Virus record (IMG/VR): IMGVR_UViG_3300045999_010033
Span: 124,001-188,000 of that record
Strand: one strand, 5' to 3'
Length of the DNA: 64,000 nucleotides
In this document: positions 1-64,000 of the stretch, one piece after another
How the letters are laid out: every line of letters starts with the position of its first letter
Numbering within the stretch: position 1 is the first letter of the stretch
Notes under the pieces: model-generated
Database searches by the model: none
What the model saw: the letters and a program-made list of their open reading frames with translations, nothing else
Told to the model about the DNA's origin: nothing
Translations under genes and position numbers: made by a program

Positions 1-1
1 C

Positions 2-328
2 ACTAAAATCGTTAAACCTGAAGGGAAGTCCCCATTCTTCAAAATATGCCCATTCGTAATCTATTCCACACGTTTGTAAGTAACGATTTCCATATACGAA
101 TGTATCTAACTTTACCCAATCTGAAATTTCAATCGAAAGACACGTATTGGCATCTATATGATTTTGGTTAATAATATATTCGTTACATTCAGTTCTAACG
201 TAGTAAAATGATATAGTTGTATTAAGTTCATGTTCAGTAGATGAAGACCATACTGGTACTATTAACTTTATTTTTTCTTTACTATCTGCTAACTGCTGCA
301 GCTGTGTATTTGATTCAATTAAAAACAT
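2..328 (-). CDS. 5' part of a gene running off the window edge; possibly the N-terminus of a family A DNA polymerase / 3'-5' exonuclease
   Basis: Not in the ORF track. Hand translation from ATG at 328 gives an open frame to the edge: MFLIESNTQLQQLADSKEKIKLIVPVWSSSTEHELNTTISFYYVRTECNEYIINQNHIDANTC... The product call is recalled similarity to PolA N-termini of related large phages and is weak. Confidence 0.45.
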   Translation of the reverse strand, partial: MFLIESNTQLQQLADSKEKIKLIVPVWSSSTEHELNTTISFYYVRTECNEYIINQNHIDANTCLSIEISDWVKLDTFVYGNRYLQTCGIDYEWAYFEEWGLPFRFNDFS

Positions 329-331
329 AAC

Positions 332-363
332 CAATTCTACAAAAAATTTTCGAATTTTCCAAA
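332..363 (-). promoter_or_regulatory. Bacteroidota-type -33/-7 promoter candidate
   Basis: Minus strand reads TTTG-N20-TAGAATTG, 3 nt before the ATG at 328; consensus is TTTG-N19-21-TAnnTTTG (one mismatch). Confidence 0.45.
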
Positions 364-738
364 TTACCCTTTGTGAAACTGTAAAAGGTTTGGCAAATAT
401 AAGGAAATATTTTTTAATTGAGAACTCGCTATCGATATTGATGATTTGTTTGATGCAATCACACCTCTATCCGATAATTCCCCATCTTTGTATATGGATT
501 CAGTTGGTCCGGATATTCTCCATTGTATTTGCAATACTTTCCAAAATGGATTTGTTTCATAAATTGTAAATTCATTTTCTGAAACTTCGAATATAAATGA
601 GTTTTCATCGTTTGCTTTTTGAATGAAAAAACGATTTATAAACCCAATAGAGTAATCATCATCGGTTGGATTTGGTACAATGGTTTTTGGTACTTTTAAA
701 GTAAAATTTTCAATATTTTTTGCTATATTTTTGTACAT
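364..738 (-). CDS. hypothetical protein (124 aa), probably baseplate-associated
   Basis: Tightly coupled ORF 1 nt after the hub gene stop; no recognisable motif. Confidence 0.75.
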   Translation of the reverse strand: MYKNIAKNIENFTLKVPKTIVPNPTDDDYSIGFINRFFIQKANDENSFIFEVSENEFTIYETNPFWKVLQIQWRISGPTESIYKDGELSDRGVIASNKSSISIASSQLKNISLYLPNLLQFHKG

Positions 739-739
739 A

Positions 740-3124
740 TTAATTTGTAATTAACCATTGTGCAGTTAGTTCTGTCGACCATCCATCCGATGATATATTG
801 TGCTTTATATTCGTTATTTGAAATACCCCATCTCTATTATATGTTTCGGGGACACCATCTATTTTAAAATACTCACCCGCCGTAAATCCACTAATTCCAT
901 CAATCGTAACCGTTACTTCTATCGGTGTTAAAAAACTTTTAGTACCGGTAATTTCGGTTTTTTGACTAATTAATCCTTCAATTTTAGATTTGTATAAATA
1001 AATTAATGATGCTAAATTTTTATCGGAAGGTTTTAATTTAAAATTAATTTGTTTTGATTTTATCAATTTTACAAATGGTGTTTGTTCTTCTTCTGATGAT
1101 TCTGTATTTTTGTTTTTGTTCGCTTCATTTCTCGCAATGCCTTCATTATAATCGCGAATTAGTTTTTCTTTATTTGCTTTTAATTTTTCAACATCTATAT
1201 GGTTTATAGAATACCATCCATCCGCAGTTGTGTATTGAGAAAAATCAACAGACAAGTATGTATTTTTTTCTAATTGATTAAACCACTCATTTGCTGTGGG
1301 TTGTTGTGGTTGATTGTTTGCGGTTGCTTTTGATGATTTACTATTTTTAGAATTAGTGGAAATAATGGCGTTTTTTATTAAAACATAATTATTAAATACG
1401 GATTGTCCCGCAACCAAATCATCAAGTTCTTGAGTAAACTTAAACTCCTTTACAATCGAAGCAACGCTAAATGGTTTGAATCTATAATCTTTTGCATTAC
1501 AATTTTCTTGTAATCTTTTTTCTTCTTTACTTCTAATTTTAAAATCTAATAATCCAATTGGCTTTCCTTCTTTTGAAGATGCATTATGCAATTCAAACAA
1601 ACCCAATGAATTATCGTTCAATAATGATTTAATTTGATTTATAAAATCCAATCTTGAAAATGTTCTATTCCAAATTTTTACAACTTCTTCATATAGAATA
1701 AATATATTTAATGCATTCCCTAATTTATAACCTTTATCTGTATCTTTTAATATAATTTCTACTTTTTCATTTTTCTCATTATATCTGTATACTTGTTTTG
1801 AATCATAAAAACTATATCCATTTATTGGATAATTTTCTATTTTTTTAAATATAATTTCATTCTTATCTTTATCAGAAACATCAAATGTAGGAACACTTCC
1901 GGGAAATATAACGGATTTGCTAGTAGAAATTAAATATTCGTGAGAACGTACCGGTATATATTCGATATCTTTACCATCAACATTGTATTTATCAACATTA
2001 TACTCTAAACCCGGCACCGCAGTTGTAGAATAGTTCATTAAAATTTTTACTATAAATCTTAATGAAACGTATCTATCCAACGATATCACTTCTCCTTTTT
2101 GTTCTTTGTTTTCCACTCCCCAATTAAAAAAATCATCTTTCCAATCAGGTTTACCATTTGGTAAAACTCCGGTTATTAACTTGTTAAATATATCAGGATT
2201 CAAATCTAAATCGGATATCATTTGATTTTTTGCTATGTTGAAGAAATCTTCGGCAGTTTTAGGAGGTGATTTGGTTTTACCTTTTTTTGGAATAGATGCT
2301 TGACTTTTTTGGGATGGTTTAAGTTTTGAGATTGCTAAATTATATTGATTTCCTTGAGATATTTCTAACATAACCGAATATACTCCACCTTCTTCGGACG
2401 TGAGTGAATAATCGGTTACCGTTCCTAAACTATTTTCATATGTTCCTAAACTTTTTTCTGCTTTTTCATAATAATTTTTAGTATAATTTTCTTCTCCAAT
2501 GGATGCACTAATATATGTTTGTGTAAAATTATCCCAAGATGTGTTGTTTGTAATTAGGGCCTGTTCGGGTTTACTAAAATATTTTGCGTTACCATCATTT
2601 ACTTTTTTTGAAAGTAAACTACTATCACCGAATTCAACTAATAAATGCATACCTGGTCTTAGGAAAAAAACCTCAAACATTTCTAATTGTTTTAAGGAAA
2701 AGCATTTTACATTTACTCTAGTTGTTTTAAGAGTATTATTTGCACCATCGGTATCAATTTCAATACTTTCTATTATAGGTGTACTAATTCTACGATTTAC
2801 TTCCCCGTCAATTGTTATAGGTTTACCTTCCAAATCATACCCCAATAGGGTTTCTCTTAATTGATAATTTTCTTTTATTGAAGTTTTATTGGATATTACA
2901 CATCCACGATATATTTCTTTGTTGTTAGTGTTACCTGCTATTAAAGATTCTAATTCCTTTACTCTATCTTCGTTTTTATCTTTACGTTCACCCTTTACAA
3001 CTACTGCAGTAGATACTAAAATTGCATAAGGCATTTTAAATGTAAGAAGATTTGGGTTTTTTTCTCTTTCTTCTAAAACATTAACTACCCAACATTTTAG
3101 TGGAGTTACATATGGAAATGGCAT
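740..3124 (-). CDS. baseplate hub protein (T4 gp27 / late control D-like)
   Basis: 794 aa; C-terminal PIEVTVTIDGISGFTAGEYFKIDGVP...GVFQITNIKHNISSDGWSTEL is typical of hub C-termini; follows tape measure, tube initiator and LysM genes. Confidence 0.6.
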   Translation of the reverse strand: MPFPYVTPLKCWVVNVLEEREKNPNLLTFKMPYAILVSTAVVVKGERKDKNEDRVKELESLIAGNTNNKEIYRGCVISNKTSIKENYQLRETLLGYDLEGKPITIDGEVNRRISTPIIESIEIDTDGANNTLKTTRVNVKCFSLKQLEMFEVFFLRPGMHLLVEFGDSSLLSKKVNDGNAKYFSKPEQALITNNTSWDNFTQTYISASIGEENYTKNYYEKAEKSLGTYENSLGTVTDYSLTSEEGGVYSVMLEISQGNQYNLAISKLKPSQKSQASIPKKGKTKSPPKTAEDFFNIAKNQMISDLDLNPDIFNKLITGVLPNGKPDWKDDFFNWGVENKEQKGEVISLDRYVSLRFIVKILMNYSTTAVPGLEYNVDKYNVDGKDIEYIPVRSHEYLISTSKSVIFPGSVPTFDVSDKDKNEIIFKKIENYPINGYSFYDSKQVYRYNEKNEKVEIILKDTDKGYKLGNALNIFILYEEVVKIWNRTFSRLDFINQIKSLLNDNSLGLFELHNASSKEGKPIGLLDFKIRSKEEKRLQENCNAKDYRFKPFSVASIVKEFKFTQELDDLVAGQSVFNNYVLIKNAIISTNSKNSKSSKATANNQPQQPTANEWFNQLEKNTYLSVDFSQYTTADGWYSINHIDVEKLKANKEKLIRDYNEGIARNEANKNKNTESSEEEQTPFVKLIKSKQINFKLKPSDKNLASLIYLYKSKIEGLISQKTEITGTKSFLTPIEVTVTIDGISGFTAGEYFKIDGVPETYNRDGVFQITNIKHNISSDGWSTELTAQWLITN

Positions 3125-3127
3125 AAA

Positions 3128-3430
3128 CTATTTATTAATTTTTTCTAAGTTATTTATAATCAAAGATGTATTTGTTGGTATTCTCAACTGCCTGCCCGGT
3201 TCTACTGCTAACGTTGCATCATTTAAGTTGTTAGCGTTTGCAATAATCCACCACATACGAGTATCACCATAATATTTGCTGGCGAGTAAATCTAATCGGT
3301 CTCCTTGTCCACTTATTATATAGATATCATCATCGGTTGGTAATACTTTAGGATAAATAGTTGATTCAAAATATTTAGTTTTTGTTTCTTTTTGCTCCTT
3401 TGAATTTGTGTATATGTATCTGCTGGCCAT
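3128..3430 (-). CDS. LysM-like baseplate protein (gp53 / tail protein X-like)
   Basis: GDRLDLLASKYYGDTRMWWIIANAN...GRQLRIP is the LysM-like signature of contractile-tail baseplate proteins. Confidence 0.8.
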   Translation of the reverse strand: MASRYIYTNSKEQKETKTKYFESTIYPKVLPTDDDIYIISGQGDRLDLLASKYYGDTRMWWIIANANNLNDATLAVEPGRQLRIPTNTSLIINNLEKINK

Positions 3431-3443
3431 TTATATTATTTTT

Positions 3444-4931
3444 TTATCTTGTTACAAATTCAGTTCTATTTGATGTTTGTGTTCTAAATGGTGCGTTCGG
3501 TTGCGAATTTTGAGAATTTGCCATTACATAATTTTTTTCAGAAGTTTTTTCTGTTTTTGCTTGGTTCACTTTGGGGTCAGGACGTGGGTAGTCTGATTCT
3601 ATTTCATCAATATTACCACCATTTGTAAAATTATAATTGTATCTATACACGTTTGGTGTACTTTGATCTTTTGTAATTCCAAAATTTGGAATAATTTTAA
3701 ATCCTAAGCTAACGTCAATTACAGTTGGATATGGTGCATCGTTATTTTTTTCAAAACTAGTGAATTCATCATTTTTTCTATCTCTATCATATTGCACTCC
3801 CCAACTGATATTATCATCTATTGTGAATGATAATTCTTCTATGTATGCAAAAAGATTATTGTACAATCCAGTTATTGTAAAATATACTAAATTTGGTGAA
3901 AATGCCAATGAATTAATTTGATTACCATAAGATACTGCAGATAATTCTTCATTAGGAAAGACCCACTGCCTTAAAGCATTTAAATTATCTATCATTGTGG
4001 ATTTACTTATTTGATCGGTATAGTATAATTTTAAATTAAATTTAACATTACGTTCTACACCTGTGTATCTATATACATTGAATGGAGAACCTACATATTT
4101 AAAATTTGTCCATTCGGGAGAAAAATCTTCAGATAATCCAGTAATTGTACCAGGTAAAACTATTTTTTTATCTTTGTTTCCATATTGAGTAATAATAACC
4201 CTTGTTATATTATTTAAATCTTCTCGTTCTCTATACGATAGAATATTTTGTATTATATTATTATTTGCAGTATCCCATGACGCATCATCTTCTCTCTTTT
4301 GAATTTTAGTTCGTGTATGATTAGGCGAACCTGATACTATTTCATAAATTGGAAAATATTCGGTAAACTTTATTGTTTCTTTTTTTGGAGGTTCAGTTCC
4401 TATTTGAGATAGTGTAGCTTGCGCACCATAAGTTGAGTTTTCATTTGGTTTATTTTTTAATGAATTTTTAAGTCTATTAAGTGATTTTGCGGTAGATAGT
4501 GGATTTCGTAAAGCATCTGCCGCAATATTTGCTGCAGTTTGCAATGGATTGCTAGTTCCTTGATTTACTCTTTGAATAAATGAAGCAGGATTTGGTGATT
4601 GTTTTACATAATAATTTTCTTCAGGATTAATTATATCTTTTATTTTTCCTTTTTCTATTGCAATACCGTTGGCTATTGTAATTGGTTTAGTGAATGGTTT
4701 ATTATTCTTAAAAATAGTGTCCGATGGGTGTGTTGCACTACCACCTAATAATCCGGCAACTTGTCCTCCTATTAAATCTGCGATTGAATTTGGAGATGAT
4801 GCTAGAAGTGCAATTTGTCTTGGTATGTTTATTACACCACGCGATTCAATAAAAACAGAACTTTTACCATATATTTCGTTTTCAAGTTTATTTTTAGTTG
4901 CGTTATTATATAAATCCATTATTGTTGCCAT
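3444..4931 (-). CDS. tail tube initiator-like baseplate protein (gp48/gp54-like C-terminal domain)
   Basis: 495 aa; ITGLSEDFSPEWTNFKYVGSPFNVYRYTGVERNVKFNL tube-fold motif; lies between tape measure and LysM genes. Confidence 0.55.
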   Translation of the reverse strand: MATIMDLYNNATKNKLENEIYGKSSVFIESRGVINIPRQIALLASSPNSIADLIGGQVAGLLGGSATHPSDTIFKNNKPFTKPITIANGIAIEKGKIKDIINPEENYYVKQSPNPASFIQRVNQGTSNPLQTAANIAADALRNPLSTAKSLNRLKNSLKNKPNENSTYGAQATLSQIGTEPPKKETIKFTEYFPIYEIVSGSPNHTRTKIQKREDDASWDTANNNIIQNILSYREREDLNNITRVIITQYGNKDKKIVLPGTITGLSEDFSPEWTNFKYVGSPFNVYRYTGVERNVKFNLKLYYTDQISKSTMIDNLNALRQWVFPNEELSAVSYGNQINSLAFSPNLVYFTITGLYNNLFAYIEELSFTIDDNISWGVQYDRDRKNDEFTSFEKNNDAPYPTVIDVSLGFKIIPNFGITKDQSTPNVYRYNYNFTNGGNIDEIESDYPRPDPKVNQAKTEKTSEKNYVMANSQNSQPNAPFRTQTSNRTEFVTR

Positions 4932-4950
4932 CTTTGTATATCTTTATAAA

Positions 4951-7900
4951 TTAACCTACAATTGTATCTACTGCAGTAACTTTATTTATATTTTTACTCA
5001 ATACCCTGCCATCTAATACAAGAGTTGGAGTTCCTCCTGCTTTTTCTACAAGTTGTCCAAGTAATTCAACCATTGCTTCTTGTAAAAATTTCATTTTGTT
5101 TTGCATTGTCAATTGTTGAGATGCTGCCAGCTTCATTTCATTGAGTGTGAATTTTCCTCTTAAATCATCATTTTTTGTTTGTAATTGCATTTCTTTAAAC
5201 ATAGCAATTCCACGCGCATGATCATTATTTTTAATTTCTGTCAAAATCGATTCGGCGGTTGGTATGACTACTTCACTTTTACCACCTTCTACTTTTGGAC
5301 CAGGAGAACCTGCGGCTCCGGCGCTAGGTGCACCACCGGTTGTAGTCCCACCGGTGGTAGTTCCCCCACTTGTTGTAGTTCCGCCGGATGTTGCCATTCC
5401 TGCACCAAAGGCATCATTTTTCATTAAAGAATTATAATCAAAATATATTTTGTTTATTTTTCCCTCTCTATCATATAACCTTTGCAATGATTCTTTATAA
5501 AGTTTTACTTGATTTTCACTACCCTGCTTTGTCCAATACTTTATTTGATCTAGCATATTTTGTTCATATATTTTCGAAGCTTCTGGTAATACTCTTTCTA
5601 CTTTTGTATATTTTCTTACCGATTCTACCTCACTTTTATCATATTTACTTAAATCTTTGTTATATGCTATATCTTGGCTTATTTTACTTAATCTATCATA
5701 TTGATCTTTATTATATTGAACCATTTGTGTGCCAAATTGGGTGTTCATGTACTCTTGCATTCTACCTTCTACACTTACGTTTTTTCCGGCTTTTTTCTCC
5801 TCGGATGCCTGTCTTATTACATCGAATAAACCTGTCATTGATAGAGCAGCGTCCGTGCCTTTTATTTTACCACTTTGTTGAAGCATATCAATACTGCGCA
5901 GCATACCCTCCATTTTGGCGTTTACTGCCGGGATTTCAGAACTGAGGCCGTATCCACTCATTATTTTTGATGTTTGGTTTTTAACATCAGAACCATAATA
6001 TGCGGTAAGGCTTGTTGCAGATTCAACCAATTTATTTGCAGCTTCTAACGCATCTTCTCTACTTTTTTCATACTCCATCGTCCATTTAATTCTCCACGCC
6101 TCTTGATATTTTATACTATCCAACTGCATTGCGTGCTCGGCCATCATCATTACTAGTCTTTGCTGCTGCTCAAATTCTAATAATTTTTTTCTTTGTTGTT
6201 GTTCTAATGCTAATTTTGCACCAGCATTTGCTATCTCTTGCTGTAAAGCGGCGTTTGCTATTGCTTTTCCTGCTTCTTTTTCTGCAGTCAATTCATCTTT
6301 TACTTCACCGGTTCCACCTTGCATTAAATTCATCAAAGATTTCATATCCATACCGGTGGCGTCAGTTAGGGCTTGTTTTTGAAACACGGTTAAAGATTGC
6401 ATATCAACTCCACCTAAAGCAGAGCGCAGTGCTTCGGCTGCCATATCGGTTTCTCCCATTGCAAGTCTTGCTCTAACTTCCGAAAGGTCGACTGATCTAC
6501 CCATTAGCGCTCCAAGACGCATTTCGGCTTTAATACTATCTTTATAGTTTAATACCATTGATTCGGTTGCCTTTAACATGGAAGACATTGACACTCCCAT
6601 CTTTGTCAAAGCAACCGCTTGTTTTACTAATGCCTTTGTTGTAAGATTAGTATATTTGTAGATATCTTCTCCAGATTCTTTTATTTGATTAAATACGGCC
6701 TGTGGGGCTACATCATTAAGATTGGCAAATTTAGTAATACCATTTACTAAATTTGATGCCATATCTGCAGATATATTACTCATTGATTTGAACAATCCAA
6801 CCATTTCCAAAACATCATCTGCACTTCCTCCTAATCTATATCCAACACCTGCAGCGTTTTGTGCTAATTTAAAACTATCTTTTGTAGTTGTACCTAATGC
6901 AATGCTAAACTTACCAACTGCCTCTATTATTTGTTTCGCAGAAGAACCAACCGCTCGTAACGCCCTTTCCGATAGAGTTAAATACTTACTTGCACCGTTT
7001 ATTCCTGCCGCAGATATAGCTTTTCTTCTATCAAGTTCGGCATCTAATGTTTCAGTTTGTTGATTTAATTCGAATTGCAGAGCATCTTTTCTTAGGTCTA
7101 ATTCATATTGTATTTGGTCTTTTACTAAACTTTGTTCGTATTCAAATAAATTAAGAGACCCTTGTTTTCTCCAATCAAATAACTCTTGCTCACGTTGTTG
7201 TTGTATTTGTAGCGGCTTTAGTATTGCATATTCTGCAGTACGTTTTCTAAATGATTCTGTACCTTCAAGCGATTTTTGCATTTCCGCAACACCACTTGGT
7301 CCAAAATCTTGCTTTCCAAATGTCGCCTTAAACGTCGCCAAATCTCTTGCAAAGTTGCCGGAGTTCCAATAGTCGTAAGCCATTTTCAATCCACTTATTA
7401 CTGCTCCAATTGGTCCTGCCAATCTTACAAGACTTCCTGCCATAGTACCCAACCCACCTAACGCCTTGCCCATCATGCCTGCCCCAAAACCACCACCTGC
7501 TCCTGCACCTGCACCTGCTCCTGATTTACCAATAAATCCCGCAAGCTTTGATTCAAATTTTTTTCCAAAAATACTTTGAAGTCCTTTCGTTGCCCTTGGT
7601 CCTAAAATATCTTTTATTTTTTCAACACCTTTGGCAGTTTCTTTTGCTTCTTTATTATTTTTACGTTGTTGCTCACCTATTTTTTTAAATTGCTCATATA
7701 ACTTGCGACCTGCTTCGGTTGATGTATCTATACTATCTATAAAACTCTGATAACCCTCTACGTTTGTTGAAATTATAGAAGAAAGTTGCTCCATTGTTAT
7801 ATTACCCTTTTCAAACTTTGCTTGCGCACTTGCAATGGATGTTTCCATAGCAGCGTATTGTTTCGCTGCTTGTTCGGATTGAGTTCTTAAACGATTATTA

Positions 7901-8271
7901 CCACTTACTAATTCGGATGATATACTTGCGGTTTCTTTTAAATTATCTATTACTCTTTCTTGAGCATTTTGTATTTTTTCGTATGCTTTTGATTGTGTAC
8001 CTAATTTATTACCAACACTTGTTAATAGTTCATCAAAATTACTTGCTTCTTGATTTATTCGGTTTTGTATTGTTTGAATGCGCTTTAATCCACGTTCTTG
8101 TTTTTCAAGTGCAGATATTTGCTTAACTAAACTTTGTAGTTGATCTTCTGATGCATTTATAGAATTATCAAATTCCTTCTTTAATTCTTTTATTTTAGCT
8201 CTTAATTCCCGTAATGATTTACTGGCATTTTCTATCTCATCTACCGATATTTTGGAATCTTTTTTAGGCAT
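4951..8271 (-). CDS. tail tape measure protein
   Basis: 1106 aa, long coiled-coil/helical Ala/Lys/Glu/Gln-rich protein with Gly-rich hydrophobic segments and terminal LVLDGRVL motif; follows tube and chaperone genes. Confidence 0.85.
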   Translation of the reverse strand: MPKKDSKISVDEIENASKSLRELRAKIKELKKEFDNSINASEDQLQSLVKQISALEKQERGLKRIQTIQNRINQEASNFDELLTSVGNKLGTQSKAYEKIQNAQERVIDNLKETASISSELVSGNNRLRTQSEQAAKQYAAMETSIASAQAKFEKGNITMEQLSSIISTNVEGYQSFIDSIDTSTEAGRKLYEQFKKIGEQQRKNNKEAKETAKGVEKIKDILGPRATKGLQSIFGKKFESKLAGFIGKSGAGAGAGAGGGFGAGMMGKALGGLGTMAGSLVRLAGPIGAVISGLKMAYDYWNSGNFARDLATFKATFGKQDFGPSGVAEMQKSLEGTESFRKRTAEYAILKPLQIQQQREQELFDWRKQGSLNLFEYEQSLVKDQIQYELDLRKDALQFELNQQTETLDAELDRRKAISAAGINGASKYLTLSERALRAVGSSAKQIIEAVGKFSIALGTTTKDSFKLAQNAAGVGYRLGGSADDVLEMVGLFKSMSNISADMASNLVNGITKFANLNDVAPQAVFNQIKESGEDIYKYTNLTTKALVKQAVALTKMGVSMSSMLKATESMVLNYKDSIKAEMRLGALMGRSVDLSEVRARLAMGETDMAAEALRSALGGVDMQSLTVFQKQALTDATGMDMKSLMNLMQGGTGEVKDELTAEKEAGKAIANAALQQEIANAGAKLALEQQQRKKLLEFEQQQRLVMMMAEHAMQLDSIKYQEAWRIKWTMEYEKSREDALEAANKLVESATSLTAYYGSDVKNQTSKIMSGYGLSSEIPAVNAKMEGMLRSIDMLQQSGKIKGTDAALSMTGLFDVIRQASEEKKAGKNVSVEGRMQEYMNTQFGTQMVQYNKDQYDRLSKISQDIAYNKDLSKYDKSEVESVRKYTKVERVLPEASKIYEQNMLDQIKYWTKQGSENQVKLYKESLQRLYDREGKINKIYFDYNSLMKNDAFGAGMATSGGTTTSGGTTTGGTTTGGAPSAGAAGSPGPKVEGGKSEVVIPTAESILTEIKNNDHARGIAMFKEMQLQTKNDDLRGKFTLNEMKLAASQQLTMQNKMKFLQEAMVELLGQLVEKAGGTPTLVLDGRVLSKNINKVTAVDTIVG

Positions 8272-8305
8272 TATTACTTTTTAAGAAAATTTGATATTTG
8301 TTTAT

Positions 8306-8313
8306 TATAAATA
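8306..8313 (-). promoter_or_regulatory. TATTTATA putative late promoter (tape measure)
   Basis: Exact motif 34 nt upstream of the ATG; one of 13 copies at gene junctions. Confidence 0.55.
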
Positions 8314-8481
8314 TCACCTCCTTCTTATTTTGGAAGATGAGCCCGATTTAGAAATACTTTCGTATTGCTTCTTTTCTTCCTCTTTTGCTTTAAGTAATTC
8401 CCTCCAATAAAACTCTCGCAATTTTGTGGGCATATAATATAAATCATGCCAGGTGAATCCACCATTGGCATTATACGTCAT
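8314..8481 (-). CDS. small tail-assembly chaperone-like ORF (gp51-like C-terminal part); possibly made only as a frameshift fusion to the upstream gene
   Basis: ATG start gives 55 aa (MTYNANGGFTWHDLYYMPTKLREFYWRELLKAKEEE); the frame stays open back through the T7 run at the end of the upstream gene. Confidence 0.6.
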   Translation of the reverse strand: MTYNANGGFTWHDLYYMPTKLREFYWRELLKAKEEEKKQYESISKSGSSSKIRRR

Positions 8482-8515
8482 TTGAAATATTTTTTGATGT
8501 AGAATTACACTATAA

Positions 8516-9340
8516 TCAATCGGTAGGATAAAAAAAGTCAATACCAAACGGTATCTTTAGTGCCTCCGTTTCACCGGTGAATGGGGATACGTAATCAAAT
8601 GTAAGATCTAAATCGGGAGTTATTTCGGCTACGTATTTTCTTATAGCTCTACTATCTGCCGCCCTTAATTGATTCATAACAAAATTACTGATATATCCAA
8701 TATCACGATTTCCATTAACTTCGGTGATTAAGTGTCTATACCTTGTTGTAATTTCGTTTGATTGTTTTGTTAATTTTTCGCTTGCTTCTATATCTTTGTT
8801 GATGGAGATTTCATCACCATGCGTCAATATTTTACATTTGATAGGTATGCCGGATTGTGGAAGAACAAAATCATATTCGTTTGACCTATTAAGAAGTTCA
8901 AAATTAATTTCTTTTATTTTAATTTTTGTAAGGTCTACTGATACTTCTACCGGCTCTTTTTCATATGGGTCAGTAACTGTAACACTATACTCGGGTCCAA
9001 ACGCTAATATTCTTGATGTAACAAGAATGGCATTTTTATCACCTATTACTAAATCATTAATGTTTACTCCCGGCTCAACTACAATCGATTCTAATAATTT
9101 ATCAAGTTGAATACCTTTCTTTATCAAATTAGTTGATGTTAGAATATCTTCCTCTTTCGCTGTCATTAATTTAATAGTAATTTCACCACTAGAAAGTGGA
9201 TTAGTTTCGGGATAGCACAACCCCTTTGAAGGCAATGAAATTACTTCAGTTGGAAAAGGAAAATCTCTTTTTTGAATTTGCTGCACTTGTGGTTTATTAA
9301 GACCTCTTGAAACTTGTTGCTCTACATTTTGTTCTTGCAT
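8516..9340 (-). CDS. tail assembly chaperone / baseplate hub assembly protein (gp26/gp51-like)
   Basis: 274 aa; FPTEVISLPSKG...MTAKEEDIL, two-lobed repeat, ends PFGIDFFYPTD; sits between tube and tape measure. Confidence 0.7.
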   Translation of the reverse strand: MQEQNVEQQVSRGLNKPQVQQIQKRDFPFPTEVISLPSKGLCYPETNPLSSGEITIKLMTAKEEDILTSTNLIKKGIQLDKLLESIVVEPGVNINDLVIGDKNAILVTSRILAFGPEYSVTVTDPYEKEPVEVSVDLTKIKIKEINFELLNRSNEYDFVLPQSGIPIKCKILTHGDEISINKDIEASEKLTKQSNEITTRYRHLITEVNGNRDIGYISNFVMNQLRAADSRAIRKYVAEITPDLDLTFDYVSPFTGETEALKIPFGIDFFYPTD

Positions 9341-9371
9341 ATAATAACTTTATTTTAGTTAACTATTTGTA

Positions 9372-9379
9372 TATAAATA
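9372..9379 (-). promoter_or_regulatory. TATTTATA putative late promoter (tail chaperone)
   Basis: Exact motif just downstream of the tube terminator. Confidence 0.6.
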
Positions 9380-9404
9380 TATAATACTTTAATTTTTAGA
9401 CAAT

Positions 9405-9434
9405 AAAAAACCCCAGCCTTACGGGGCTAGGGTT
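9405..9434 (-). terminator. rho-independent terminator after the tail tube gene
   Basis: Minus strand AACCCTAGCC-ccgtaa-GGCTGGGGTT followed by a T run. Confidence 0.85.
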
Positions 9435-9458
9435 AGTTTTAGGGTTTATAGATTATAA

Positions 9459-9947
9459 TTAATACTCAAGAATTGCGTAATCATAGGAAAGCGTCAATTC
9501 AATTGAAACCGGGTCGTTACCTGCCCAATCCATATCACCAAAGTTCGCTGATGATATAAACGCTCCTTTCAAAGTCCATTGTTCAATCTTATCACCAACT
9601 GGTCCAAGTGCGTAGAAGTTTACATCCTTTTTATAGAATGCAGCATATCCATCACGACCGGTTAGAGATTCATGCGATTGGCGAATCCAATCCATTACTT
9701 GCTGCGCTCCACTTGGAACGATGGGGTCGTAAAGTGTGATGTTCACATCATCCCATGTTGATTTTCCCTTTATCTTTCTTTTTACGTTAATGTGATCGAG
9801 TTCAACAACTTCGGATGTTAACGTTGGGCGAGCTGCGGTTTTAACAAGATAGGAATCAATTCCATTTATTTCCATAATGAACCTGTTTGTAAGCTTAGGT
9901 TCAAAATTTCTGAAAAACATCTTGTCGTATTCTAATATTTCTGGCAT
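9459..9947 (-). CDS. gp19: tail tube protein (T4 gp19-like)
   Basis: 162 aa; EPKLTNRF, GKSTWDDVNITLYD, EQWTLKGAFISSANFGDMDW, LTLSYDYA; directly after sheath. Confidence 0.9.
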   Translation of the reverse strand: MPEILEYDKMFFRNFEPKLTNRFIMEINGIDSYLVKTAARPTLTSEVVELDHINVKRKIKGKSTWDDVNITLYDPIVPSGAQQVMDWIRQSHESLTGRDGYAAFYKKDVNFYALGPVGDKIEQWTLKGAFISSANFGDMDWAGNDPVSIELTLSYDYAILEY

Positions 9948-9969
9948 CTTATTAAGTTTTTTACTTTAT

Positions 9970-9977
9970 TATAAATA
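9970..9977 (-). promoter_or_regulatory. TATTTATA putative late promoter (tube)
   Basis: Exact motif in the 44-nt sheath-tube gap. Confidence 0.6.
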
Positions 9978-9991
9978 TTCAGTTTTCAAAA

Positions 9992-12250
9992 TTATCCACT
10001 AAAACTTGCACCAGTCGGTAGAATGTTGAAGTCGATTTGAATAAATTCAGCCGTTTTAGTTGGTTGTAGATAGATAGACCCTTTAAGTATATTTCTATCA
10101 ATTACATCCGGTGTGTTATTACTCTCATCCATTACAACTCTGAACGCGTAAAGTCCTTGTCTTTGCTGGATGCCATCAAGGTATGGAGTAACTATATTGA
10201 TAAAGCGGTTTCTTGTTGTAGAAGTATTTTGTTCGAACACCAAATATCTTGAAGTCGAAGCGATATACTTTCTAACAGTCAACAACAATCTTCTAACGTT
10301 AATCCTATCAAGTGCGGATGGTTTATCTTGTAGTGTTTTCTGTCCGAATACTACGATACCTTGTCCAGGAAACTGAACGATTGGGTTTACCTTACCTTCG
10401 TATAGAGTATCTTTTTCAGATTGAGTAAGTCTATTAAGAACCGCAACTGCTCCTACAAGCCCTCCTCTGTTCAAACCAGCGGGCGCGAACCATTCAGCGG
10501 CAACTCTATCGTTTGCTGCGAATACACCTGGTAGAAGTACAGATGGTGGGATGGTTATTAATTTATTTGTATTTACATCTACGGTTTTAATCCAAGGATA
10601 GTAAGATGCCGCGTAGTTAGTATCAACTGCAGATGCATCATTGATTGCTTGTTGAACGGTATCGGTTGGACCTACACCATCATATATGTAGAAGCAATCA
10701 CTTCTTTGTTCAACCATATCAAGTACATCGGTTACAACGTTGGTGTGAAGTCTTCTCACAACACCCGGAGTAACTACCATATTGATATCGAAAAGGTCGC
10801 TTGAAAGGGCCGCTACAACTTTACCATACGCCACCGAGCCACTTGAAGTTGAAGTAGTTAGATCAAATCCTTGTGAGTTTCCAGCTGTCATATCCGAACC
10901 CTTATAGATTGGAGTATATGGAGCCATTCCATCAAATCCTTCTTGGAACGCTACAAGGAATTGTCTTTTTGCCAAATCAACTCCTGAAGATCCGGTTAGT
11001 GGGAGTCCACAAGTTGTATCCAACGAGAATACTGAATTTGAACCCGTCGTAGCTCCGGTTGGAATTGGTCTTAAATATGCTTTATTGGCTTCTTTTACTA
11101 AATTGGTATCCAAATCAATACCACTAAAGAATTTGGAATCGGCTACAGAACCAGTCGTTAGGGTAACTGCCGGAATCAATACTACATCGGCAGTTGAACC
11201 ACTAATGTATGATTTATATGCCGCGTGTGCGTAAGGTACTGCTTGAATTGGAATAAGATCTGCAGATTTAACACTTACTCTTACATATTTTGAATTATTA
11301 ACCCAATCACCTGCTTCGGTTACTTTTCCAAGATTATCAATTGTGATTTTTCTATCACCAATTACTCTTGCGATGTAGTTTGGTGAGTTAGGGTCAAGTG
11401 TTATATTTGCGTAAGTTTCTAATACTACTTTTTTATTATCAGTATCATCGAATCTTCTAACCAAAACTGTAAATGTACCATAATCCGAACCTGCCACCGA
11501 GCCTGCCGGCTTTACATTTGAAATGCCTATTTTTACTTTTGTATTTGCTGCATTTCCTGCTCCGATTGTTTCAAAACGGAAAAGGTCATATCTTTGTCCA
11601 CTTATATCTTGTGATTGAATCCAAGGAGTAAGTGCTTCTTGCGCATCGAATGTGAAGGATTGATCACCTAATTGTACTTTCGATATTGTAGAATCGTTAA
11701 CATCAAATGGTGCACTTTTAACAAACGAAACAACATATCCACCCTTACTACCGAGTGCGGAAGTTCCGAATATAGCCTCTATATTATTAGAATTTTCATA
11801 AACAAGTGAACCTGTGCCATTAAATCCTAATGCACTACCACTAATAATGAAAGAACCACTAATATCATCAGTTATAGTAGTGTCTGAAAGACCACCGGTT
11901 GCGTTTGAAGTTGAAAACAACACCGCAAGTGATGCTGATACTGAACCCGATATTGCTTTGATAAGGATTGGATTTTGTGCGGTATATCCACCAACACCCG
12001 CCACACGACAAATTGTTGCAGTTCCTGCTTCTCTTAAATAATTTTGAACCGCAAGACCGGTATAATATGTATCATCAACAACACCATAATACTCTTCAAA
12101 TTCTGCTTGAGAGTTTACGATGGTTGGAACAAGAGGACCTTCTTTGAATGGTCCAATAAATGCCGCACCTATTTCGGCTACACCTTGTTGTAAAAACGAA
12201 AGGTCGTTTTCTCTAGTAAAAACGCCAGGTGATACAAGTTTTTCTGCCAT
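9992..12250 (-). CDS. gp18: tail sheath protein (T4 gp18-like)
   Basis: 752 aa; N-terminal SPGVFTRENDLS, C-terminal WFAPAGLNRG, YEGKVNPI, FGQKTLQ, LDRINVRRLL, PTKTAEFI. Confidence 0.95.
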   Translation of the reverse strand: MAEKLVSPGVFTRENDLSFLQQGVAEIGAAFIGPFKEGPLVPTIVNSQAEFEEYYGVVDDTYYTGLAVQNYLREAGTATICRVAGVGGYTAQNPILIKAISGSVSASLAVLFSTSNATGGLSDTTITDDISGSFIISGSALGFNGTGSLVYENSNNIEAIFGTSALGSKGGYVVSFVKSAPFDVNDSTISKVQLGDQSFTFDAQEALTPWIQSQDISGQRYDLFRFETIGAGNAANTKVKIGISNVKPAGSVAGSDYGTFTVLVRRFDDTDNKKVVLETYANITLDPNSPNYIARVIGDRKITIDNLGKVTEAGDWVNNSKYVRVSVKSADLIPIQAVPYAHAAYKSYISGSTADVVLIPAVTLTTGSVADSKFFSGIDLDTNLVKEANKAYLRPIPTGATTGSNSVFSLDTTCGLPLTGSSGVDLAKRQFLVAFQEGFDGMAPYTPIYKGSDMTAGNSQGFDLTTSTSSGSVAYGKVVAALSSDLFDINMVVTPGVVRRLHTNVVTDVLDMVEQRSDCFYIYDGVGPTDTVQQAINDASAVDTNYAASYYPWIKTVDVNTNKLITIPPSVLLPGVFAANDRVAAEWFAPAGLNRGGLVGAVAVLNRLTQSEKDTLYEGKVNPIVQFPGQGIVVFGQKTLQDKPSALDRINVRRLLLTVRKYIASTSRYLVFEQNTSTTRNRFINIVTPYLDGIQQRQGLYAFRVVMDESNNTPDVIDRNILKGSIYLQPTKTAEFIQIDFNILPTGASFSG

Positions 12251-12284
12251 TTTATGTTTAATTTAATTGTTTTTGATTTCTTTG

Positions 12285-12292
12285 TATAAATA
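12285..12292 (-). promoter_or_regulatory. TATTTATA putative late promoter (sheath)
   Basis: Exact intergenic motif. Confidence 0.6.
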
Positions 12293-12330
12293 TGATTTTT
12301 TAATTCAAAACGAAAAAATAAATAAAGTAA

Positions 12331-12657
12331 TCAACAAGAGAAACTTGTATCAACTGATAAATATACGATATCATTATCCGACACCATTGTGTATGTATAA
12401 GAACATCCATATCCAGTAGATGGGCAAGTATCAGTTGCTCCTGCAATGTAAAAAAGTGAAGTATCTGTAAATTGTATTTGATCTCCTATTTCTAAATTTT
12501 GAATTGTAAAATAATAATCACACGACGTAGTGTTAACTGGTGTATTTAGACCCGATGGCACTGAATTAATACTATATGTAATTTCTGCAGGAGATGTCAC
12601 ATACTTTATATAAACTGTAAGTTTCGGAACTTTTCTTATCCAAACATTATATGCCAT
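12331..12657 (-). CDS. hypothetical virion protein (108 aa, beta-rich, 4 Cys)
   Basis: ORF fills the gap between fibre accessory and sheath genes; Thr/Tyr/Ser-rich. Confidence 0.7.
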   Translation of the reverse strand: MAYNVWIRKVPKLTVYIKYVTSPAEITYSINSVPSGLNTPVNTTSCDYYFTIQNLEIGDQIQFTDTSLFYIAGATDTCPSTGYGCSYTYTMVSDNDIVYLSVDTSFSC

Positions 12658-12668
12658 ATATTATTTTA

Positions 12669-13235
12669 TTATAAACATCCTGTTACGTAAACTACATATA
12701 AATATTGTCCAACATTAGAATCATAAGTATAATCGTATTGATATGTTGCATTTAAGCTGGTTATTCCAACACTAGATGTTACTAATGTAGAAATAGACGC
12801 GGTATATTGACTTCCATCGTTTTTCCACGGTTTACCATAGTATACTTCTAAATCTCCGGCAGTAGCAACACTACCTGATATATTAATATCAATTAAACCA
12901 TTTTCAGTTCCTAAATCAATAATTACCATTGTTTTTGAATAGCAGTAATCCGATATGTGATATAAAGATGCAGTATTTTGAGATAATGTGTAAGCGCTAT
13001 GGTCATAATCGTACCAATAAGACATTGAGTAATTGAGGCTGTTTGGAGAATTAAATTTTCCTTCGGGAAGTGATATTCCTCCTACGTTTATTGGTGCGTA
13101 TATGTTTGTAGCAGATAACGCCCAATTATTAAGTGCCAACAAAGAACCTTGCAACTCATAATTATTAACTAAACTTTGAGATGTTTCGGTTCTCACCATA
13201 CTCATAGAAATAGGACCACTAGACGGTAAAGCCAT
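12669..13235 (-). CDS. putative fibre-tip accessory protein (188 aa)
   Basis: N-terminus MALPSSGPISMSMVRTE resembles small proteins that follow S74-chaperone fibres; overlaps the fibre gene end by 17 nt. Confidence 0.6.
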   Translation of the reverse strand: MALPSSGPISMSMVRTETSQSLVNNYELQGSLLALNNWALSATNIYAPINVGGISLPEGKFNSPNSLNYSMSYWYDYDHSAYTLSQNTASLYHISDYCYSKTMVIIDLGTENGLIDINISGSVATAGDLEVYYGKPWKNDGSQYTASISTLVTSSVGITSLNATYQYDYTYDSNVGQYLYVVYVTGCL

Positions 13236-16200
13236 AATTTCTTAATTTTCTTTTTAAATCATGTATTTGAATCTGCTGCTCCTTAACTGCCTCAATCAAT
13301 AAAGGTATAATCTTTTCGTAACGCACTGAAAGATAACCGGTATCATTCTGTCTTATAGCTTCAGGTAATACCGATTGTATTTCTTGAGCAATCACACCAA
13401 CATCTACGCCATCGTATCCATGTATGGTTTTATATTCCGGCTTCCAATTAAATCGCACACCTGATAATGTATTTACTTTATCTAATGCGTTTTCAATCGG
13501 ACTTATTATATCTTTTAATCTTTCATCCGATGTAGAATATGCTACAATATCGTTACTTGCATCTATTCTACCATCAGTATCACTCGGACTTATATTTCCT
13601 CCAACTGCAAGAGAACCTGCTGTTATTTTAACATCTCCAGTAACAACATTTATTGCATCTCCGTTTGATGTACCAGTCACACTTAATGTGTTTCCATTGA
13701 ATGTCAAATTAGATTCAACTGTAGCGTTTGGTGCACTTCCATTTAATGTTATAACTCCATTATCAGTTGTGCCAGTTAGTGTTAAAGAGCCATTTGCCCC
13801 ACTACTTCCACTACTTCCACTACTACCGCTGCTTCCATTTTGTCCGCTCGTTCCGCTGCTGCCGCGCGTGCCACTAGTACCACTGCTTCCGGCGGTTCCG
13901 CTAGTCCCGCTACTACCTGCTGAACCGCTACTTCCTGCAGTTCCGCTGCTACCACTACTACCTGCAGTTCCGCTGCTTCCTGCAGATCCACTACTGCCAC
14001 TGCTGCCGGTTGAACCGCTACTTCCTGCAGTTCCGCTGCTTCCGCCGGTTCCACTTGTCCCGCTGCTACCGCGCGTACCGCTCGTGCCGCTACTGCCACT
14101 GCTACCCGTTGAACCGCTACTGCCACTACTTCCTGCAGTTCCACTACTACCGGTTGAACCGCTACTTCCGCTACTTCCATTTTGTCCACTGGTCCCGCTG
14201 CTTCCTGCTGTCCCGCTACTTCCGCTGCTACCGCGCGTTCCACTAGTTCCGCTGCTTCCGCTGCTTCCATTTTGTCCGCTGGTCCCGCTGCTTCCTGCAG
14301 TTCCGCTGCTGCCACTACTACCAGTTGAACCACTACTTCCGCTACTTCCGCTGCTTCCATTTTGTCCACTGGTCCCGCTGCTTCCTGCAGTTCCGCTGCT
14401 GCCACTGCTTCCTGCTGTCCCGCTACTTCCGCTGCTTCCGCGCGTTCCACTAGTTCCGCTGCTTCCTGCGGTTCCGCTACTACCACTACTACCGTTTTGT
14501 CCACTGGTCCCACTACTTCCGCTGCTTCCACTACTACCGCTGCTTCCATTTTGTCCGCTCGTTCCACTACTTCCTGCAGTTCCGCTGGTCCCGCTACTTC
14601 CTGCAGTTCCGCTGGTCCCGCTACTTCCTGCAGTTCCGCTGCTGCCGGTTGAACCACTACTTCCACTGCTACCTGCTGTCCCGCTGCTACCACTGCTGCC
14701 GGTTGAACCACTACTTCCGCTGCTGCCACTGCTTCCGGCAGTTCCGCTACTACCACTACTTCCGGCAGTTCCGGATGCACCTCTACGACCCGATATATTT
14801 ATATCCCAATTACTACGATTAGTAGTTACAGTATTAAATGTTATATTTAAAATTAATGTTGTTCCTGAGTAGGAAGTTATATTACCTTCCATGTATTCGT
14901 TAGCATCTAAACCATACGCTACAATTAAAGTTTGTCCATTAGTATATGATAATTCGGCAGATGCTACCGTAAAAGTTTTTGAACCGGTTCCAGTTCCGTG
15001 AGTAGTGGTCGATGTTGTTGCATATCTACCTCCTGAAATTCCTGATGATCCACTACTTCCACTACTTCCACTTGTTCCTGCACTACCGCTGCTTCCACTG
15101 CTTCCGCTACTTCCACTACTTCCTGCAGTTCCGCTCGTTCCGCTACTTCCATTTTGGCCGCTCGTTCCACTACTTCCGCTACTTCCTGCAGATCCACTAC
15201 TGCCGCTGCTACCAGTTGAACCGCTACTACCTGCCGAGCCAGACGTACCACTACTTCCACTACTTCCGGTTGACCCGCTGCTACCGCTCGTTCCACTACT
15301 GCCATTTTGTCCGCTCGTTCCACTGCTTCCGCTACTTCCATTTTGTCCACTCGTTCCACTGGTCCCGCTACTTCCGCTACTTCCGCTGCTTCCACTGCTA
15401 CCTGTCGTTCCGCTGCTTCCTGCGGTTCCGCTGCTTCCACTTATTCCGGCGGTGCCGCTACTTCCACTACTTCCACTGCTTCCATTTTGTCCACTCGTAC
15501 CACTGCTTCCGCTACTTCCACTACTTCCGGTCGTTCCGCTACTTCCTGCAGTTCCGCTACTTCCGCTTATTCCTGCAGTACCGCTGCTTCCGCTGCTTCC
15601 TGCGGTTCCGCTACTTCCGCTGCTTCCATTTTGTCCACTCGTGCCACTACTACCATTTTGTCCGCTGCTTCCGCTGCTTCCACTGGTCCCCGAAGAGCCC
15701 GCAGGACCCGTAGCTCCTCCTAAGTTTACATCCCAACCATCTACGGTGGCGGTACCACTTATAGAATCTACATTTATTGTTAATAAGTTTGCGGCATAGG
15801 TAATGACCGTACCTTCTATTTTGTTTCCCGGATTACCAATGTCTGCTATTAATACCGGTTGTCCGGTTGTATATGAAAGGCCCGGAGTATTAAGGGTAAA
15901 TGAAATATCATCATTTACATTTATTGCCGAAAGTGTAAATTCTGTGTATGATGTTGTTGAGTATTTATCACCACCACTTTGTCCACTAGTACCACTCGAT
16001 CCAGATGATCCTGCTGTCCCACTTTCTCCGCTTGTTCCGCTACTTCCACCCGCACCGCCAATACCCGAAGTTCCATAATAAAGTCTATTATCGGTATCTA
16101 TTACTATTGTTCGGGTAGCACTATTATTTTCAGTTATAGTTGGTAAATAAAACGCACCACTTATAATTATTTCATCGGTATTTGCAATAAATAGGTCACT

Positions 16201-17403
16201 TCTTGCTCCATCATTTGTACCGTCACCTATTATGAAAAGTCCAGTTGTGTTATTTTTTCTATTATATTTTCCTACTACAGTTTGATATGAACCGGATGCA
16301 ATTGTTCCAATGCCTTCTGCGTGAGATGCTTCACCAAGTGCAACCGTGTTTGAACCTTCGGCGTGGGAATATAATCCTCTTGCTTCGGTGTAGTATCCCT
16401 CCGCGTGTGATGCAGTTTGATATGTTTGTGTAGAATATCCTTCCGCATGAGATGCCACTCCGGTTGCGGTAGTTGAACGTCCTTGTGCTACGGAATATAT
16501 CGCAGTTGCATTTGATTGATATCCCATTGCTACTGATGCAGTTCCTGATGCAGTTGTACCTATACCTTGTTCAATTGATGCACTTACTTTTAATTTATTT
16601 TCATTAAATGTTAAGTTTATAGATGCTGTCGCAGCTAATGGATTTGTTCCATCTGCTACCAATACTCTATTAGTGTTTGGTGTATGTATTCCTGTGAAAG
16701 AAACCCCACTACTGCCACTACTACCTGCGGTTCCGCTACTTCCTGCAGTCCCACTGCTACCACTGCTACCCGCGGTTCCGCTACTACCACTGCTTCCGGC
16801 CGAACCACTACTTCCACTACTTCCTGCAGTTCCTGCTACTCCACTACTTCCGCTGCTACCACTTGAGCCGGTATTTCCGCTGGTCCCGCTCGTGCCGCTA
16901 CTTCCGCGCGTTCCGGACGTACCGCTACTTCCACTTGTACTGCTGGTTCCGCTGCTGCCACTACTGCCATCTTTTCCACTACTTCCGCTACTTCCTGCCG
17001 AACCGCTACTTCCACTAACACCACTACTTCCTGCCGAACCGCTACTACCATTTGTCCCACTATTTCCAGATGACCCGCTACTACCGGCCGAACCGCTACT
17101 ACCTGCAGTTCCGGATGTGCCGTTTACTGCAGAAACTGTTGTATATTGTAATAATCCGGTTGTTGTATCTACAACGACGTATGTTGCTATTGAATTGTTA
17201 ATTGTAACTCCGGTTGCATACAACTGAGTTCCTTTCACATTTCCAGTAATTAGAACATTACCGGTTGTTTGTACGTTTAATGGTAATAAAGAAATGGTTG
17301 AACTGCCATCATTTATTTTTAGTACACTACCATCTAAGTAAAATTCACCGTGCGATAGAGATGGTGTTGATCCACCACGTCTAATTTGAAAAATAGATGC
17401 CAT
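13219..17403 (-). CDS. tail fibre (1394 aa) with Gly-Ser/Thr triplet blocks, YadA/Hep_Hag-like head repeats and C-terminal peptidase S74 intramolecular chaperone
   Basis: N-terminal IFQIRRG anchor motif; 14-aa repeats xSHAEGxxT (~16290-16580); YSTSDERLKDIISPIENALDKV...VGVIAQEI...VRYEKIIPLLIEAVKE is S74-type. Confidence 0.85.
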   Translation of the reverse strand: MASIFQIRRGGSTPSLSHGEFYLDGSVLKINDGSSTISLLPLNVQTTGNVLITGNVKGTQLYATGVTINNSIATYVVVDTTTGLLQYTTVSAVNGTSGTAGSSGSAGSSGSSGNSGTNGSSGSAGSSGVSGSSGSAGSSGSSGKDGSSGSSGTSSTSGSSGTSGTRGSSGTSGTSGNTGSSGSSGSSGVAGTAGSSGSSGSAGSSGSSGTAGSSGSSGTAGSSGTAGSSGSSGVSFTGIHTPNTNRVLVADGTNPLAATASINLTFNENKLKVSASIEQGIGTTASGTASVAMGYQSNATAIYSVAQGRSTTATGVASHAEGYSTQTYQTASHAEGYYTEARGLYSHAEGSNTVALGEASHAEGIGTIASGSYQTVVGKYNRKNNTTGLFIIGDGTNDGARSDLFIANTDEIIISGAFYLPTITENNSATRTIVIDTDNRLYYGTSGIGGAGGSSGTSGESGTAGSSGSSGTSGQSGGDKYSTTSYTEFTLSAINVNDDISFTLNTPGLSYTTGQPVLIADIGNPGNKIEGTVITYAANLLTINVDSISGTATVDGWDVNLGGATGPAGSSGTSGSSGSSGQNGSSGTSGQNGSSGSSGTAGSSGSSGTAGISGSSGTAGSSGTTGSSGSSGSSGTSGQNGSSGSSGSSGTAGISGSSGTAGSSGTTGSSGSSGSSGSSGTSGTSGQNGSSGSSGTSGQNGSSGTSGSSGSTGSSGSSGTSGSAGSSGSTGSSGSSGSAGSSGSSGTSGQNGSSGTSGTAGSSGSSGSSGSSGSAGTSGSSGSSGSSGISGGRYATTSTTTHGTGTGSKTFTVASAELSYTNGQTLIVAYGLDANEYMEGNITSYSGTTLILNITFNTVTTNRSNWDINISGRRGASGTAGSSGSSGTAGSSGSSGSSGSTGSSGSSGTAGSSGSSGSTGSSGTAGSSGTSGTAGSSGTSGTAGSSGTSGQNGSSGSSGSSGSSGTSGQNGSSGSSGTAGSSGTSGTRGSSGSSGTAGSSGSSGTAGSSGTSGQNGSSGSSGSSGSTGSSGSSGTAGSSGTSGQNGSSGSSGTSGTRGSSGSSGTAGSSGTSGQNGSSGSSGSTGSSGTAGSSGSSGSTGSSGSSGTSGTRGSSGTSGTGGSSGTAGSSGSTGSSGSSGSAGSSGTAGSSGSSGTAGSSGSAGSSGTSGTAGSSGTSGTRGSSGTSGQNGSSGSSGSSGSSGANGSLTLTGTTDNGVITLNGSAPNATVESNLTFNGNTLSVTGTSNGDAINVVTGDVKITAGSLAVGGNISPSDTDGRIDASNDIVAYSTSDERLKDIISPIENALDKVNTLSGVRFNWKPEYKTIHGYDGVDVGVIAQEIQSVLPEAIRQNDTGYLSVRYEKIIPLLIEAVKEQQIQIHDLKRKLRNYGFTV
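13790..14790 (-). repeat. (Gly-X-Y)n block, X/Y = Ser/Thr/Ala, with GQN and GTR units
   Basis: GC-rich imperfect 9-nt tandem repeats; translation GTAGSSGSSGSTGSS...; boundaries approximate. Confidence 0.95.
15030..15718 (-). repeat. (Gly-X-Y)n Ser/Thr block
   Basis: Imperfect 9-nt tandem repeats, GSSGTSGQNGSS units; boundaries approximate. Confidence 0.95.
16705..17121 (-). repeat. (Gly-X-Y)n Ser/Thr block
   Basis: GTSGTAGSSGSAGSS...GSSGVS; 9-nt periodicity. Confidence 0.95.
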
Positions 17404-17443
17404 TTATAGTTAGGTTTTCTATAAATATTACCTAACTCATAAA
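17403..17443 (-). promoter_or_regulatory. hairpin enclosing a TATTTATA motif whose 3' arm covers the fibre translation start region
   Basis: Arms AGTTAGGT (17408-17415) and ACCTAACT (17430-17437), extended by 5 bp past a bulge to the start codon; motif at 17420-17427 lies in the loop. Confidence 0.6.
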
Positions 17444-17459
17444 GATGTCATAAATATTA

Positions 17460-19550
17460 TCAAATGTGCGATTTAAGAGAATCAATCACAATTTTTGCTG
17501 TAATTGATTTAGTGCATTCAAATTGTCGGTCAGTTCCTTTATGAATAGGACACCAATTCCAATCTCCCGCATCTAATCGGTGTGTGTTGAAACAATTTGA
17601 ACACTTATCTTGCGGTGCGGTTATTCTTATTGTGTTTGATTTAGTTTCTGTATAGTCTGCACTAAATCCTGATATTATACACATTCTGGTCCCCACTGCC
17701 CAACTTAACCAACTAAGTCCGCTACTTATTCCTATGAATAATTTTGATTTTTGCAATATTTCTATTACGTTATCAAATGAACTTTCTTCTAATTTTTCTA
17801 TACCGGGCGGATGCCAATTGCCCATGTATCCATTACCTTCTTTTGATAGTAAAACTACACGATATCCTGCCGATTTAAGGTAATCTACAACTTCTTGCCA
17901 ACCCGTTGGATTATTCCAATATTTGGCTTGAGCAGTTGAATGTATTGCTATTGAAACTATATTTTCTTTTTCTATATTTGGTTTTAATTTTATATTTGGT
18001 TTAATTTCTTTAAAATCGAGGCCAAGTATATCAGATGCAGTTTTTTGCAATTCTTGTGGTTTAAAATCTAATGGATTTTTATTATAATCAACATTTCCCT
18101 CTGCATTATAGTACCAACCAATTGTGTACATTGCATACAAATCGTTTACAACATCACCAGGATTTACAAATTCTATCTCAGGGTAGTTTTCCTTAAACAG
18201 ATTATTATGAAAAGTTGAACATATTACATTACAATCGTGCTTCTTTCTAAATTCATCTACATATGGAAACCATGCTAACGTATCTCCTATGGATTTAGAA
18301 TCTAACGCAATATAAACACGCTTACCTTTTAGTGATATTTCATATTTGTATCTCGTTTCACCATCATCTGCTATTACCATCCAATCTACATAATGAGATT
18401 TATTTGTTTTAATCCAACAATTACGGCCTATGATGCCTGAATGTTCTATTCTTCCAGTTTTTTTATCAATAAATTGTACGTTATATCTTTTATCCGGTCC
18501 ACCTTTTATTTCAAAAAACGCACTTTGTATAAAATTAATATTAAAAGATGGTCTTTCTTTTAAAGATGGTTTTGGATTTATTTTTGTAAGATTATAATTT
18601 TTTATTAAAATTTCTCGCATAGAATCTGAATTAATATAATATTTTATTAATTTTTTTGTTATGTTTTTCCAAGATAGTTCATTTGCCTGCGATAACGCAT
18701 CCGATTTATACTCTACGTATGTAAAATTATGCATTAAATATTCAATTGCTTGCACAATTAAATCTACATCACGTTCAACATACACCATACCCTTTATTGA
18801 GTTATCGGATTCAAATGTACCAATTACGGGTAATCCGCATGCCATTGCTTCCAATAGTGTAAGGTTTGGATGCCCTGCTTCTAATACCGATGGATGTAAG
18901 AATATAGTATGTTGCTTATATAAATCTCTCAACTCTTCTTCCGAAACGTCATATAATATTGTTAATTTATCATAATCACTTGGGTACTTTTGGAAATAAT
19001 TTTTGTTGTTTGATGGCCCTGCAATGGTTATTGGTAATCCCATTCGTTTTGCCGCTTCTATTGCAAATCCAAACCCTTTACGGTCTTCGGTTTGGTCAAA
19101 AGCAAACCCATTGTTGGCTACACAAAGTAATCGGTGTTCCGTTGTTTCACCCGGAGTAAACCAATCAGTATTAACACCATGTGAAAGGTATTCAGGTATT
19201 CCATCAAAGTATTCAATAAGGTATTTTGCAGGAACAAATGCACGTTTGGCATTACGAATAGCTTTTAGATTTTCCTTATACAATTCCGAATCCTTACCAT
19301 ATAAAAATGTATGGTGGTCATGTAATGTAAAGTAGTATGGGATACCACGTTCATACGCCATATTGGCCAAGTTTGCTACATGGATATGAACGATATCTTC
19401 ACTACCATCTATATCATCTAAATATTTTATTTGGGAATCGTATCCTAAATCCAATAGGTTATTATGAATTTCCCAAATTATTTTTTCAACAGCTCCCCAT
19501 CCATTTGGAGGTATTGGCAGTAACCCCGGAGTGACATTAACTATTTTCAT
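17460..19550 (-). CDS. bifunctional glycosyltransferase: N-terminal GT4 (GT-B) domain plus C-terminal Aah/TibC-like (autotransporter O-heptosyltransferase family) domain
   Basis: GT4: IPPNGWGAVEKII, EAGHPNLTLLEAMACGLP. C-terminal: KRVYIALDSKSIGDTLAWFPYV, FIGISSGLSWLSWA and the 4-Cys motif CSNCFN...WNWCPIHKGTDRQFECTKSIT. Confidence 0.8.
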   Translation of the reverse strand: MKIVNVTPGLLPIPPNGWGAVEKIIWEIHNNLLDLGYDSQIKYLDDIDGSEDIVHIHVANLANMAYERGIPYYFTLHDHHTFLYGKDSELYKENLKAIRNAKRAFVPAKYLIEYFDGIPEYLSHGVNTDWFTPGETTEHRLLCVANNGFAFDQTEDRKGFGFAIEAAKRMGLPITIAGPSNNKNYFQKYPSDYDKLTILYDVSEEELRDLYKQHTIFLHPSVLEAGHPNLTLLEAMACGLPVIGTFESDNSIKGMVYVERDVDLIVQAIEYLMHNFTYVEYKSDALSQANELSWKNITKKLIKYYINSDSMREILIKNYNLTKINPKPSLKERPSFNINFIQSAFFEIKGGPDKRYNVQFIDKKTGRIEHSGIIGRNCWIKTNKSHYVDWMVIADDGETRYKYEISLKGKRVYIALDSKSIGDTLAWFPYVDEFRKKHDCNVICSTFHNNLFKENYPEIEFVNPGDVVNDLYAMYTIGWYYNAEGNVDYNKNPLDFKPQELQKTASDILGLDFKEIKPNIKLKPNIEKENIVSIAIHSTAQAKYWNNPTGWQEVVDYLKSAGYRVVLLSKEGNGYMGNWHPPGIEKLEESSFDNVIEILQKSKLFIGISSGLSWLSWAVGTRMCIISGFSADYTETKSNTIRITAPQDKCSNCFNTHRLDAGDWNWCPIHKGTDRQFECTKSITAKIVIDSLKSHI

Positions 19551-20349
19551 TTATATAATTTAATATCTTTTCGTTTTCTAACTTATCTTTTGTACCATGA
19601 TAAAAATATACACGACTGGAATCTTCACATTGTTCGTACATATTTTCATCTATAAAACTTTTTTTAATATTATAGTTTTTTTCACACAATTTAAATGTAG
19701 TAAATTTATGCGTATTTACAAAAATTCTATCATATTTTTCATTTAAATTATTTTTCCATAATAAAACATTTGCAGCGGTTTCATCTCTAAATGGAAAATA
19801 TGATGTGTGATTTTTTAAAAGATATTTATTTTCACAAATAGATTTCCATTCTTCTAAAAAATCAATTGAGTGTTTATCAAACGTAAAAAAACAAGCCATA
19901 ACATAAAACATAGATCTGTCTACTACTCCAAAGTATTTCATTAATTTTGTTTCATCAAATAAAATTGTTTCAGTATCACTTTTCCAAAAAGTAAATGGAT
20001 ATTCTATAACTCCCTCCGAAAAGCAAGGATATCCTAAATTTGATTTTATTTGAAATTGATTAAATCTTTTAGAAAGTATTATATCAGAGTCAAAATAACA
20101 AAAATCACCGTCAGTTCTATTCAACGCATCTAAAGAAATGGATGGTTTATAAAAATCAAATTTAGGTAAATAATTAATTTTTGGCCAAGGTATTTTTATT
20201 AAATTTTTGTGCTGTAAATTCGAATTGTATCCAATTGTATAATAGAATATATTATCCGGCTCAAAATTCGCGTATTGAAACGATTTTAAAAGATTTGAGA
20301 CCTGATATTCATAATTTATATCCGATAATACTACTATATTCATTTCCAA
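19537..20349 (-). CDS. GT-A fold glycosyltransferase (DxD type)
   Basis: 270 aa; FYKP, CYFDSD (DxD), FRDETAANVLLW and FYHG motifs; overlaps both neighbours (translational coupling). Confidence 0.7.
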   Translation of the reverse strand: MEMNIVVLSDINYEYQVSNLLKSFQYANFEPDNIFYYTIGYNSNLQHKNLIKIPWPKINYLPKFDFYKPSISLDALNRTDGDFCYFDSDIILSKRFNQFQIKSNLGYPCFSEGVIEYPFTFWKSDTETILFDETKLMKYFGVVDRSMFYVMACFFTFDKHSIDFLEEWKSICENKYLLKNHTSYFPFRDETAANVLLWKNNLNEKYDRIFVNTHKFTTFKLCEKNYNIKKSFIDENMYEQCEDSSRVYFYHGTKDKLENEKILNYINENS

Positions 20350-23300
20350 AAATTATATATTCTAAGTGTTCCATCTCCTAAAAAAAGTTGAAATGTAGAA
20401 AACCCAGTCGATGTCATTCTATCCATTATATATTTTGAATCATCTTCATTTAATATATTTCCATGAAATTCCAAAGAAACTTTTTTAACTTTAGATAAAT
20501 TTTCATCCGATATTCCTTCTAATACTTTTCTTTCATAGCCTTCTACATCGATTTTTAGAAAATCAATTTTTTCAAAAACATTATTTTCAAATAATGAATC
20601 TAATGTAGTAACTGGTACAAATTCGGATATTTGTCCTTCATTTGCAAAAGTTCCACACATTGTATCATCCGTTGAGTTTAAAAATATATTTTCAAATCCA
20701 TTTTTATTTGAAACACCCATTTTAAATATTTCACTATTTATAGGCTTGTTTCTTATTAGGCATTCAAACGCAATTTTACTCGGTTCAAAACTATATATTT
20801 TAGAAGCACCCTTGTAATACGCTGAGTTTGAAAATACCCCAACATTTGCCCCCAAATCAACAACAATATCACCATCTTCTATTTTACAATCAAATCTTTC
20901 ATATATACATCCATTTGTATATTCATCATAAGTAAAATGCATTTCTTTAAACATATGGTTACTTCCATCCATAAGTCCTATCCACATTTTATCCCATGTA
21001 AAATCTTCACTAAAATTATACAAATCGTAAAGCTTTATTTGTTGGTTTTTATTTAACCAATAATTTTTTTTTATTTTTGATGCATAAATAAATTTAGTAT
21101 TTTTTACTGTAGATTGTTCAACCTTAAATCCTAATTCTTTTAATTTTTTAATCATATTTTCTACTTTACCCATACCATTTTCAAAGTAAAAATCATGATA
21201 TTCAATTAAAAAGCTATCTATTTTTTCTACAATTTCTTTTGAAAGAGTATCTATTATACCAAATTCTGCTCCTTCTACATCAATTTTTATTAAATCTATT
21301 TTTTCTTCGTTAGAATTTTTTATAGCTTCTTCTAATGTAATAGCACTTACATCATACGATGGAGAGTGACCGGATTCTGCTATAAGAGATGAAATCAAAG
21401 AGTTTTCTTCATTTATGTAAAATTTTAGTGATGCGTTTTCCTTGTAAATTGCTTTATCAATTATTGTTATATTTTTATCATTTTTTAATGATTTTTCTAA
21501 ATGAAGTAACGCTTTTTTATTTGGCTCAAAGCAATATACCTTTTTTGCATTTCTAGATAAAATGTATTTTGTCCAAAGTCCAACGTTTGCACCAATATCA
21601 AATACAACTTTACAATTATCTAAATCATATGAATCATATATTCCATCTATAAAAAATTCTTCATAATTTAGAAAAATAGGTTCAGTATTTGATATATTTA
21701 ATTCTGGTTTTTTTATGGGGATATCTTTTAATTTCAATTCCTTAAACTCCAATAGTTGTTCATTTTCATTGTAGTATTCTATTAAAAATCCTGAAAAATT
21801 TGGATGATTTTTAAAATCAATTACATGCTTTGGCAGTGGGATAGTCCAAAACCAAGCTCCAGAATTAGCAGGAGGTAAAGACATTGAGTATATGCATGCT
21901 TTCGAATCTACATCTTTAATACATAATTTTAAATGTTTATCTATGTTTTCTAAATATACTATATTGAATTTGTTTTCATTTTCATCAAATTTTAAATCTA
22001 TTGGTAATTTCATTTTTTCTTTGTTATCCCGATTATTAAATTTTATTTGTCCTGCGTTTGAATACAATTGGATATCATTAGAATTGTATTCAATTACTTT
22101 TGTTTCAAGTAAACTTTTATTTACAAATGTTTTAATTTTTATAGTGCAACTATCGTTTAATTTTACAATTTTATATTTTTTATTATTTTGATATAAAAAT
22201 GAATCAACTTTTTTATCTGAAAGTTGAATTTCAAAATCATATTCAATTAAATCATTTGTTGTAATTATAAGGTATGCAGTTTTTTCTTCATCTAAAAGTA
22301 TTTCATACTTAATACTCTGATATGATGATATATTTATTTGGCTATCAAAAAAATAATCTTTAACATAGTTTTTTATTAAAAGTACTTTATTTTGATTAAA
22401 ACACTTATAAAAAAAATACTCTAAACAATTAGGAAATTGTGAAGCAAAATTTTGATTATAAATTTCCAAATCAATCGGAAAATATGAATTAAATTGATTT
22501 AAAAATGATTCCGTCTTTCCAATAAAAAAGCTTGTTTCATAATATTGGCCAACGATATCGCCAAATACTGCTTTTGGTGGATAAAAGAAAACAAACTCTT
22601 TTTCTTCTTTAATCATTTCATTTTCTAATAATTGTATTTGTTCTATTCCTTTTTTCGAATATTTGTGATCAAACTCACAAAAATAGAAATGGTCATATCC
22701 TAAACTTTTAGCAGAATTTAATGCTAATCGCATAGAACGTATGATTGGAAATTCATGCGAATAATTTAAATTTTGTAAAATACTAAAATCTTCATTTATA
22801 TCATACGCGTAATTATGGCTAACGTTAAATCTATTATCCGAATCATATAAATGATAATCTACCGATGAAACTATATCTCCTGGCAATGTGCAATGTGATA
22901 CAATCATAATTGGGCATCGCATTGGTTTTATAGATTTTATACAATCTCTAAGAAGATTTAATTTAACATCAGTAGTTGCATATGTATCTATTATAAAAAT
23001 TTTATTTTTACTATTTGTTTCTATATTTTCATTTTTTTTTAATCCCAATATTTCTACAATCTTTTCCGAATTAACATCGGAATCGATATTGTTCAAATAC
23101 TGAATATTTTCATACTTATCAAAATATCCCAAATAAACATCTAAATTGTAAATTAAACTAGGTATGTTCCAACCAATTGCTTCTCTAATAACAAGTGGCA
23201 TGGTTTCTTTATCAGTAGAATGACCACGAGATGTAAACAAAAATAAATCTGCCATTTCATAAAACGTATCTACATCACTACGTTCTCCCCACCATTTACA

Positions 23301-24002
23301 ATTTGATGGAAAATCCCGCATAATCGGCTCCCAATAGTGCCTAAAATTATCCGCTTGGTTACCTATAAAGTGAAATTGAATTGGATATCCTTTTAACTTT
23401 CTTGCATATTCAATAACTTCTGCTTGATTTTTTCTTGGTGTAAAAAGACCCACATTTATAACGTGCCTAACATTCGGGTCTAAACCTAATCCGATTAGTA
23501 TTTCTTCCCTACTACGTGTTTTTGTTTTAGATTCAATTGGATATTCTACCAATTCAGTTGGAATACCCAATACTTTAAATTTATTTACCTGATAATCTGA
23601 AACCATTAAGAATCTATCAGGAAAATGCAATTTACCATTAATATCAAATCCGGAATCGTGAGATGTTTCTATAATTTTATACTTCCTATCTTCTTTATAA
23701 ATTCTGAGAGCAAGTTCGTATGGAATAAAATATTCGGGTAATTCTTGAAAATGAATTATATCGGGGTTTATACCAACTATTTCATTTAGTATCCAATTTT
23801 TATCTTCACCCAATGTAATCAATCGTTTTCCAAGTATAGATTCGATACGATTTCGTTGAACTACTAATTTTCCACCGGTATGATTATCCCATTCAATACA
23901 ATATATCTCATAATCATTTATGAGAGATTCTATTTGTTTATAAAGATATTGAGGTTGCCCACCGGTTGATAAATGTGGCGTTATAAAAAGTAACTTTTGC
24001 AT
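20340..24002 (-). CDS. multidomain protein: GT4 glycosyltransferase + putative GT-A-like domain + two FkbM-family SAM methyltransferases
   Basis: 1220 aa; FITPHLSTGGQPQYL, NVGLFTPRKNQ, ETMPLVIREA (EX7E); FkbM1 VFDIGANVG...EPN...IKIDVEGAE; FkbM2 VVDLGANVG...FEPS...LKIDVEGYE. Confidence 0.85.
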   Translation of the reverse strand: MQKLLFITPHLSTGGQPQYLYKQIESLINDYEIYCIEWDNHTGGKLVVQRNRIESILGKRLITLGEDKNWILNEIVGINPDIIHFQELPEYFIPYELALRIYKEDRKYKIIETSHDSGFDINGKLHFPDRFLMVSDYQVNKFKVLGIPTELVEYPIESKTKTRSREEILIGLGLDPNVRHVINVGLFTPRKNQAEVIEYARKLKGYPIQFHFIGNQADNFRHYWEPIMRDFPSNCKWWGERSDVDTFYEMADLFLFTSRGHSTDKETMPLVIREAIGWNIPSLIYNLDVYLGYFDKYENIQYLNNIDSDVNSEKIVEILGLKKNENIETNSKNKIFIIDTYATTDVKLNLLRDCIKSIKPMRCPIMIVSHCTLPGDIVSSVDYHLYDSDNRFNVSHNYAYDINEDFSILQNLNYSHEFPIIRSMRLALNSAKSLGYDHFYFCEFDHKYSKKGIEQIQLLENEMIKEEKEFVFFYPPKAVFGDIVGQYYETSFFIGKTESFLNQFNSYFPIDLEIYNQNFASQFPNCLEYFFYKCFNQNKVLLIKNYVKDYFFDSQINISSYQSIKYEILLDEEKTAYLIITTNDLIEYDFEIQLSDKKVDSFLYQNNKKYKIVKLNDSCTIKIKTFVNKSLLETKVIEYNSNDIQLYSNAGQIKFNNRDNKEKMKLPIDLKFDENENKFNIVYLENIDKHLKLCIKDVDSKACIYSMSLPPANSGAWFWTIPLPKHVIDFKNHPNFSGFLIEYYNENEQLLEFKELKLKDIPIKKPELNISNTEPIFLNYEEFFIDGIYDSYDLDNCKVVFDIGANVGLWTKYILSRNAKKVYCFEPNKKALLHLEKSLKNDKNITIIDKAIYKENASLKFYINEENSLISSLIAESGHSPSYDVSAITLEEAIKNSNEEKIDLIKIDVEGAEFGIIDTLSKEIVEKIDSFLIEYHDFYFENGMGKVENMIKKLKELGFKVEQSTVKNTKFIYASKIKKNYWLNKNQQIKLYDLYNFSEDFTWDKMWIGLMDGSNHMFKEMHFTYDEYTNGCIYERFDCKIEDGDIVVDLGANVGVFSNSAYYKGASKIYSFEPSKIAFECLIRNKPINSEIFKMGVSNKNGFENIFLNSTDDTMCGTFANEGQISEFVPVTTLDSLFENNVFEKIDFLKIDVEGYERKVLEGISDENLSKVKKVSLEFHGNILNEDDSKYIMDRMTSTGFSTFQLFLGDGTLRIYNFWK

Positions 24003-24023
24003 AACAATTTAAATTTATGTATT

Positions 24024-24055
24024 CAAATATACATATAATATTTTATTTTTTGAAA
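24024..24055 (-). promoter_or_regulatory. Bacteroidota-type -33/-7 promoter candidate for the glycosyltransferase operon
   Basis: Minus strand TTTC-N20-TATATTTG (perfect TAnnTTTG), 21 nt upstream of the ATG at 24002. Confidence 0.55.
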
Positions 24056-24083
24056 TAAAATAAAAATAATTATATTTAAAATT

Positions 24084-24335
24084 TTATACATATGGTGATG
24101 GTGGTTTCCACTCATCGGTTAATAGTATGTCAGATATCTCTTCTATTGTATATGGGCCTTCTTTAGTTTCCAACAAATCTAAAAACCAAGGTTCTATCTC
24201 AGTATTCCACTTTACAAAAGTTTTAGTTCCATTTATAGATTTTCTGATTGTGTATTGAGATTCTTCGCAGACTACACTAAAATCTACTTTAGGTAGTTCT
24301 TGCACATTAAATATTATATATTTTTTTAATTCCAT
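24084..24335 (-). CDS. small conserved protein (83 aa), paralogue of 32027..32284
   Basis: Start moved to MELKK. YIIFNVQELPKVDFSVV...TKTFVKW...TKEGPYT aligns with FIIFNVSELHKIDFSQV...TKTFIKW...TKEGPYT. Confidence 0.75.
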   Translation of the reverse strand: MELKKYIIFNVQELPKVDFSVVCEESQYTIRKSINGTKTFVKWNTEIEPWFLDLLETKEGPYTIEEISDILLTDEWKPPSPYV

Positions 24336-24339
24336 ATCT

Positions 24340-25098
24340 TTATAATCCAAATCTTGTTTTATCAGCATCGTAGTTTTGTGTCAACTCTGCATCTGTCAAT
24401 GCTCTATTATATACCCTAAATATGTACATATTTCCTTTAAAATATTCAGCGTCAGCAGGAATGGCTGCTAGAAGAACCGGATTAGCGTTTAAAGTCATTG
24501 TATTAGGTATATTAGTGTCAGCCGCTCTCTGTACTGAGTTTCTAATAATCTGTCTATAAGGGGATGTTCCTGTTCTTCTTCTAAATACAAAATATGCATT
24601 TTGATTTATCAACCCGCTATCTGTAAATTGTATCCTTTGGTTAACACTATCAAAATAATACGTGTCAAAATATGGAGTATGAGCAAATAAACCACGTATA
24701 TTTTCAGTTGCTGTAAATCTAAAACTAGTACCTCCTACCGCTTGTGTCGGTTTTATTACCATTTCTATTGTACAGTCTGCTGTTATACCAAATGTGTTTG
24801 AATTAGGTCCTGTAGCATGATCATTAGTACCATCAAAAACTATCGCTCCTCCACTCTCAGTACTGTAGGTAGGTCCATTTACAAGAGTAAAATTATTACC
24901 ATAACCACTTATATCAGTCCAAGTAGTTCCTGATCCGGGATAAGAAGATGCATTTCCTGCATCTAAATATAATCTAAGTCCATCTGTTACTATTGAAGAT
25001 ATTGGTGGTATGGGTAAACTGCCTAATCTACTTGTATCCGTTCTCGGATATAATCTATCTCCAAAACTTCCACTTTTTTCTTGAAACGCTCTAAACAT
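24340..25098 (-). CDS. LamG / concanavalin A-like lectin-fold virion protein (paralogue 7)
   Basis: IVTDGLRLYLDAGNASSYPGSGTTWTD...FRVYNRALTDAELTQNYDADKTRFGL. Confidence 0.8.
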   Translation of the reverse strand: MFRAFQEKSGSFGDRLYPRTDTSRLGSLPIPPISSIVTDGLRLYLDAGNASSYPGSGTTWTDISGYGNNFTLVNGPTYSTESGGAIVFDGTNDHATGPNSNTFGITADCTIEMVIKPTQAVGGTSFRFTATENIRGLFAHTPYFDTYYFDSVNQRIQFTDSGLINQNAYFVFRRRTGTSPYRQIIRNSVQRAADTNIPNTMTLNANPVLLAAIPADAEYFKGNMYIFRVYNRALTDAELTQNYDADKTRFGL

Positions 25099-25107
25099 AA
25101 GTATTTT

Positions 25108-25512
25108 TTAGAAATCTCCTTGCATTGCAAATACACTACAAGACACACTCGATGATAGTGCGGTTACACCTACTTGTACGCGTGAGCCCGAATTAATTTG
25201 AAAATCCGAATAAGATGTTACCACTCTATAAGAACCAGTAACTGCAGTTACGGTAAATACAGGAATTGGTATTTCATCGAATATTCTAGGGCTCGCTCCT
25301 GCGGTATTTGTTACAAACACCATTAACGATCCAGTAATTGTGTTTCCTGTAAATTTAACTCCTATTTGAGTAATCTTAGACCCGCTCGCTCCGGCTGTAA
25401 CTAAAGTTGTTAATCCTGCAGTAACTCCGGTTCTATCTGTATATGTACCCGAAAGATATGCTTGTGCCAAATTCGGTGTTAATGCAAAAATTGGTGATGT
25501 GTTTTGTGGCAT
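25108..25512 (-). CDS. hypothetical fibre-associated protein (134 aa)
   Basis: MPQNTSPIFALTP N-terminus, beta-rich; between fibre and LamG genes. Confidence 0.7.
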   Translation of the reverse strand: MPQNTSPIFALTPNLAQAYLSGTYTDRTGVTAGLTTLVTAGASGSKITQIGVKFTGNTITGSLMVFVTNTAGASPRIFDEIPIPVFTVTAVTGSYRVVTSYSDFQINSGSRVQVGVTALSSSVSCSVFAMQGDF

Positions 25513-25527
25513 AAAAATTGTGTTTTA

Positions 25528-25535
25528 TATAAATA
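25528..25535 (-). promoter_or_regulatory. TATTTATA putative late promoter
   Basis: Exact motif in a 27-nt gap. Confidence 0.55.
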
Positions 25536-25539
25536 TATA

Positions 25540-28218
25540 TTAATAATTGTAGAACATATATAGTTTTGCTCCTGCAGGTATAGGTTCTGCACCTATTATA
25601 CTACCAGTTATTGTCAGGCTCCCACTTATATCTAATTGGGAATTAAGTGCAGTTTCTTTTCCAATTCCAACACGAGATTGTGATACAAATAATGCACGTG
25701 TTCCGTATTGTCCGATTCGGACCGTATTATCGGAAAACGCTTCCATTATAGGAAGACCTGCTATTGTATTAACACTAAATAGAGATCCGGTAAAGCTATC
25801 ACTAACACTAAATAGTCTTCCCGAAACACCATCAACCGTCAATACATTAGAACCACTGCCTATAAATGCCGATGCGGTAGATGAGGCCGACACTATTAGA
25901 CTACCGGTTATAATCGCTCTACCAACATATGGAAATGTAGCCCCAGCACCACCCGGCGCCCAAGAGGCAGATACTGCAAATGATGCAGTACCGAACAATG
26001 AACCGGTTATGCTTCCACTTACACTTAAACTACCAGTTACGGTGTGTACGTCGGAAACTACATTACCTATTCTAACCCCGGTGTTAAGTACTTGGAGTTC
26101 AATTGAACTACCGGTAATAACAGTGAGTGAACCGGTGATGATTGTATTGCCGTTCACATCGAGTTTTGCGTTGGGAGATGTTGTTCCTATACCTAAGTTA
26201 CCTGTACTAGAAAAGATATAGTTAGCATTATTACTATTACCTGCTAGGAAATATAAAGGTATGCTAGTACCTATCGAACTTATATAGTTACTGGTTGGCC
26301 CGCCACCTCCTGCTAATAAAAGGCCGTAGCCAGAATCTGTTATTTTAATTGTTCTATTTCCTGCTGTGCTGACGCTTCCTATCTGCAAATTACTATCGGG
26401 TGATGTAGTTCCTATACCTACGTTTCCTTCTATAATCATACCGGATGTTGGTGGAGCAGTATCACCATAAACGGATCCCACTGAAACACTTGCCACCGAT
26501 AATCCGGTATATCCGTTGCCTGAGTTAAGCATTCCAAATCTGGAAAATCCGGTGGTACTATATTGTACTCTATTTTGTCCAGTATCTCCTCCGATAGAAA
26601 ACGCATTAGTACCTGTAAACCTGCCGATTCCTGCTACTTCTAGTTTTTGATTAGGAGTCGTTGTACCAATACCAACGTTTCCGCTTCCACTTATGAAAAA
26701 GTATTCAGCTCCAGCAGAACTTTGAACTCTCATTAAATTATCGGAAGCTACACTACCACTAATATGCAAAGAAGCAGTAGGAAATCTAGTACCAATGCCT
26801 ACTCTGGCAGACCCCACGGTTCCTCCTACTGAATCTATTGTTAATACCGCATCGGTAACTGCGGTAGCAGATGTGTTAGAATTATTATTTAATAAAATGT
26901 GTATCTTTCCACTAGCATTCGCTCCTTGTCCATGTCCATCCGTTCTTTCAAAAACAAGTGCAGATTTTCTATAATTGGAATTTGCAGGCTCAACGTACCC
27001 AAAAGATATTCCTGCTATTTGAGTGTTTGCTATTTGAGATCCAAAACTAGAGACTACCCCCGCAGCTCCTCCATTTACATCTAATTTATATTGAGGAGTT
27101 GTAGTGCTTATACCGACGTTTCCATTTGTTCTTAATATAGTCATTCTATCGGTCAAAGTCCCATCTCCTGTAGAAAAAACTAACCCCGAAATAGCAGAAG
27201 ACTCAGCAGTAATTGCTGCTTGTTTTACCGTGCCCCCAGTGCTCAATATAATATGAGGAGTTGCTGTTGTTGGATTTGTTGTATACGCAATCTCTAGCTT
27301 TGCCCCAGGACTTGTTGTACCGATACCAACATTACTACTTGAACTTATGAATATATTAGTCGCACCCGATGCACCTTGATCCTGAATAGATCCAGTTGCA
27401 ATTGTCGTTGTACTATTGAATTTAGAAACAAAGTTAGTTACACCTGTCGTAGATACCGATGTTCCACTACTGCCACTGCTGCCACTACTGCCGGTTGAAC
27501 CACTACTTCCACTACTTCCTGCTGTCCCGCTACTTCCTGCAGTTCCGCTGCTGCCGGTTGAACCGCTACTTCCGCTACTTCCTGCAGTTCCGCTGGTCCC
27601 GCTACTACCACGCGTGCCACTAGTTCCGCTACTTCCGCTGCTGCCGGTCGAACCACTGCTTCCGCTGCTTCCTGCAGTTCCACTGCTGCCGGTTGACCCG
27701 CTACTTCCACTACTTCCTGCAGTCCCGCTGCTGCCGCTACTGCCGGTTGAACCACTGCTTCCGCTGCTTCCTGCAGTTCCACTGCTGCCGGTTGACCCGC
27801 TACTTCCACTACTTCCTGCAGTTCCGCTACTGCCGCTACTGCCGGTTGAACCACTACTTCCGCTGCTACCTGCAGTTCCACTAGTACCGGATGTTGCGGC
27901 AGTATACGATGTTCCATTTATTATTAGTGAACCTGATATATTAACAGATCCGGTAAATTGGTGTGTATTGGATACTATTGTTCCAAACTTTGTAGAACCA
28001 CTTACATATTCAGTTGATGAACTTATTATTTGTGTTACGATAGTTTGCGCTGTGAGTGTTCCACGAACCGTAAAATTGTCCGCAGAAGATGCGGTTAACG
28101 CAACAGATGCAGTTCCTAAGAGAGAACCAGTAATACCCGCACTTACATTAAGAGAGCCGGTTATTTGTGAGCTATTAAGAGCTATTACACCATTTCTGGC
28201 TATAAATTCATTTGGCAT
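25540..28218 (-). CDS. tail fibre (892 aa) with a Gly-Ser/Thr block and repeated GNVGIGTTxP shaft motifs
   Basis: MPNEFIARNG start; several (N/R)(V/L)GI(G/S)T(T/R) repeats; C-terminal LFSV.D...GSLFSVN.I.GLPI.E.FSD module shared with the 2301-aa fibre. Confidence 0.8.
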   Translation of the reverse strand: MPNEFIARNGVIALNSSQITGSLNVSAGITGSLLGTASVALTASSADNFTVRGTLTAQTIVTQIISSSTEYVSGSTKFGTIVSNTHQFTGSVNISGSLIINGTSYTAATSGTSGTAGSSGSSGSTGSSGSSGTAGSSGSSGSTGSSGTAGSSGSSGSTGSSGSSGTAGSSGSSGSTGSSGTAGSSGSSGSTGSSGSSGTSGTRGSSGTSGTAGSSGSSGSTGSSGTAGSSGTAGSSGSSGSTGSSGSSGSSGTSVSTTGVTNFVSKFNSTTTIATGSIQDQGASGATNIFISSSSNVGIGTTSPGAKLEIAYTTNPTTATPHIILSTGGTVKQAAITAESSAISGLVFSTGDGTLTDRMTILRTNGNVGISTTTPQYKLDVNGGAAGVVSSFGSQIANTQIAGISFGYVEPANSNYRKSALVFERTDGHGQGANASGKIHILLNNNSNTSATAVTDAVLTIDSVGGTVGSARVGIGTRFPTASLHISGSVASDNLMRVQSSAGAEYFFISGSGNVGIGTTTPNQKLEVAGIGRFTGTNAFSIGGDTGQNRVQYSTTGFSRFGMLNSGNGYTGLSVASVSVGSVYGDTAPPTSGMIIEGNVGIGTTSPDSNLQIGSVSTAGNRTIKITDSGYGLLLAGGGGPTSNYISSIGTSIPLYFLAGNSNNANYIFSSTGNLGIGTTSPNAKLDVNGNTIITGSLTVITGSSIELQVLNTGVRIGNVVSDVHTVTGSLSVSGSITGSLFGTASFAVSASWAPGGAGATFPYVGRAIITGSLIVSASSTASAFIGSGSNVLTVDGVSGRLFSVSDSFTGSLFSVNTIAGLPIMEAFSDNTVRIGQYGTRALFVSQSRVGIGKETALNSQLDISGSLTITGSIIGAEPIPAGAKLYMFYNY
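27460..27890 (-). repeat. (Gly-X-Y)n Ser/Thr block
   Basis: GTAGSSGSSGSTGSS units; 9-nt periodicity; boundaries approximate. Confidence 0.95.
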
Positions 28219-28264
28219 ACGGGTATTATTTTAGTTCCACTATCCCTAAAAATAATGTGTCAGA

Positions 28265-28272
28265 TATAAATA
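28265..28272 (-). promoter_or_regulatory. TATTTATA putative late promoter (892-aa fibre)
   Basis: Exact intergenic motif. Confidence 0.55.
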
Positions 28273-28285
28273 TAAAATTCCGAAG

Positions 28286-28462
28286 TTAAACCTCTGCAAT
28301 ACGATATTTTCTGCCACTTGTATCTGCGGAATCTAATTCTTCCATTTTTTGTTGGGCTTCTTCTAAAGTATCAAATTCCCATATAGGGTCATTTATTTCT
28401 AATTTTTGAACCCAAATTTGCTCGTTGTCGGGAATGAATTGCATTTGTATTTGATAAATCAT
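28286..28462 (-). CDS. small hypothetical protein (58 aa) missing from the ORF track
   Basis: Hand translation: MIYQIQMQFIPDNEQIWVQKLEINDPIWEFDTLEEAQQKMEELDSADTSGRKYRIAEV*; fills the gap in operon orientation. Confidence 0.7.
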   Translation of the reverse strand: MIYQIQMQFIPDNEQIWVQKLEINDPIWEFDTLEEAQQKMEELDSADTSGRKYRIAEV

Positions 28463-28489
28463 ATTAGTTATTTTTTTCGTTTATAGATA

Positions 28490-29176
28490 TTATGATAGTC
28501 CGAATCGGGATTTTAGAGCGTTGTAGTTTTGAAGGATTTGTGATGCAGATAATCCTACATTATATAGTTTAACTATTGATATTCGTCCTGTGATATATGT
28601 GTGAAACCCTGCAAAACCAACAGTAATAGCTTCATTTGATGCTGTCCACGGTCCGGATGCAGTCGATGTTCCAATACTAATTGTATTTAGGTAAAGTGAG
28701 TGTGTCGTACCCGATGTGGTCGCACATATATGATTCCATCTATTTAATTCTAACAATGGAGTTGTTGGATATATTGATGGATCGGTTCCTCCATATCTTT
28801 GCCATAATAATCGTCTATCGGCTGCGTACCATAATCCGAACGTTCTGTTATTACCACCATTACCACCGGTGCCCACTATTCTAACCCAATCAGATGGACT
28901 TGAGGTAACATATATCCAAGATTCAACTGTTATGTCGGTTGTAAATTGAGAAGAAATTGATGTTGAGTTAATGTAATCGTTAGTTCCATCGAAAGAAATA
29001 CTGCCTCCATTTCCACTATCAAACGTAGGACCATTTATCAAAGTTCCATTATTTTGATTAATCGTTATATCATTCCAAATCGTATCTGTTCCGATATAAC
29101 TATTTTTATCCGCAGCATCAAGCGCCAAAACTAGTCCGTTTGTGATAACTTGTTCAGGTCCAGCTATTTTTCCCAT
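28490..29176 (-). CDS. LamG-like lectin-fold protein (paralogue 6)
   Basis: VITNGLVLALDAADKNSY...WNHICAT...LYNVGLSASQILQNYNALKSRFGL. Confidence 0.85.
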   Translation of the reverse strand: MGKIAGPEQVITNGLVLALDAADKNSYIGTDTIWNDITINQNNGTLINGPTFDSGNGGSISFDGTNDYINSTSISSQFTTDITVESWIYVTSSPSDWVRIVGTGGNGGNNRTFGLWYAADRRLLWQRYGGTDPSIYPTTPLLELNRWNHICATTSGTTHSLYLNTISIGTSTASGPWTASNEAITVGFAGFHTYITGRISIVKLYNVGLSASQILQNYNALKSRFGLS

Positions 29177-29186
29177 TTTTTATTTT

Positions 29187-29849
29187 TTAAGTTAATCCGA
29201 ATCGGGATTTTTGTGCATTATAGTTTTGTAAAACTTCGGCATCTGTTAATTGTCTATTATAAAATTGAATACATGATATTGAACCACCCATACCATTGCC
29301 TATATTGAACGTGCTTGCTTGTCCTGAAGGTGTACTTGTATTATTGGGACCATTGGCATTTCCATTTTCAATACCGTTTTTCCATATTGTTCGGTATCCA
29401 TTTGAATTTTTGAATCTAAATGCTAAATGTGTCCATCCTGTCCCCTCAATATTACCAGATCCATATGTATAATAATCATTAGCACCTGAATTTAAATATA
29501 AAAGTGGTGCAACATCAAAATAACTAGCAAAAAGACCCGAATTTAATCCATCAACTAAATACCCCGCACCACCTGCGTTTACACTTACATTAACCCAAGC
29601 AAGAACAGACCATTCTTGTGTTAAATTTGATTGATTTAGTGGATTCGATACTGATGCCAAATCATTTGTTGCATCAAAAACCATTGCATTATTTGAAAAA
29701 CTAGCACCATTAGTTAATGTTGCATTTTTACCATTACCACTCACATCAAACCAAGTAGTCCCACTACCAGGATAACTATTTCTATCGGCTGCATCTAAGT
29801 TCAACACTAATCCATTGGTTACTATTGTTGGTCCGTGATAAAAACTCAT
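29187..29849 (-). CDS. LamG-like lectin-fold protein (paralogue 5)
   Basis: IVTNGLVLNLDAADRNSYPGSG...WTHLAF...FYNRQLTDAEVLQNYNAQKSRFGL. Confidence 0.85.
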   Translation of the reverse strand: MSFYHGPTIVTNGLVLNLDAADRNSYPGSGTTWFDVSGNGKNATLTNGASFSNNAMVFDATNDLASVSNPLNQSNLTQEWSVLAWVNVSVNAGGAGYLVDGLNSGLFASYFDVAPLLYLNSGANDYYTYGSGNIEGTGWTHLAFRFKNSNGYRTIWKNGIENGNANGPNNTSTPSGQASTFNIGNGMGGSISCIQFYNRQLTDAEVLQNYNAQKSRFGLT

Positions 29850-30571
29850 AATCCAAATCTTGTTTTTTGTGCATTGTAATTTTGTAAAACTTCTGCAGCA
29901 GTTAATCCTTTTCCCTTATAAACCGATACGTTCGCAATCCATCCATTATTTGCTTCGGTGGCGTTATCACCATCTATTCCAATATTTAAGTTTCCAAGAG
30001 TTTGCCCCCAACTTCCAGAATCTGTAGCCGTTCCTAAACTAACACCATTAGCATATAGTGTTACGGTTGTACCTATCCTTGATACCGCAAAATTTATCCA
30101 AGTATCAGTAGGTAATCCCGTTGATGTGTTAAAGAAAAGCCATCCTGCACCGTATCCTACCCGATAAACATATATGCTGCTTGTACCTGTATTATTTGTA
30201 CTACCATCTGCTACCTGCCATTGTCCGGTTACCTCTGTGGCTCCAGTATAATAATCACCAATTATGTTGCCCGAAAATATTCCTGTATTAGGTCTTCTAA
30301 ACCATCCGGTTATAGTAAAGTTTCCAGTACCTAATTGATTTATTCCGGTTCCAATTCCTACATTAACGTAATCGTTGCTTCCATCAAACGCTATATATCC
30401 TCCAAAATTTGAATTGTAGGTTGGCCCATTTGTTAATGTTCCGTTGTATCCATTTCCGCTTATATCTCGCCAAGTAGTACCGGCACCCGCATAAGAATTT
30501 CTATCTGCCGCGTTTAACATGAAAACCAATCCATCAGTTACTACTCTTCCTGTTGCGTATTCTACTGCCAT
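29846..30571 (-). CDS. LamG-like lectin-fold protein (paralogue 4)
   Basis: VVTDGLVFMLNAADRNSY...LTAAEVLQNYNAQKTRFGL. Confidence 0.85.
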   Translation of the reverse strand: MAVEYATGRVVTDGLVFMLNAADRNSYAGAGTTWRDISGNGYNGTLTNGPTYNSNFGGYIAFDGSNDYVNVGIGTGINQLGTGNFTITGWFRRPNTGIFSGNIIGDYYTGATEVTGQWQVADGSTNNTGTSSIYVYRVGYGAGWLFFNTSTGLPTDTWINFAVSRIGTTVTLYANGVSLGTATDSGSWGQTLGNLNIGIDGDNATEANNGWIANVSVYKGKGLTAAEVLQNYNAQKTRFGL

Positions 30572-30602
30572 TTTTTGATAACTCCTTTTAATTTGTTATA
30601 GA

Positions 30603-30610
30603 TATAAATA
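30603..30610 (-). promoter_or_regulatory. TATTTATA putative late promoter (within the LamG array)
   Basis: Exact motif in a 42-nt gap. Confidence 0.55.
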
Positions 30611-30613
30611 TTT

Positions 30614-31324
30614 TTATAGTCCAAAACGTGATTTTTGCGCGTTGTAGTTTTGCAGAATTTCTGAATCGGATAATTCACGATTATAGCATTTAACTATTGA
30701 TATATCCGTATTCGTTGCGTATGCTTGAGGTGGTCCACCGGATGGAATGCCTCCTATATAAAAAGTATCCCCATATCCAAAAAAATCGTATGATGATTTA
30801 TTAAATGTACTTGTTGTTATATACTGTCCATTTGAATACGATTTAATAACACCATTTGAATTATATGTCATAACACTGTGATATATTGTATTGGTTACCA
30901 TCGTAACTACACCATAGTGAACCGCACCAACCCAACATTCATTTGTTTTAATTGCATGGTAAATACCATTATTTGAATATAAATAAATTCCACCATGACA
31001 ACCTGCCCTACCTATAACGATAGACTCATCTGATGATGGTATTGATATATATTTGAAAAATGTTTCTATTGTCCAACTTGTTGAGTCAGTTTTTAACACA
31101 CCCTCATTAAATGTGCACACAGCATGGCCAGATGTTGATGATGCTGCTCTAAATTGTATTGCACCATTTGAAAAAGTTGGTGAATTTATCAATGTTGCGT
31201 TATACCCTTTACCACTTAAATCATTCCAAATAGTGCCAGTACCTGAGTAACTATCTTTATTTCCCGCATCTAAGTATAATACTAATCCATCATTGATAAT
31301 ATTTGGTCCACTATTCCCTGCCAT
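30614..31324 (-). CDS. LamG-like lectin-fold protein (paralogue 3)
   Basis: IINDGLVLYLDAGNKDSY...YNRELSDSEILQNYNAQKSRFGL. Confidence 0.85.
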   Translation of the reverse strand: MAGNSGPNIINDGLVLYLDAGNKDSYSGTGTIWNDLSGKGYNATLINSPTFSNGAIQFRAASSTSGHAVCTFNEGVLKTDSTSWTIETFFKYISIPSSDESIVIGRAGCHGGIYLYSNNGIYHAIKTNECWVGAVHYGVVTMVTNTIYHSVMTYNSNGVIKSYSNGQYITTSTFNKSSYDFFGYGDTFYIGGIPSGGPPQAYATNTDISIVKCYNRELSDSEILQNYNAQKSRFGL

Positions 31325-31325
31325 A

Positions 31326-32030
31326 TCATAATAAATTAAAACGTGATTTTAGGGCATTGTAGTTTTGTAAAACTTCAGTTGCCGAAATTGCTCTATTATA
31401 TATTCTTACTACGCTTATATCGCCGGGGAAAAAATTAATACTATTGGTCGCAGATTCATCCCATCTTCGACCTATTCTAATTTCTCCACCCGATTGGGAT
31501 GTACCTGTATATGATAATTGTGTGTTTAATATTCCATTGTTATATTGTATAACTGTTGCACCATTGTATGTTCCAACAACGTGATACCACACATTCAAAG
31601 ATGGTGCAAACCCATCAGTATTTCTCCAAGCACCATTAAAAAACCCAACACAAATATTATACGAGGATGCGGCTCTATTTGTACCGATACTAAAATTTAA
31701 ATTAGATACTAAATCGTATTGCCCGCCCACAACCATTGTAACTTGACCAGTCAAAGATCCAGTAACTCTAAAAAACGCCTCAATACTCCAATTAGATAAA
31801 CTACCGGGATTAGTTGCGGTTGCGTATTCATATACGGTTTTATCAAAGTTAAAATAACCTGCATTTGCGGTATTATATGTTGGTGTATTGAATAGTGTTG
31901 CATTATTTTTACTTACACTTAAATCCGTCCAAGTTGCCCCAGTTCCGATATAACTTTTTTTGTTGGCAGTATCCAAATGCAATATCAATCCACTATTTAC
32001 AATATCCGGTCCGCCGTTTGTTGTACTCAT
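31326..32030 (-). CDS. LamG-like lectin-fold protein (paralogue 2)
   Basis: IVNSGLILHLDTANKKSY...WYHVVGTY...IYNRAISATEVLQNYNALKSRF. Confidence 0.85.
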   Translation of the reverse strand: MSTTNGGPDIVNSGLILHLDTANKKSYIGTGATWTDLSVSKNNATLFNTPTYNTANAGYFNFDKTVYEYATATNPGSLSNWSIEAFFRVTGSLTGQVTMVVGGQYDLVSNLNFSIGTNRAASSYNICVGFFNGAWRNTDGFAPSLNVWYHVVGTYNGATVIQYNNGILNTQLSYTGTSQSGGEIRIGRRWDESATNSINFFPGDISVVRIYNRAISATEVLQNYNALKSRFNLL

Positions 32031-32284
32031 GCTCCAGGCATTTGTAGTTCATGCGTCCATTCAGTTCCTGCAAGTATTTCAATCATTTCGGAATAAGTAT
32101 ACGGACCTTCTTTGGTCGTTAATTGAGATACACACATTGGTTCAACTCCGTCCCATTTGATAAAAGTTTTAGTTTCATCTACCGATTTTTTTACTGTCTC
32201 TACTGAAGTTTCAAGAACTTGAGAAAAATCTATTTTATGTAATTCTGATACATTAAAGATTATAAAATTTCTATTTTCGTACAT
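32027..32284 (-). CDS. small conserved protein (85 aa), paralogue of 24084..24335
   Basis: Aligns with 24084..24335; ATGA overlap with the next gene. Confidence 0.75.
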   Translation of the reverse strand: MYENRNFIIFNVSELHKIDFSQVLETSVETVKKSVDETKTFIKWDGVEPMCVSQLTTKEGPYTYSEMIEILAGTEWTHELQMPGA

Positions 32285-32304
32285 AGTTTTCGTTTTTATT
32301 TTAA

Positions 32305-33018
32305 TTAAATTCCAAATCTTGATTTTATGGCATTATAATTTTGTAATGCTTCTGTTGATGTTAATACTCTATTATATACCTTAGCCAAATAAATATTACC
32401 CGTAAATAACTCTCCAACTGGTGATGAACCAAATCCGGCACCAATTAATAATGGTTGCGTACCATATGTTATTGCTGTCCCTGTTGATGTACTGCTATTA
32501 ACAACATTACTCCCATTCAAGTAAAAAAAACACGCTCCTGTTGTTAAATTATATGTAACAATAATATGATATATTGTATTTGTTTGATAACTGAATGTAT
32601 GATTAACAAAACTATATGTGGAATCTCTATTAAATCCAAATTGTAACTCATTTGTTTGTACTCTCAACATATATGATAAAAATGGTGATGACCAAGGAGC
32701 ATTACTTGCGGGTTTACAAATTATAGTATTATATACGCCTTTTGTTGTCATTTTAAAACATGCTTCCAATGTTAATGTGGTTGCAGGTCTTAAACTTGTA
32801 CTATCAGATATTGACACGTAATCATTAGTACCATCAAAGACAATAGAACCCATATTATCATTCGTAAATGATGGTGAATTAACTAAAGTACCATTATTAT
32901 TTTGCTTACTTAAATCAATTAAAGATGTTCCACTGCCAATATAAGATTTTTTATTAGCACCATCATAATAAAATTGCAAGCCATCGGTTATTGTTTTTGG
33001 TGAATAATTAAATGCCAT
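32305..33018 (-). CDS. LamG-like lectin-fold protein (paralogue 1)
   Basis: ITDGLQFYYDGANKKSY...YHIIVTY...VYNRVLTSTEALQNYNAIKSRFGI. Confidence 0.85.
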   Translation of the reverse strand: MAFNYSPKTITDGLQFYYDGANKKSYIGSGTSLIDLSKQNNNGTLVNSPSFTNDNMGSIVFDGTNDYVSISDSTSLRPATTLTLEACFKMTTKGVYNTIICKPASNAPWSSPFLSYMLRVQTNELQFGFNRDSTYSFVNHTFSYQTNTIYHIIVTYNLTTGACFFYLNGSNVVNSSTSTGTAITYGTQPLLIGAGFGSSPVGELFTGNIYLAKVYNRVLTSTEALQNYNAIKSRFGI

Positions 33019-33019
33019 A

Positions 33020-36000
33020 TTATATTGTTCTAATTATGAATTTGCCAGTCCAAGTTCCTGCTGATGCAGAACCTGTCATTACCATATTTGACCCGGATAT
33101 TATTGATGTAAAGGCTACGCCTGATGTGTTTCCAAAATCAACCGTAGATACATCACTAACAACAGTTGATGCCCCAGACCACATCGCTATAAATTGTCCC
33201 ATTCTTGCATTAGAACCACTCCTAATTGTGTATTCAACAAACATTCCATCGTAAGAACCGGTACTCATACTATAAATTGTAGTTGAACCTGTTATAGATA
33301 CACGCTTAGTTGTATTCAATACGGGTGCAATACTATCTCCCATCAATACCGTATCATCCGAAAATACTTCCAATATCGGAAGACCCGAAATATCATTCAC
33401 AGAGAATAGTGAACCCGAAAGGTTATCAGTAACTGAAAATAGTTCACCTTGGCTGCCTAATACACTAAATATAGATTGAGAAGAACCTGAACCATGTATG
33501 ATTGCACGTTGTACTCCGGAGCCGGATACTAATAGTGTGGATGATGTAAGTGATGTTGCAATTACGCTACCCGTTACATTTAATACACTACCATTAAAAT
33601 TAAGATTTGCTTCCGCAACTGCACTATTTACACTACCATCCGATGTTAATACTCTATTATCTGCAGGTGTCGCTATTGTGGTAAATCCGGTACCACTTGT
33701 TCCTGCAGTTCCGCTGCTTCCTGCTGTCCCGCTGCTGCCACTACTGCCGGTTGAACCGCTACTTCCACTGCTTCCTGCTGTCCCGCTGCTGCCACTACTG
33801 CCGGTTGAACCGCTACTTCCACTGCTTCCTGCTGTCCCGCTGCTGCCACTACTGCCGGTTGAACCACTACTTCCACTGCTTCCTGCCGTGCCGCTGCTGC
33901 CACTACTTCCAGCGGTTCCGCTACTGCCGCTGCTACCGGTTGAACCACTACTGCCCGCACTACCACTGCTTCCTGCAGTTCCGCTGCTTCCGCTACTACC
34001 GCTTGTTCCCGAAGAACCTGCTGTCAATAGATTTGTTCCTACACCTGCTGCTGCTTCTGTTAAATCTATATATGCACCCCTTGCTGCACCTCCTTGTTCA
34101 AAAAATCTTAATTTATTTTGATAAGAATCGATAGTTATACCACTACCAGTGAGTGAGTTATTAGTAGCTGATTTATTTAGTAATATTTCACCACCCTCGT
34201 CACCCGATTGATATAATATACTTAATTTAGTACCATCAAATGTTAAAAGTGATTCTGCGTTCGCTTCCCCTTGAGTTCCCGTTGCGGTTAATATTCTATC
34301 ATTAGCATTGTTTAATATGTTTGCAACACCACTCGTACCGCTGCTTCCGCTGCTTCCTGCAGTTCCGCTGCTGCCACTACTGCCGGTTGAACCGCTACTT
34401 CCACTGCTTCCTGCAGTTCCGCTGCTGCCACTACTGCCGGTTGAACCGCTACTTCCACTGCTTCCTGCAGTTCCGCTGCTGCCACTACTGCCACTGCTTC
34501 CTGCTGTCCCGCTGCTGCCACTGCTGCCGGTTGAACCGCTACTTCCACTGCTTCCTGCAGTTCCGCTGCTGCCGCTACTGCCGGTTGAACCACTGCTTCC
34601 GCTACTTCCACTGCTTCCTGCCGTCCCCGATGTGCCCGAAGTTGCTGCAGTATAAGATGTACCGTTTATTATCAGTGAACCGGATATACTAACAGAGCCG
34701 GTAAATTGATGTGTATTTGATACCAATGTTCCGAATTGTGTGGAACCGGTAATCAATTCGGTCGAAGAAGTAATAATTTGCGAAACTATTCTTTGTGCAA
34801 CTAATGTATCTCTTACCGTAAAGTTATCCGCAGAAGATGCGGTTAGCGCCAGTACCGCGAGTGATGCGGTTTGTGCAAATGATGCGGATGTGGCATTAAG
34901 TGGTGTACCATTTATCCAAACCCCACCATTGTAAACTAATGCCTGTCCATTTGTAGGAGTTGTAATATTTACATCCGATAAATCATCCAGAGTTTGTGTT
35001 ATATTTGTAGCAGCTGAAGACCCACCCGATGTATTTCTAAAAGAACCCGCTTGTATAAAAATTGCTTGTGATGTATTTGTTAAATCACTAGCATTTCCCT
35101 GAACTAATAGGTATCCCGCAAAAATTAATGATTTAGCGGTAAACTCACCTTCTACAAAACTATCAGAAAGTAACGCAGATAAAGCGTTTGCTATTGATGT
35201 ATATGAATTATGTCCGTAGTATATTACTGCACGCTTAGATTCGGGACTATAAAATATTCTTTGAATAGTAACGTTAGGACCAGATACACTTGATAATCCA
35301 TTTCCGTTATCATATTTTGTAGGATCCACTACGGTGTAATAGTTGCCATTATTACTGTCCAAATATATTCCAGATCCAGTTCTATACGCCCTAGCCATAG
35401 ATGCAGTAAGAGCAGGTGTAGCAGTATAATGTGATGGACTATTAGGATTTTGTGAATAATATCCACCTAAAAAGAATCCCGTACCATCTCCTATATTGAT
35501 TCTTAGCGAACCACTTTGGCCCGATGGTGTGAATCCATTTACTTTTATCGGTCCGAATGACCTAATAAAATCATTTTGTTGTGTATCACTATTATATGTA
35601 GTTTGTACACTACTTGCGTATCCTGTTATACTTGAATAGTTTGGATGTGTAACTAATCCAAGAGGTATTGCCTCCTCGTATTGAGTTTCATCAAAATAAG
35701 AAGTTTGTTGGAAGATTACTCCTGTCCCATCAACGTATAAATAAGTCGTTTGTGATGAAGTTATGTATTGTGCAGATGCAGTATAATCATTCCAATTAAC
35801 GTAAGTAATAATAGGATTGATTTCCGACCCGCTGGTGGCATTCATATTATTAATGATACCACTACCTTTTTTAACATATATTACACTGCCACTAAAAGAA
35901 ATACCTCCACCATATAATATTCCCGAACTTAATCCACCTTCTAACCATTTGAATTTGGTTAAGTTACCATTTTGACGATAATATAAATCATATCCGGTAG

Positions 36001-39000
36001 CTGTGTTAGAAGCAGATGTAAATAAGTACGATGCAGTTATGTTATTGGGTCCTGGATCTTGACCTGGATCTAATCTTAAATGTCCTTGTAATGTAAAGTT
36101 AGCAGTTGCATTTAATGATCCAGATACATTAACACTACCCGATAGTACACTTATTCCTATTAAGGTATTAGACCCACTTGTTATTAAACTACCGGTAACT
36201 ATTTGGTTTCCTACACTAACTGATGTTCCTATAAATGTCTGAGACCCCGATACGTTTATGCTGCCGGTTATGGTTTGCGTTCCTATAATCGTACTTGAAC
36301 CCGTCAATCCATAAGAACCCGTTAATTGTTTAGAGTTTATCCAAACACTACCACTTCTAACTAAAAGGTCTCCCGATGTTATTCCATTAATTTTAACATC
36401 ATGCAGTTCATCTAATTCGTAACCATTATCTATTTTTACATATATCGAACCAACAGTCGCACTTACTCTTTCTACATATCCTAGTCTAACGGAATGTAGT
36501 GGCGCTTGTGGTGTGGTTTGTGTGTATTGTCCTGCCGAACTACTTAAATATACAAGTCCGCCGGCAGTTAATCCTAATGTGTTTAATTCATTGAGTGGAC
36601 CTTCGGTTTGTACGAATCCCTCCTCTCCCGAAAGTATTTGTTCTGCTACAAATCCTAATGTATTTGCCGAACCCAATTCAGCTGTCGCAGACGCACGTTT
36701 TACTGAAACACGATTTCCTTGTGAACCAAAAATATAAACTACAGTTCCTTTTGTTAATGTTGTCGCTTCTGCGTTAAATGCACGTATGAATAATTCTTCA
36801 CCAATTGCCAAGTTTACATTTCCACCTTTCAGTCCGAGATTCAATGTTCCGTATCCATCATCCCACCCCAATCTACCTTCTGCCTTTGGTTGGTCAGAAC
36901 CGGTAACAAAATTAATTACACTTGCGTTATTAATTGAGCCTGATATTTGAAGATTTTCAGAATACGATGCGGACACCGCTCGTAATGCCCAACTTGCAGT
37001 ACCATATAATGAGCTTGTAATATTTGTCGCATTTATAGACCCGGTTACATTTAAAACCGAACCATCAAATGTTAAGTTAGCTTCGGCATTAGCACTATTT
37101 GCACTACCATCCGATGTTAGTATTCGATTATCTAAAGGATTTGATATTGTATTAAATCCTGTACCGCTGGTGCCTGCACTTCCACTACTTCCTGCAGTTC
37201 CGCTGCTTCCTGCTGTCCCACTGCTTCCGCTGCTTCCACTGCTTCCTGCCGTTCCGCTGCTCCCTGCTGTCCCACTGCTTCCACTGCTTCCTGCCGTTCC
37301 GCTGCTTCCGCTGCTTCCATCGGTTCCGCTACTTCCACTGCTTCCTGCCGTTCCGCTGCTTCCGCTGCTTCCATCGGTTCCGCTACTTCCACTGCTTCCT
37401 GCCGTTCCACTGCTTCCGCTGCTTCCATCGGTTCCGCTGCTTCCACTGCTTCCACTGCTTCCATCGGTTCCGCTACTTCCACTGCTTCCTGCAGTTCCGC
37501 TGCTTCCACTGCTTCCTGCCGTTCCGCTGCTTCCGCTGCTTCCATCGGTTCCGCTGCTCCCTGCTGTTCCGCTGCTTCCACTGCTTCCTGCAGTTCCGCT
37601 ACTCCCTGCTGTCCCACTGCTTCCGCTGCTTCCGCTACTTCCATCGGTTCCGCTGCTTCCACTGCTTCCTGCCGTTCCGCTGCTCCCTGCTGTCCCACTG
37701 CTTCCGCTACTTCCATCGGTTCCGCTGCTTCCACTGCTTCCTGCCGTTCCGCTGCTTCCGCTGCTCCCTGCAGTTCCGCTGCTGCCGGTTGCTCCTACTG
37801 CTGCTATCCATTGAGTTCCATCCCAACGATATATGTCGGTATCGGATGTATTATAATATAAAGAGCCACTTTTGAATGAACCGGTCGGACTTGAACTATA
37901 ATTGGGTAATTTAAATTGCGTTTCTGCATCAATAGCAGATGCTGTCAAACTTCCTGAAAGTGAAAGTGAGCTTGTAAATATTATTGTATTTACATTTACA
38001 GAAAATTCAGCTCCACCCGATATAGATACTGATCCGGTAAATTGATGTAAATCACTCCCACTTACTCCGAATTTAGATGAACCCGTAACAAAACTGATAG
38101 ATGATGTAATAGTTTGGACATGTATTCTTTGAGCAACTATTGTATCACTAACATTTATCGAACCGGTTACCACTAATGTATTACCATCAAATGTTAAATT
38201 GGATTCGGCAACCGCAGTATTGGTAGTTCCATCCGATGTAAGTATTCTATTATTTGCTGGATTTGAAATTGTATTAAATCCTGTCCCACTCGTACCACTA
38301 CTTCCGCTGCTTCCGCTGCTTCCACTACTTCCTGCAGTTCCGCTGCTCCCTGCTGTCCCACTGCTTCCGCTGCTTCCATCGGTTCCGCTGCTTCCACTAC
38401 TTCCTGCAGTTCCGCTGCTTCCACTACTTCCTGCAGTTCCGCTGCTCCCTGCTGTCCCACTGCTTCCGCTGCTTCCTGCAGTTCCACTGCTTCCTGCAGT
38501 TCCGCTGCTTCCGCTGCTTCCTGCAGTTCCGCTGCTTCCTGCAGTTCCGCTGCTTCCTGCAGTTCCTGCCGCTGCTATCCATTGAGTTCCATTCCAACGA
38601 TATATGTTTGTATCACCTATATTATAATATAATGAACCGGTGCTAAATGATCCCGATGGGTTAGAGTTGTAAGTTGGTAAAGTAAATCCGGTTGCAGCAC
38701 CAATATAAGATGATGTGAAACTTCCACTAATTAACATTGAACCGGTAAAGGAAATACTATCAATATTTGCAGTGAACACATTCCCAACACTACCCGATAT
38801 ATTTATCGAACCAGTTACTTCGAGTCCTCCACTAATTTGAGTATTCGTGTTTACTTTGAATCCATATGCAGGGTCTACCGAGGCAGTAACACTGCCTGAT
38901 GATATTCTTGAAAGGTTTAATCCTACTACACTTGATGCGGATATGTTTGTTATTCCTGCACCATTTCCTATAAATGAACCAGAGAATGAACCACTAAATA

Positions 39001-39925
39001 TGCCATTACCGGTTTGCGCAAAAGATGCAGAATCGGACCAACTTGCAGTTCCATATACACGTTTGTTACTACTATCTACATATATGTCACCTCTAATATG
39101 GGTTTTAGTTATATTTGTGTTTCCAATTGTAGTCGTATTAGAACCTTTACCAATTGTGTTATATCCTATTACAATTTGATTGGTCTCCGAACTTGCGCTT
39201 GGTTTTGTATTTGCTCCAATAAAAACCGATTGATTAGAATCTATGTTGTTTCCTGCTTCAGCAGCCTTTCCGGCATTTACACCAACCGCGACGTTGTAAT
39301 CGCCCGTTTCCATAGCAATCAGTGCTTCAGACCCAATTGCTACATTGTAGTTTGTATAGCTAGATGAATGTAATGTATAAGACCCTATTGCAGTGTTACC
39401 ATCACCTGTGTTTTCATTTAATGCGTATGAGCCTATTGCTGTGTTTTGTTGTCCGGTATTTAGTGATAGTGCGTTATTACCAACTACGGTATTAGTTGTG
39501 AAACTTCCATCCCCACGGCCGATTCTGACACCATGTACATATATGTCGTTATTTGTAGTTAGTGAGCCAGAAACATCTACAGAACCACTAAATTGTGAAT
39601 TAAAATTTACCTTAAAGCCAAGTATAGAATCTACCGATGCGGTCACACTACCCGATGATATACTAGAAAGATTTAATCCAACTACACTCGATGCCGATAT
39701 ATTTGTTAATCCTGAACCGTTTCCAAAAAAGGAGCCGGAAAATGAGCCACTAAATGCAGATACCGTTGATCCAATCTCAATTATTTTTTCACCACTAGAA
39801 CCACTGGTTTTCATAAACAACTTACCATCGTAAGTGTTTATTGCCAATTCACCATAATCCAATGAAGATGTGGTTGGTACACGACCGGGTACTGCACTTC
39901 TACGCAGTTTTATTATTTGACTCAT
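33020..39925 (-). CDS. giant tail fibre (2301 aa) with four Gly-Ser/Thr blocks
   Basis: N-terminal IIKLRRSAVPGRVPTTSSLDYGELAINTYDGKLF fibre-anchor motif; NTAIG beta-helix-like repeats (~39280-39480); repeated shaft modules. Confidence 0.85.
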   Translation of the reverse strand: MSQIIKLRRSAVPGRVPTTSSLDYGELAINTYDGKLFMKTSGSSGEKIIEIGSTVSAFSGSFSGSFFGNGSGLTNISASSVVGLNLSSISSGSVTASVDSILGFKVNFNSQFSGSVDVSGSLTTNNDIYVHGVRIGRGDGSFTTNTVVGNNALSLNTGQQNTAIGSYALNENTGDGNTAIGSYTLHSSSYTNYNVAIGSEALIAMETGDYNVAVGVNAGKAAEAGNNIDSNQSVFIGANTKPSASSETNQIVIGYNTIGKGSNTTTIGNTNITKTHIRGDIYVDSSNKRVYGTASWSDSASFAQTGNGIFSGSFSGSFIGNGAGITNISASSVVGLNLSRISSGSVTASVDPAYGFKVNTNTQISGGLEVTGSINISGSVGNVFTANIDSISFTGSMLISGSFTSSYIGAATGFTLPTYNSNPSGSFSTGSLYYNIGDTNIYRWNGTQWIAAAGTAGSSGTAGSSGTAGSSGSSGTAGSSGTAGSSGSSGTAGSSGTAGSSGSSGTAGSSGSSGTDGSSGSSGTAGSSGTAGSSGSSGSSGSSGTSGTGFNTISNPANNRILTSDGTTNTAVAESNLTFDGNTLVVTGSINVSDTIVAQRIHVQTITSSISFVTGSSKFGVSGSDLHQFTGSVSISGGAEFSVNVNTIIFTSSLSLSGSLTASAIDAETQFKLPNYSSSPTGSFKSGSLYYNTSDTDIYRWDGTQWIAAVGATGSSGTAGSSGSSGTAGSSGSSGTDGSSGSSGTAGSSGTAGSSGSSGTDGSSGSSGSSGTAGSSGTAGSSGSSGTAGSSGTDGSSGSSGTAGSSGSSGTAGSSGSSGTDGSSGSSGSSGTDGSSGSSGTAGSSGSSGTDGSSGSSGTAGSSGSSGTDGSSGSSGTAGSSGSSGTAGSSGTAGSSGSSGSSGTAGSSGTAGSSGSAGTSGTGFNTISNPLDNRILTSDGSANSANAEANLTFDGSVLNVTGSINATNITSSLYGTASWALRAVSASYSENLQISGSINNASVINFVTGSDQPKAEGRLGWDDGYGTLNLGLKGGNVNLAIGEELFIRAFNAEATTLTKGTVVYIFGSQGNRVSVKRASATAELGSANTLGFVAEQILSGEEGFVQTEGPLNELNTLGLTAGGLVYLSSSAGQYTQTTPQAPLHSVRLGYVERVSATVGSIYVKIDNGYELDELHDVKINGITSGDLLVRSGSVWINSKQLTGSYGLTGSSTIIGTQTITGSINVSGSQTFIGTSVSVGNQIVTGSLITSGSNTLIGISVLSGSVNVSGSLNATANFTLQGHLRLDPGQDPGPNNITASYLFTSASNTATGYDLYYRQNGNLTKFKWLEGGLSSGILYGGGISFSGSVIYVKKGSGIINNMNATSGSEINPIITYVNWNDYTASAQYITSSQTTYLYVDGTGVIFQQTSYFDETQYEEAIPLGLVTHPNYSSITGYASSVQTTYNSDTQQNDFIRSFGPIKVNGFTPSGQSGSLRINIGDGTGFFLGGYYSQNPNSPSHYTATPALTASMARAYRTGSGIYLDSNNGNYYTVVDPTKYDNGNGLSSVSGPNVTIQRIFYSPESKRAVIYYGHNSYTSIANALSALLSDSFVEGEFTAKSLIFAGYLLVQGNASDLTNTSQAIFIQAGSFRNTSGGSSAATNITQTLDDLSDVNITTPTNGQALVYNGGVWINGTPLNATSASFAQTASLAVLALTASSADNFTVRDTLVAQRIVSQIITSSTELITGSTQFGTLVSNTHQFTGSVSISGSLIINGTSYTAATSGTSGTAGSSGSSGSSGSTGSSGSSGTAGSSGSSGSTGSSGSSGTAGSSGSSGSSGTAGSSGSSGSTGSSGSSGTAGSSGSSGSTGSSGSSGTAGSSGSSGTSGVANILNNANDRILTATGTQGEANAESLLTFDGTKLSILYQSGDEGGEILLNKSATNNSLTGSGITIDSYQNKLRFFEQGGAARGAYIDLTEAAAGVGTNLLTAGSSGTSGSSGSSGTAGSSGSAGSSGSTGSSGSSGTAGSSGSSGTAGSSGSSGSTGSSGSSGTAGSSGSSGSTGSSGSSGTAGSSGSSGSTGSSGSSGTAGSSGTAGTSGTGFTTIATPADNRVLTSDGSVNSAVAEANLNFNGSVLNVTGSVIATSLTSSTLLVSGSGVQRAIIHGSGSSQSIFSVLGSQGELFSVTDNLSGSLFSVNDISGLPILEVFSDDTVLMGDSIAPVLNTTKRVSITGSTTIYSMSTGSYDGMFVEYTIRSGSNARMGQFIAMWSGASTVVSDVSTVDFGNTSGVAFTSIISGSNMVMTGSASAGTWTGKFIIRTI
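33690..34020 (-). repeat. (Gly-X-Y)n Ser/Thr block
   Basis: 9-nt tandem repeats including near-exact longer units; boundaries approximate. Confidence 0.95.
34325..34640 (-). repeat. (Gly-X-Y)n Ser/Thr block
   Basis: GTAGSSGSSGSTGSSGSS units; boundaries approximate. Confidence 0.95.
37160..37798 (-). repeat. (Gly-X-Y)n Ser/Thr block with GTD units
   Basis: GTDGSSGSSGTAGSS units; boundaries approximate. Confidence 0.95.
38280..38570 (-). repeat. (Gly-X-Y)n Ser/Thr block
   Basis: GTAGSS units; boundaries approximate. Confidence 0.95.
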
Positions 39926-39985
39926 TTAGGTATATACCTTTAGTTAGTAATAGAATATGCTATATAGCACTTACTAACATAAATA

Positions 39986-40270
39986 TTAAAACTCCCCTAA
40001 ATCAATTACATTTCCATAAAGACTACCCGATATAATTGGGTCAGATGGTGCGTTTGAACCGGATTGCATCCATATCATAGCAGGAACTACTGAACCCGAT
40101 TCCGAATCCAAGCTAGCCGATATATCGTATGAGGTTGCATCTACAACCGCAATTGCACCACTAACAATAAGAGAATATTGGTCATCGGTTAAAGTGGTGA
40201 TAGTTACATTTTTAAGTGTGGCTCCATCCAAATCTAATTCAAGTTGTTTTGTTCTTATTCTTGTGGCCAT
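39986..40270 (-). CDS. hypothetical virion protein (94 aa)
   Basis: Coupled ORF ending VIDLGEF; between neck and fibre genes. Confidence 0.7.
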   Translation of the reverse strand: MATRIRTKQLELDLDGATLKNVTITTLTDDQYSLIVSGAIAVVDATSYDISASLDSESGSVVPAMIWMQSGSNAPSDPIISGSLYGNVIDLGEF

Positions 40271-40271
40271 T

Positions 40272-40925
40272 TTATACGGGTTTTATTTTTCCAAATATTT
40301 TAATATCTTGTGGTGGAACTCTATTATCTATTAACCAATAATCGTTAATTTTTATTTCAATATTAGAGCCACTTTGACTTATACTAAATATTCCCGGCAT
40401 ATGCAATCCATCAATAAATACTTCAAAGTTTTCAGGGCCGATGGTTTCCGTACCATAATCTAATGTTCTATTATTTATGATTAATCTATTTAATACGGAC
40501 TCATCTGCGGTGGCAGGTGTTTTATCTATCACACTTGCACTAACATAAATATATCTTGCACTATATTGTAGGATTTCTTTATGAAAGTCGTTTGTTATGT
40601 TATTGGTAAAAATATATGTAGTCGGCGATTCTGACACTTTTGTATTTGCCTGAAATGCTTTTGGTGCAGAAATCCCATCATTAATAATTTCTTGAATACT
40701 TCCGGTTGCCGAATTTAAATTAGGTACATTATTTATATTTACTTTTGAAACCGATTGTTTCAATTTTTTTGTATTGGCTTGAAAATTTTTTGGTGAAGCA
40801 ATGCCATCATTAATAATTTCTTGAATACTTGCAGTTGCAGAAAGTACATCTGGCAAATTATTAAAATTTATCTTTGATACAACTCGATTGAGTTTTTTTG
40901 TATTCGATGTGAATCGGTTAAGCAT
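40272..40925 (-). CDS. hypothetical protein (217 aa) with an internal ~41-aa tandem duplication
   Basis: NTKKL..VSK.N.NN.P...SAT.SIQEIINDGI..PK.FQANTK occurs twice. Confidence 0.75.
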   Translation of the reverse strand: MLNRFTSNTKKLNRVVSKINFNNLPDVLSATASIQEIINDGIASPKNFQANTKKLKQSVSKVNINNVPNLNSATGSIQEIINDGISAPKAFQANTKVSESPTTYIFTNNITNDFHKEILQYSARYIYVSASVIDKTPATADESVLNRLIINNRTLDYGTETIGPENFEVFIDGLHMPGIFSISQSGSNIEIKINDYWLIDNRVPPQDIKIFGKIKPV

Positions 40926-41247
40926 ATTTTTCTAAGTCTCCTCCAACTACAATTTCATCCAAAGTATCTAATGGATATTCAAATCTTGATTTAATAAATT
41001 TAACTAAAAGTCCATCCGATGCCATTTCAGTAATATAATCTCTTGGATTGATATTTTGTGTATTAATTCTTATTCTTAATCGGTCTTGCTTAGTACGATA
41101 TTCTACCTCTCGTAATATTGGTGCAAACCGCCAACCTTTTGCAATCCAAATCCAATATGTAGAATCATTTAAATTATATGGAGTTAGAATTACTCTTGGA
41201 ACATTTCGACTAATTACGTTTGTAATATCTAAAAGTGTTCGTTTCAT
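40918..41247 (-). CDS. hypothetical virion protein (109 aa)
   Basis: Overlap-coupled ORF in the neck operon. Confidence 0.7.
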   Translation of the reverse strand: MKRTLLDITNVISRNVPRVILTPYNLNDSTYWIWIAKGWRFAPILREVEYRTKQDRLRIRINTQNINPRDYITEMASDGLLVKFIKSRFEYPLDTLDEIVVGGDLEKYA

Positions 41248-42341
41248 ATCAATTCAATATATTTTCCGGTTATTGTTACTTCATCAGTATTTACAACATT
41301 CCATCCCAAAGTTATATTATTGAATGTAACCGTTAATGTACTTCCACTCATAGAATATGTATAATGTGTAGTTTCGTAATATCTGACACCATTTATGTAT
41401 ATTTTTATATCGTATTGCGTCGCTATTACCGATGAAAATGCTGCGGGTGTTTTTATTAATTTTACATTTGTCAAATTAAATATATTATCCGAAACATAAT
41501 TCATAAAATCCGAACTATTTAACGATAGATAATCCACAAGGTCTTTATTATCGTAGTATGGTGATTGTGTAGTGAGCATTGCTTCTAATCTGCCATCTGC
41601 TGTCAAATCCGTTTCAGATGTAACAACCACACGATTAATTGATTGAGATTTCCTCGTTGTATTTTCTGATGCGAATTTTTCAGGTAGAAGATATGCCTTT
41701 ACACTTAATGTAAACTCTAATCTATTTATGCGTTCTTGATTATCATTTACTTCATTTACTACATTGTAATCCGCAACACTGGCATAAAACTTAAATCGGG
41801 CCTTATCACCCCAATATTCATCTGATGCGAAGTTTAATGCCTCAATTACAACGTTCATATGTTCGGTAAAACTTGTCCATGCCATGCAATCGTAGTTTAC
41901 TTCGACATAATCCGGCATAGTTATATTATATAAATCATAAGCAGGAGTTATGCCATTTAGAATACTAAACCTGTCGTATCGGTTTCTTTTACTCCACTTT
42001 GTTACGGTTGAATATGATACGTGTCTATTAAGCATTGGTATTGCATCATTTTTGGCAACAGTTGTCCTTCGTATCATCATTATAGGTAGCTGTATTCTAC
42101 CTTTATTATCTCTATATATACCCTGACGTCTTGCTCCATTCCATCTTTCAGAATTACCATAAATTACTGGTATCTTTATATTTGTATTTTGTGAATCGGA
42201 TAGATTTGGCAATGCCACATCTTCTAAATATGACATGATGGCGTAATCTACATCATATAGAGTTACCGATGGGTTAATATCCCCACCTTCCCATTTTCTT
42301 TGAAGTATTCTATCTGATTGTCTTAGTGGATTCTCTGCCAT
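41244..42341 (-). CDS. tail terminator / sheath stabiliser (T4 gp15-like)
   Basis: IPVIYGNSERW, LPIMMIRR, MPDYVEVNYDCMAWT and FTLSVKAYLLP are gp15-like; follows neck genes. Confidence 0.65.
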   Translation of the reverse strand: MAENPLRQSDRILQRKWEGGDINPSVTLYDVDYAIMSYLEDVALPNLSDSQNTNIKIPVIYGNSERWNGARRQGIYRDNKGRIQLPIMMIRRTTVAKNDAIPMLNRHVSYSTVTKWSKRNRYDRFSILNGITPAYDLYNITMPDYVEVNYDCMAWTSFTEHMNVVIEALNFASDEYWGDKARFKFYASVADYNVVNEVNDNQERINRLEFTLSVKAYLLPEKFASENTTRKSQSINRVVVTSETDLTADGRLEAMLTTQSPYYDNKDLVDYLSLNSSDFMNYVSDNIFNLTNVKLIKTPAAFSSVIATQYDIKIYINGVRYYETTHYTYSMSGSTLTVTFNNITLGWNVVNTDEVTITGKYIELI

Positions 42342-42796
42342 TATTCAATTCTTTTTTCTATGTTAAGATCACTTATTCTACTCATAAATGCGGTACACAC
42401 AATACTGTAATTGTTATACTCCTGTCCTCCTATGAATTGAACTTCATTTGTATTATTGATTTCGTAATAAGATGTATCAAAATAAATGAAATCACCAACT
42501 TCGGGATATATTCCTTTTTCTTGACACCTTTCTCTATCCAACTTGAATGTTATGGTTTGTGTAGTATCTGGTCCAAATCCTTCGTATGTTCTTTCAATAC
42601 CATCTTTATCAATTAGGGCGTATATGGATACTCCACGATAGTATGTTTTATCAAGAGATTCACCATACAAGTTTACCTTTGATTGATAGATATTAAGTTT
42701 GTAGAGTATTATTTCAACTTGTATTACTTCATCTACCAACTCTCTAGCAATCCCTCTAAAAAATGTTACGTCACGTGGAGATATGAATTTTGGCAT
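42341..42796 (-). CDS. neck / head-closure protein (T4 gp14-like)
   Basis: 151 aa; NLYGES, YPEVGDFI; position after the adaptor gene. Confidence 0.6.
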   Translation of the reverse strand: MPKFISPRDVTFFRGIARELVDEVIQVEIILYKLNIYQSKVNLYGESLDKTYYRGVSIYALIDKDGIERTYEGFGPDTTQTITFKLDRERCQEKGIYPEVGDFIYFDTSYYEINNTNEVQFIGGQEYNNYSIVCTAFMSRISDLNIEKRIE

Positions 42797-42797
42797 T

Positions 42798-43985
42798 TCA
42801 ACCTATATAAATTGTGAGTGGAATTTTTTTCAACATCTCTTGATGGTAATCGGCTTCGTTCTTTTTATATTCAAATTGCTTTGTACGTCCGAGTTCATCT
42901 AAATTTTCGCGTAGTTGAGTGATTAGTGTATCCTTTTCGGTTTGAGCTTCGGAACGAAGTGCCGCACCATCAAGTGATACTTCACCATCGGGTATCGGAA
43001 TTGTACTATATTTTTCACGAATAGCACCAAGTAATTCTTTAGCAAGGGCTAATGTGTATTTTCGTATCCATTGTTTTCCAACATCGTTTATGGAATCATA
43101 TGAAATAAAATCATATTTAATATCCGAATAGTCCGATACCTTATTATCTTTTATAGTTATCGCGTTTTTATCAAATTCATTACTTGAAAAATATTCAAAA
43201 TAAATTCGTTTTGGGGTTCGAACCGTTGGGATTGGAAATACTTTTATTTTATCATTTACAATATTAAAAGTATATGCAGATTTACGAATTTGGTCGTTTA
43301 ACTCAATGTGTTGAATTCTAAGTGCATCCTCAAATAGTGGCATCAATAGGAATTGTGCCGCAGGTGAATACTGTCCAAATCCAAATTCATCCAATAAGTT
43401 TAGAGTACCTTGCGCACCAACTGAATATGGGTCAAAGAATCTTTGTATCGCAGGTGTTGATTCAAAAAATACTTTTGTAATTTCAAATTTAGATGCCGTG
43501 TTGAATAGAGTTGAAAACGATTGTGATGTGGCAGCATCCTTTGCCAATGAGGCGATATCGTATTCTTGCTTACCTACTTCCATATCAATATACGCCTTCT
43601 TAATATCCGTGTCACCACCAACATACGCAAGTGTTCCATATGCCTGCGACATTCTGAATATCGTAGGAACAAATGAGCCATCTACAAGTGTCTGACTAAA
43701 GTTTTTGTTTTCTGATTTCGGATAACCACGGAGTATATTTAGATTATTTCTTATATTAAATTGATTAACTTGTGCCGAATATTCCGAAACGGCTTCTTCA
43801 AAGCAGGCATAAAATTGTGTATCTATCATTTCGATATCAACTGTTGGATATCCAAGACGAGTTGCACACCAAACTGCAGTTCTGGGTCCATCGGTTTGAA
43901 AATCCGCATCTGCATCATACAATGCGTATGGGGTTGAACCTGATATTGCCGAACCTGAACCGGGCCATTTTACGTTAAGAGACAT
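42798..43985 (-). CDS. neck / head-tail adaptor protein (T4 gp13-like)
   Basis: RLGYPTVDIEMIDTQF...WIRKYTLALAKELLGAIREKY...SLDGAAL; directly after MCP. Confidence 0.75.
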   Translation of the reverse strand: MSLNVKWPGSGSAISGSTPYALYDADADFQTDGPRTAVWCATRLGYPTVDIEMIDTQFYACFEEAVSEYSAQVNQFNIRNNLNILRGYPKSENKNFSQTLVDGSFVPTIFRMSQAYGTLAYVGGDTDIKKAYIDMEVGKQEYDIASLAKDAATSQSFSTLFNTASKFEITKVFFESTPAIQRFFDPYSVGAQGTLNLLDEFGFGQYSPAAQFLLMPLFEDALRIQHIELNDQIRKSAYTFNIVNDKIKVFPIPTVRTPKRIYFEYFSSNEFDKNAITIKDNKVSDYSDIKYDFISYDSINDVGKQWIRKYTLALAKELLGAIREKYSTIPIPDGEVSLDGAALRSEAQTEKDTLITQLRENLDELGRTKQFEYKKNEADYHQEMLKKIPLTIYIG

Positions 43986-43999
43986 AGTTAGTTATTTAC

Positions 44000-44007
44000 T
44001 ATAAATA
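44000..44007 (-). promoter_or_regulatory. TATTTATA putative late promoter (neck operon)
   Basis: Exact motif right after the MCP terminator. Confidence 0.6.
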
Positions 44008-44014
44008 TAAAAAA

Positions 44015-44041
44015 TAAAAAAGGGGAGAATTAATCTCCCCT
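44015..44041 (-). terminator. rho-independent terminator after the major capsid gene
   Basis: AGGGGAGA-ttaat-TCTCCCCT followed by a T run on the minus strand. Confidence 0.85.
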
Positions 44042-44069
44042 AATTTATTTTTGGTTATCTAATCGGTGA

Positions 44070-45704
44070 TTAGAGAGTATGTAGACCCTCAACCACAATC
44101 TTGCCATAGAATTCCGGACGGACTATCTTCTTAGCGTATCTCGTCATAACTCCACGACGTGGTGTGAAGTTAGTCGGGTCATACACAAGCGGAGTCATAA
44201 TCAAAGGCACATATGGTGCGTAGACAGCTCCAGTTTCGAAGAAGTTAGAACCTTTGAAACCAAGAAGGATAACGTTCTCAGTCATGTATGGGTTTTTGTA
44301 AACATCATACCTGTTAGAGATTGAACCTACATTGGTTACACCAGCTGCAAATTGAAGAGCATCTTTACCAGGGTTAGCTGAGAAGCCATTCATTGATTCG
44401 AGGATAGTACATACATCCGGGCTAGCCACGATGAAGTTTGCACCACCACGCATTGTCAACTGATGGATTTTGTTTGATACCTTTTGAAGTTTGATACCAA
44501 GTGTTTGATACCAAGTGTTCTTTTGGTAAGCGTTTGCAGATATAGTAGCAGAATCAGGTGCGAAAAGACCGGTTGTTGAATTGTAGTCGTATCCTACTCT
44601 TGCAGACCAGTAATCAGTAGTCAATGCGTTAGCCTGAAGCATCTCAAGAATTTCCAAATCAATCTCAAGAGAGATGTATTCAGAAAGCATCTGAGTCAAT
44701 TCAGCTTCTGCGTCGATACTGTGGTATGCGTTAAGGTCTTGCGCCAATTCAGGAGTCCAAACTGCTTTCAACTTACGAGTTTTAGCAACGATTGGTTCTG
44801 ATTTGAGTTCAAGCTCAATTTCAGGAATACCAACATCAGCACCAGTTCTATCTTCAAAATCACCTCTTGAAGTAGCGGTTGGTTGTTTGTGATAAGATAC
44901 TGTTGCAGTTGCACCATCGGAAAGGAATGCAGCAGTAGATCCAGTTACAAAGAATTCAACAAAGTTTCCGTTGATATTTGTGTATTGTGGATATAGTGTG
45001 ACAGAGCCAGATGTAAGTACAAACGCTCTAACACCATTGAAATCCATTTCGGAAAGAATTGATGAAGATACTGCTACCTTCTTAATACCACCTGCTGCAA
45101 CGGATGCTGAAAGTGCGTTTGAATAATCGGTATCTGCCCAAGATGCACTTGTTACAGTTACTCCTGCACCTATACTTCCTGTACCGATTGTTACACTAAC
45201 ATCGTTGATGGAATATCCGAAACGACCAGGGCCATAAAGACCTTCTTCTGCTACTTGAGTAGAACCAAGTTTGTTACCTGCAGGTGAAAGAGAATCTTTA
45301 CCAACGGTACCACCTTTACCGAACATTGAAGAACCAGAGAATGCTGGCTTACCTGCTTGGTCGGTTGAATACTTGAAGTCCATGTAGAAGATAAGACCTG
45401 AAGGTAAGTTCATCGGCTGTACAGAAACGAATTCTTTTGCAGCGATGCTACCAAAGATACGTCTTACAAGCGGAAGAGCTACACCTGCCCATTCTTCAGA
45501 ACCAGCTGCGAAGCCAGTCTTTGTTGCTTCATCAAGAAGCTGCTTAGCTTGGTTTTCAAGCAATACTGCCATACCATGCTTTTGTGATTCAGAACCTGCT
45601 CCTTCAAGAAGGCCTGTTTTTTCCCATTTGGATTTCAAACCCCTAGTTTGCTCAAGCATAATGCTTTGCGGGTTTGCACCATTCATTAATTTTTTTAAGT
45701 CCAT
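44070..45704 (-). CDS. gp23: major capsid protein (T4 gp23-like), 544 aa
   Basis: Start moved to MDLKK (45704). ALPLVRR, FVSVQPMNLPSGLIFY, AKTRKLKAVWTPELAQDLNAYHSIDAEAEL, YAPYVPL, PRRGVMTRYA. Confidence 0.95.
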   Translation of the reverse strand: MDLKKLMNGANPQSIMLEQTRGLKSKWEKTGLLEGAGSESQKHGMAVLLENQAKQLLDEATKTGFAAGSEEWAGVALPLVRRIFGSIAAKEFVSVQPMNLPSGLIFYMDFKYSTDQAGKPAFSGSSMFGKGGTVGKDSLSPAGNKLGSTQVAEEGLYGPGRFGYSINDVSVTIGTGSIGAGVTVTSASWADTDYSNALSASVAAGGIKKVAVSSSILSEMDFNGVRAFVLTSGSVTLYPQYTNINGNFVEFFVTGSTAAFLSDGATATVSYHKQPTATSRGDFEDRTGADVGIPEIELELKSEPIVAKTRKLKAVWTPELAQDLNAYHSIDAEAELTQMLSEYISLEIDLEILEMLQANALTTDYWSARVGYDYNSTTGLFAPDSATISANAYQKNTWYQTLGIKLQKVSNKIHQLTMRGGANFIVASPDVCTILESMNGFSANPGKDALQFAAGVTNVGSISNRYDVYKNPYMTENVILLGFKGSNFFETGAVYAPYVPLIMTPLVYDPTNFTPRRGVMTRYAKKIVRPEFYGKIVVEGLHTL

Positions 45705-45723
45705 TTTGTTTTGTTTTGTTTTA

Positions 45724-46872
45724 TTACTTAATAATACCAGCCAACTTCTTAAATCTATTTGCGAAGTCAGCATTTTCAGAAATTACTTGCTTTTGTTGAG
45801 CAGCGGTAGGTTTTGTTGATTTAACCGCTCTACTTGCAATACCTTCAGCGATAGCCTTTTTAGCAACTTTAGATACTGATGTGTACTTAAAGTTTTCTGC
45901 CAATGTAGAATATACTAATTTGACTTCTCTAACTGATTTTGTTCTATCCAAAGTTTCGATAACTTTAACCTTTTGCTCGTTGGTCATGTTATGTGCTCTG
46001 AACAATTTGTTTGCGAAAAGAAGTTTAGCGTTTAGAAGATTTACTTCATTGATAGTGCCCTGAAGTGATTTGATTGCCTTGTATGCTTGGTTAAGTTCGG
46101 ATTTCAACTTTTTGTTTTCTTCCACTTTCTTTTCCATTTCATCATCATCTGCATCGGTCATATCAGCTTCCATTTCACGAAGAATTTCTTCTAAGTCAAT
46201 GGTATCATCATCTTTTGCAGTATCATCTTCATCTTCTTCACTAACAACTACTTTTGGGTCTTCACCTTTATCGGTGCCGGCCTCTTCACCATCGGCTAGG
46301 GATTCCATAGCCATCTGGTCATCATCTTCATCTTCAGTTGATTCTTCTTCTGCGAGTGATGATTCCAATTCTCTAATGATTGATTCAAGATCCATATCAT
46401 CTTCATCATCATACGCTTCTTCTTCATCTCCGGTGATTTCGTATTCCTCATCATTATCGGAATCAGTGTCATCGTCACCGAAATCCATATCATCGTCGCC
46501 GAAATCCATATCATCGGTATCATCTGTGTCTTCTTCTTCAGTAAGATCTTTTACTTTAGAATAGTCATCAAGTTCAGAACCGGGTTCGCCGGATTCGGTT
46601 TCAGTAGAACCACCTTCGAATTCGGTATCGGCATCATAACCCGAAGGTTCTTTCATGTCACCTGCACCGATTTCAGATGAATCTAATTCCTCGGTCTTCA
46701 TTTCTTCTTCATCATCGCTCATTTCGGCTTCTGCTCTCAATTTTTGAGATAGAATTGATTGGAGGCGTGGAGTGAAGGCTTCTTCAAGAGCGAGTTTAGC
46801 ATTTGCCAAAGCAGTTTCTTTAACGGCTTTAGCATCAGCAATTGCTTGCTTTAACAATTTTGAATTTGCCAT
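45724..46872 (-). CDS. prohead core scaffold protein (gp22-like)
   Basis: 382 aa, very acidic middle, coiled coil, ends RFKKLAGII; immediately upstream of MCP. Confidence 0.8.
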   Translation of the reverse strand: MANSKLLKQAIADAKAVKETALANAKLALEEAFTPRLQSILSQKLRAEAEMSDDEEEMKTEELDSSEIGAGDMKEPSGYDADTEFEGGSTETESGEPGSELDDYSKVKDLTEEEDTDDTDDMDFGDDDMDFGDDDTDSDNDEEYEITGDEEEAYDDEDDMDLESIIRELESSLAEEESTEDEDDDQMAMESLADGEEAGTDKGEDPKVVVSEEDEDDTAKDDDTIDLEEILREMEADMTDADDDEMEKKVEENKKLKSELNQAYKAIKSLQGTINEVNLLNAKLLFANKLFRAHNMTNEQKVKVIETLDRTKSVREVKLVYSTLAENFKYTSVSKVAKKAIAEGIASRAVKSTKPTAAQQKQVISENADFANRFKKLAGIIK

Positions 46873-47030
46873 AATTTTTTACTTTTTTGATTTGTGAAGT
46901 TATTGTAGGGGAACTTCAATAGAATTTAGTTAGTTGTTCGGTCACCACTTATAGGGAAGGGTATTCATTAACTAACGAAGTTTAATCACATAATAAAAAA
47001 TGTGATATTTGAGTATAAATATCACATTTT
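46873..47030 (-). promoter_or_regulatory. structured 5' leader / operator region of the scaffold-capsid operon
   Basis: Perfect 14-bp inverted repeat 46997-47030 overlapping TATTTATA (47014-47021); alternative ATCACAT/ATGTGAT pairing (46985-47006); stems GTTAGTT/AACTAAC (46929-46976) and TGAAGTT/AACTTCA (46895-46918). Confidence 0.55.
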
Positions 47031-47050
47031 ATAAAAAACATAAAATTAAT

Positions 47051-47485
47051 TTACCAATTTATATTATCTACTTTATTTTTTATAGTTGTTGCAACTCCAC
47101 GTTCTTTTGCTTCTTCGTTCATTGCCTTTGTTAACACCTTTCTTAACTCACGTATAAGTTCATCGTAATTTATATCAGTATTATTTTCGTAAGATGTAAG
47201 TTGTGCCTTTGTTTCTGGTAGTTCCATTATATAATCTATAAGGTGTGTTCCTGCACCATTTTTTTCAACATATTTATCAATTTTTTTTAAAAAACTATTT
47301 GTGTTACTAAAGTTTTTTAATATTTTTTTAAGTGCCCTTTGAACTTCAACACTTCTTCCGTTATAATATGCATCTATATTATCTGCAAGTTTACTAAACA
47401 AACCGGTTACCCAAGCTAGTATCAGTATTCCACCTAAAATAGCCACCAATGAAAATTCGTTCAATTGTTTTTTATTTGTTTTCAT
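47051..47485 (-). CDS. hypothetical protein with an N-terminal transmembrane helix
   Basis: Start moved to MKTNKKQLNE (1 nt after the ferritin stop); hydrophobic FSLVAILGGILILAWVTGLF. Confidence 0.7.
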   Translation of the reverse strand: MKTNKKQLNEFSLVAILGGILILAWVTGLFSKLADNIDAYYNGRSVEVQRALKKILKNFSNTNSFLKKIDKYVEKNGAGTHLIDYIMELPETKAQLTSYENNTDINYDELIRELRKVLTKAMNEEAKERGVATTIKNKVDNINW

Positions 47486-47486
47486 T

Positions 47487-48017
47487 TTATTTGAAATATA
47501 TTTCTTCAAAGTGAAGTATATCCAATAGGTTTGTTGGGTCTATTAATTGTGCCGCATTTAGAAGGTCTGAAAATTCTGTTATTGATTCGAATTGTCCTTT
47601 TCTAAATTCTTCTAGAAAATCAAACGTTGTAATATCTTTTTGCATAATCTCAACTGAATCCGCATTGTATTTTGTGAATAGGTCGTATTCCAATGCGTAA
47701 GATTTATTTACTATATCAATCAATCCTGTGAAATTAATGTTTGGTTTTACGGCCGGCATAGTTGGATTTATATTCCAATCTACAAGGTATTGTTGAAGTT
47801 TTTCGGCATGTCCCAATTCATTGGCTGCTTCTTTTTCAAAGAATGCTGCAGCATTGTTATATCCAACACCTTTGCACCAATTCGATGCAATACGATAAAA
47901 GAAGTGTGCAGTATATTCATCTACCAATCTATCGTTGATAATCTTTACCGATGCTGGGTTAAGCTCTTTTGGATTTAGAGCCTTTGCCATTGTCAATGCT
48001 TTGATATTTGTTGCCAT
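47487..48017 (-). CDS. ftnA: ferritin (FtnA-like)
   Basis: Start moved to MATNIK. Ferroxidase pattern DEYTAHFFY, FFEKEAANELGHAEKL, ALE, GQFES matches the E/Y/E..H/E/Q..E ligands. Confidence 0.85.
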   Translation of the reverse strand: MATNIKALTMAKALNPKELNPASVKIINDRLVDEYTAHFFYRIASNWCKGVGYNNAAAFFEKEAANELGHAEKLQQYLVDWNINPTMPAVKPNINFTGLIDIVNKSYALEYDLFTKYNADSVEIMQKDITTFDFLEEFRKGQFESITEFSDLLNAAQLIDPTNLLDILHFEEIYFK

Positions 48018-48021
48018 AAAC

Positions 48022-48270
48022 TTAATGTAATTTTTGTTTTTCTCCTTTAATATAAGAAATAAATGCATTCATTGATGATGAATCTCTAAATACTATTTGT
48101 TTCTTATCTTTATCGTAACTTTTTATATCTCTTTGAATTTGTGCCAACGCAGGATTTTGATACATTGTAGATAGTGTTTTCCATACTCTTTCCCATACTT
48201 GCGGGTTTTGAATTGTTAGTGTACTATCGGTTGCCCCATCATTTGCGTTATAATCAAATTCTTCTTTTAT
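48022..48270 (-). CDS. 82-codon start-less open frame continuing the upstream gene across an A10 run (programmed slippage or homopolymer error)
   Basis: IKEEFDYNANDGATDSTLTIQNPQVWERVWKTLSTMYQNPALAQIQRDIKSYDKDKKQIVFRDSSSMNAFISYIKGEKQKLH*; ends 4 nt before the ferritin ATG. Confidence 0.6.
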   Translation of the reverse strand: MKEEFDYNANDGATDSTLTIQNPQVWERVWKTLSTMYQNPALAQIQRDIKSYDKDKKQIVFRDSSSMNAFISYIKGEKQKLH

Positions 48271-48683
48271 TTTTTTTTTAGTCCAAGCCTTTCTTGCATT
48301 TGCTCATGTGAAATATCGGCGATTTCAAAATATCTTCCGAGAACGTGTCCCATATCTTCATATAGGGCTTCAAGTCTTTGTTCTTGCTGATGTGCTATAC
48401 TTGATTCTTTTTCAAACTTTTCTTGTAAGGATTTTAATTCTTTCATATTACGTTTGATAGTAACACGGTCAAACCAATCTCCACCCTCTCTCAATGTGTA
48501 TTCTTGTGCAGCATCTGCAATAGCACCAAGTGTTTCGGCAATTTGACGAATATCAGATTTACGATTAATACTTTCTCTATGTGTGCCGAATGTAGATATT
48601 ATTTCCAAAAAGTGTTTTTTAACTTCGGAAGGTAATTGTTGAAACTCTTCGGATTCTTTCAGTAAATCTTTTAATCGTATCAT
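48267..48683 (-). CDS. putative internal head protein with MIRLKDLLKE leader
   Basis: 138 aa; stop immediately follows the A10 run. Confidence 0.8.
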   Translation of the reverse strand: MIRLKDLLKESEEFQQLPSEVKKHFLEIISTFGTHRESINRKSDIRQIAETLGAIADAAQEYTLREGGDWFDRVTIKRNMKELKSLQEKFEKESSIAHQQEQRLEALYEDMGHVLGRYFEIADISHEQMQERLGLKKK

Positions 48684-48704
48684 TGTTTATATTTAATATA
48701 TTAA

Positions 48705-49259
48705 TTAAAACTCATCATTACCGTACGCCTTAATAAGTTGCATCAATCCATCGTAAGTTTTAGAAGAACCCTCTGGCTTATATTCACCATATCTACTATT
48801 AAACTTTACTTTGACGGAATCTTTATCAGGATGACTTAACCAAACATTTTGTGTTGTATTTGATGTTTTTACAACAACTCCATTTTTATATTTTTTTGTA
48901 TCAAACGCTTTCCACTCTCGGCCGGCTGGCTTTGGCTGTGATTTTGGTCTTTCAAATTTTTGGTATGGCTTATCACCCTTTCCGTACTCGCCGGCTGCAA
49001 ATTTATTAACAAGATTATTTAAACCGGTTACATCACCACGATATCCATCTGCGTTTGCAGGAGTTCTCCATCTATCAGTTGCTGCTCCATCTTTTTTGAA
49101 CTGCATAGTTCCATATTTTGGATGGCTTAAAGTTACATACTTATCGGCGGTTCTTACTGATACCCCATTTTTGAAATTTAATACACTTTCATTAATGGTG
49201 GAGATTTTTTTAATCTCCTCACGAATTATTTGTCTTAATTGTGATACTGTGATTTTCAT
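48705..49259 (-). CDS. putative internal head protein (184 aa, basic, two similar domains)
   Basis: Leader MKITVSQLRQIIREEIKKISTINE; motif FKNGVSVRT..K.V.LSHP repeated as YKNGVVVKT..N.WLSHP. Confidence 0.7.
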   Translation of the reverse strand: MKITVSQLRQIIREEIKKISTINESVLNFKNGVSVRTADKYVTLSHPKYGTMQFKKDGAATDRWRTPANADGYRGDVTGLNNLVNKFAAGEYGKGDKPYQKFERPKSQPKPAGREWKAFDTKKYKNGVVVKTSNTTQNVWLSHPDKDSVKVKFNSRYGEYKPEGSSKTYDGLMQLIKAYGNDEF

Positions 49260-49285
49260 TGTTTTTTTTTTTGATTAATAAAAAT

Positions 49286-49753
49286 TTATTTTTTATGAGA
49301 TTGGTATCCTTTATTTTTCATCCAATTAGTTAATGCGTATGGATTATCAATGCCCGGCTTATCTTTCATTGCTTTAACGGTTCCTTCCCATCCTTCGGGT
49401 GCCTTTTCGGAAATATTTTCTCCTCTAAATCCACTCATTCCATCTCCTTTCGTATTTCCTTGAAACCCAGCACCTACATCATTTTTTTTTTGACCGCCGA
49501 ATGCATCTGCTTGCTTAATCTTTTGGATAGCCCTCATTACTTCTTGCTTATCCATATTAAGGCCATCAATTATTTTTGCAATTACAAGTACTTCTTTTTT
49601 ACGAGGAAGATTGTAAGTTTTTAATTGAGATGTAAGTTTTTCTAAAAATCGGTTTACAGCCGTTGGAAGATTAACATCCAAATCATCAAGTGCTTCTTTT
49701 TGAATTGGTTTTTTATTTTCTTTTATAAGGCCTTTTAGTTTTATTGGTTTCAT
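49286..49753 (-). CDS. putative internal head protein (155 aa)
   Basis: Leader MKPIKLKGLIKE; C-terminal module after ISE (KAPEGWEGTVKAMK...NPYALTNWMK). Confidence 0.75.
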   Translation of the reverse strand: MKPIKLKGLIKENKKPIQKEALDDLDVNLPTAVNRFLEKLTSQLKTYNLPRKKEVLVIAKIIDGLNMDKQEVMRAIQKIKQADAFGGQKKNDVGAGFQGNTKGDGMSGFRGENISEKAPEGWEGTVKAMKDKPGIDNPYALTNWMKNKGYQSHKK

Positions 49754-49773
49754 ATTTTTTGATTATTATTTTA

Positions 49774-50046
49774 TTAGTTAACAACTATATCCCAATACTT
49801 AGAAGTTTCTTTTTTTGGCATTGATGTGTTTGTATATTTTGGACTAAGACTGTATATACGACGTCCTCCATTAATAGTACGAGAATATGTATAGTATTTC
49901 GGATTTGGTAGATCATTTGTTCCATCAACTTCAAGTGGTAGCATGCCTCGTTTACGTCTTTGCCTATGTAGCGGATTATGCTTTTCGGCTTCATTCAGTT
50001 TTTGTATTCTATTAGGAATGAGTTTCATTAATTGCATGCTAATCAT
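49774..50046 (-). CDS. hypothetical basic protein (~90 aa)
   Basis: ORF in operon orientation with KLNE motif; start uncertain. Confidence 0.6.
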   Translation of the reverse strand: MISMQLMKLIPNRIQKLNEAEKHNPLHRQRRKRGMLPLEVDGTNDLPNPKYYTYSRTINGGRRIYSLSPKYTNTSMPKKETSKYWDIVVN

Positions 50047-50065
50047 TTTATTTTTCTTTATATAG

Positions 50066-50073
50066 TATAAATA
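50066..50073 (-). promoter_or_regulatory. TATTTATA putative late promoter
   Basis: Exact motif in a 31-nt gap after the protease gene. Confidence 0.55.
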
Positions 50074-50077
50074 TACG

Positions 50078-50668
50078 TTAGTTCAATTCAACAATTATTT
50101 CACGCATTAGGTCTTGTGCTTTACACCACTTACCACATTCGTCTGCAATTTTCTGCCATTGCTTACTCTCATTCATTGGTGCCATAAATGCTCCATGCGT
50201 AGACGGGTTCGATACGAAGTCCCAGCCAACCAATTCGAAGTCGTCTTGCACCATTACCGTGCCATCCCTTTGCTCATTAACTGAACCAAGTCCACGTGAA
50301 CTAATACCAAGACGTATATTATTTTTAAGCAATTCTTTTAAGATATTGCCCGATGGTGTTGAAAGAATTTCTACCACTCCACAAACATCATCCCCTTCCC
50401 ACCATATTTCACGAATATTGTGTGATACATTTTTAAGCTCGATTACTGGAGAATCCGGATGGTCTAATTCACCAAGTGCACGTCTTTCCTTAATCAATTG
50501 CTTATATTTTTCACACTCACGCTCTAATATCTCTTTTGGATAACGGCGATTGTTTTGATTGGGTGCACCTGCTCTTTGCAAAACGCCTTTAACAAGAAAA
50601 GTACCATTAGATTCTTCTTTGAGTTTTGCTTCGAATAGGTGGGTTTCTATTAATAGTTTTTTATTCAT
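50078..50668 (-). CDS. gp21: prohead protease (T4 gp21-like)
   Basis: GVLQRAGAPNQNNRRYP, LGELDHPDS (His), GISSRGLGSV (Ser), DFVSNPST. Confidence 0.92.
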   Translation of the reverse strand: MNKKLLIETHLFEAKLKEESNGTFLVKGVLQRAGAPNQNNRRYPKEILERECEKYKQLIKERRALGELDHPDSPVIELKNVSHNIREIWWEGDDVCGVVEILSTPSGNILKELLKNNIRLGISSRGLGSVNEQRDGTVMVQDDFELVGWDFVSNPSTHGAFMAPMNESKQWQKIADECGKWCKAQDLMREIIVELN

Positions 50669-50669
50669 T

Positions 50670-50864
50670 TTACATTCTTAATCTACCTTCAGACTTTGCT
50701 TGATATGCTTTGTCTACGGCATTAAAAAATTTCTTTTTTTCTTCGTCACTCATTGAGTTAATATCTTTCCCAGTTTTATCAAGCATAGTTTTGAACAATT
50801 CTTGATAATCCTGCTCTTCTTTAATTACTTCTCTAACGAGTTCTTTTAGTTGTTGTAAGTTCAT
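50670..50864 (-). CDS. small prohead core-like protein (64 aa)
   Basis: MNLQQLKELVREVIKEE leader; positional equivalent of T4 gp67/gp68. Confidence 0.7.
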   Translation of the reverse strand: MNLQQLKELVREVIKEEQDYQELFKTMLDKTGKDINSMSDEEKKKFFNAVDKAYQAKSEGRLRM

Positions 50865-50876
50865 TTTATTGTGGTT

Positions 50877-51287
50877 TTATTCTGATATTTTTCTAATATG
50901 TTGTTCTAACTTAATCAACCTTTCTTTTATTTTCAAAATGTTTCCATTTGTACGTTTCCAAAATTGGTCATTAGATACTCCGTTTTCTTGCTTCAATTTA
51001 CCATACCAATTTAGAAATTTTTCCATTTCTGCCAATTGCTTATTGATGTTAGAAACGCCTTTACCGATTTTTCGGTGAGCAGGGATATCTTCATTTTTTA
51101 GTTCTAACCAACGATTTTCTTTTACAACGGTATACCCAGTTAGGTCAGCTTGTTGTTTCGCACTTTGCTTTGTATCTCCTCTTTTTTTGAATGCGTTTGG
51201 TGACTGGTATCCTTGAACGTTCCCTGTCACATTCATTTCTCTTACAACCTTTCTTATAAATTCTTTTAATTTACTTTTGTGTTGCAT
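50877..51287 (-). CDS. prohead core-like protein (136 aa)
   Basis: Between portal and protease; basic, coiled. Confidence 0.7.
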   Translation of the reverse strand: MQHKSKLKEFIRKVVREMNVTGNVQGYQSPNAFKKRGDTKQSAKQQADLTGYTVVKENRWLELKNEDIPAHRKIGKGVSNINKQLAEMEKFLNWYGKLKQENGVSNDQFWKRTNGNILKIKERLIKLEQHIRKISE

Positions 51288-52146
51288 TTTTCAATTCTTT
51301 TATTAGTTCGTATGCCATCATAAGCGCGGATACGTGTTGCTCTTTAACACGTTTATTCTGCTTTATTTTTTTTATCTGCCCTATCGTTTCTACTAATTTT
51401 ATTTTTGTAACTTTATCGGTAATCTTCTTTCCAATTTCATTTAGGGATTGTGTAATTTTATTTACTTCACTTTGAATGTGATTTGAAAAGCCGGAACTAT
51501 TAGTCATTCCATTAATATATTCTCGTAGTAAAACCTTTTGCTCATTACTTAGGTCTTTATACTTTGTATTAAAACTTTCTATTAAAATTTTATACGAAAG
51601 AGCCCTTACAGTTTCATCTTGTTTTTTGAATTGTTCCAATACGGCATCTTTTATTTTTGCATCTTTATTCTGTATTGATTTATTTATTATGTTTTCTGCA
51701 ATTGTAAATCTTGAAGATACCACATCGGTTGGATCTAAAATTTCGGATTCATTTATTGATTCAAAAATTTTATAAATTGATGCAAGAACTTTGTAGTTTG
51801 AAACCGATGATTTTAATAAATCTTCTATATTATACGATTCTCTTATTTTTTTTACTAAATTATATTTTTCTTTTGTCAATTTAGCTTCATCAAGACGTTT
51901 GCGTGCTTCACAAACGGTATCAATAAACTTTTCTGCTTTTGCTTCAGAATTATATTTTTCGTTTATAAGATACTGATATAATTTTAATTCTTTTGAAAGT
52001 TCTTTTTTAGAATTAAAAAATTCTTGTAGGATTTTTTCTGCTTTAGATTTATTTTCCGACATAATTTCGGAGGTGATTTGTCTAAGCAGTAATTCAAAAA
52101 TGAATCCTGTATTTTTGAACTTAGAATGTTTAATTTTTTTCATCAA
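51271..52146 (-). CDS. conserved head-morphogenesis protein (291 aa)
   Basis: KIKHSKFKNTGFIFELL start, helical; directly after portal. Confidence 0.75.
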   Translation of the reverse strand: MMKKIKHSKFKNTGFIFELLLRQITSEIMSENKSKAEKILQEFFNSKKELSKELKLYQYLINEKYNSEAKAEKFIDTVCEARKRLDEAKLTKEKYNLVKKIRESYNIEDLLKSSVSNYKVLASIYKIFESINESEILDPTDVVSSRFTIAENIINKSIQNKDAKIKDAVLEQFKKQDETVRALSYKILIESFNTKYKDLSNEQKVLLREYINGMTNSSGFSNHIQSEVNKITQSLNEIGKKITDKVTKIKLVETIGQIKKIKQNKRVKEQHVSALMMAYELIKELKNATQK

Positions 52147-52164
52147 AGGGATAATTTATCTCTT

Positions 52165-52172
52165 TATAAATA
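52165..52172 (-). promoter_or_regulatory. TATTTATA putative late promoter
   Basis: Exact motif in the gap after portal. Confidence 0.55.
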
Positions 52173-52182
52173 TATTTATTGA

Positions 52183-53931
52183 TTATTTAACAGCAGATTT
52201 GGTATCTGTTAGTATTATTTTTTTACCACCAAGCATATCTTTGTATATTTCTTTATAACTTACTTTACGTGGTTTGTATTTTACAGAACCTTCTTTTTGT
52301 TTTAGAGTTTTAATCCCAAGTGGGTCGCGACCAAGTGGATGATCATCTTTACCATATCTAACCGGGTCTTTTGGTCTTCCAACTTTTCCTTCTTCTTCTA
52401 ATTCATCTTTAATTTTTTGAATTTCTTCTTCAACATTGGTTGGTTCTTCTGTTCCGGTTTCTTTAGCAGGATCAGTTCCTTGTGTTTCAATTTGTGTCAA
52501 TCTGAACGCTTGCTTTGTATCTTCCAATACATCAATTGTCATGTCATCTTGTTCATCTTGCGCAAATTTCATAATATTTTCATACATCCACTTTTTAGAA
52601 AACAATTTTGTTTGTTGCATAGATTGTATAAGAGATACCTTTGATGTATATAATTCTATTTGCTCTTGCTCATATATTTTTGATGGAATAGTAAGTTCTA
52701 ATTGAAAATCCAAATCTGCCGCGTTATCCATACCCTGCGCATATAAATGAACTATTGCTATCTTTGTCAATTCGGAAATAAGAACTTTTTGTATTCTTTC
52801 GATGGTTTTGGCGAACCTTACATCTTGCGCTGCCAATGTTGCTTTTCCGTTTACATCTTCTTCATATCCCAAATGTGATTTTGGAATTTTAAGAGCTGCG
52901 AACATTTTTCCTTTTAGGTAGTTGATATCATCTATTGCCTGATATTCCATGCCCTTCAAAGTATCTATGCTCGTACCACTATCGCTACCGCGGACAGGAA
53001 GATAATAATCCTCAATAATATTTTGAATATTATATTTAAGATTGTAATCTCCGGTTTTTTCATCTACAAATGGTGTTTTTTTACTGCTGTTAATGATTCG
53101 TTGCATATAATTATCAACTTCAGTTGGTGGTATATTACCAACATCAACTTTGAATATACGTTTTTCGGGAGCACGCATAATACGATGTATTAACATAGCA
53201 TCCTCCATAAGAGTTAGTTGTTTCCAAACCCGTCTTGCACCTTCTATCATTGATTTTCCATAAGGAAGAAAATTAGAATCAGAATGCATTCTGAAATGCG
53301 CAATTTCATAATTTTCATATTCTTTTTTATTAGAAGCAGAAGACCCTCCGTATGGGTTTGTGTATGGTGCATATACAAACTTTACACGTTGTGGATTTTC
53401 TATATCAAAGTTTTCAACACGTGTAACTTCATATACCGATATGGGAATTACATTAACAATTCCAAGTTCAGGTGCTACTTCTAATTGTAAAAAGAAATCA
53501 CCATACTTTACCAAGTTTCTTGTCCAAGGCCAAAGTGTGAATTCTATGTTTACAATATCATAAAATAAGTTATGAAGAATTTGTTTTACATTTTCATCTG
53601 AACAATGTATTTTCAGTACATCTCCATGTTCATTTTTTGTTGTACTTTCATCTGCGTAAATATCTAATGCCGCAGCAAGAATAGGGTCATGATCCATTGA
53701 ATCATAATCTCTAAATAGGTCAGCACGAACTTGCTGATACGACATTGCCGATTCCAACATTCCACCACTATATTGTGGGGTCTTCAATTTCATAAAACGG
53801 TCTACAAGGTTAGTCGTCATTGATTGATATTCATCAGTATCAATGACCCTTACGCCCTTTTTAGTTCTACGAATAATTGTGTTTGTAGAAAATAGTTTTT
53901 GTAACCTTCCAAAAATGGTTTTATCTGCCAT
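52183..53931 (-). CDS. gp20: portal protein (T4 gp20-like)
   Basis: LEDAM-like QLTLMEDAMLIHRIMRAPEKRIFKVDVGNIP, EDYYLP.RG, IDTL.G, YAALK-like FAALKIPKS, DVRFAKTIERIQ. Confidence 0.93.
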   Translation of the reverse strand: MADKTIFGRLQKLFSTNTIIRRTKKGVRVIDTDEYQSMTTNLVDRFMKLKTPQYSGGMLESAMSYQQVRADLFRDYDSMDHDPILAAALDIYADESTTKNEHGDVLKIHCSDENVKQILHNLFYDIVNIEFTLWPWTRNLVKYGDFFLQLEVAPELGIVNVIPISVYEVTRVENFDIENPQRVKFVYAPYTNPYGGSSASNKKEYENYEIAHFRMHSDSNFLPYGKSMIEGARRVWKQLTLMEDAMLIHRIMRAPEKRIFKVDVGNIPPTEVDNYMQRIINSSKKTPFVDEKTGDYNLKYNIQNIIEDYYLPVRGSDSGTSIDTLKGMEYQAIDDINYLKGKMFAALKIPKSHLGYEEDVNGKATLAAQDVRFAKTIERIQKVLISELTKIAIVHLYAQGMDNAADLDFQLELTIPSKIYEQEQIELYTSKVSLIQSMQQTKLFSKKWMYENIMKFAQDEQDDMTIDVLEDTKQAFRLTQIETQGTDPAKETGTEEPTNVEEEIQKIKDELEEEGKVGRPKDPVRYGKDDHPLGRDPLGIKTLKQKEGSVKYKPRKVSYKEIYKDMLGGKKIILTDTKSAVK

Positions 53932-53960
53932 AGTTAATCTTTATTATATATATACTATTT

Positions 53961-55070
53961 TTACCACTTTCTGCATGACCAGTAACGCGCTTTCCATCTT
54001 GGGCCAGGATTATCACAGTTGTGTCTAGCTCTGAATGATTTGCGTCTTTCAGGATTTGATTTTTTAATACGCATATTTGGGTCTCCGAAGTTTACTTTAA
54101 CAACGTTACCTTTATCATTTTTAACGTACACTTTAAATTTTTTAACATCACCCTGCATTGGTTTGCCGAGCTTTACTTTTCTACCCTGATATTCTGCTTC
54201 AAAAACGCAACCGCATCCTGCTTCATTTAGTGTTCGGTTATATTCTCTCATAAAGACAATAAAGTCTTTGTAGTCATCATAGTTTTCAACATCGTATTCT
54301 ACGGGTTGAACTCTTCCGTAATTAATTTCGGAATCTTTATCTCTACGTTCGGGATGATCTGGATATTCTTCTTTCATAGCTTTTTGTTTTGATATTTCGA
54401 TAGCAGCCAATTGTTTTTGCGCTGCAGATTTACTTGAATGTGTTCCTAATCGGTCTCCACCTTTCTTTGGATATACTGCGTACTTATCTCCTACTTTCTT
54501 AATAGTTTCTTTAACCGGCTCATATCCTTTTCTCTGATTATCTTTTGTATCGGATTGATATCCTGGCTCTACTTCTCTATCATCATCAAAATCATATGTA
54601 TCTAATTCGGCAGGATATCCATAATCGGGTGTATATGAAGAACTCTTATGATGATGCAAAAAATTACCATCACCGGTCCCATGTGGTATGTGATTGCGGG
54701 AGTTAATTGCTTCAGAAACCGGTACACAATTTGGAACTTCTTTACCATTTTTGTCTTTCATTCCAACTTGCTTATATCCATCCCAGCATGGCCCTTCCAA
54801 TAACTCATCATCATCTTTATCTAATGGATTTTCGACTGGAATACGTCCACTTGGCTGTACCCATCCACCTGCGGAAGGGTCGTATCCTTCATTACAAGTA
54901 CGCCATCCACCACCCTTTGATTTATAGTTTTTTGCAGCCCATCCATTTGCATATGCACTTGGGTAAACATCAAATTTACGTTTTGCCGCAGCCTTTGATG
55001 CTGACCATTTTGCTGGGTCAGTCGGGCAATTCTTTTCTAAAAATAATTCTAATCTTTCTTCTATTGTCAT
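53961..55070 (-). CDS. modular basic protein (369 aa) built from small Cys/Trp/Lys-rich modules; putative head cargo polyprotein
   Basis: Modules: KRKFDVYPSAYANGWAAKNYK; GPCWDGYKQVGMK...VPNCVP; TIKKVGDKYAVY...QLAAIEISK; VNFGDPNMRIKKSNPERRKSFRARHNC...YWSCRKW. Confidence 0.8.
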   Translation of the reverse strand: MTIEERLELFLEKNCPTDPAKWSASKAAAKRKFDVYPSAYANGWAAKNYKSKGGGWRTCNEGYDPSAGGWVQPSGRIPVENPLDKDDDELLEGPCWDGYKQVGMKDKNGKEVPNCVPVSEAINSRNHIPHGTGDGNFLHHHKSSSYTPDYGYPAELDTYDFDDDREVEPGYQSDTKDNQRKGYEPVKETIKKVGDKYAVYPKKGGDRLGTHSSKSAAQKQLAAIEISKQKAMKEEYPDHPERRDKDSEINYGRVQPVEYDVENYDDYKDFIVFMREYNRTLNEAGCGCVFEAEYQGRKVKLGKPMQGDVKKFKVYVKNDKGNVVKVNFGDPNMRIKKSNPERRKSFRARHNCDNPGPRWKARYWSCRKW

Positions 55071-55071
55071 T

Positions 55072-55713
55072 TTAGTTTACGGATTTAGATTTAGTATCAC
55101 GACCCGCCTGTCGGGCTTTTCTACCTGCACAGTGTGCTTTTTGGCTGAATCCTTTGGGGTTATCGCAATCAATTGATTTTTTGTAGCCTTTTGTCCATTT
55201 TTCATTTAGTCGGTTTTCGTGCTTTATGATTAACTCACCCAATACTTCTATTAGTCCGACCAATCTTTGAAACCCGATTTGGTCCATTTGAACTTTACCA
55301 CCACATATTTCTTCCATATAACCATTAAATTCTTCACGAGCATCTTCTAAATTAAAACCGCCTTCGGCTGCTTTTTTATAGTGTGGAAGTTTTACAACAA
55401 AATGATGATAGGTAAGAATTGCTACTCCACCCTTTTCTTTTGCATCTTTAGTTATTTTAGTAGCACCTTCTAATCTTTTCTTTGCAAAATCTTCAAAACT
55501 TTCTATTTTTGGAGAGTTTGATTTAACTAGATTTGCGGAAGTTTTTTTCTTTTCATCACCATAGGATTTACCCATAGCCTGCCCAGCGGTAGTTTCTCTT
55601 CCAGCTATCGTCACTTTTGTAGATGGACGTATATCATGCTGCTTTGCATAAGCATCAAATTCGGCTTGAGATTTAAATTCTAATTCGTTCAATATATCTT
55701 TAAGTCTAATCAT
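55072..55713 (-). CDS. putative internal head protein with MIRLKDILNE leader (213 aa)
   Basis: Start moved to 55713 (1 nt after the upstream stop); C-terminal module after LNE (KWTKGYKKSIDCDNPKGFSQKAHCAGR). Confidence 0.8.
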   Translation of the reverse strand: MIRLKDILNELEFKSQAEFDAYAKQHDIRPSTKVTIAGRETTAGQAMGKSYGDEKKKTSANLVKSNSPKIESFEDFAKKRLEGATKITKDAKEKGGVAILTYHHFVVKLPHYKKAAEGGFNLEDAREEFNGYMEEICGGKVQMDQIGFQRLVGLIEVLGELIIKHENRLNEKWTKGYKKSIDCDNPKGFSQKAHCAGRKARQAGRDTKSKSVN

Positions 55714-55714
55714 T

Positions 55715-55954
55715 TTATTTAATGGCTTTACCAAACTCTTGTGAAAAGTCCGTATCTTGTGATAAATCAATTGTTTGAACTCGGCACTTTTTACATTCGT
55801 GTTTTTGTGTAAGTATTTCTATTACTTGTTTAGCTTCACTCATTGATTTAGCTTTTGTAAAAAGTATTTGTTCATCCTTTTTGCCAGGAGGAACACCCCA
55901 AATAATATATTCAGTTTTAGTGGTTTCTTTTAATATATCTTTAAGTCTAATCAT
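55715..55954 (-). CDS. putative internal head protein with MIRLKDILKE leader (79 aa)
   Basis: Shares the leader motif; first 23 nt identical to the start of the next gene. Confidence 0.75.
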   Translation of the reverse strand: MIRLKDILKETTKTEYIIWGVPPGKKDEQILFTKAKSMSEAKQVIEILTQKHECKKCRVQTIDLSQDTDFSQEFGKAIK

Positions 55955-56295
55955 GTCGGCGGATTATATTTTTTATCACTTCCCTTTTTATCCCAACTAA
56001 CTCTTACTGGCTTTTTACCTTTACTGCCATCACCTTTATCGCCACGTCCTGCTTTGTTTTGTTTTGCACGTTTACGTCTTACGAAACTTGCTCTACCTTT
56101 TTTTCCAAGCTTTTTTGCCGCTGCCGATGAAAGACATGCCGCATATGCTTCACCTTCTTCGCCGGCTCCACACTTTCCAACACGTTTACCACTGGAATCA
56201 TATCTATCCCAGCCACCACCTCCTTTACCTCCCCATTTGCCCTTTCCGAACCACTTACGGAGGTCTTCGTCTAAAAGGTCAAATAGTTTAATCAT
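55951..56295 (-). CDS. putative internal head protein with MIKLFDLLDE leader (114 aa, Gly/Lys/Arg-rich)
   Basis: EDLRKWF...GGGWDRY...KCG...ACL; strongly basic. Confidence 0.75.
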   Translation of the reverse strand: MIKLFDLLDEDLRKWFGKGKWGGKGGGGWDRYDSSGKRVGKCGAGEEGEAYAACLSSAAAKKLGKKGRASFVRRKRAKQNKAGRGDKGDGSKGKKPVRVSWDKKGSDKKYNPPT

Positions 56296-56618
56296 TAGAA
56301 TACGGAATTGATTTGAGATGAAACCTCTTTACCATACTTTGATTGACATTGTTTCATCAATTCATTATAGATATTTGTTCTCAAATCTATAAGCTCTTTT
56401 GGAGTATGTCCAAACTCTTTCTGCATATCCAACATACTATTCAAAATGTTTTCAAATGCTCCCATTTTCATAAATTTGGCGAACTCAAGTACCGCTTCGG
56501 TATGCGCATTTCTATCGGTTAATTTTTCTATCTTTTTAACGATAGGGTCTACATTGATCGCTTCTTTTAATCCGGTAACTACCTTTGTTTCTGATAGTAT
56601 ATTAGTTAGTTTAATCAT
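56295..56618 (-). CDS. putative internal head protein with MIKLTNILSE leader (107 aa)
   Basis: Shares the leader motif; preceded by TATTTATA at 56645-56652. Confidence 0.75.
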   Translation of the reverse strand: MIKLTNILSETKVVTGLKEAINVDPIVKKIEKLTDRNAHTEAVLEFAKFMKMGAFENILNSMLDMQKEFGHTPKELIDLRTNIYNELMKQCQSKYGKEVSSQINSVF

Positions 56619-56644
56619 GCTATTTTATTTTAAGTGTTTCAATC

Positions 56645-56652
56645 TATAAATA
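56645..56652 (-). promoter_or_regulatory. TATTTATA putative late promoter
   Basis: Exact motif in the gap after terminase. Confidence 0.55.
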
Positions 56653-56657
56653 TACAA

Positions 56658-58262
56658 TTATCCTAATAACCATCTTATATCTTCAATCTCTCCGTTATTT
56701 CCATAAGAAATTTCATATGGGTTATTTTGTAAGTGGTTTTTAGTATAAACACTTTCGTATTGTTGTATTTTAGCCGAACTTAACATAGACTTTGTAAGGT
56801 CTACTCCTTCATTTCTAAGCCTCAATGCAGTATTTCTAACCCACAGTCCTATCGCCATAGCCATTGTCAAGTCATCGTTGTAGCCCTTCATTGCTTCCGC
56901 TCTACCATTAAACCAAATAAATGTAAATAATTCTTCTATCATACGAGAAGACCGTATTAATATCTCTTTTTCTCTAAGATACGTATCTAATGCAGAAATA
57001 ATAAGTGGTCGCGTCCTTTGTGTTACCGAAAATCCAGCAACCATCTTGCGTTCCTCACGATAATATTTGTTGGTCATTTGCCTTTCTACATCAATGTATT
57101 TCAAGTCATTACTCATGTAAAATAGATTACCATATCCACGATTAATGATTTGTTGTATGGCGGCCCAACCTACGTTTGAGTTTTCCACAACTAATAGGGC
57201 ATTATTGTATTCGGTAGCAAGTGAAACTAATAGGTTTCCAAAATCTTTTGTATTGATTTTACCACGATATTCTGCAACTTGTGAGCAATTATCTAAATCT
57301 ATAACTTGTGCAGTTGAAAAGTCATTTGAATCACCACGTGAAACGTCCGCAGCAACCATATAGTTTCTTGTATAATCCGGATGTTCCCATCTCCATAGGT
57401 TTCCATCGAAACCAGTTTTTTCAATTGGATCGATTACCCAAGTTTGCTTATACCACATTAGAAGTTGTGGGTCTATCACAGTATCACCGGAACTTACAAA
57501 ATCACAATCACACTCTTGCGCAGCTCCTTTTACACCAAGAACACGTGTTTGATCATCTCTCCACGTTTGATTTCTTTCAGGGTGCTCTGTCCAATGAAGC
57601 ATTATATTATTGAATCCATTTATTCCACTTTCTCCATCTACCCACATTTTATGAAACCAATTACCAACACCATTTGGAGTTGATAGTACAATAGCAGAAC
57701 CACCAGTTGAAAGTGTAGATTGCGCCGATAGCCAAATTTCATCAATATCTCTAATGAACGCTGCCTCATCAATTACAAGCAATGATAGGGCTTCAGAACG
57801 TCCTGCATCAGGAGATGATGTGATTGCTTTAACTTGCGAACCATTTTTTAGTTTAAGAGATAATTTATTATCTTCAACTGATGCGGATGAGCCATCTCTC
57901 AACCAAATTGGCAAAAGATCGTGCATCACTCTTACTTTTTCTACAAGGTTTTTTGCAACTGTTACTTTTGTAGCAATAACAAGTGCGTTAAAATCCGCAT
58001 TGAATATCATTTTCCATAAAATAAATCCTGCGGATAACGTGGATAATCCAAGTTGTCTACTCTTTAAAATTATATTATAACGATTATCTTTAAAATCAGT
58101 AATACATTTTTCTTGAAATGGAAAAAGGTGAAATGGAATTTTACCACGAGTAGGGTGCTGAATGACACAATACTTTTTCATAAAGTATATTGGGTCTAAT
58201 GCACATTTTTTATACTCATCGGCAATTAGGTCTTTCAGGCTTCTATTTGGATTTATTGGCAT
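56658..58262 (-). CDS. gp17: terminase large subunit (T4 gp17-like)
   Basis: Walker A KSRQLGLST, Walker B LVIDEAAF, STPNG coupling motif, QECDCDF, nuclease DVSRG and YNDDLTMA. Confidence 0.95.
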   Translation of the reverse strand: MPINPNRSLKDLIADEYKKCALDPIYFMKKYCVIQHPTRGKIPFHLFPFQEKCITDFKDNRYNIILKSRQLGLSTLSAGFILWKMIFNADFNALVIATKVTVAKNLVEKVRVMHDLLPIWLRDGSSASVEDNKLSLKLKNGSQVKAITSSPDAGRSEALSLLVIDEAAFIRDIDEIWLSAQSTLSTGGSAIVLSTPNGVGNWFHKMWVDGESGINGFNNIMLHWTEHPERNQTWRDDQTRVLGVKGAAQECDCDFVSSGDTVIDPQLLMWYKQTWVIDPIEKTGFDGNLWRWEHPDYTRNYMVAADVSRGDSNDFSTAQVIDLDNCSQVAEYRGKINTKDFGNLLVSLATEYNNALLVVENSNVGWAAIQQIINRGYGNLFYMSNDLKYIDVERQMTNKYYREERKMVAGFSVTQRTRPLIISALDTYLREKEILIRSSRMIEELFTFIWFNGRAEAMKGYNDDLTMAMAIGLWVRNTALRLRNEGVDLTKSMLSSAKIQQYESVYTKNHLQNNPYEISYGNNGEIEDIRWLLG

Positions 58263-58918
58263 TATTTTTTCAATTTTATTTTCCAGTAAACTGAACCATT
58301 TACATATGGTGTGATTGTAGAGCCATTTTGTAATCCAACACCTAATCCAAATATTTTATTTTTTGGAGTTTGGTACATTAGACTTAATCCAATCGTATTT
58401 GGTAATTGGTTTTTTGTAAATCCACCATTTATTCCGAAATACAAAGTTGAAGTTGGTACCGGAGTTAACCACGTTGTATCGTGAATTTCTTTTTGATTGA
58501 TATTAGATAAATATGTTCTATACCAAATACGATTTTCTTTTATAGTATCAGTTAAAGTTACATATCCCAATGAATCTTTTAATTCAAGTGTATCAATAGA
58601 AACTTTCTTTGCAAAATAGTCTTTAAGAATTTCTGCGGTATCCACATTTTCATATTGAACCGCAGTATCGTATTCAACTATAAATGTGTATATTTGTTCT
58701 TTACTACGATATTCAGTAAAACGATTTGGAATGTATTTAGTACTTGTTGTTTTTTTATTTACTTTATAAAGTTCTCCATCAATTACAACCGTATTTGATT
58801 TATCATATTTAGATTGTTGACATTGCATAAATGTCAAAAAAATTAAGAATATAACAAGTAATACTCCTTTCCAATCGAGTAGTGATTTGAAATTAAAATT
58901 TAACGATGAGTTCGGCAT
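58262..58918 (-). CDS. membrane-anchored protein (218 aa); spanin-like candidate
   Basis: N-terminal TM helix GVLLVIFLIFLTFMQC; C-terminal amphipathic beta strands ending YVNGSVYWKIKLKK. Confidence 0.55.
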   Translation of the reverse strand: MPNSSLNFNFKSLLDWKGVLLVIFLIFLTFMQCQQSKYDKSNTVVIDGELYKVNKKTTSTKYIPNRFTEYRSKEQIYTFIVEYDTAVQYENVDTAEILKDYFAKKVSIDTLELKDSLGYVTLTDTIKENRIWYRTYLSNINQKEIHDTTWLTPVPTSTLYFGINGGFTKNQLPNTIGLSLMYQTPKNKIFGLGVGLQNGSTITPYVNGSVYWKIKLKK

Positions 58919-59570
58919 GATTTAGTTTAATAAATTCTTCTTCTAATAATCGTTTTCTTTCTATTAATAATTCTATCACTTCTCCCGCATCGGTTACTTC
59001 TTGCTCTAAATCTGCTTTTACTTTATTTATATCAATATCCCACGTCCATTTTTGTAAAGAACCATCTTCCATAACAATAGTAAAATCATCTTTTACTGAT
59101 GCCAATGCTTCTTCAAATCTTTGCTTCATTTCTTTTGAAAACGCTAATTTATTACGAGTTAGTTTGTAATCAACATATAAATCATAAACACCATCAATTC
59201 TCAATTGTGTTTCAAATTCAGCAAGGCAATTAATACATTTGCCAGTTTTCCTCAATACCTTTTTATCGGCATGGGAATACTTAATTGTTTTACAACTTTC
59301 GTTTGAGCAAGTGTTTAGTTTTTGTAGATATTGTCTTACATCATCAAAATCCGAAACTGATTCTTTGAATCCATCTTGTTGCTTCCATGTCTTTCCATCC
59401 TTATCGGTCCAAACTTCTCCAACTTCTCTTTTTACAATTTCTTCTTTTTCTCCATCATAACCAAATACTCTTTTTGTATTATCTTCTCTACCGAAAACGG
59501 TATCAATTATTTTTTTACGAGATTTGTGAATGTACTTGTTTTTTTCATCCCAACTTTTCCTTTTTTGCAT
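58893..59570 (-). CDS. hypothetical protein with Cx4C-x16-Cx2C zinc-finger-like motif (225 aa)
   Basis: CSNESC...CINC; KREVGEVWTDKDGKTWKQ motif; upstream of terminase. Confidence 0.75.
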   Translation of the reverse strand: MQKRKSWDEKNKYIHKSRKKIIDTVFGREDNTKRVFGYDGEKEEIVKREVGEVWTDKDGKTWKQQDGFKESVSDFDDVRQYLQKLNTCSNESCKTIKYSHADKKVLRKTGKCINCLAEFETQLRIDGVYDLYVDYKLTRNKLAFSKEMKQRFEEALASVKDDFTIVMEDGSLQKWTWDIDINKVKADLEQEVTDAGEVIELLIERKRLLEEEFIKLNHAELIVKF

Positions 59571-59599
59571 AGTTTGTTTTTTTGTAACTGTTAATAAAA

Positions 59600-62500
59600 T
59601 TATTCATAAAATATTCCTAAAAGCTGATTTAATGGAGCGAATGTGCCTGTAAGTTTATAAGTCTTTCCGTTATAAACAAATACAATACCTTCTGCTGCTA
59701 CTATTTTATCTACCCCACCCAATGAGTTTAATCTTTCTAATTCGTTTTTGAATTTTTTAATTATAGATGTGTCTCCGGTTTGTTTTACTTTTTGTGCAAC
59801 TGAATCCAATTTCGTTTTCATAGCACGAATGGCAGTATCGGGGTGCACAGTTATTACTGATGTTACAAATTGTAAAACTTCAGAACCTACTCCCAAAAAT
59901 ATTTCTTCAAACGGTTTTATATTATCACGTTGTTGTTTTGGAACATTTATCTTATCGTGCTCTATTGTCCAATTTTGCAATGTTTTATCTGATATTGTAT
60001 TTAACCTAAAAGATTTTTCTCCAAATCCCCATCTGCGGATTAGTGCTTCTTTTGTAAGTTTATCGGGCTTAACGGGTGATTGCTTATCTATAAAATCTGC
60101 CCACCATGCGTAGTGATAATCCGAAACGGAAGCAGAATCAGAAAGTCCAAATTTAGATTGTAGTTTGTTTAATTTTCCAAACCAATATCCTTGCTTCGAT
60201 GAAAGCTCTTTACTTTTTGGAAGTTCTAAAACCGGAGGACCTGCTATCGTATATTTGGATTGCACATTTGCGTTGATTTGTTTTATCATGCCTGCCAATA
60301 CTCTTGCGCTAGATTGGTCGGCGCTTATTGCCTTACCCGCATCATCATAACACACCGTTCCATGAAATACTAATAATGCCTGTCCGTATGGTATTACGTT
60401 TACTGATTCTGGCCATATAACTTCAAGATTCATAAAACATTTCCCATTATTAAATATCTTTTCTTTTTGTTTTTCTGAAAGCCCACCTATTGCGGCGTTA
60501 AGGTCTTTCATTGCAAAATTATACGCATCGGTTAATCCACCACGACCTGCAAATTTAGATGCTACATCTTCTATACCCATTGCGTTTGCTCCTGCATTTG
60601 CAAGATGTCCTTTGTTACGTGCGGCAATCAATCTTCCATTCTTCCAACTTATTGCCAAAGCCTGTCCGTCGGTTTTTTCACGAGCCAATTCCAAACGACC
60701 ACTTAGTGCGCCAGATATAATACGTTTAAGGTCACCAAACGTAAGCCCCATATCATCAAATGGATGTGACATGTGTCCATACGCACCACCTTCTTGTAAT
60801 AGAGAAACTATACGATGCTCATATCCTCTTTCACGAATTACATCAACCGGTCTAATTGCCTTTGGTTTTACATATACATCTGGATAAGAGTATGGGTTTG
60901 GTCTTGAATTAAATGGATACATTTCCCATTTATCTGCTTTATCTTTTGCATATGCATCTCCTTTAGATGGATGAATTGTACGTTTAGCAGGTCCGTTTTC
61001 CTCTCTTGGATTATTAACCGGTATATTTTTTGCTGCCTTTTTAGCATCACGTTTTGAACTATATTCTAATACATCATATCCTACTATTTCAGCGTGCTTT
61101 TTTCCATATTTATCGTGCTTTTCCCAATCAGGAGAATATGGAGATCTGAAACTTTCCCCATTACTTGTCCCATCTACTACGGCTTCATTTACAAAATTCT
61201 TTTTATTGAATTTAGTTGGTTTAAAATCAGTACGTGGTAAGTTCTTAACACGCCAAATTACATATGGTTGGTCTTGCTCATCATCACCGAATATAGTATC
61301 CGCAGTTGGGAAATCAATTTGAATATATCCGCCATTAGTAAACCACTCATCGGATTTATTTATACCATCATTGTTACCCAATTTTCTTTTATATCCTTTT
61401 GGTAAAAACATACCATCGGGTTGGTCATCATTAAATGCACCCTGAATACTTGTTGCTTCGTTTATAATTCCCTCTTGGAATATCTTTTTATTAATCTTAC
61501 CATATTCACGCATTAGTATTCCGGCCACCGCATGGGCTTTATTTTCAACAGAAGAGCCAGTCTTACCATCCTCTGCCCTATCTTTAATAATGCCCATTTC
61601 ATCTTGCTTACGATGTACCATTTCATGCGCAATCGTTCTTAAAATATCGGCAGTTAGGCGACCTTCGGTTGAAACGAATATTTCTTTTGTATTATCATCG
61701 TATCCACCAAGAGATGTTTGTGATTCTGCGAACTCACCACCACCTACTAAATTGATTTTAGGTCTTTCATTTAGTTTCAATCGCTTTGTAGCATATTCAA
61801 CGAAATGATTTATTGATTCGGTTTTACTATCCAATGCATCTTCGGTTTCTCCGGTTTCGGGATTGTGATGTGAAAACGTTTTGTGCCAAATTTTAGATTT
61901 TTCTATTGCCCTTGCAGGATTAAGTTTATCTATTTTTTGTTGTGGTGATAATCTTCTATTAAACATTCCGGTAGCAGGAACATAATGTTCTTCATTCAAT
62001 AAATCTGCTGCGTTTCTTTTTGGTTCTTCTTTTTTATAACTTTTTATAGATTGTAATAATTGCGCATCGGTTAATTTGTATGTTTCTACACGTTTAATAA
62101 CTTTTTCTAAAAAGTTTATTATAAATTTATTGTTACCATCTTGGGTTGATGAAATTTCGAACAAACCCATTGTTGCAGTAGATAGTGCCGCACCACCACC
62201 CGCTGCTTGCGCACCACCAAATCCCAATGTTTCAAGTGCAGCATGCTTCACAATATCTTTTCCCAAATGAATACCAAACCCACCAAATCCATGTGTAAAA
62301 ACACCAACTGAACCTTGTGCTGCTGCACTTGCAACTCCTAACGCACCTTGACCAGCGCTAACCGCTTTGGCCGCCGCTACACCTGCGCCACCTAACATCA
62401 TAGACCCCATTAACAATCCAACATCAATTGCAAAATGTTTGACATGATGTAATTGTTCTTTTCGTTTTTCATCGGAATAATCCCACTTTCCGGTTTGCTT

Positions 62501-63895
62501 ATTTTTTACAGAACCAATCTTTTGTCCATTAGCCAATGCTTTAACTGCATCAACAGTTCCACCAATCATTTCTTTTTTGTGATGCGCCCACTTTTTTATT
62601 CCTTTACCAAAACCTTTAATGGCAGATTTTAATCTGGTCATCATTCCTTTTCTCTCCGGTGATTGTGGATTATTTATTTGTTCTATTGTTTTAGTTTCTT
62701 CATCAGATAACTTACTTTTTTCCGAATCCAATTGAGTTTTAATTTCTTCTTTTTCTTTTTCTGATTCCGGCTTTTCGGCATTTGTTTTAAAATCAGAACC
62801 TGATAGTTTATTAGGGTCTTCAGTTGGCTCTTCTGCTCCTGTCGTTTTTGGCTCTGAATCACTTGTGGGCTTTTCTGAAGCCGGTTTCTTTTCTTGATTG
62901 GTAGAGGCAGATGGTTCTTCTTTTGATGATGTCTTTTTATCTTTGCCAGTAAGCTTTTCTGCCTCTACGTGAGCTGGATGATCTTTGGCTAATCTAAGAG
63001 CTGCTCTTACTTTTATTTTTTTCTTTTCTCCTGCGGCGTTTGTATATTCAATTTCTTTATCCATTATAGGATTTTCCGATTCTGCCTCACCTAAATAATT
63101 TGAAATAAAATCATTAAATATATCTTCGGCGGCAGCTCTTTCTATAATTGAAAAAATTGGATTGTATAATTCTGTCTCATCAATTGTTCTAAATGTAGTT
63201 GCCTGCTTTCCGTTTATGGTTGGCATTCCATGAGAATCTGATGATATATCTTTTACTTTCACCTTTTTGTTTTTGAATTTACCCATAAGAACGTTATCTC
63301 CGACATCAACTCCTACTTTAATATTTTCACCGATTAATCGTTTTCTAATTAGGTCAAAAATACCTTTATCAAATTTTGAATATACTTTTTTAAAGTATTC
63401 TATGGCAGTTTTTTCATCTGCGCCACCAATATTTTTTCTTACATCAGTTCCACTAATTGCTTCTGCTTGTGGCGGCACTAAATACGTGTATCCAATTTCT
63501 TTATAACCATAGCCCGCTTTACCACGATATGGTTTAAAATATGAACCACCTAATCTTTCTGCATCTTTTTCTCCAACTGCTGCAACGTATTGTGTAGTAT
63601 CGGCATCAAACTTACTTAATATTTCAACTGGATTGTATGGATTTTTAACCATAACAAATCTATTAGCTGGAATATCAAACATTGTAGTTGCTATCTTTTT
63701 CTTTTCTTTAAAGTTAAAAGGAGATTTAGGTTGGGAAGTCGTATTTGAAGACCCAATGAAAACGTTACCAGCACCAAACTTACTAACTAAATTTTTATAT
63801 GCTGCATAATGCCCTTTGTGGAATGGTTGAAATCTACCACTATATACTACTATTGTTTTTTTTACTTTTGGTTTATCTACTTCTGTTATATTCAT
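59600..63895 (-). CDS. 1431-aa multidomain protein: HIGH-motif nucleotidyltransferase, Gly/Ala-rich hydrophobic region, HEXXH metallopeptidase, C-terminal KxDG ligase-like domain
   Basis: YSGRFQPFHKGH and ISGTDVR; IAHEMVHRKQ; EGGAYGHMSHPFDD, EKTDG, EGIV, YKLTG. Confidence 0.8.
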   Translation of the reverse strand: MNITEVDKPKVKKTIVVYSGRFQPFHKGHYAAYKNLVSKFGAGNVFIGSSNTTSQPKSPFNFKEKKKIATTMFDIPANRFVMVKNPYNPVEILSKFDADTTQYVAAVGEKDAERLGGSYFKPYRGKAGYGYKEIGYTYLVPPQAEAISGTDVRKNIGGADEKTAIEYFKKVYSKFDKGIFDLIRKRLIGENIKVGVDVGDNVLMGKFKNKKVKVKDISSDSHGMPTINGKQATTFRTIDETELYNPIFSIIERAAAEDIFNDFISNYLGEAESENPIMDKEIEYTNAAGEKKKIKVRAALRLAKDHPAHVEAEKLTGKDKKTSSKEEPSASTNQEKKPASEKPTSDSEPKTTGAEEPTEDPNKLSGSDFKTNAEKPESEKEKEEIKTQLDSEKSKLSDEETKTIEQINNPQSPERKGMMTRLKSAIKGFGKGIKKWAHHKKEMIGGTVDAVKALANGQKIGSVKNKQTGKWDYSDEKRKEQLHHVKHFAIDVGLLMGSMMLGGAGVAAAKAVSAGQGALGVASAAAQGSVGVFTHGFGGFGIHLGKDIVKHAALETLGFGGAQAAGGGAALSTATMGLFEISSTQDGNNKFIINFLEKVIKRVETYKLTDAQLLQSIKSYKKEEPKRNAADLLNEEHYVPATGMFNRRLSPQQKIDKLNPARAIEKSKIWHKTFSHHNPETGETEDALDSKTESINHFVEYATKRLKLNERPKINLVGGGEFAESQTSLGGYDDNTKEIFVSTEGRLTADILRTIAHEMVHRKQDEMGIIKDRAEDGKTGSSVENKAHAVAGILMREYGKINKKIFQEGIINEATSIQGAFNDDQPDGMFLPKGYKRKLGNNDGINKSDEWFTNGGYIQIDFPTADTIFGDDEQDQPYVIWRVKNLPRTDFKPTKFNKKNFVNEAVVDGTSNGESFRSPYSPDWEKHDKYGKKHAEIVGYDVLEYSSKRDAKKAAKNIPVNNPREENGPAKRTIHPSKGDAYAKDKADKWEMYPFNSRPNPYSYPDVYVKPKAIRPVDVIRERGYEHRIVSLLQEGGAYGHMSHPFDDMGLTFGDLKRIISGALSGRLELAREKTDGQALAISWKNGRLIAARNKGHLANAGANAMGIEDVASKFAGRGGLTDAYNFAMKDLNAAIGGLSEKQKEKIFNNGKCFMNLEVIWPESVNVIPYGQALLVFHGTVCYDDAGKAISADQSSARVLAGMIKQINANVQSKYTIAGPPVLELPKSKELSSKQGYWFGKLNKLQSKFGLSDSASVSDYHYAWWADFIDKQSPVKPDKLTKEALIRRWGFGEKSFRLNTISDKTLQNWTIEHDKINVPKQQRDNIKPFEEIFLGVGSEVLQFVTSVITVHPDTAIRAMKTKLDSVAQKVKQTGDTSIIKKFKNELERLNSLGGVDKIVAAEGIVFVYNGKTYKLTGTFAPLNQLLGIFYE

Positions 63896-63946
63896 ATTAA
63901 TAAATATCTTTTTTTATTGAAATATTATTATTACTATTTTTTTAAT

Positions 63947-63978
63947 CGAACATACGAAATTTTTTTCTAATTACCAAT
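63947..63978 (-). promoter_or_regulatory. Bacteroidota-type -33/-7 promoter candidate
   Basis: Minus strand ATTG-N20-TATGTTCG upstream of the 1431-aa gene. Confidence 0.45.
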
Positions 63979-64000
63979 TTTATTTTGTAACTCTTCTACT

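Follow-up and report, generated by a model that had tools for sequence, protein, structure and literature searches.

Divergent LamG-domain paralogues and a linked small gene in a phage fibre block point to exchangeable binding modules

Introduction

Why would a phage carry seven genes for lectin-like proteins that agree at both ends and differ in between? This question is raised by a 64,000-nt stretch of the virus record IMGVR_UViG_3300045999_010033, referred to here as the window. An earlier note, made from the sequence alone, had described seven LamG/lectin-fold paralogues in it, and proposed that these are interchangeable carbohydrate-binding tips that dock on a common site. Little is known of host recognition in aquatic uncultured phages, and the LamG module is a common one. 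Here, we examine the array, its distribution and its genomic setting. New points are a linked gene for an 85-residue protein, a fibre C-terminal domain that precedes the arrays, and the presence of arrays of 1–12 copies in other contigs.

Results

The LamG gene array

All seven minus-strand open reading frames are located where they had been reported (Table 1; G1 to G7), and encode proteins of 220–252 residues. Each of them matches Laminin_G_3 (PF13385, gathering score 27.6 bits), with scores of 37.8–81.7 bits and E-values from 2.7e-9 to 8.2e-23. Searched with a profile of the seven proteins, the 221,095-bp virus record yields exactly these seven and zero others. The six genes described as nearly tandem are present, as is the separate one at 24340, but they do not form an uninterrupted run: a gene for an 85-residue protein is located within it (32027–32284). 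Neither this gene nor the conserved fibre C-terminal domain described below appears in the earlier note. The LamG pattern is found at 476 or more IMG/VR loci and protein searches yield thousands of matches, with members of the subfamily coming almost only from viral and metagenomic contigs in our searches.

Table 1. Features of the LamG array and its surroundings in the window, in order of position.
Feature	Coordinates	Strand	Basis or remark
GT1 glycosyltransferase with two FkbM-type methyltransferase domains, 1,220 aa	20340..24002	-	domain matches
Second small-partner copy, 94 aa as listed	24084..24368	-	52% identical to the 85-aa copy
LamG paralogue G1, 252 aa, longer N-terminus	24340..25098	-	PF13385 37.8 bits
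134-aa protein between 892-aa fibre and G1	25108..25512	-	ORF
Second collagen-like fibre, 892 aa	25540..28218	-	ORF; 46% identity over 76 aa to giant fibre
Small ORF between G2 and 892-aa fibre, 58 aa	28287..28463	-	read from sequence
LamG paralogue G2, 228 aa	28490..29176	-	PF13385 81.7 bits; AlphaFold2 pLDDT 92.3
LamG paralogue G3, 220 aa	29187..29849	-	PF13385 46.3 bits
LamG paralogue G4, 241 aa	29846..30571	-	PF13385 44.9 bits
LamG paralogue G5, 236 aa	30614..31324	-	PF13385 45.9 bits
LamG paralogue G6, 234 aa	31326..32030	-	PF13385 62.9 bits
Small conserved partner protein, 85 aa, predicted alpha/beta fold	32027..32284	-	AlphaFold2 pLDDT 78
LamG paralogue G7, 237 aa	32305..33018	-	PF13385 71.1 bits
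Giant fibre protein, 2,301 aa, collagen-like Gly-X-Y	33020..39925	-	PF01391 Collagen, E 2.4e-67, 10 stretches
Conserved fibre C-terminal domain, last ~160-165 aa	33023..33517	-	'ELFSVTD..GSLFSVNDISGLPILEVFSD' segment and beta-rich end

Conserved ends and type-specific cores

The contrast between conserved ends and variable middles is borne out by the alignment. The mean pairwise amino acid identity is 0.46–0.57 in the N-terminal block and 0.62 in the last 15 columns, compared to 0.11–0.27 in the middle portion. The motifs quoted for the two ends hold as approximate patterns, but not letter by letter. At the N-terminus, G4 has LNA, G6 has LDT, and G7 has YDG and lacks the tryptophan, while the C-terminus departs in G1 (QNYDADKTRFGL) and in G6 (SRFNL). 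Twenty columns are invariant in all seven proteins, and the two end blocks hold all of these except N187 (G1 numbering) and Tyr230, the latter immediately before the terminal helix. Thus, no catalytic set common to the paralogues is apparent.

The seven paralogues are pairwise 27–38% identical and are dispersed over the family tree; for both reasons, they represent old lineages rather than the product of a recent expansion. Identity in the core is 0.17 among the paralogues versus 0.51 within the orthologues of G2, and within one orthologue group the core is conserved nearly as well as the ends. At 17 positions the core is conserved in a type-specific manner, and W, R, D, H and Q are frequent among these. 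Each type of paralogue has a conserved core of its own, with aromatic and charged residues, which suggests that different types may bind different ligands. The G2 orthologue group (clade support 100%) occurs on at least five different phage backbones, with 57–71% identity retained among phages whose backbones are very different. Such conservation is unusual for a host-specific receptor binder. G7 is 93% identical to its copy in a related contig (L097).

Fold and structural neighbors

The AlphaFold2 model of G2 (pTM 0.90) is an all-β, ConA-like jelly roll with one C-terminal helix. Together with the PF13385 matches of all seven proteins, it agrees with their initial assignment to a LamG/lectin fold. 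In this model, the conserved ends make up the opening strands of the domain together with its last strand and its terminal helix, the C-terminal motif being an α-helix (residues 211–225). The closest solved folds are the lectin domain of Trypanosoma cruzi trans-sialidase and the Hcn domain of clostridial neurotoxin (Foldseek probability 1.00), both of which are non-catalytic lectin-like domains. The best viral structure matches are the LamG proteins of phages S-PM2 and S-SKS1 and ConA-like proteins of uncultured phages, and the sequence-profile matches are an S-layer domain protein, carbohydrate-binding modules and pentraxins.

The small partner gene

The window contains two copies of the small gene, one within the array and one after G1. 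Judging from the alignment and the start-codon context, the second copy probably starts at the ATG at 24335, a few nucleotides past the G1 stop codon, which would give a protein of 83 residues. The family is large, with at least 2,000 homologues and 421 confirmed IMG/VR loci. Eighty viral loci were fetched independently using the small protein alone as query. A LamG domain adjoins the small gene in 78 of them, with both on one strand and a median of 24 nt between them. The LamG gene is immediately upstream of the small gene at 70 of the 76 informative loci, as it is for both copies in the window. In the opposite direction, 27 of 57 complete LamG arrays have a small gene within 8 kb. Because of this proportion, and since S-PM2 lacks the gene altogether, the small protein is not universally required.

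The 85-residue protein has no match in Pfam or PHROG, and its predicted fold has no Foldseek match with E≤0.001 and no usable match in the ESM Atlas. The best VIA-align result (Z = 5.2) is to RRM/ferredoxin-like folds and is too weak to be informative. None of the searches (Pfam, PHROG, Foldseek, VIA-align) detected sequence or fold similarity to known fibre-chaperone families, and our literature searches found no description of a module combining LamG and small genes.

The gene arrangement recalls known pairs of adhesin and chaperone. In T4/T2 gp37-gp38, lambda Stf-Tfa and Mu S-U, the distal binding part is encoded directly ahead of a small gene, and one general factor, gp57A, serves several fibre proteins. 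By analogy, the small gene directly downstream of a LamG gene could provide one factor for several proteins. The LamG loci differ from these pairs in that one small gene accompanies 1–12 LamG genes, and about half of the arrays have no small gene nearby.

The fibre block

Along the minus strand, the gene order is terminase, portal, capsid, giant fibre, LamG array, fibre, glycosyltransferases, collagen/S74 fibre and sheath. The LamG genes are inside the fibre block, which is located between the capsid/adaptor genes and the sheath: six of them directly follow the 2,301-residue fibre, and G1 follows the 892-residue fibre and the 134-residue protein. The stop codon of the giant fibre is 1 nt before the start of G7. 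The same arrangement is found in Flavobacterium phage vB_FspM_immuto (immuto) and in contigs L006, L011 and L097. In two other contigs, the unit of LamG and small genes is away from fibre genes, among small cyanophage genes in L004 and among queuosine-pathway and replication genes in L010.

The giant fibre ends in a conserved domain with a mean column identity of 65% in an alignment of 18 sequences, for which no Pfam, PHROG or PDB sequence match was found. About 20 of the 80 loci have a fibre ORF with this domain at its end, and its stop is 5–15 nt before a LamG gene. The 892-residue fibre is paralogous to the C-terminal third of the giant fibre and has the LFSV segment in common with it. In place of the 58-residue ORF, the relative L097 has a gene for 56 residues. 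The 134-residue protein has no family match in Pfam or PHROG. We considered that it might be a split-off terminal domain of the giant fibre and rejected this, as the two show no BLASTP similarity (E = 0.87). The fusion of a GT1 glycosyltransferase with FkbM-type domains lies directly downstream of the unit of LamG and small genes.

A promoter-like motif, TATTTATA, is present at 30603–30610, 31 nt upstream of G4, and also precedes the 892-residue fibre, the 134-residue protein, the sheath and other structural genes. Scans for sigma-70 promoters and intrinsic terminators gave chance-level matches only, and the window contains no tRNAs.

The same module in cultured phages

Members of the same subfamily are found within long proteins of cultured cyanophages. 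The last ~220 residues of S-PM2 p176 (1,058 residues) are a LamG module with both end motifs. This protein is annotated as a virion structural protein; the literature searched does not name p176 or say whether mass spectrometry detected it. PHROG 8510 (“virion structural protein”) is matched at its C-terminal end. The module is tandemly repeated within one polypeptide in protein SWZG_00005 of S-SKS1 and in contig L010. The cyanophage modules (S-PM2 p176, SWZG_00005; PHROGs 8510 and 24074) have the same N-terminal block and the same LQNYNAxKxRFGL ending as the window proteins, with 34–38% identity over the whole module and TM-scores of 0.83–0.85. They differ in being fused to the end of a 1,058-residue protein or arranged in tandem, whereas the window has seven separate genes. 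S-PM2 is without the small partner gene, of which the window has two copies.

These fused and tandem modules bear on the proposal that the conserved ends are a docking tag. The ends are equally well conserved in copies where fusion or tandem repetition makes docking unnecessary, and therefore they are not simply such a tag. They belong to the LamG domain itself and are not by themselves a sign of docking. The stand-alone LamG proteins have no evident attachment element.

A cultured parallel to the window is immuto (gp052–gp047), whose capsid protein is 53% identical to that of the window phage. Its gene order, a tail-fibre-like gene, two stand-alone LamG genes, a gene for a 458-residue LamG protein, a homologue of the small protein and a tail fibre, matches that of the window. 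The fibre after the small-protein homologue has the LFSV segment, and all of these genes are upstream of the sheath. Both stand-alone LamG genes are annotated as “structural protein”. Compared to the seven LamG genes of the window, immuto has only two stand-alone genes besides the 458-residue protein; its small protein is longer (113 residues, with an insertion), and it has no giant collagen-like fibre. We found no functional study of gp052–gp047 in the literature searched.

A domain of the same superfamily is found in gp22 of Acinetobacter phages fLi-Aba02/03, annotated tail fibres with a ConA-like lectin domain (PMC11058221). There, it is a single fused domain with no linked small partner described, in contrast to the array of stand-alone paralogues in the window.

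Discussion

Divergent lectin-like copies beside fibres, and a partner gene that is rarely found apart from them, point to a widespread and undescribed kit of exchangeable binding modules. From the observed fold, gene order, linkage and conservation pattern, we infer a location on the virion, a type of ligand, a mode of docking and a role for the small protein. The LamG proteins would serve a freshwater myovirus as accessory binding modules at the distal part of its fibre apparatus, with each type using its own conserved core to recognize a different ligand, most probably a glycan on a surface. All types would have one surface in common, formed by the conserved ends, and there the modules might assemble onto the C-terminal domain conserved in the upstream fibre. 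The 85-residue protein may act on the same surface as an assembly chaperone or adaptor shared by many different LamG proteins. We assign a probability of roughly 0.5 to the reading of the LamG proteins as lectin-type binding modules that are associated with the fibres and share an assembly factor. If they are exchangeable in this way, the size (1–12) and the type composition of an array would be a genomic marker of host range or breadth of adhesion, the orthologue groups would define lectin specificities, and the unannotated 85-residue family would gain a function. As a cultured carrier, immuto makes the question directly testable.

The LamG proteins might instead be decoration or adhesion proteins on fibres, capsid or tail, similar in kind to Hoc, that bind EPS, mucus, particles or the collagen-like fibres of the phage itself, Ser/Thr-rich and possibly glycosylated, rather than a host receptor. 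Such a role would fit the large fusions of glycosyltransferase and methyltransferase that recur beside LamG genes (in the window, near those of contigs L007 and L097, and at 17 of the 80 loci), the abundance of Ser/Thr collagen-like repeats in the fibres, and the conservation of G2 over different backbones, which would suit a generic ligand. We consider it unlikely, though deserving of attention, as most LamG loci lack a glycosyltransferase within 6 kb, and seven deeply divergent types with their own cores are more than a single self-glycan would need. A non-virion role during infection is quite improbable. In this case, the proteins would bind or mask glycans on the host surface, excluding superinfection or sparing progeny from debris, or would be partners of the neighboring glycosyltransferases. 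The position of the unit away from structural genes in L004 and L010 agrees with this, and the small protein could then be an intracellular partner. However, neither a signal peptide nor a membrane segment is present at the short N-termini of the LamG proteins, long proteins with a structural annotation contain homologous modules as covalent parts, LamG genes directly follow fibre genes in many contigs, and the putative promoter motif is common to the array, the sheath and the fibre genes.

We regard an enzymatic function as very improbable. The Pfam clan includes glucanases, one BFVD neighbor is named “hydrolase”, and phages with many depolymerase paralogues are known, so that the array might encode ConA-like glucanases or lyases, acting as polysaccharide depolymerases with differing substrate specificities. 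The invariant columns, however, are almost all in the end blocks, and the cores share no invariant pair of acidic residues. The closest solved folds are non-catalytic domains, and the sequence-profile matches, listed above, also count against enzymes. A single type might still have an activity that its sequence alone would not reveal. There is equally little to be expected of a switching or diversification system, in which fibre tips would be chosen by DNA inversion, a retroelement or recent gene conversion. Conserved 5' and 3' gene ends surround variable cores, the 58-nt 3' ends are 71–84% identical in DNA, and some contigs from lake metagenomes match the ends only, all of which such a system could produce. 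Yet every copy is a complete ORF with its own start codon and in one orientation, the paralogues are too divergent (27–38% identity), contigs from independent lake samples carry the array without a single letter of difference, and rearranged or chimeric arrays within one phage population are largely absent among the contigs examined.

Each of the three mechanisms was considered separately and rejected. For an invertible segment of the Mu G or P1 C type, the genes are all on one strand, and the inverted repeats (18–37 nt, 75–84% complementary) are those expected by chance in AT-rich DNA. For a diversity-generating retroelement, the 221-kb genome has no RVT_1 match, while control genomes were positive, and the region contains no near-identical repeat pair. 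For recent gene conversion or homogenized ends, synonymous identity at the ends is 0.46–0.64, not above that of the core, and the repeats are 60–84% identical.

If the LamG proteins are fibre-associated binding modules, they could form part of a more elaborate plug-in system, a speculative extension that we consider unlikely. The fibre C-terminal domain would display a mixture of stand-alone lectins loaded by the 85-residue adaptor or chaperone, and the conserved gene ends would have a second use as handles for recombination, by which cassettes move between unrelated freshwater and marine phages. Viruses would then have a counterpart to the lectin sets with which umbrella toxins hedge their bets. 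The umbrella toxin particles of Streptomyces carry six diversified lectins for variable surface glycopolymers, which has been interpreted as bet hedging (PMC13274773). The likeness is one of concept, by analogy only: one scaffold with diversified lectin modules, in a secreted toxin in one case and in a virus in the other. The proteins themselves are unrelated, since the UmbA lectins are β-propellers and not LamG domains.

Genomic setting

The source IMG/VR record (221,095 bp) is complete by CheckV. All main genes of the window lie on the minus strand, in the transcription order terminase, portal, capsid, giant fibre, LamG genes with the 892-aa fibre, two glycosyltransferase proteins, S74 fibre and sheath. 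The nearest capsid proteins are those of Microcystis phage Mel-JY01 (54%) and the cultured Flavobacterium phage vB_FspM_immuto (immuto, 53%), and the array DNA also turns up in metagenomes of lake water and fresh water (17 studies). The phage is therefore a freshwater myovirus. It encodes at least three long collagen-type fibres.

Coordinates of the LamG array and neighbouring features in the window
Feature	Position	Strand	Remarks
1,431-aa protein	59600-63895	minus	N-terminal cytidylyltransferase-like region (phrog_395, E 1.2e-14)
Large terminase	56658-58262	minus	
Portal	52183-53931	minus	
T4-type major capsid protein	44070-45773	minus	
Giant fibre, 2,301 aa	33020-39925	minus	collagen-like
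Small gene, 85 aa	32027-32284		
LamG genes G2-G7	within 28490-33018	minus	
58-aa ORF	28287-28463	minus	MIYQIQMQFIPDNEQIW...
Short fibre, 892 aa	25540-28218	minus	collagen-like
LamG gene G1	at 24340	minus	
1,220-aa fusion	20340-24002	minus	GT1 + two FkbM methyltransferase domains
696-aa fusion	17460-19550	minus	GT1 + GT9-like domain
1,394-aa collagen fibre	13219-17403	minus	C-terminal Peptidase_S74 intramolecular chaperone domain; Collagen E 5.5e-97
Tail sheath	9992-12250	minus	

Conserved ends and variable cores

The seven LamG ORFs described in the earlier note (G1-G7) are present, and each scores above the gathering threshold of PF13385 (Laminin_G_3). A profile built from them finds no eighth copy in the 221,095-bp genome. 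The six genes that the note called nearly tandem do form a run, broken by the small 85-aa gene. Pairwise identity among the paralogues is 27-38%. The proposed pattern of conserved ends and a variable core is borne out by an alignment of the seven, in which amino-acid identity falls from 0.46-0.57 over the N-terminal block to 0.11-0.27 in the core and rises to 0.62 at the C-terminus; the quoted end motifs are there, in approximate rather than exact form.

An AlphaFold2 model of G2, built from an 87-sequence alignment, is a beta jelly roll (pLDDT 92.3), in which the conserved N-terminal block forms the first strands and the C-terminal motif an alpha-helix (residues 211-225) after the last strand. 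Since the first and last strands are adjacent in the ConA-like/LamG topology, both conserved ends would form one face of the domain. The closest solved folds are the lectin-like domain of trypanosomal trans-sialidase and the Hcn domain of clostridial neurotoxin, and the top sequence-profile matches are an S-layer domain protein, carbohydrate-binding modules and pentraxins. These structural and profile matches are binding domains and non-catalytic.

The same module also occurs in joined form. In cyanophage S-PM2, p176 (1,058 aa, annotated as a virion structural protein) finishes with two copies of the module, one just before the other. The final copy spans the last ~220 residues and keeps the same ends; its C-terminus (...EVLQNFNALRTRFGL) is identical to the ending of stand-alone LamG proteins. 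SWZG_00005 (960 aa) of cyanophage S-SKS1 and its neighbours contain several tandem copies, and a 533-aa protein of metagenomic contig L010 contains two. In the loci fetched, 219 of 274 LamG domains end at most 5 residues from the stop codon. The ends thus belong to this LamG subfamily as an intrinsic signature and are kept in free and joined modules alike, which weakens the earlier suggestion that they are plainly a docking tag. The common face that they would form may also be used for assembly.

Divergence of the paralogues

The window copies are scattered as if at random over a tree of 113 LamG domains from 18 sources (7 changes vs a shuffled-label mean of 6.9). The fully supported G2 clade also holds copies from four other phage backbones, including a cyanophage-like 186-kb contig and a 358-kb contig, and G7 is matched by a 93% identical copy in the close relative L097. 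G5 and G6 may be old neighbours, the only such pair in the window. In contrast to the window, some phages have expanded one LamG type locally: on contig L043 (IMGVR_UViG_3300017917_003384), five of the 11 LamG copies fall in one clade with 99% support.

Among 81 G2-type sequences, core identity is 0.51 vs 0.56-0.63 at the ends, and core identity across paralogues is only 0.17. Seventeen core positions are conserved within the G2 type only, including W87, D96, W97, R99, R111, W116, Q126, R127, H159 and H192. The middles are thus not subject to drift: each type keeps a site of its own, as expected of modules for different ligands.

Within ±8 kb, the number of LamG genes ranges from 1 to 11 and is most commonly 3 (79 LamG loci). 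Contigs L004 and L011 each have six copies, L006 carries twelve, preceded by a 2,137-aa protein, and immuto has two stand-alone LamG proteins and one longer LamG protein. The array of L097 has three copies vs six at the same place in the window; there, the giant fibre end is followed by a G7-type gene, the small gene, a 200-aa LamG protein, a G2-type gene, a 56-aa gene, a 575-aa protein, one more LamG gene and a glycosyltransferase/methyltransferase fusion.

Contigs, rather than reads, of four lake metagenomes (X3, X4, X6, X10) were aligned to positions 28200-33100. Two independent runs carry the array without differences over the aligned pieces listed. Summed contig depth climbs ~5- to 30-fold at the ends of every LamG gene and is low in the cores; 71-89% of the aligned contigs continue into unlike sequence. 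Hence these lakes contain many other LamG genes that match the array in their end sequences only, at 80% DNA identity or more. End-to-end joints of different window genes come from such foreign LamG genes and were not counted as rearrangements.

The small partner gene

We fetched 80 IMG/VR loci using the small protein alone as query. A LamG domain of the subfamily is encoded on the same strand in 78 of them (median distance 24 nt); the other two are cut by contig ends. In 42 loci the only immediate LamG neighbour is upstream, in 6 it is downstream, and 28 loci have one on either side. S-SKS1 and immuto likewise have the small gene next to LamG genes, as do all of the six further metagenome contexts examined and four contigs from metagenome-assembled genomes. 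In the window, a paralogue (52% identical) directly follows the isolated seventh copy, G1; translation of this paralogue probably begins at the ATG at 24335. Homologues of the 85-aa protein number at least 2,000, at 62-78% identity, and no Pfam or PHROG family matches it. Its model is a small alpha/beta domain (pLDDT 78) with no informative fold match.

When LamG loci were fetched independently, the small gene was within 8 kb of 27 of 57 complete arrays, and S-PM2 has none; the dependence of LamG genes on the small gene is weaker than the reverse. A single small gene accompanies arrays of 1-12 LamG genes, so that its product must act on a feature common to the LamG types.

The fibre C-terminal domain

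Over its last ~165 residues, the giant fibre is 52-75% identical to 16 of the 17 other aligned fibre-like ORFs and 32% identical to the seventeenth. ORFs sharing this end vary widely in length, and about 20 of the 80 loci have one that stops 5-15 nt before the first LamG gene. Sequence searches against Pfam, PHROG and PDB assign the domain to no known family. Its first part, the 'LFSV' segment, recurs near the C-terminus of the 892-aa fibre and in a giant S-SKS1 protein annotated in RefSeq as a baseplate wedge subunit. In immuto, L011 and several other loci, fibre genes that follow shortly after the small gene carry it close to the N-terminus. Fibres usually have a variable tip; a conserved end followed by variable binding modules is the reverse, an arrangement that fits a platform for exchangeable parts.

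At its N-terminus the 892-aa fibre has ~110 residues (...LTASSADNFTVRGTL...NGTSYTAATSGTSGTAGSSG) that are nearly a repeat of a segment inside the giant fibre, so that the shorter protein looks like a duplicate of the longer one's C-terminal third with another end. The 58-aa ORF lies in the sole sizeable gap of the block; the 56-aa gene of L097 occupies the same position, and the 58-aa ORF has no match in the 80 loci fetched by the small protein.

Interpretation

With fold, synteny, linkage and conservation pattern of the array established, the best-supported reading, to which we give a probability of about 0.5, is that the LamG proteins are separately encoded binding modules of lectin type that are associated with the fibres; each type would have a ligand of its own. 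The 85-aa protein would be an assembly factor or adaptor common to them all, with the conserved end of the fibre as the likely platform. Virion location, docking and glycan binding are what we infer in this proposal. It is unlikely that the proteins serve as decoration or bind the phage's own glycans; the type-specific core positions speak for different ligands.

A role outside the virion is rather improbable. One locus is at odds with a fibre function: at L010:5001-6866 (164-kb contig), the small gene and the two-domain LamG protein lie among 7-deazaguanine/queuosine-pathway genes (QueC, PTPS, a radical SAM enzyme, GTP cyclohydrolase I) and a DNA polymerase gene, and no fibre gene of the locus is close by. 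We give very little weight to the LamG proteins being enzymes; the alignment of the seven paralogues has no invariant acidic pair in the core. A switching system is equally hard to credit: the genome has no reverse transcriptase, no invertible segment was found in the array region, and synonymous-site and repeat comparisons give no sign of recent gene conversion among the window LamG genes.

Phages with many receptor-binding paralogues are known, and the homologous cyanophage LamG proteins are annotated. ConA-like/LamG domains in phage fibre proteins have also been described (e.g. PMC11058221). In the searchable literature we found no published description of stand-alone LamG gene arrays, of the near-obligate 85-aa partner family, or of the conserved fibre C-terminal domain preceding LamG arrays. 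The lectin sets of umbrella toxins (PMC13274773) are parallel in concept only.

Other features of the region

The 1,220-aa and 696-aa fusions lie within the fibre block and may glycosylate the Ser/Thr-rich collagen-like fibres. Comparable sugar-modifying fusions adjoin LamG genes in L007 (with a sulfotransferase and APS kinase) and L097, and homologues occur in 17 of the 80 loci fetched by the small protein.

The octamer TATTTATA (coding strand) occurs 17 times on the minus strand of the window. Thirteen copies fall in intergenic DNA, in ~1.5 kb (2.4%) of sequence (plus-strand coordinates 56645, 52165, 50066, 47014, 44000, 30603, 28265, 25528, 17420, 12285, 9970, 9372 and 8306), and 12 of these are 14-46 nt 5' of a start codon. 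Genes preceded by it include the sheath, three fibres, an adaptor-like gene, LamG gene G4 and a 134-aa gene. The reverse complement occurs seven times on the same strand, in each case inside a gene. The octamer is probably a late or structural promoter element.

The 1,431-aa protein with the cytidylyltransferase-like region adjoins the terminase; the core virion proteins reported for cyanophages include a putative cytidylyltransferase (PMC3037559).

What the first reader, a model, noticed from the sequence alone, without database searches (positions are those of the whole stretch)
59603..60800. C-terminal domain has covalent nucleotidyltransferase (ligase/capping) motifs
Seen: EKTDG (motif I, KxDG, ~60665-60680), FMNLEVI (motif III-like), EGIV (motif IV, ~59685) and YKLTG (motif V-like), after the conserved start EGGAYGHMSHPFDD. 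Established: these motifs define ATP-dependent DNA/RNA ligases and capping enzymes; T4 Rnl1 repairs tRNA cut by PrrC. Inference: a virion-borne ligase-like enzyme, possibly for nucleic-acid repair against host nucleases.
Basis: partly seen in the sequence, partly recalled or inferred. Interest (0 to 1): 0.6.

Follow-up and report, generated by a model that had tools for sequence, protein, structure and literature searches.

The report
Unrecognised phage RNA-ligase-like enzyme domain
The last 400 residues of a 1431-residue jumbo-phage protein are a previously unrecognised, very widespread viral family with the fold and invariant active-site residues of ATP-dependent RNA/DNA ligases, split by a helical insert and usually fused to an NMN-adenylyltransferase-like domain; its substrate is unknown.

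Summary
All four motifs lie at the stated coordinates in the C-terminus of a 1431-aa ORF (window 59600-63895, minus strand) of a 221-kb phage.

- **Conservation:** across 57 diverse relatives, the motif I Lys/Asp/Gly, motif III Glu, motif IV Glu-Gly and motif V Lys are invariant.
- **Sequence scans:** Pfam, PHROGs, NCBIfam and PDB sequence searches do not recognise the domain.
- **Architecture:** the nucleotidyltransferase core is interrupted by a helical insert of about 180 aa between motifs IIIa and IV. There is no OB domain.
- **Inteins:** two relatives carry inteins exactly between the K and T of KTDG.
- **Family size and partner:** there are at least 1846 clusters at 50% identity, all viral. 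The domain is usually fused to, or next to, an HxGH adenylyltransferase (NMNAT-like fold). DUF6267 of T4-like cyanophages is a distant structural relative with the same partner.

The phage already has a canonical DNA ligase, an Rnl1 and an Rnl2. The function is therefore probably distinct from theirs. "Ligase-like" is supported. "Virion-borne" and "repair" remain untested.

The parts
59600..63895 (-). Whole ORF of 1431 aa (P0001). Order of parts: N-terminal HxGH adenylyltransferase, variable middle region, C-terminal ligase-like domain.
63341..63874 (-). N-terminal HxGH (cytidylyltransferase-like / NMNAT-like) nucleotidyltransferase domain, aa 8-185. It carries HKGH (aa 26-29, 63809-63820) and ISGTDVR (aa 147-153, 63437-63457).
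   Evidence: PF01467 E 1.9e-5 over its cut-off. phrog_395 E 1.2e-14. Model pLDDT 91. Nearest PDB folds are NMN/NaMN adenylyltransferases and PPAT, E ~1e-5, TM 0.5-0.6. Invariant G, R, F, P, H, T and R columns in 40 relatives.
63188..63316 (-). Small beta-rich module, aa 194-236 (VGVDVGDNVLMGKFKNKKVKVKD...INGKQATTFR). A near-identical module sits at a different place in the homologue of L003.
   Evidence: sequence inspection only
61613..61627 (-). HEMVH (HExxH) motif, aa 757-761, inside a module shared with the closest relatives (HE[ML]VH). Possibly a zincin-type metallopeptidase; not verified.
   Evidence: Weak phrog_6361/16532 hits at E 0.04-0.05. The Atlas feature search gave a lead to IrrE/Peptidase_M78-like viral proteins at score 0.88.
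59603..60808 (-). C-terminal ligase-like covalent nucleotidyltransferase domain, aa 1030-1431 (model residue n = protein residue n+1029).
   Evidence: Model pLDDT 93, pTM 0.88. Fold hits. Family of >=1846 clusters at 50% identity.
60752..60793 (-). Conserved domain start EGGAYGHMSHPFDD, aa 1035-1048. G1037 and H1041 are invariant; H1044 and P1045 are nearly so. Role unknown.
60665..60679 (-). Motif I EKTDG. K1074 (60674-60676) is the predicted nucleotidyl-accepting lysine. It sits in the turn between two beta-strands of the model.
   Evidence: Invariant K, D and G. DSSP strands 40-45 and 49-56. Inteins are inserted between K and T in L003 and P0225.
60617..60619 (-). R1093, in AARNKG, is the motif Ia candidate.
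   Evidence: Invariant. Assigning it to motif Ia is an inference.
60416..60436 (-). Motif III FMNLEVI. E1158 is invariant and lies on a beta-strand.
59699..60241 (-). All-helical insert of ~180 aa (aa ~1219-1399) between motif IIIa and motif IV. It is a candidate substrate-recognition module.
   Evidence: DSSP helices at model residues 200-368. Ligase alignments cover ~180-200 residues spread over model 6..402.
59681..59692 (-). Motif IV EGIV. E1402 and G1403 are invariant and lie on a beta-strand.
59645..59659 (-). Motif V-like YKLTG. K1414 is invariant. The second lysine of the canonical KxK is not conserved.

Best explanation
The C-terminal ~400 aa (aa 1030-1431) are an active member of the covalent nucleotidyltransferase superfamily, of the RNA-ligase structural type. 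They belong to a large, phage-only family that has no database model.

**Inferred mechanism, from the superfamily:**
1. K1074 attacks the alpha-phosphate of ATP and forms a lysyl-AMP. E1158, E1402 and K1414 line the nucleotide pocket.
2. AMP passes to a 5'-phosphate polynucleotide end.
3. A 3'-OH attacks and seals the break.

The ~180-aa helical insert between motifs IIIa and IV takes the place of the appended helical or OB domains of known ligases. It probably selects the substrate. RNA (possibly tRNA) is the likeliest substrate.

The enzyme works together with an HxGH, NMNAT-like adenylyltransferase. That partner is fused at the N-terminus here, fused at the C-terminus in S-PM2, and encoded by the neighbouring gene elsewhere. 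The partner's chemistry is unknown.

**What is shown:** the motifs, their invariance, the fold, the domain association and the synteny. **What is inferred:** adenylylation, the nucleic-acid substrate and sealing. My probability that the site is an active Lys-NMP-forming one is about 0.85. My probability that it is a polynucleotide (RNA) ligase is about 0.5-0.6.
For: - **Motifs:** they are at the stated positions, and K1074, D1076, G1077, E1158, E1402, G1403 and K1414 are invariant in 57 and in 54 relatives.
- **Model:** the AF2 model has pLDDT 93. Motif I lies in a beta-hairpin turn and motifs III, IV and V lie on strands.
- **Foldseek against PDB:** the top 34 rows listed are all RNA/DNA ligases (Trl1, Rnl1, Rnl3, Rnl2 and others), with probability up to 0.97 but E only 2e-3.
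- **VIA-align:**
  - All 50 top entries of the second look are ligases.
- **Pfam:** 11 of 57 members hit PF09414 RNA_ligase weakly and 4 of 57 hit PF01653.
- **Inteins:** a split intein (L003) and a contiguous mini-intein (P0225) sit exactly between K and T of KTDG. From general knowledge, inteins favour catalytic sites.
- **Fusion with a CCA-adding enzyme:** one relative, P0167, fuses the domain to a PolyA_pol/CCA-adding-type module (E 8.5e-31), with a stand-alone CTP_transf gene next door.
- **Link to the HxGH domain:**
  - 40 of 54 long cluster representatives carry it.
  - 49 of 52 IMG/VR loci have it upstream on the same strand.
  - S-PM2 has it in the reverse order fused to DUF6267.
  - S-SZBM1 has the two as adjacent genes.
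Against: - No sequence method reaches significance against known ligases. Pfam, PHROGs, NCBIfam and PDB phmmer/hmmsearch give nothing for this protein. hhalign against a T4 Rnl2 profile gives ~1% probability and aligns only motif I.
- I could not inspect a residue-level superposition, because model coordinates are not exposed.
- Motif V has one conserved lysine, not KxK.
- The same genome already has a DNA ligase, an Rnl1-type and an Rnl2-type ligase. A plain ligase role would therefore be redundant.
- No end-healing (kinase/phosphatase) domain is fused.
- Two clusters (P0228, P0241) lack the motif I region altogether.
Confidence: 0.6

Rival explanations
1. It is a DNA ligase. It would seal nicks in replicating DNA, or in DNA about to be packaged, since the gene lies just upstream of the terminase. 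Its DUF6267 relatives would then be the DNA ligase that T4-like cyanophages appear to lack.
For: - The KxDG form of motif I is typical of DNA ligases and Rnl1 (own knowledge).
- S-PM2 and S-SZBM1 have no PF01068, PF01653, PF09414 or PF09511 match but do carry DUF6267. It lies in the replication module, between gp41/MazG and gp61.
- Gene order ligase-like gene, small ORF(s), TerL holds in 50 of 55 loci.
- Mel-JY01 also lacks a PF01068 ligase.
Against: - This phage has a canonical PF01068 DNA ligase (E 1.2e-18).
- There is no OB domain or motif VI; the protein ends 17 aa after motif V.
- One relative is fused to a CCA-adding-type RNA enzyme.
Confidence: 0.15
2. It forms a Lys-NMP but is not a strand-joining enzyme. 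Instead, together with the NMNAT-like domain, it would transfer a nucleotide to a 5' end or another acceptor. Possibilities include cap-like or NAD-linked RNA 5' modification, use of NAD+ as the AMP donor with NMN recycled by the fused domain, or protein/small-molecule AMPylation.
For: - The coupling to an HxGH adenylyltransferase is obligatory-looking. That domain's nearest folds are NMN/NaMN adenylyltransferases, and its NCBIfam best hits are NMNAT models, though far below cut-off.
- Weak hits to the NAD-dependent ligase adenylation domain PF01653 occur in 4 of 57 members and in Mel-JY01.
- The genome already has three canonical ligases.
- Motif V is non-canonical.
Against: - No NMN-binding domain Ia and no capping-type OB domain is present.
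- The NMNAT-like assignment rests on a generic fold (TM 0.5-0.6), and PPAT scores equally well.
- There is no direct evidence for any alternative acceptor.
Confidence: 0.2
3. The motifs are a relic or a coincidence. The domain would be a structural or scaffolding part of a large virion protein with no catalysis.
For: Two clusters lack the motif I segment (P0228, P0241). No sequence model recognises the domain.
Against: All predicted catalytic residues are invariant across sequences down to 38% identity and across >=1846 clusters. Stand-alone ~414-aa versions exist. Inteins target motif I.
Confidence: 0.05

Closest known systems
Rnl5-type RNA ligase (Naegleria gruberi NgrRnl, PDB 5cot/6vtf) and the Rnl2/REL1 group (T4 Rnl2 1s68/2hvq, TbREL1 1xdn; Pfam PF09414)
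   Different: No significant HMM or profile match. Motif I is KxDG, not KxHG. A ~180-aa helical module is inserted between motifs IIIa and IV. There is no N-terminal OB-like domain (Rnl5) and no C-terminal PF18043 domain (Rnl2). Only one lysine is conserved in motif V.
T4 RNA ligase 1 (gp63; PF09511) and the fungal Trl1 ligase domain
   Different: In Rnl1 and Trl1 the helical domain follows motif V. Here it is inserted before motif IV. There is no PF09511 match in this ORF. The genome has a separate true PF09511 gene at G000 44890-45450.
DUF6267 (PF19782) of T4-like cyanophages, e.g. S-PM2d138 and SSZBM1_141
   Same: Predicted structures are similar (Atlas TM 0.64-0.71; Foldseek BFVD E 5.9e-6 to the S-PM2 protein). 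By eye, the S-PM2 sequence shows the same motif pattern: HLEHLEDE start, TKWDG, and EGFV followed by KAVKIV. It has the same partner, an HxGH cytidylyltransferase-like domain.
   Different: PF19782 does not match this genome at E<=0.01. hhalign finds only the motif IV/V stretch, and not significantly. In S-PM2 the domain order is reversed. The cyanophage gene lies in the replication module, not next to the terminase.
Polyvalent proteins of phages (Iyer et al. 2017, PMC5512222)
   Same: The protein is long and has several unrelated modules, low-complexity linkers and an HExxH module. It is encoded beside late/virion genes. The middle part varies strongly between relatives, with 0.9-4.6 kb between the two end domains.
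   Different: The HExxH module is not verified as an MPTase. No MuF/portal anchor domain was found. A text search of that paper finds no ligase-superfamily or HxGH domain described as a polyvalent module. Injection into the host is not shown.

Membership tests
Covalent nucleotidyltransferase superfamily (ATP/NAD+ ligases, capping enzymes) | Motif I KxDG/KxxG with the nucleophilic lysine | tested here: met
   EKTDG at aa 1073-1077. K, D and G are invariant in 57 and in 54 relatives.
Covalent nucleotidyltransferase superfamily (ATP/NAD+ ligases, capping enzymes) | Motif III acidic residue and motif IV EG on beta-strands | tested here: met
   E1158, E1402 and G1403 are invariant. They lie on model strands 124-131 and 374-379.
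Covalent nucleotidyltransferase superfamily (ATP/NAD+ ligases, capping enzymes) | Motif V with two lysines (KxK) | tested here: inconclusive
   K1414 is invariant. The second position is T/x (YKLTG), and K1411 is not conserved.
Covalent nucleotidyltransferase superfamily (ATP/NAD+ ligases, capping enzymes) | Nucleotidyltransferase fold | tested here: met
Covalent nucleotidyltransferase superfamily (ATP/NAD+ ligases, capping enzymes) | Formation of a covalent lysyl-NMP | not testable with these tools
   Needs a labelling assay with the wild type and K1074A.
Rnl2/Rnl5 (PF09414 RNA_ligase) | Match to the family model over its cut-off | tested here: not met
   No hit for this protein at E<=5. There are 11 of 57 weak hits, best E 0.0045. 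hhalign against the T4 Rnl2 profile gives ~1% probability.
Rnl1 (PF09511) | Family model match, and a helical tRNA-binding domain after motif V | tested here: not met
   No PF09511 hit in this ORF; the genome's only hit is elsewhere. The protein ends 17 aa after motif V.
ATP-dependent DNA ligase / mRNA capping enzyme | C-terminal OB domain with motif VI | tested here: not met
   There is no sequence after motif V that could hold an OB domain. PF01068 matches a different gene of the genome.
DUF6267 (PF19782) | Match to the family model | tested here: not met
   No match in G000 at E<=0.01. The resemblance is structural and motif-level only.
HxGH nucleotidyltransferases (PF01467), for the N-terminal partner domain | HxGH and ISxT motifs, Rossmann-like fold, model match over the cut-off | tested here: met
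   PF01467 scores 25.3 bits against a cut-off of 21. HKGH and ISGTDVR are present. The fold matches NMNAT, NadD and PPAT.
Polyvalent proteins (PMC5512222) | Zincin MPTase hub domain plus disparate effector domains, with delivery alongside the DNA | tested here: inconclusive
   The HExxH motif and the variable architecture are present. The MPTase fold was not tested, and delivery cannot be tested here.

The most novel reading that the evidence does not exclude
This family and DUF6267 together form a new branch of polynucleotide ligases. It would work as an obligate pair with an NMNAT-like adenylyltransferase. One version of this reading is a ligase whose nucleotide cofactor (for example NAD+) is made or regenerated on site, so that the phage can seal nucleic acids even when host defences deplete NAD+ or ATP. 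In T4-like cyanophages, which show no canonical ligase, it would be the long-missing DNA ligase.
Probability: 0.15. Interest if true: 0.85.

Novelty: new variant of a known kind. Interest (0 to 1): 0.66.

Why it matters
Ligases are among the best-studied phage enzymes and are core tools of molecular biology. Here a family with at least 1846 clusters at 50% identity, all from uncultured tailed phages, has gone unrecognised. Its members are annotated as 'hypothetical' or, because of the fused partner, as 'cytidylyltransferase'.

It shows a new way of building a ligase: the accessory module is inserted inside the nucleotidyltransferase core. It is also persistently coupled to an NMNAT-like enzyme, which no known ligase has.

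If the distant DUF6267 relatives are also active, they would be a candidate for the DNA ligase that the two cyanomyoviruses checked here lack. The family could also yield enzymes with new end specificities.

Tried and rejected
- **Sequence recognition of the C-domain.** Pfam, PHROGs, NCBIfam and PDB phmmer found nothing. An hmmsearch of the family profile against PDB returned only lysine-rich chance hits to ribosomal eS6.
- **Profile-profile comparison.** hhalign against T4 Rnl2 alone and against a 24-sequence Rnl2 alignment gave ~1% probability, with only motif I (REKTDGQ / REKIHGTN) aligned. This is inconclusive. The Rnl2 alignment was shallow (>=55% identity), and the insert breaks colinearity.
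- **hhalign against the S-PM2 DUF6267 sequence.** Only motif IV/V aligned, and not significantly.
- **'Missing DNA ligase of this phage'.** Rejected for this genome, which has PF01068, PF09511 and PF09414 genes elsewhere.
- **CCA-adding enzyme in this genome.** None found.
- **Literature.** No paper in the library mentions DUF6267 or Mel-JY01, and the term searches turned up no description of this family as a ligase.
- **Use of the large representative search.** I ran it only after the family scans and the word search had left the domain unnamed.
Full report
**What is there.** The finding lies in the C-terminus of one long ORF, window 59600..63895 on the minus strand, 1431 aa. The window is bases 124001-188000 of a 221-kb IMG/VR phage record.
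- Downstream on the same strand come two small ORFs, a large terminase, a portal and a major head protein.
- Upstream, beyond the window, lie a tail-fibre gene with a Peptidase_S74 chaperone, a fused Mre11/Rad50-like gene, a primase and an endonuclease I.

**Is it more than chance?** Yes.
- The word search found at least 1705 relatives of the 412-aa C-terminal piece, many of them stand-alone proteins of about 414 aa.
- The exhaustive search found 1846 cluster representatives at 50% identity with E<=1e-3, and 593 with E<=1e-30. The domain sits at or near the C-terminus of nearly all of the 150 listed proteins, which are 277-1930 aa long.
- In 57 domain sequences at 38-74% identity to the query, the invariant columns are G1037, H1041, F1053, K1074, D1076, G1077, R1093, F1148, G1151, E1158, Y1170, Q1212, E1402, G1403, K1414 and G1417 (model numbering plus 1029).
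The catalytic columns stay invariant in 54 full-length proteins.

**Fold.** No sequence method names the domain: Pfam, PHROGs, NCBIfam, PDB phmmer and a family profile against PDB all fail. An AlphaFold2 model built on the 57-sequence alignment is confident (pLDDT 93, pTM 0.88).
- Motif I lies in the turn between strands 40-45 and 49-56.
- Motif III lies on strand 124-131.
- Motifs IV and V lie on the two last strands, 374-379 and 382-386.
- Residues ~200-368 are all helical.
- Foldseek against the PDB gives weak E-values (from 1.9e-3), but its top 34 rows are all ligases: Trl1, T4 Rnl1, Rnl3, Rnl2, then DNA ligases.
- VIA-align over 48,161 representative chains, which does not depend on Foldseek, ranks as follows:
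  - DNA ligases at 5-7 and capping enzymes at about 5.
- In the second look, all 50 top entries are ligases:
  - Rnl1 reaches 8.7.
- The aligned residues (~180-200) are spread over model residues 6-402. So the nucleotidyltransferase core is made of residues ~6-190 plus ~371-398, and the helical block is an insertion between motif IIIa and motif IV.
- At sequence level, 11 of 57 members give weak PF09414 (RNA_ligase) hits and 4 give PF01653 hits.
- hhalign against T4 Rnl2 and against an Rnl2 profile aligns only motif I, at about 1% probability. Membership in any named RNA-ligase family is therefore not met.

**Independent pointer to the active site.** Two relatives carry inteins at exactly the same place.
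- In the metagenomic contig L003, a homologue with the same overall architecture is a 'fractured' gene:
  - the first ORF ends ...LELTREK followed by an intein N-part (CIAGDTII...);
  - a free-standing 249-aa ORF follows;
  - the next ORF starts with an intein C-part (...NDILVHN) followed by TDGQALAISW.
- P0225 has a contiguous mini-intein at the same place (...AQEK|CIDGDS...ILVHN|TDGQ).
- Both inteins sit between the K and the T of motif I. Inteins favouring catalytic sites is general knowledge, so this is supporting evidence, not proof.

**The partner domain.** Residues 8-185 match PF01467 over its cut-off and phrog_395. They carry HKGH and ISGTDVR.
- The model has pLDDT 91. It is closest to NMN/NaMN adenylyltransferases, with PPAT close behind, at E ~1e-5 and TM 0.5-0.6.
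- The link between the two domains recurs in four arrangements:
  - fused N-to-C, as here: 40 of 54 long cluster representatives and 49 of 52 IMG/VR loci with enough upstream sequence;
  - compact two-domain proteins such as Mel-JY01 WWT39297, 639 aa;
  - neighbouring genes (L005);
  - the reverse order in the distant DUF6267 relatives (next section).
- The distance between the two domains varies from about 0.9 to 4.6 kb among close relatives. The ends are the constant parts and the middle is a variable cargo region.

**Distant relatives.**
- The ESM-Atlas shape search links the model to clusters carrying PF19782 (DUF6267) at TM 0.64-0.71.
- Foldseek against BFVD links it to the S-PM2 'cytidyltransferase-like' protein at E 5.9e-6.
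- S-PM2d138 (591 aa) is DUF6267 (E 2.8e-113) followed by an HxGH domain.
- By eye, its sequence shows the same pattern: HLEHLEDE start, TKWDG, and EGFV followed by KAVKIV.
- In S-SZBM1 the DUF6267 gene (_141) directly precedes the cytidylyltransferase gene (_140).
- In both cyanophages the genes lie among replication genes: gp43, UvsX, gp41, MazG and gp61/primase.
- PF19782 does not match this genome, so this is a sister family, not the same one.

**What the genome already has.** G000 carries three canonical ligase genes outside the window:
- a DNA ligase (PF01068, E 1.2e-18);
- an Rnl2-type ligase (PF09414, E 5.5e-25);
- an Rnl1-type ligase (PF09511, E 1.5e-20).

The domain studied here is thus a fourth ligase-superfamily protein. 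That argues for a distinct task and against simple 'tRNA repair like T4 Rnl1'. S-PM2 and S-SZBM1 have none of the four canonical families. Mel-JY01 has only an Rnl1-type gene.

**Hints on the substrate.**
- One cluster (P0167, 916 aa) fuses a PolyA_pol/CCA-adding-type module (E 8.5e-31, plus its RNA-binding domain) to the ligase-like domain. A stand-alone CTP_transf gene lies just upstream, and TerL and portal lie downstream.
- RNA ligases outrank DNA ligases structurally, and there is no OB domain.
- I therefore favour an RNA substrate, at moderate confidence.

**Is it virion-borne?** This is not shown.
- For:
  - the gene order ligase-like gene, 225-aa ORF, (218-aa ORF), TerL, portal holds in 50 of 55 related loci, which means late-gene surroundings;
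  - the protein has low-complexity linkers, a Gly/Ala-rich hydrophobic stretch (aa ~488-580) and an HExxH module, as described for injected 'polyvalent proteins' (PMC5512222);
  - the cytidylyltransferase of S-SZBM1 was detected at low level in purified particles (PMC9146016).
- Against:
  - the DUF6267 protein of that phage is not listed in that proteome;
  - the cyanophage genes lie in the replication module;
  - the 80 IMG/VR loci are close relatives (>=59% identity), so the synteny counts are not independent events.

**Verdict.** The domain is a new, abundant, phage-specific branch of the covalent nucleotidyltransferase superfamily, with an unusual internal helical insert and a persistent NMNAT-like partner. 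Substrate, cofactor and biological role remain open. 'Virion-borne repair enzyme' is one possibility among several.

Noticed in passing
L003:839-7176 (ENA ERZ28593435 scaffold_94): The homologue is a 'fractured gene'. It has an N-extein plus N-intein ORF, a free-standing 249-aa ORF (likely a homing endonuclease) and a C-intein plus C-extein ORF. The split lies between K and T of motif I. The terminase of the same contig also carries an intein (PF14890, weak).
   Followed up: partly
P0225 aa 753-877; P0228 and P0241: P0225 has a contiguous mini-intein at the same K|T site. In P0228 and P0241 the domain lacks the whole GHM...KTDG segment, and the HxGH domain runs straight into ...LVAARNKGH. These may be inactive variants or deletion products.
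   Followed up: partly
L003:839-5221 and P0225 aa ~630-675: An HNH-endonuclease-like motif (EFHLDHKYS...HYKN...) lies in the extein just upstream of the ligase-like domain in some relatives. It is absent from the window's protein.
   Followed up: no
window 63188-63316 (aa 194-236): A small beta-rich module (VDVGDNVLMGKFKNKKVKVKD...GMPTINGKQATTFR) follows the HxGH domain here. In L003 it sits after the HExxH module, so it appears to be a shuffled cassette.
   Followed up: no
window 61300-62000 (around aa 757-761): An HEMVH motif lies in a module shared only with the closest relatives. It may be a zincin peptidase, as in polyvalent proteins. Support is limited to weak PHROG hits and an Atlas lead to IrrE/Peptidase_M78-like proteins.
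   Followed up: partly
window ~62150-62430 (aa ~488-580) and ~62640-62980 (aa ~307-418): There is a Gly/Ala-rich hydrophobic stretch (possible membrane-active or glycine-zipper segment), preceded by a K/E/S/T-rich low-complexity linker.
   Followed up: no
G000:C1 41312-41875, 29955-30494, 44890-45450 (outside the window): The same phage encodes a canonical ATP-dependent DNA ligase, an Rnl2-type RNA ligase and an Rnl1-type RNA ligase.
   Followed up: partly
L008/L009 (S-PM2 LN828717 93485-95260); L012 (S-SZBM1 OL473597 80389-82670): Neither T4-like cyanophage has a match to PF01068, PF01653, PF09414 or PF09511. Both carry DUF6267 fused or adjacent to a cytidylyltransferase-like gene inside the replication module. 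DUF6267 is therefore a candidate for their missing ligase.
   Followed up: partly
L006:4456-7599 (G000 ~191956-195099, upstream of the window): A single 1047-aa ORF combines a Metallophos (Mre11-like) domain with SMC_N/SbcC (Rad50-like) domains. This looks like a fusion of the gp47- and gp46-type recombination nuclease subunits.
   Followed up: no
window 58893-59570 (225-aa ORF): A Cys-rich (zinc-ribbon-like) ORF directly follows the ligase-like gene in nearly all 80 related loci and precedes TerL. It has no family match and may be the small terminase or a partner protein.
   Followed up: partly
window 13219-17403 and 33020-39925: Two very long ORFs (1394 and 2301 aa) lie in stretches where GC rises to 0.45-0.52, against ~0.30-0.35 elsewhere. 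I did not examine them.
   Followed up: no
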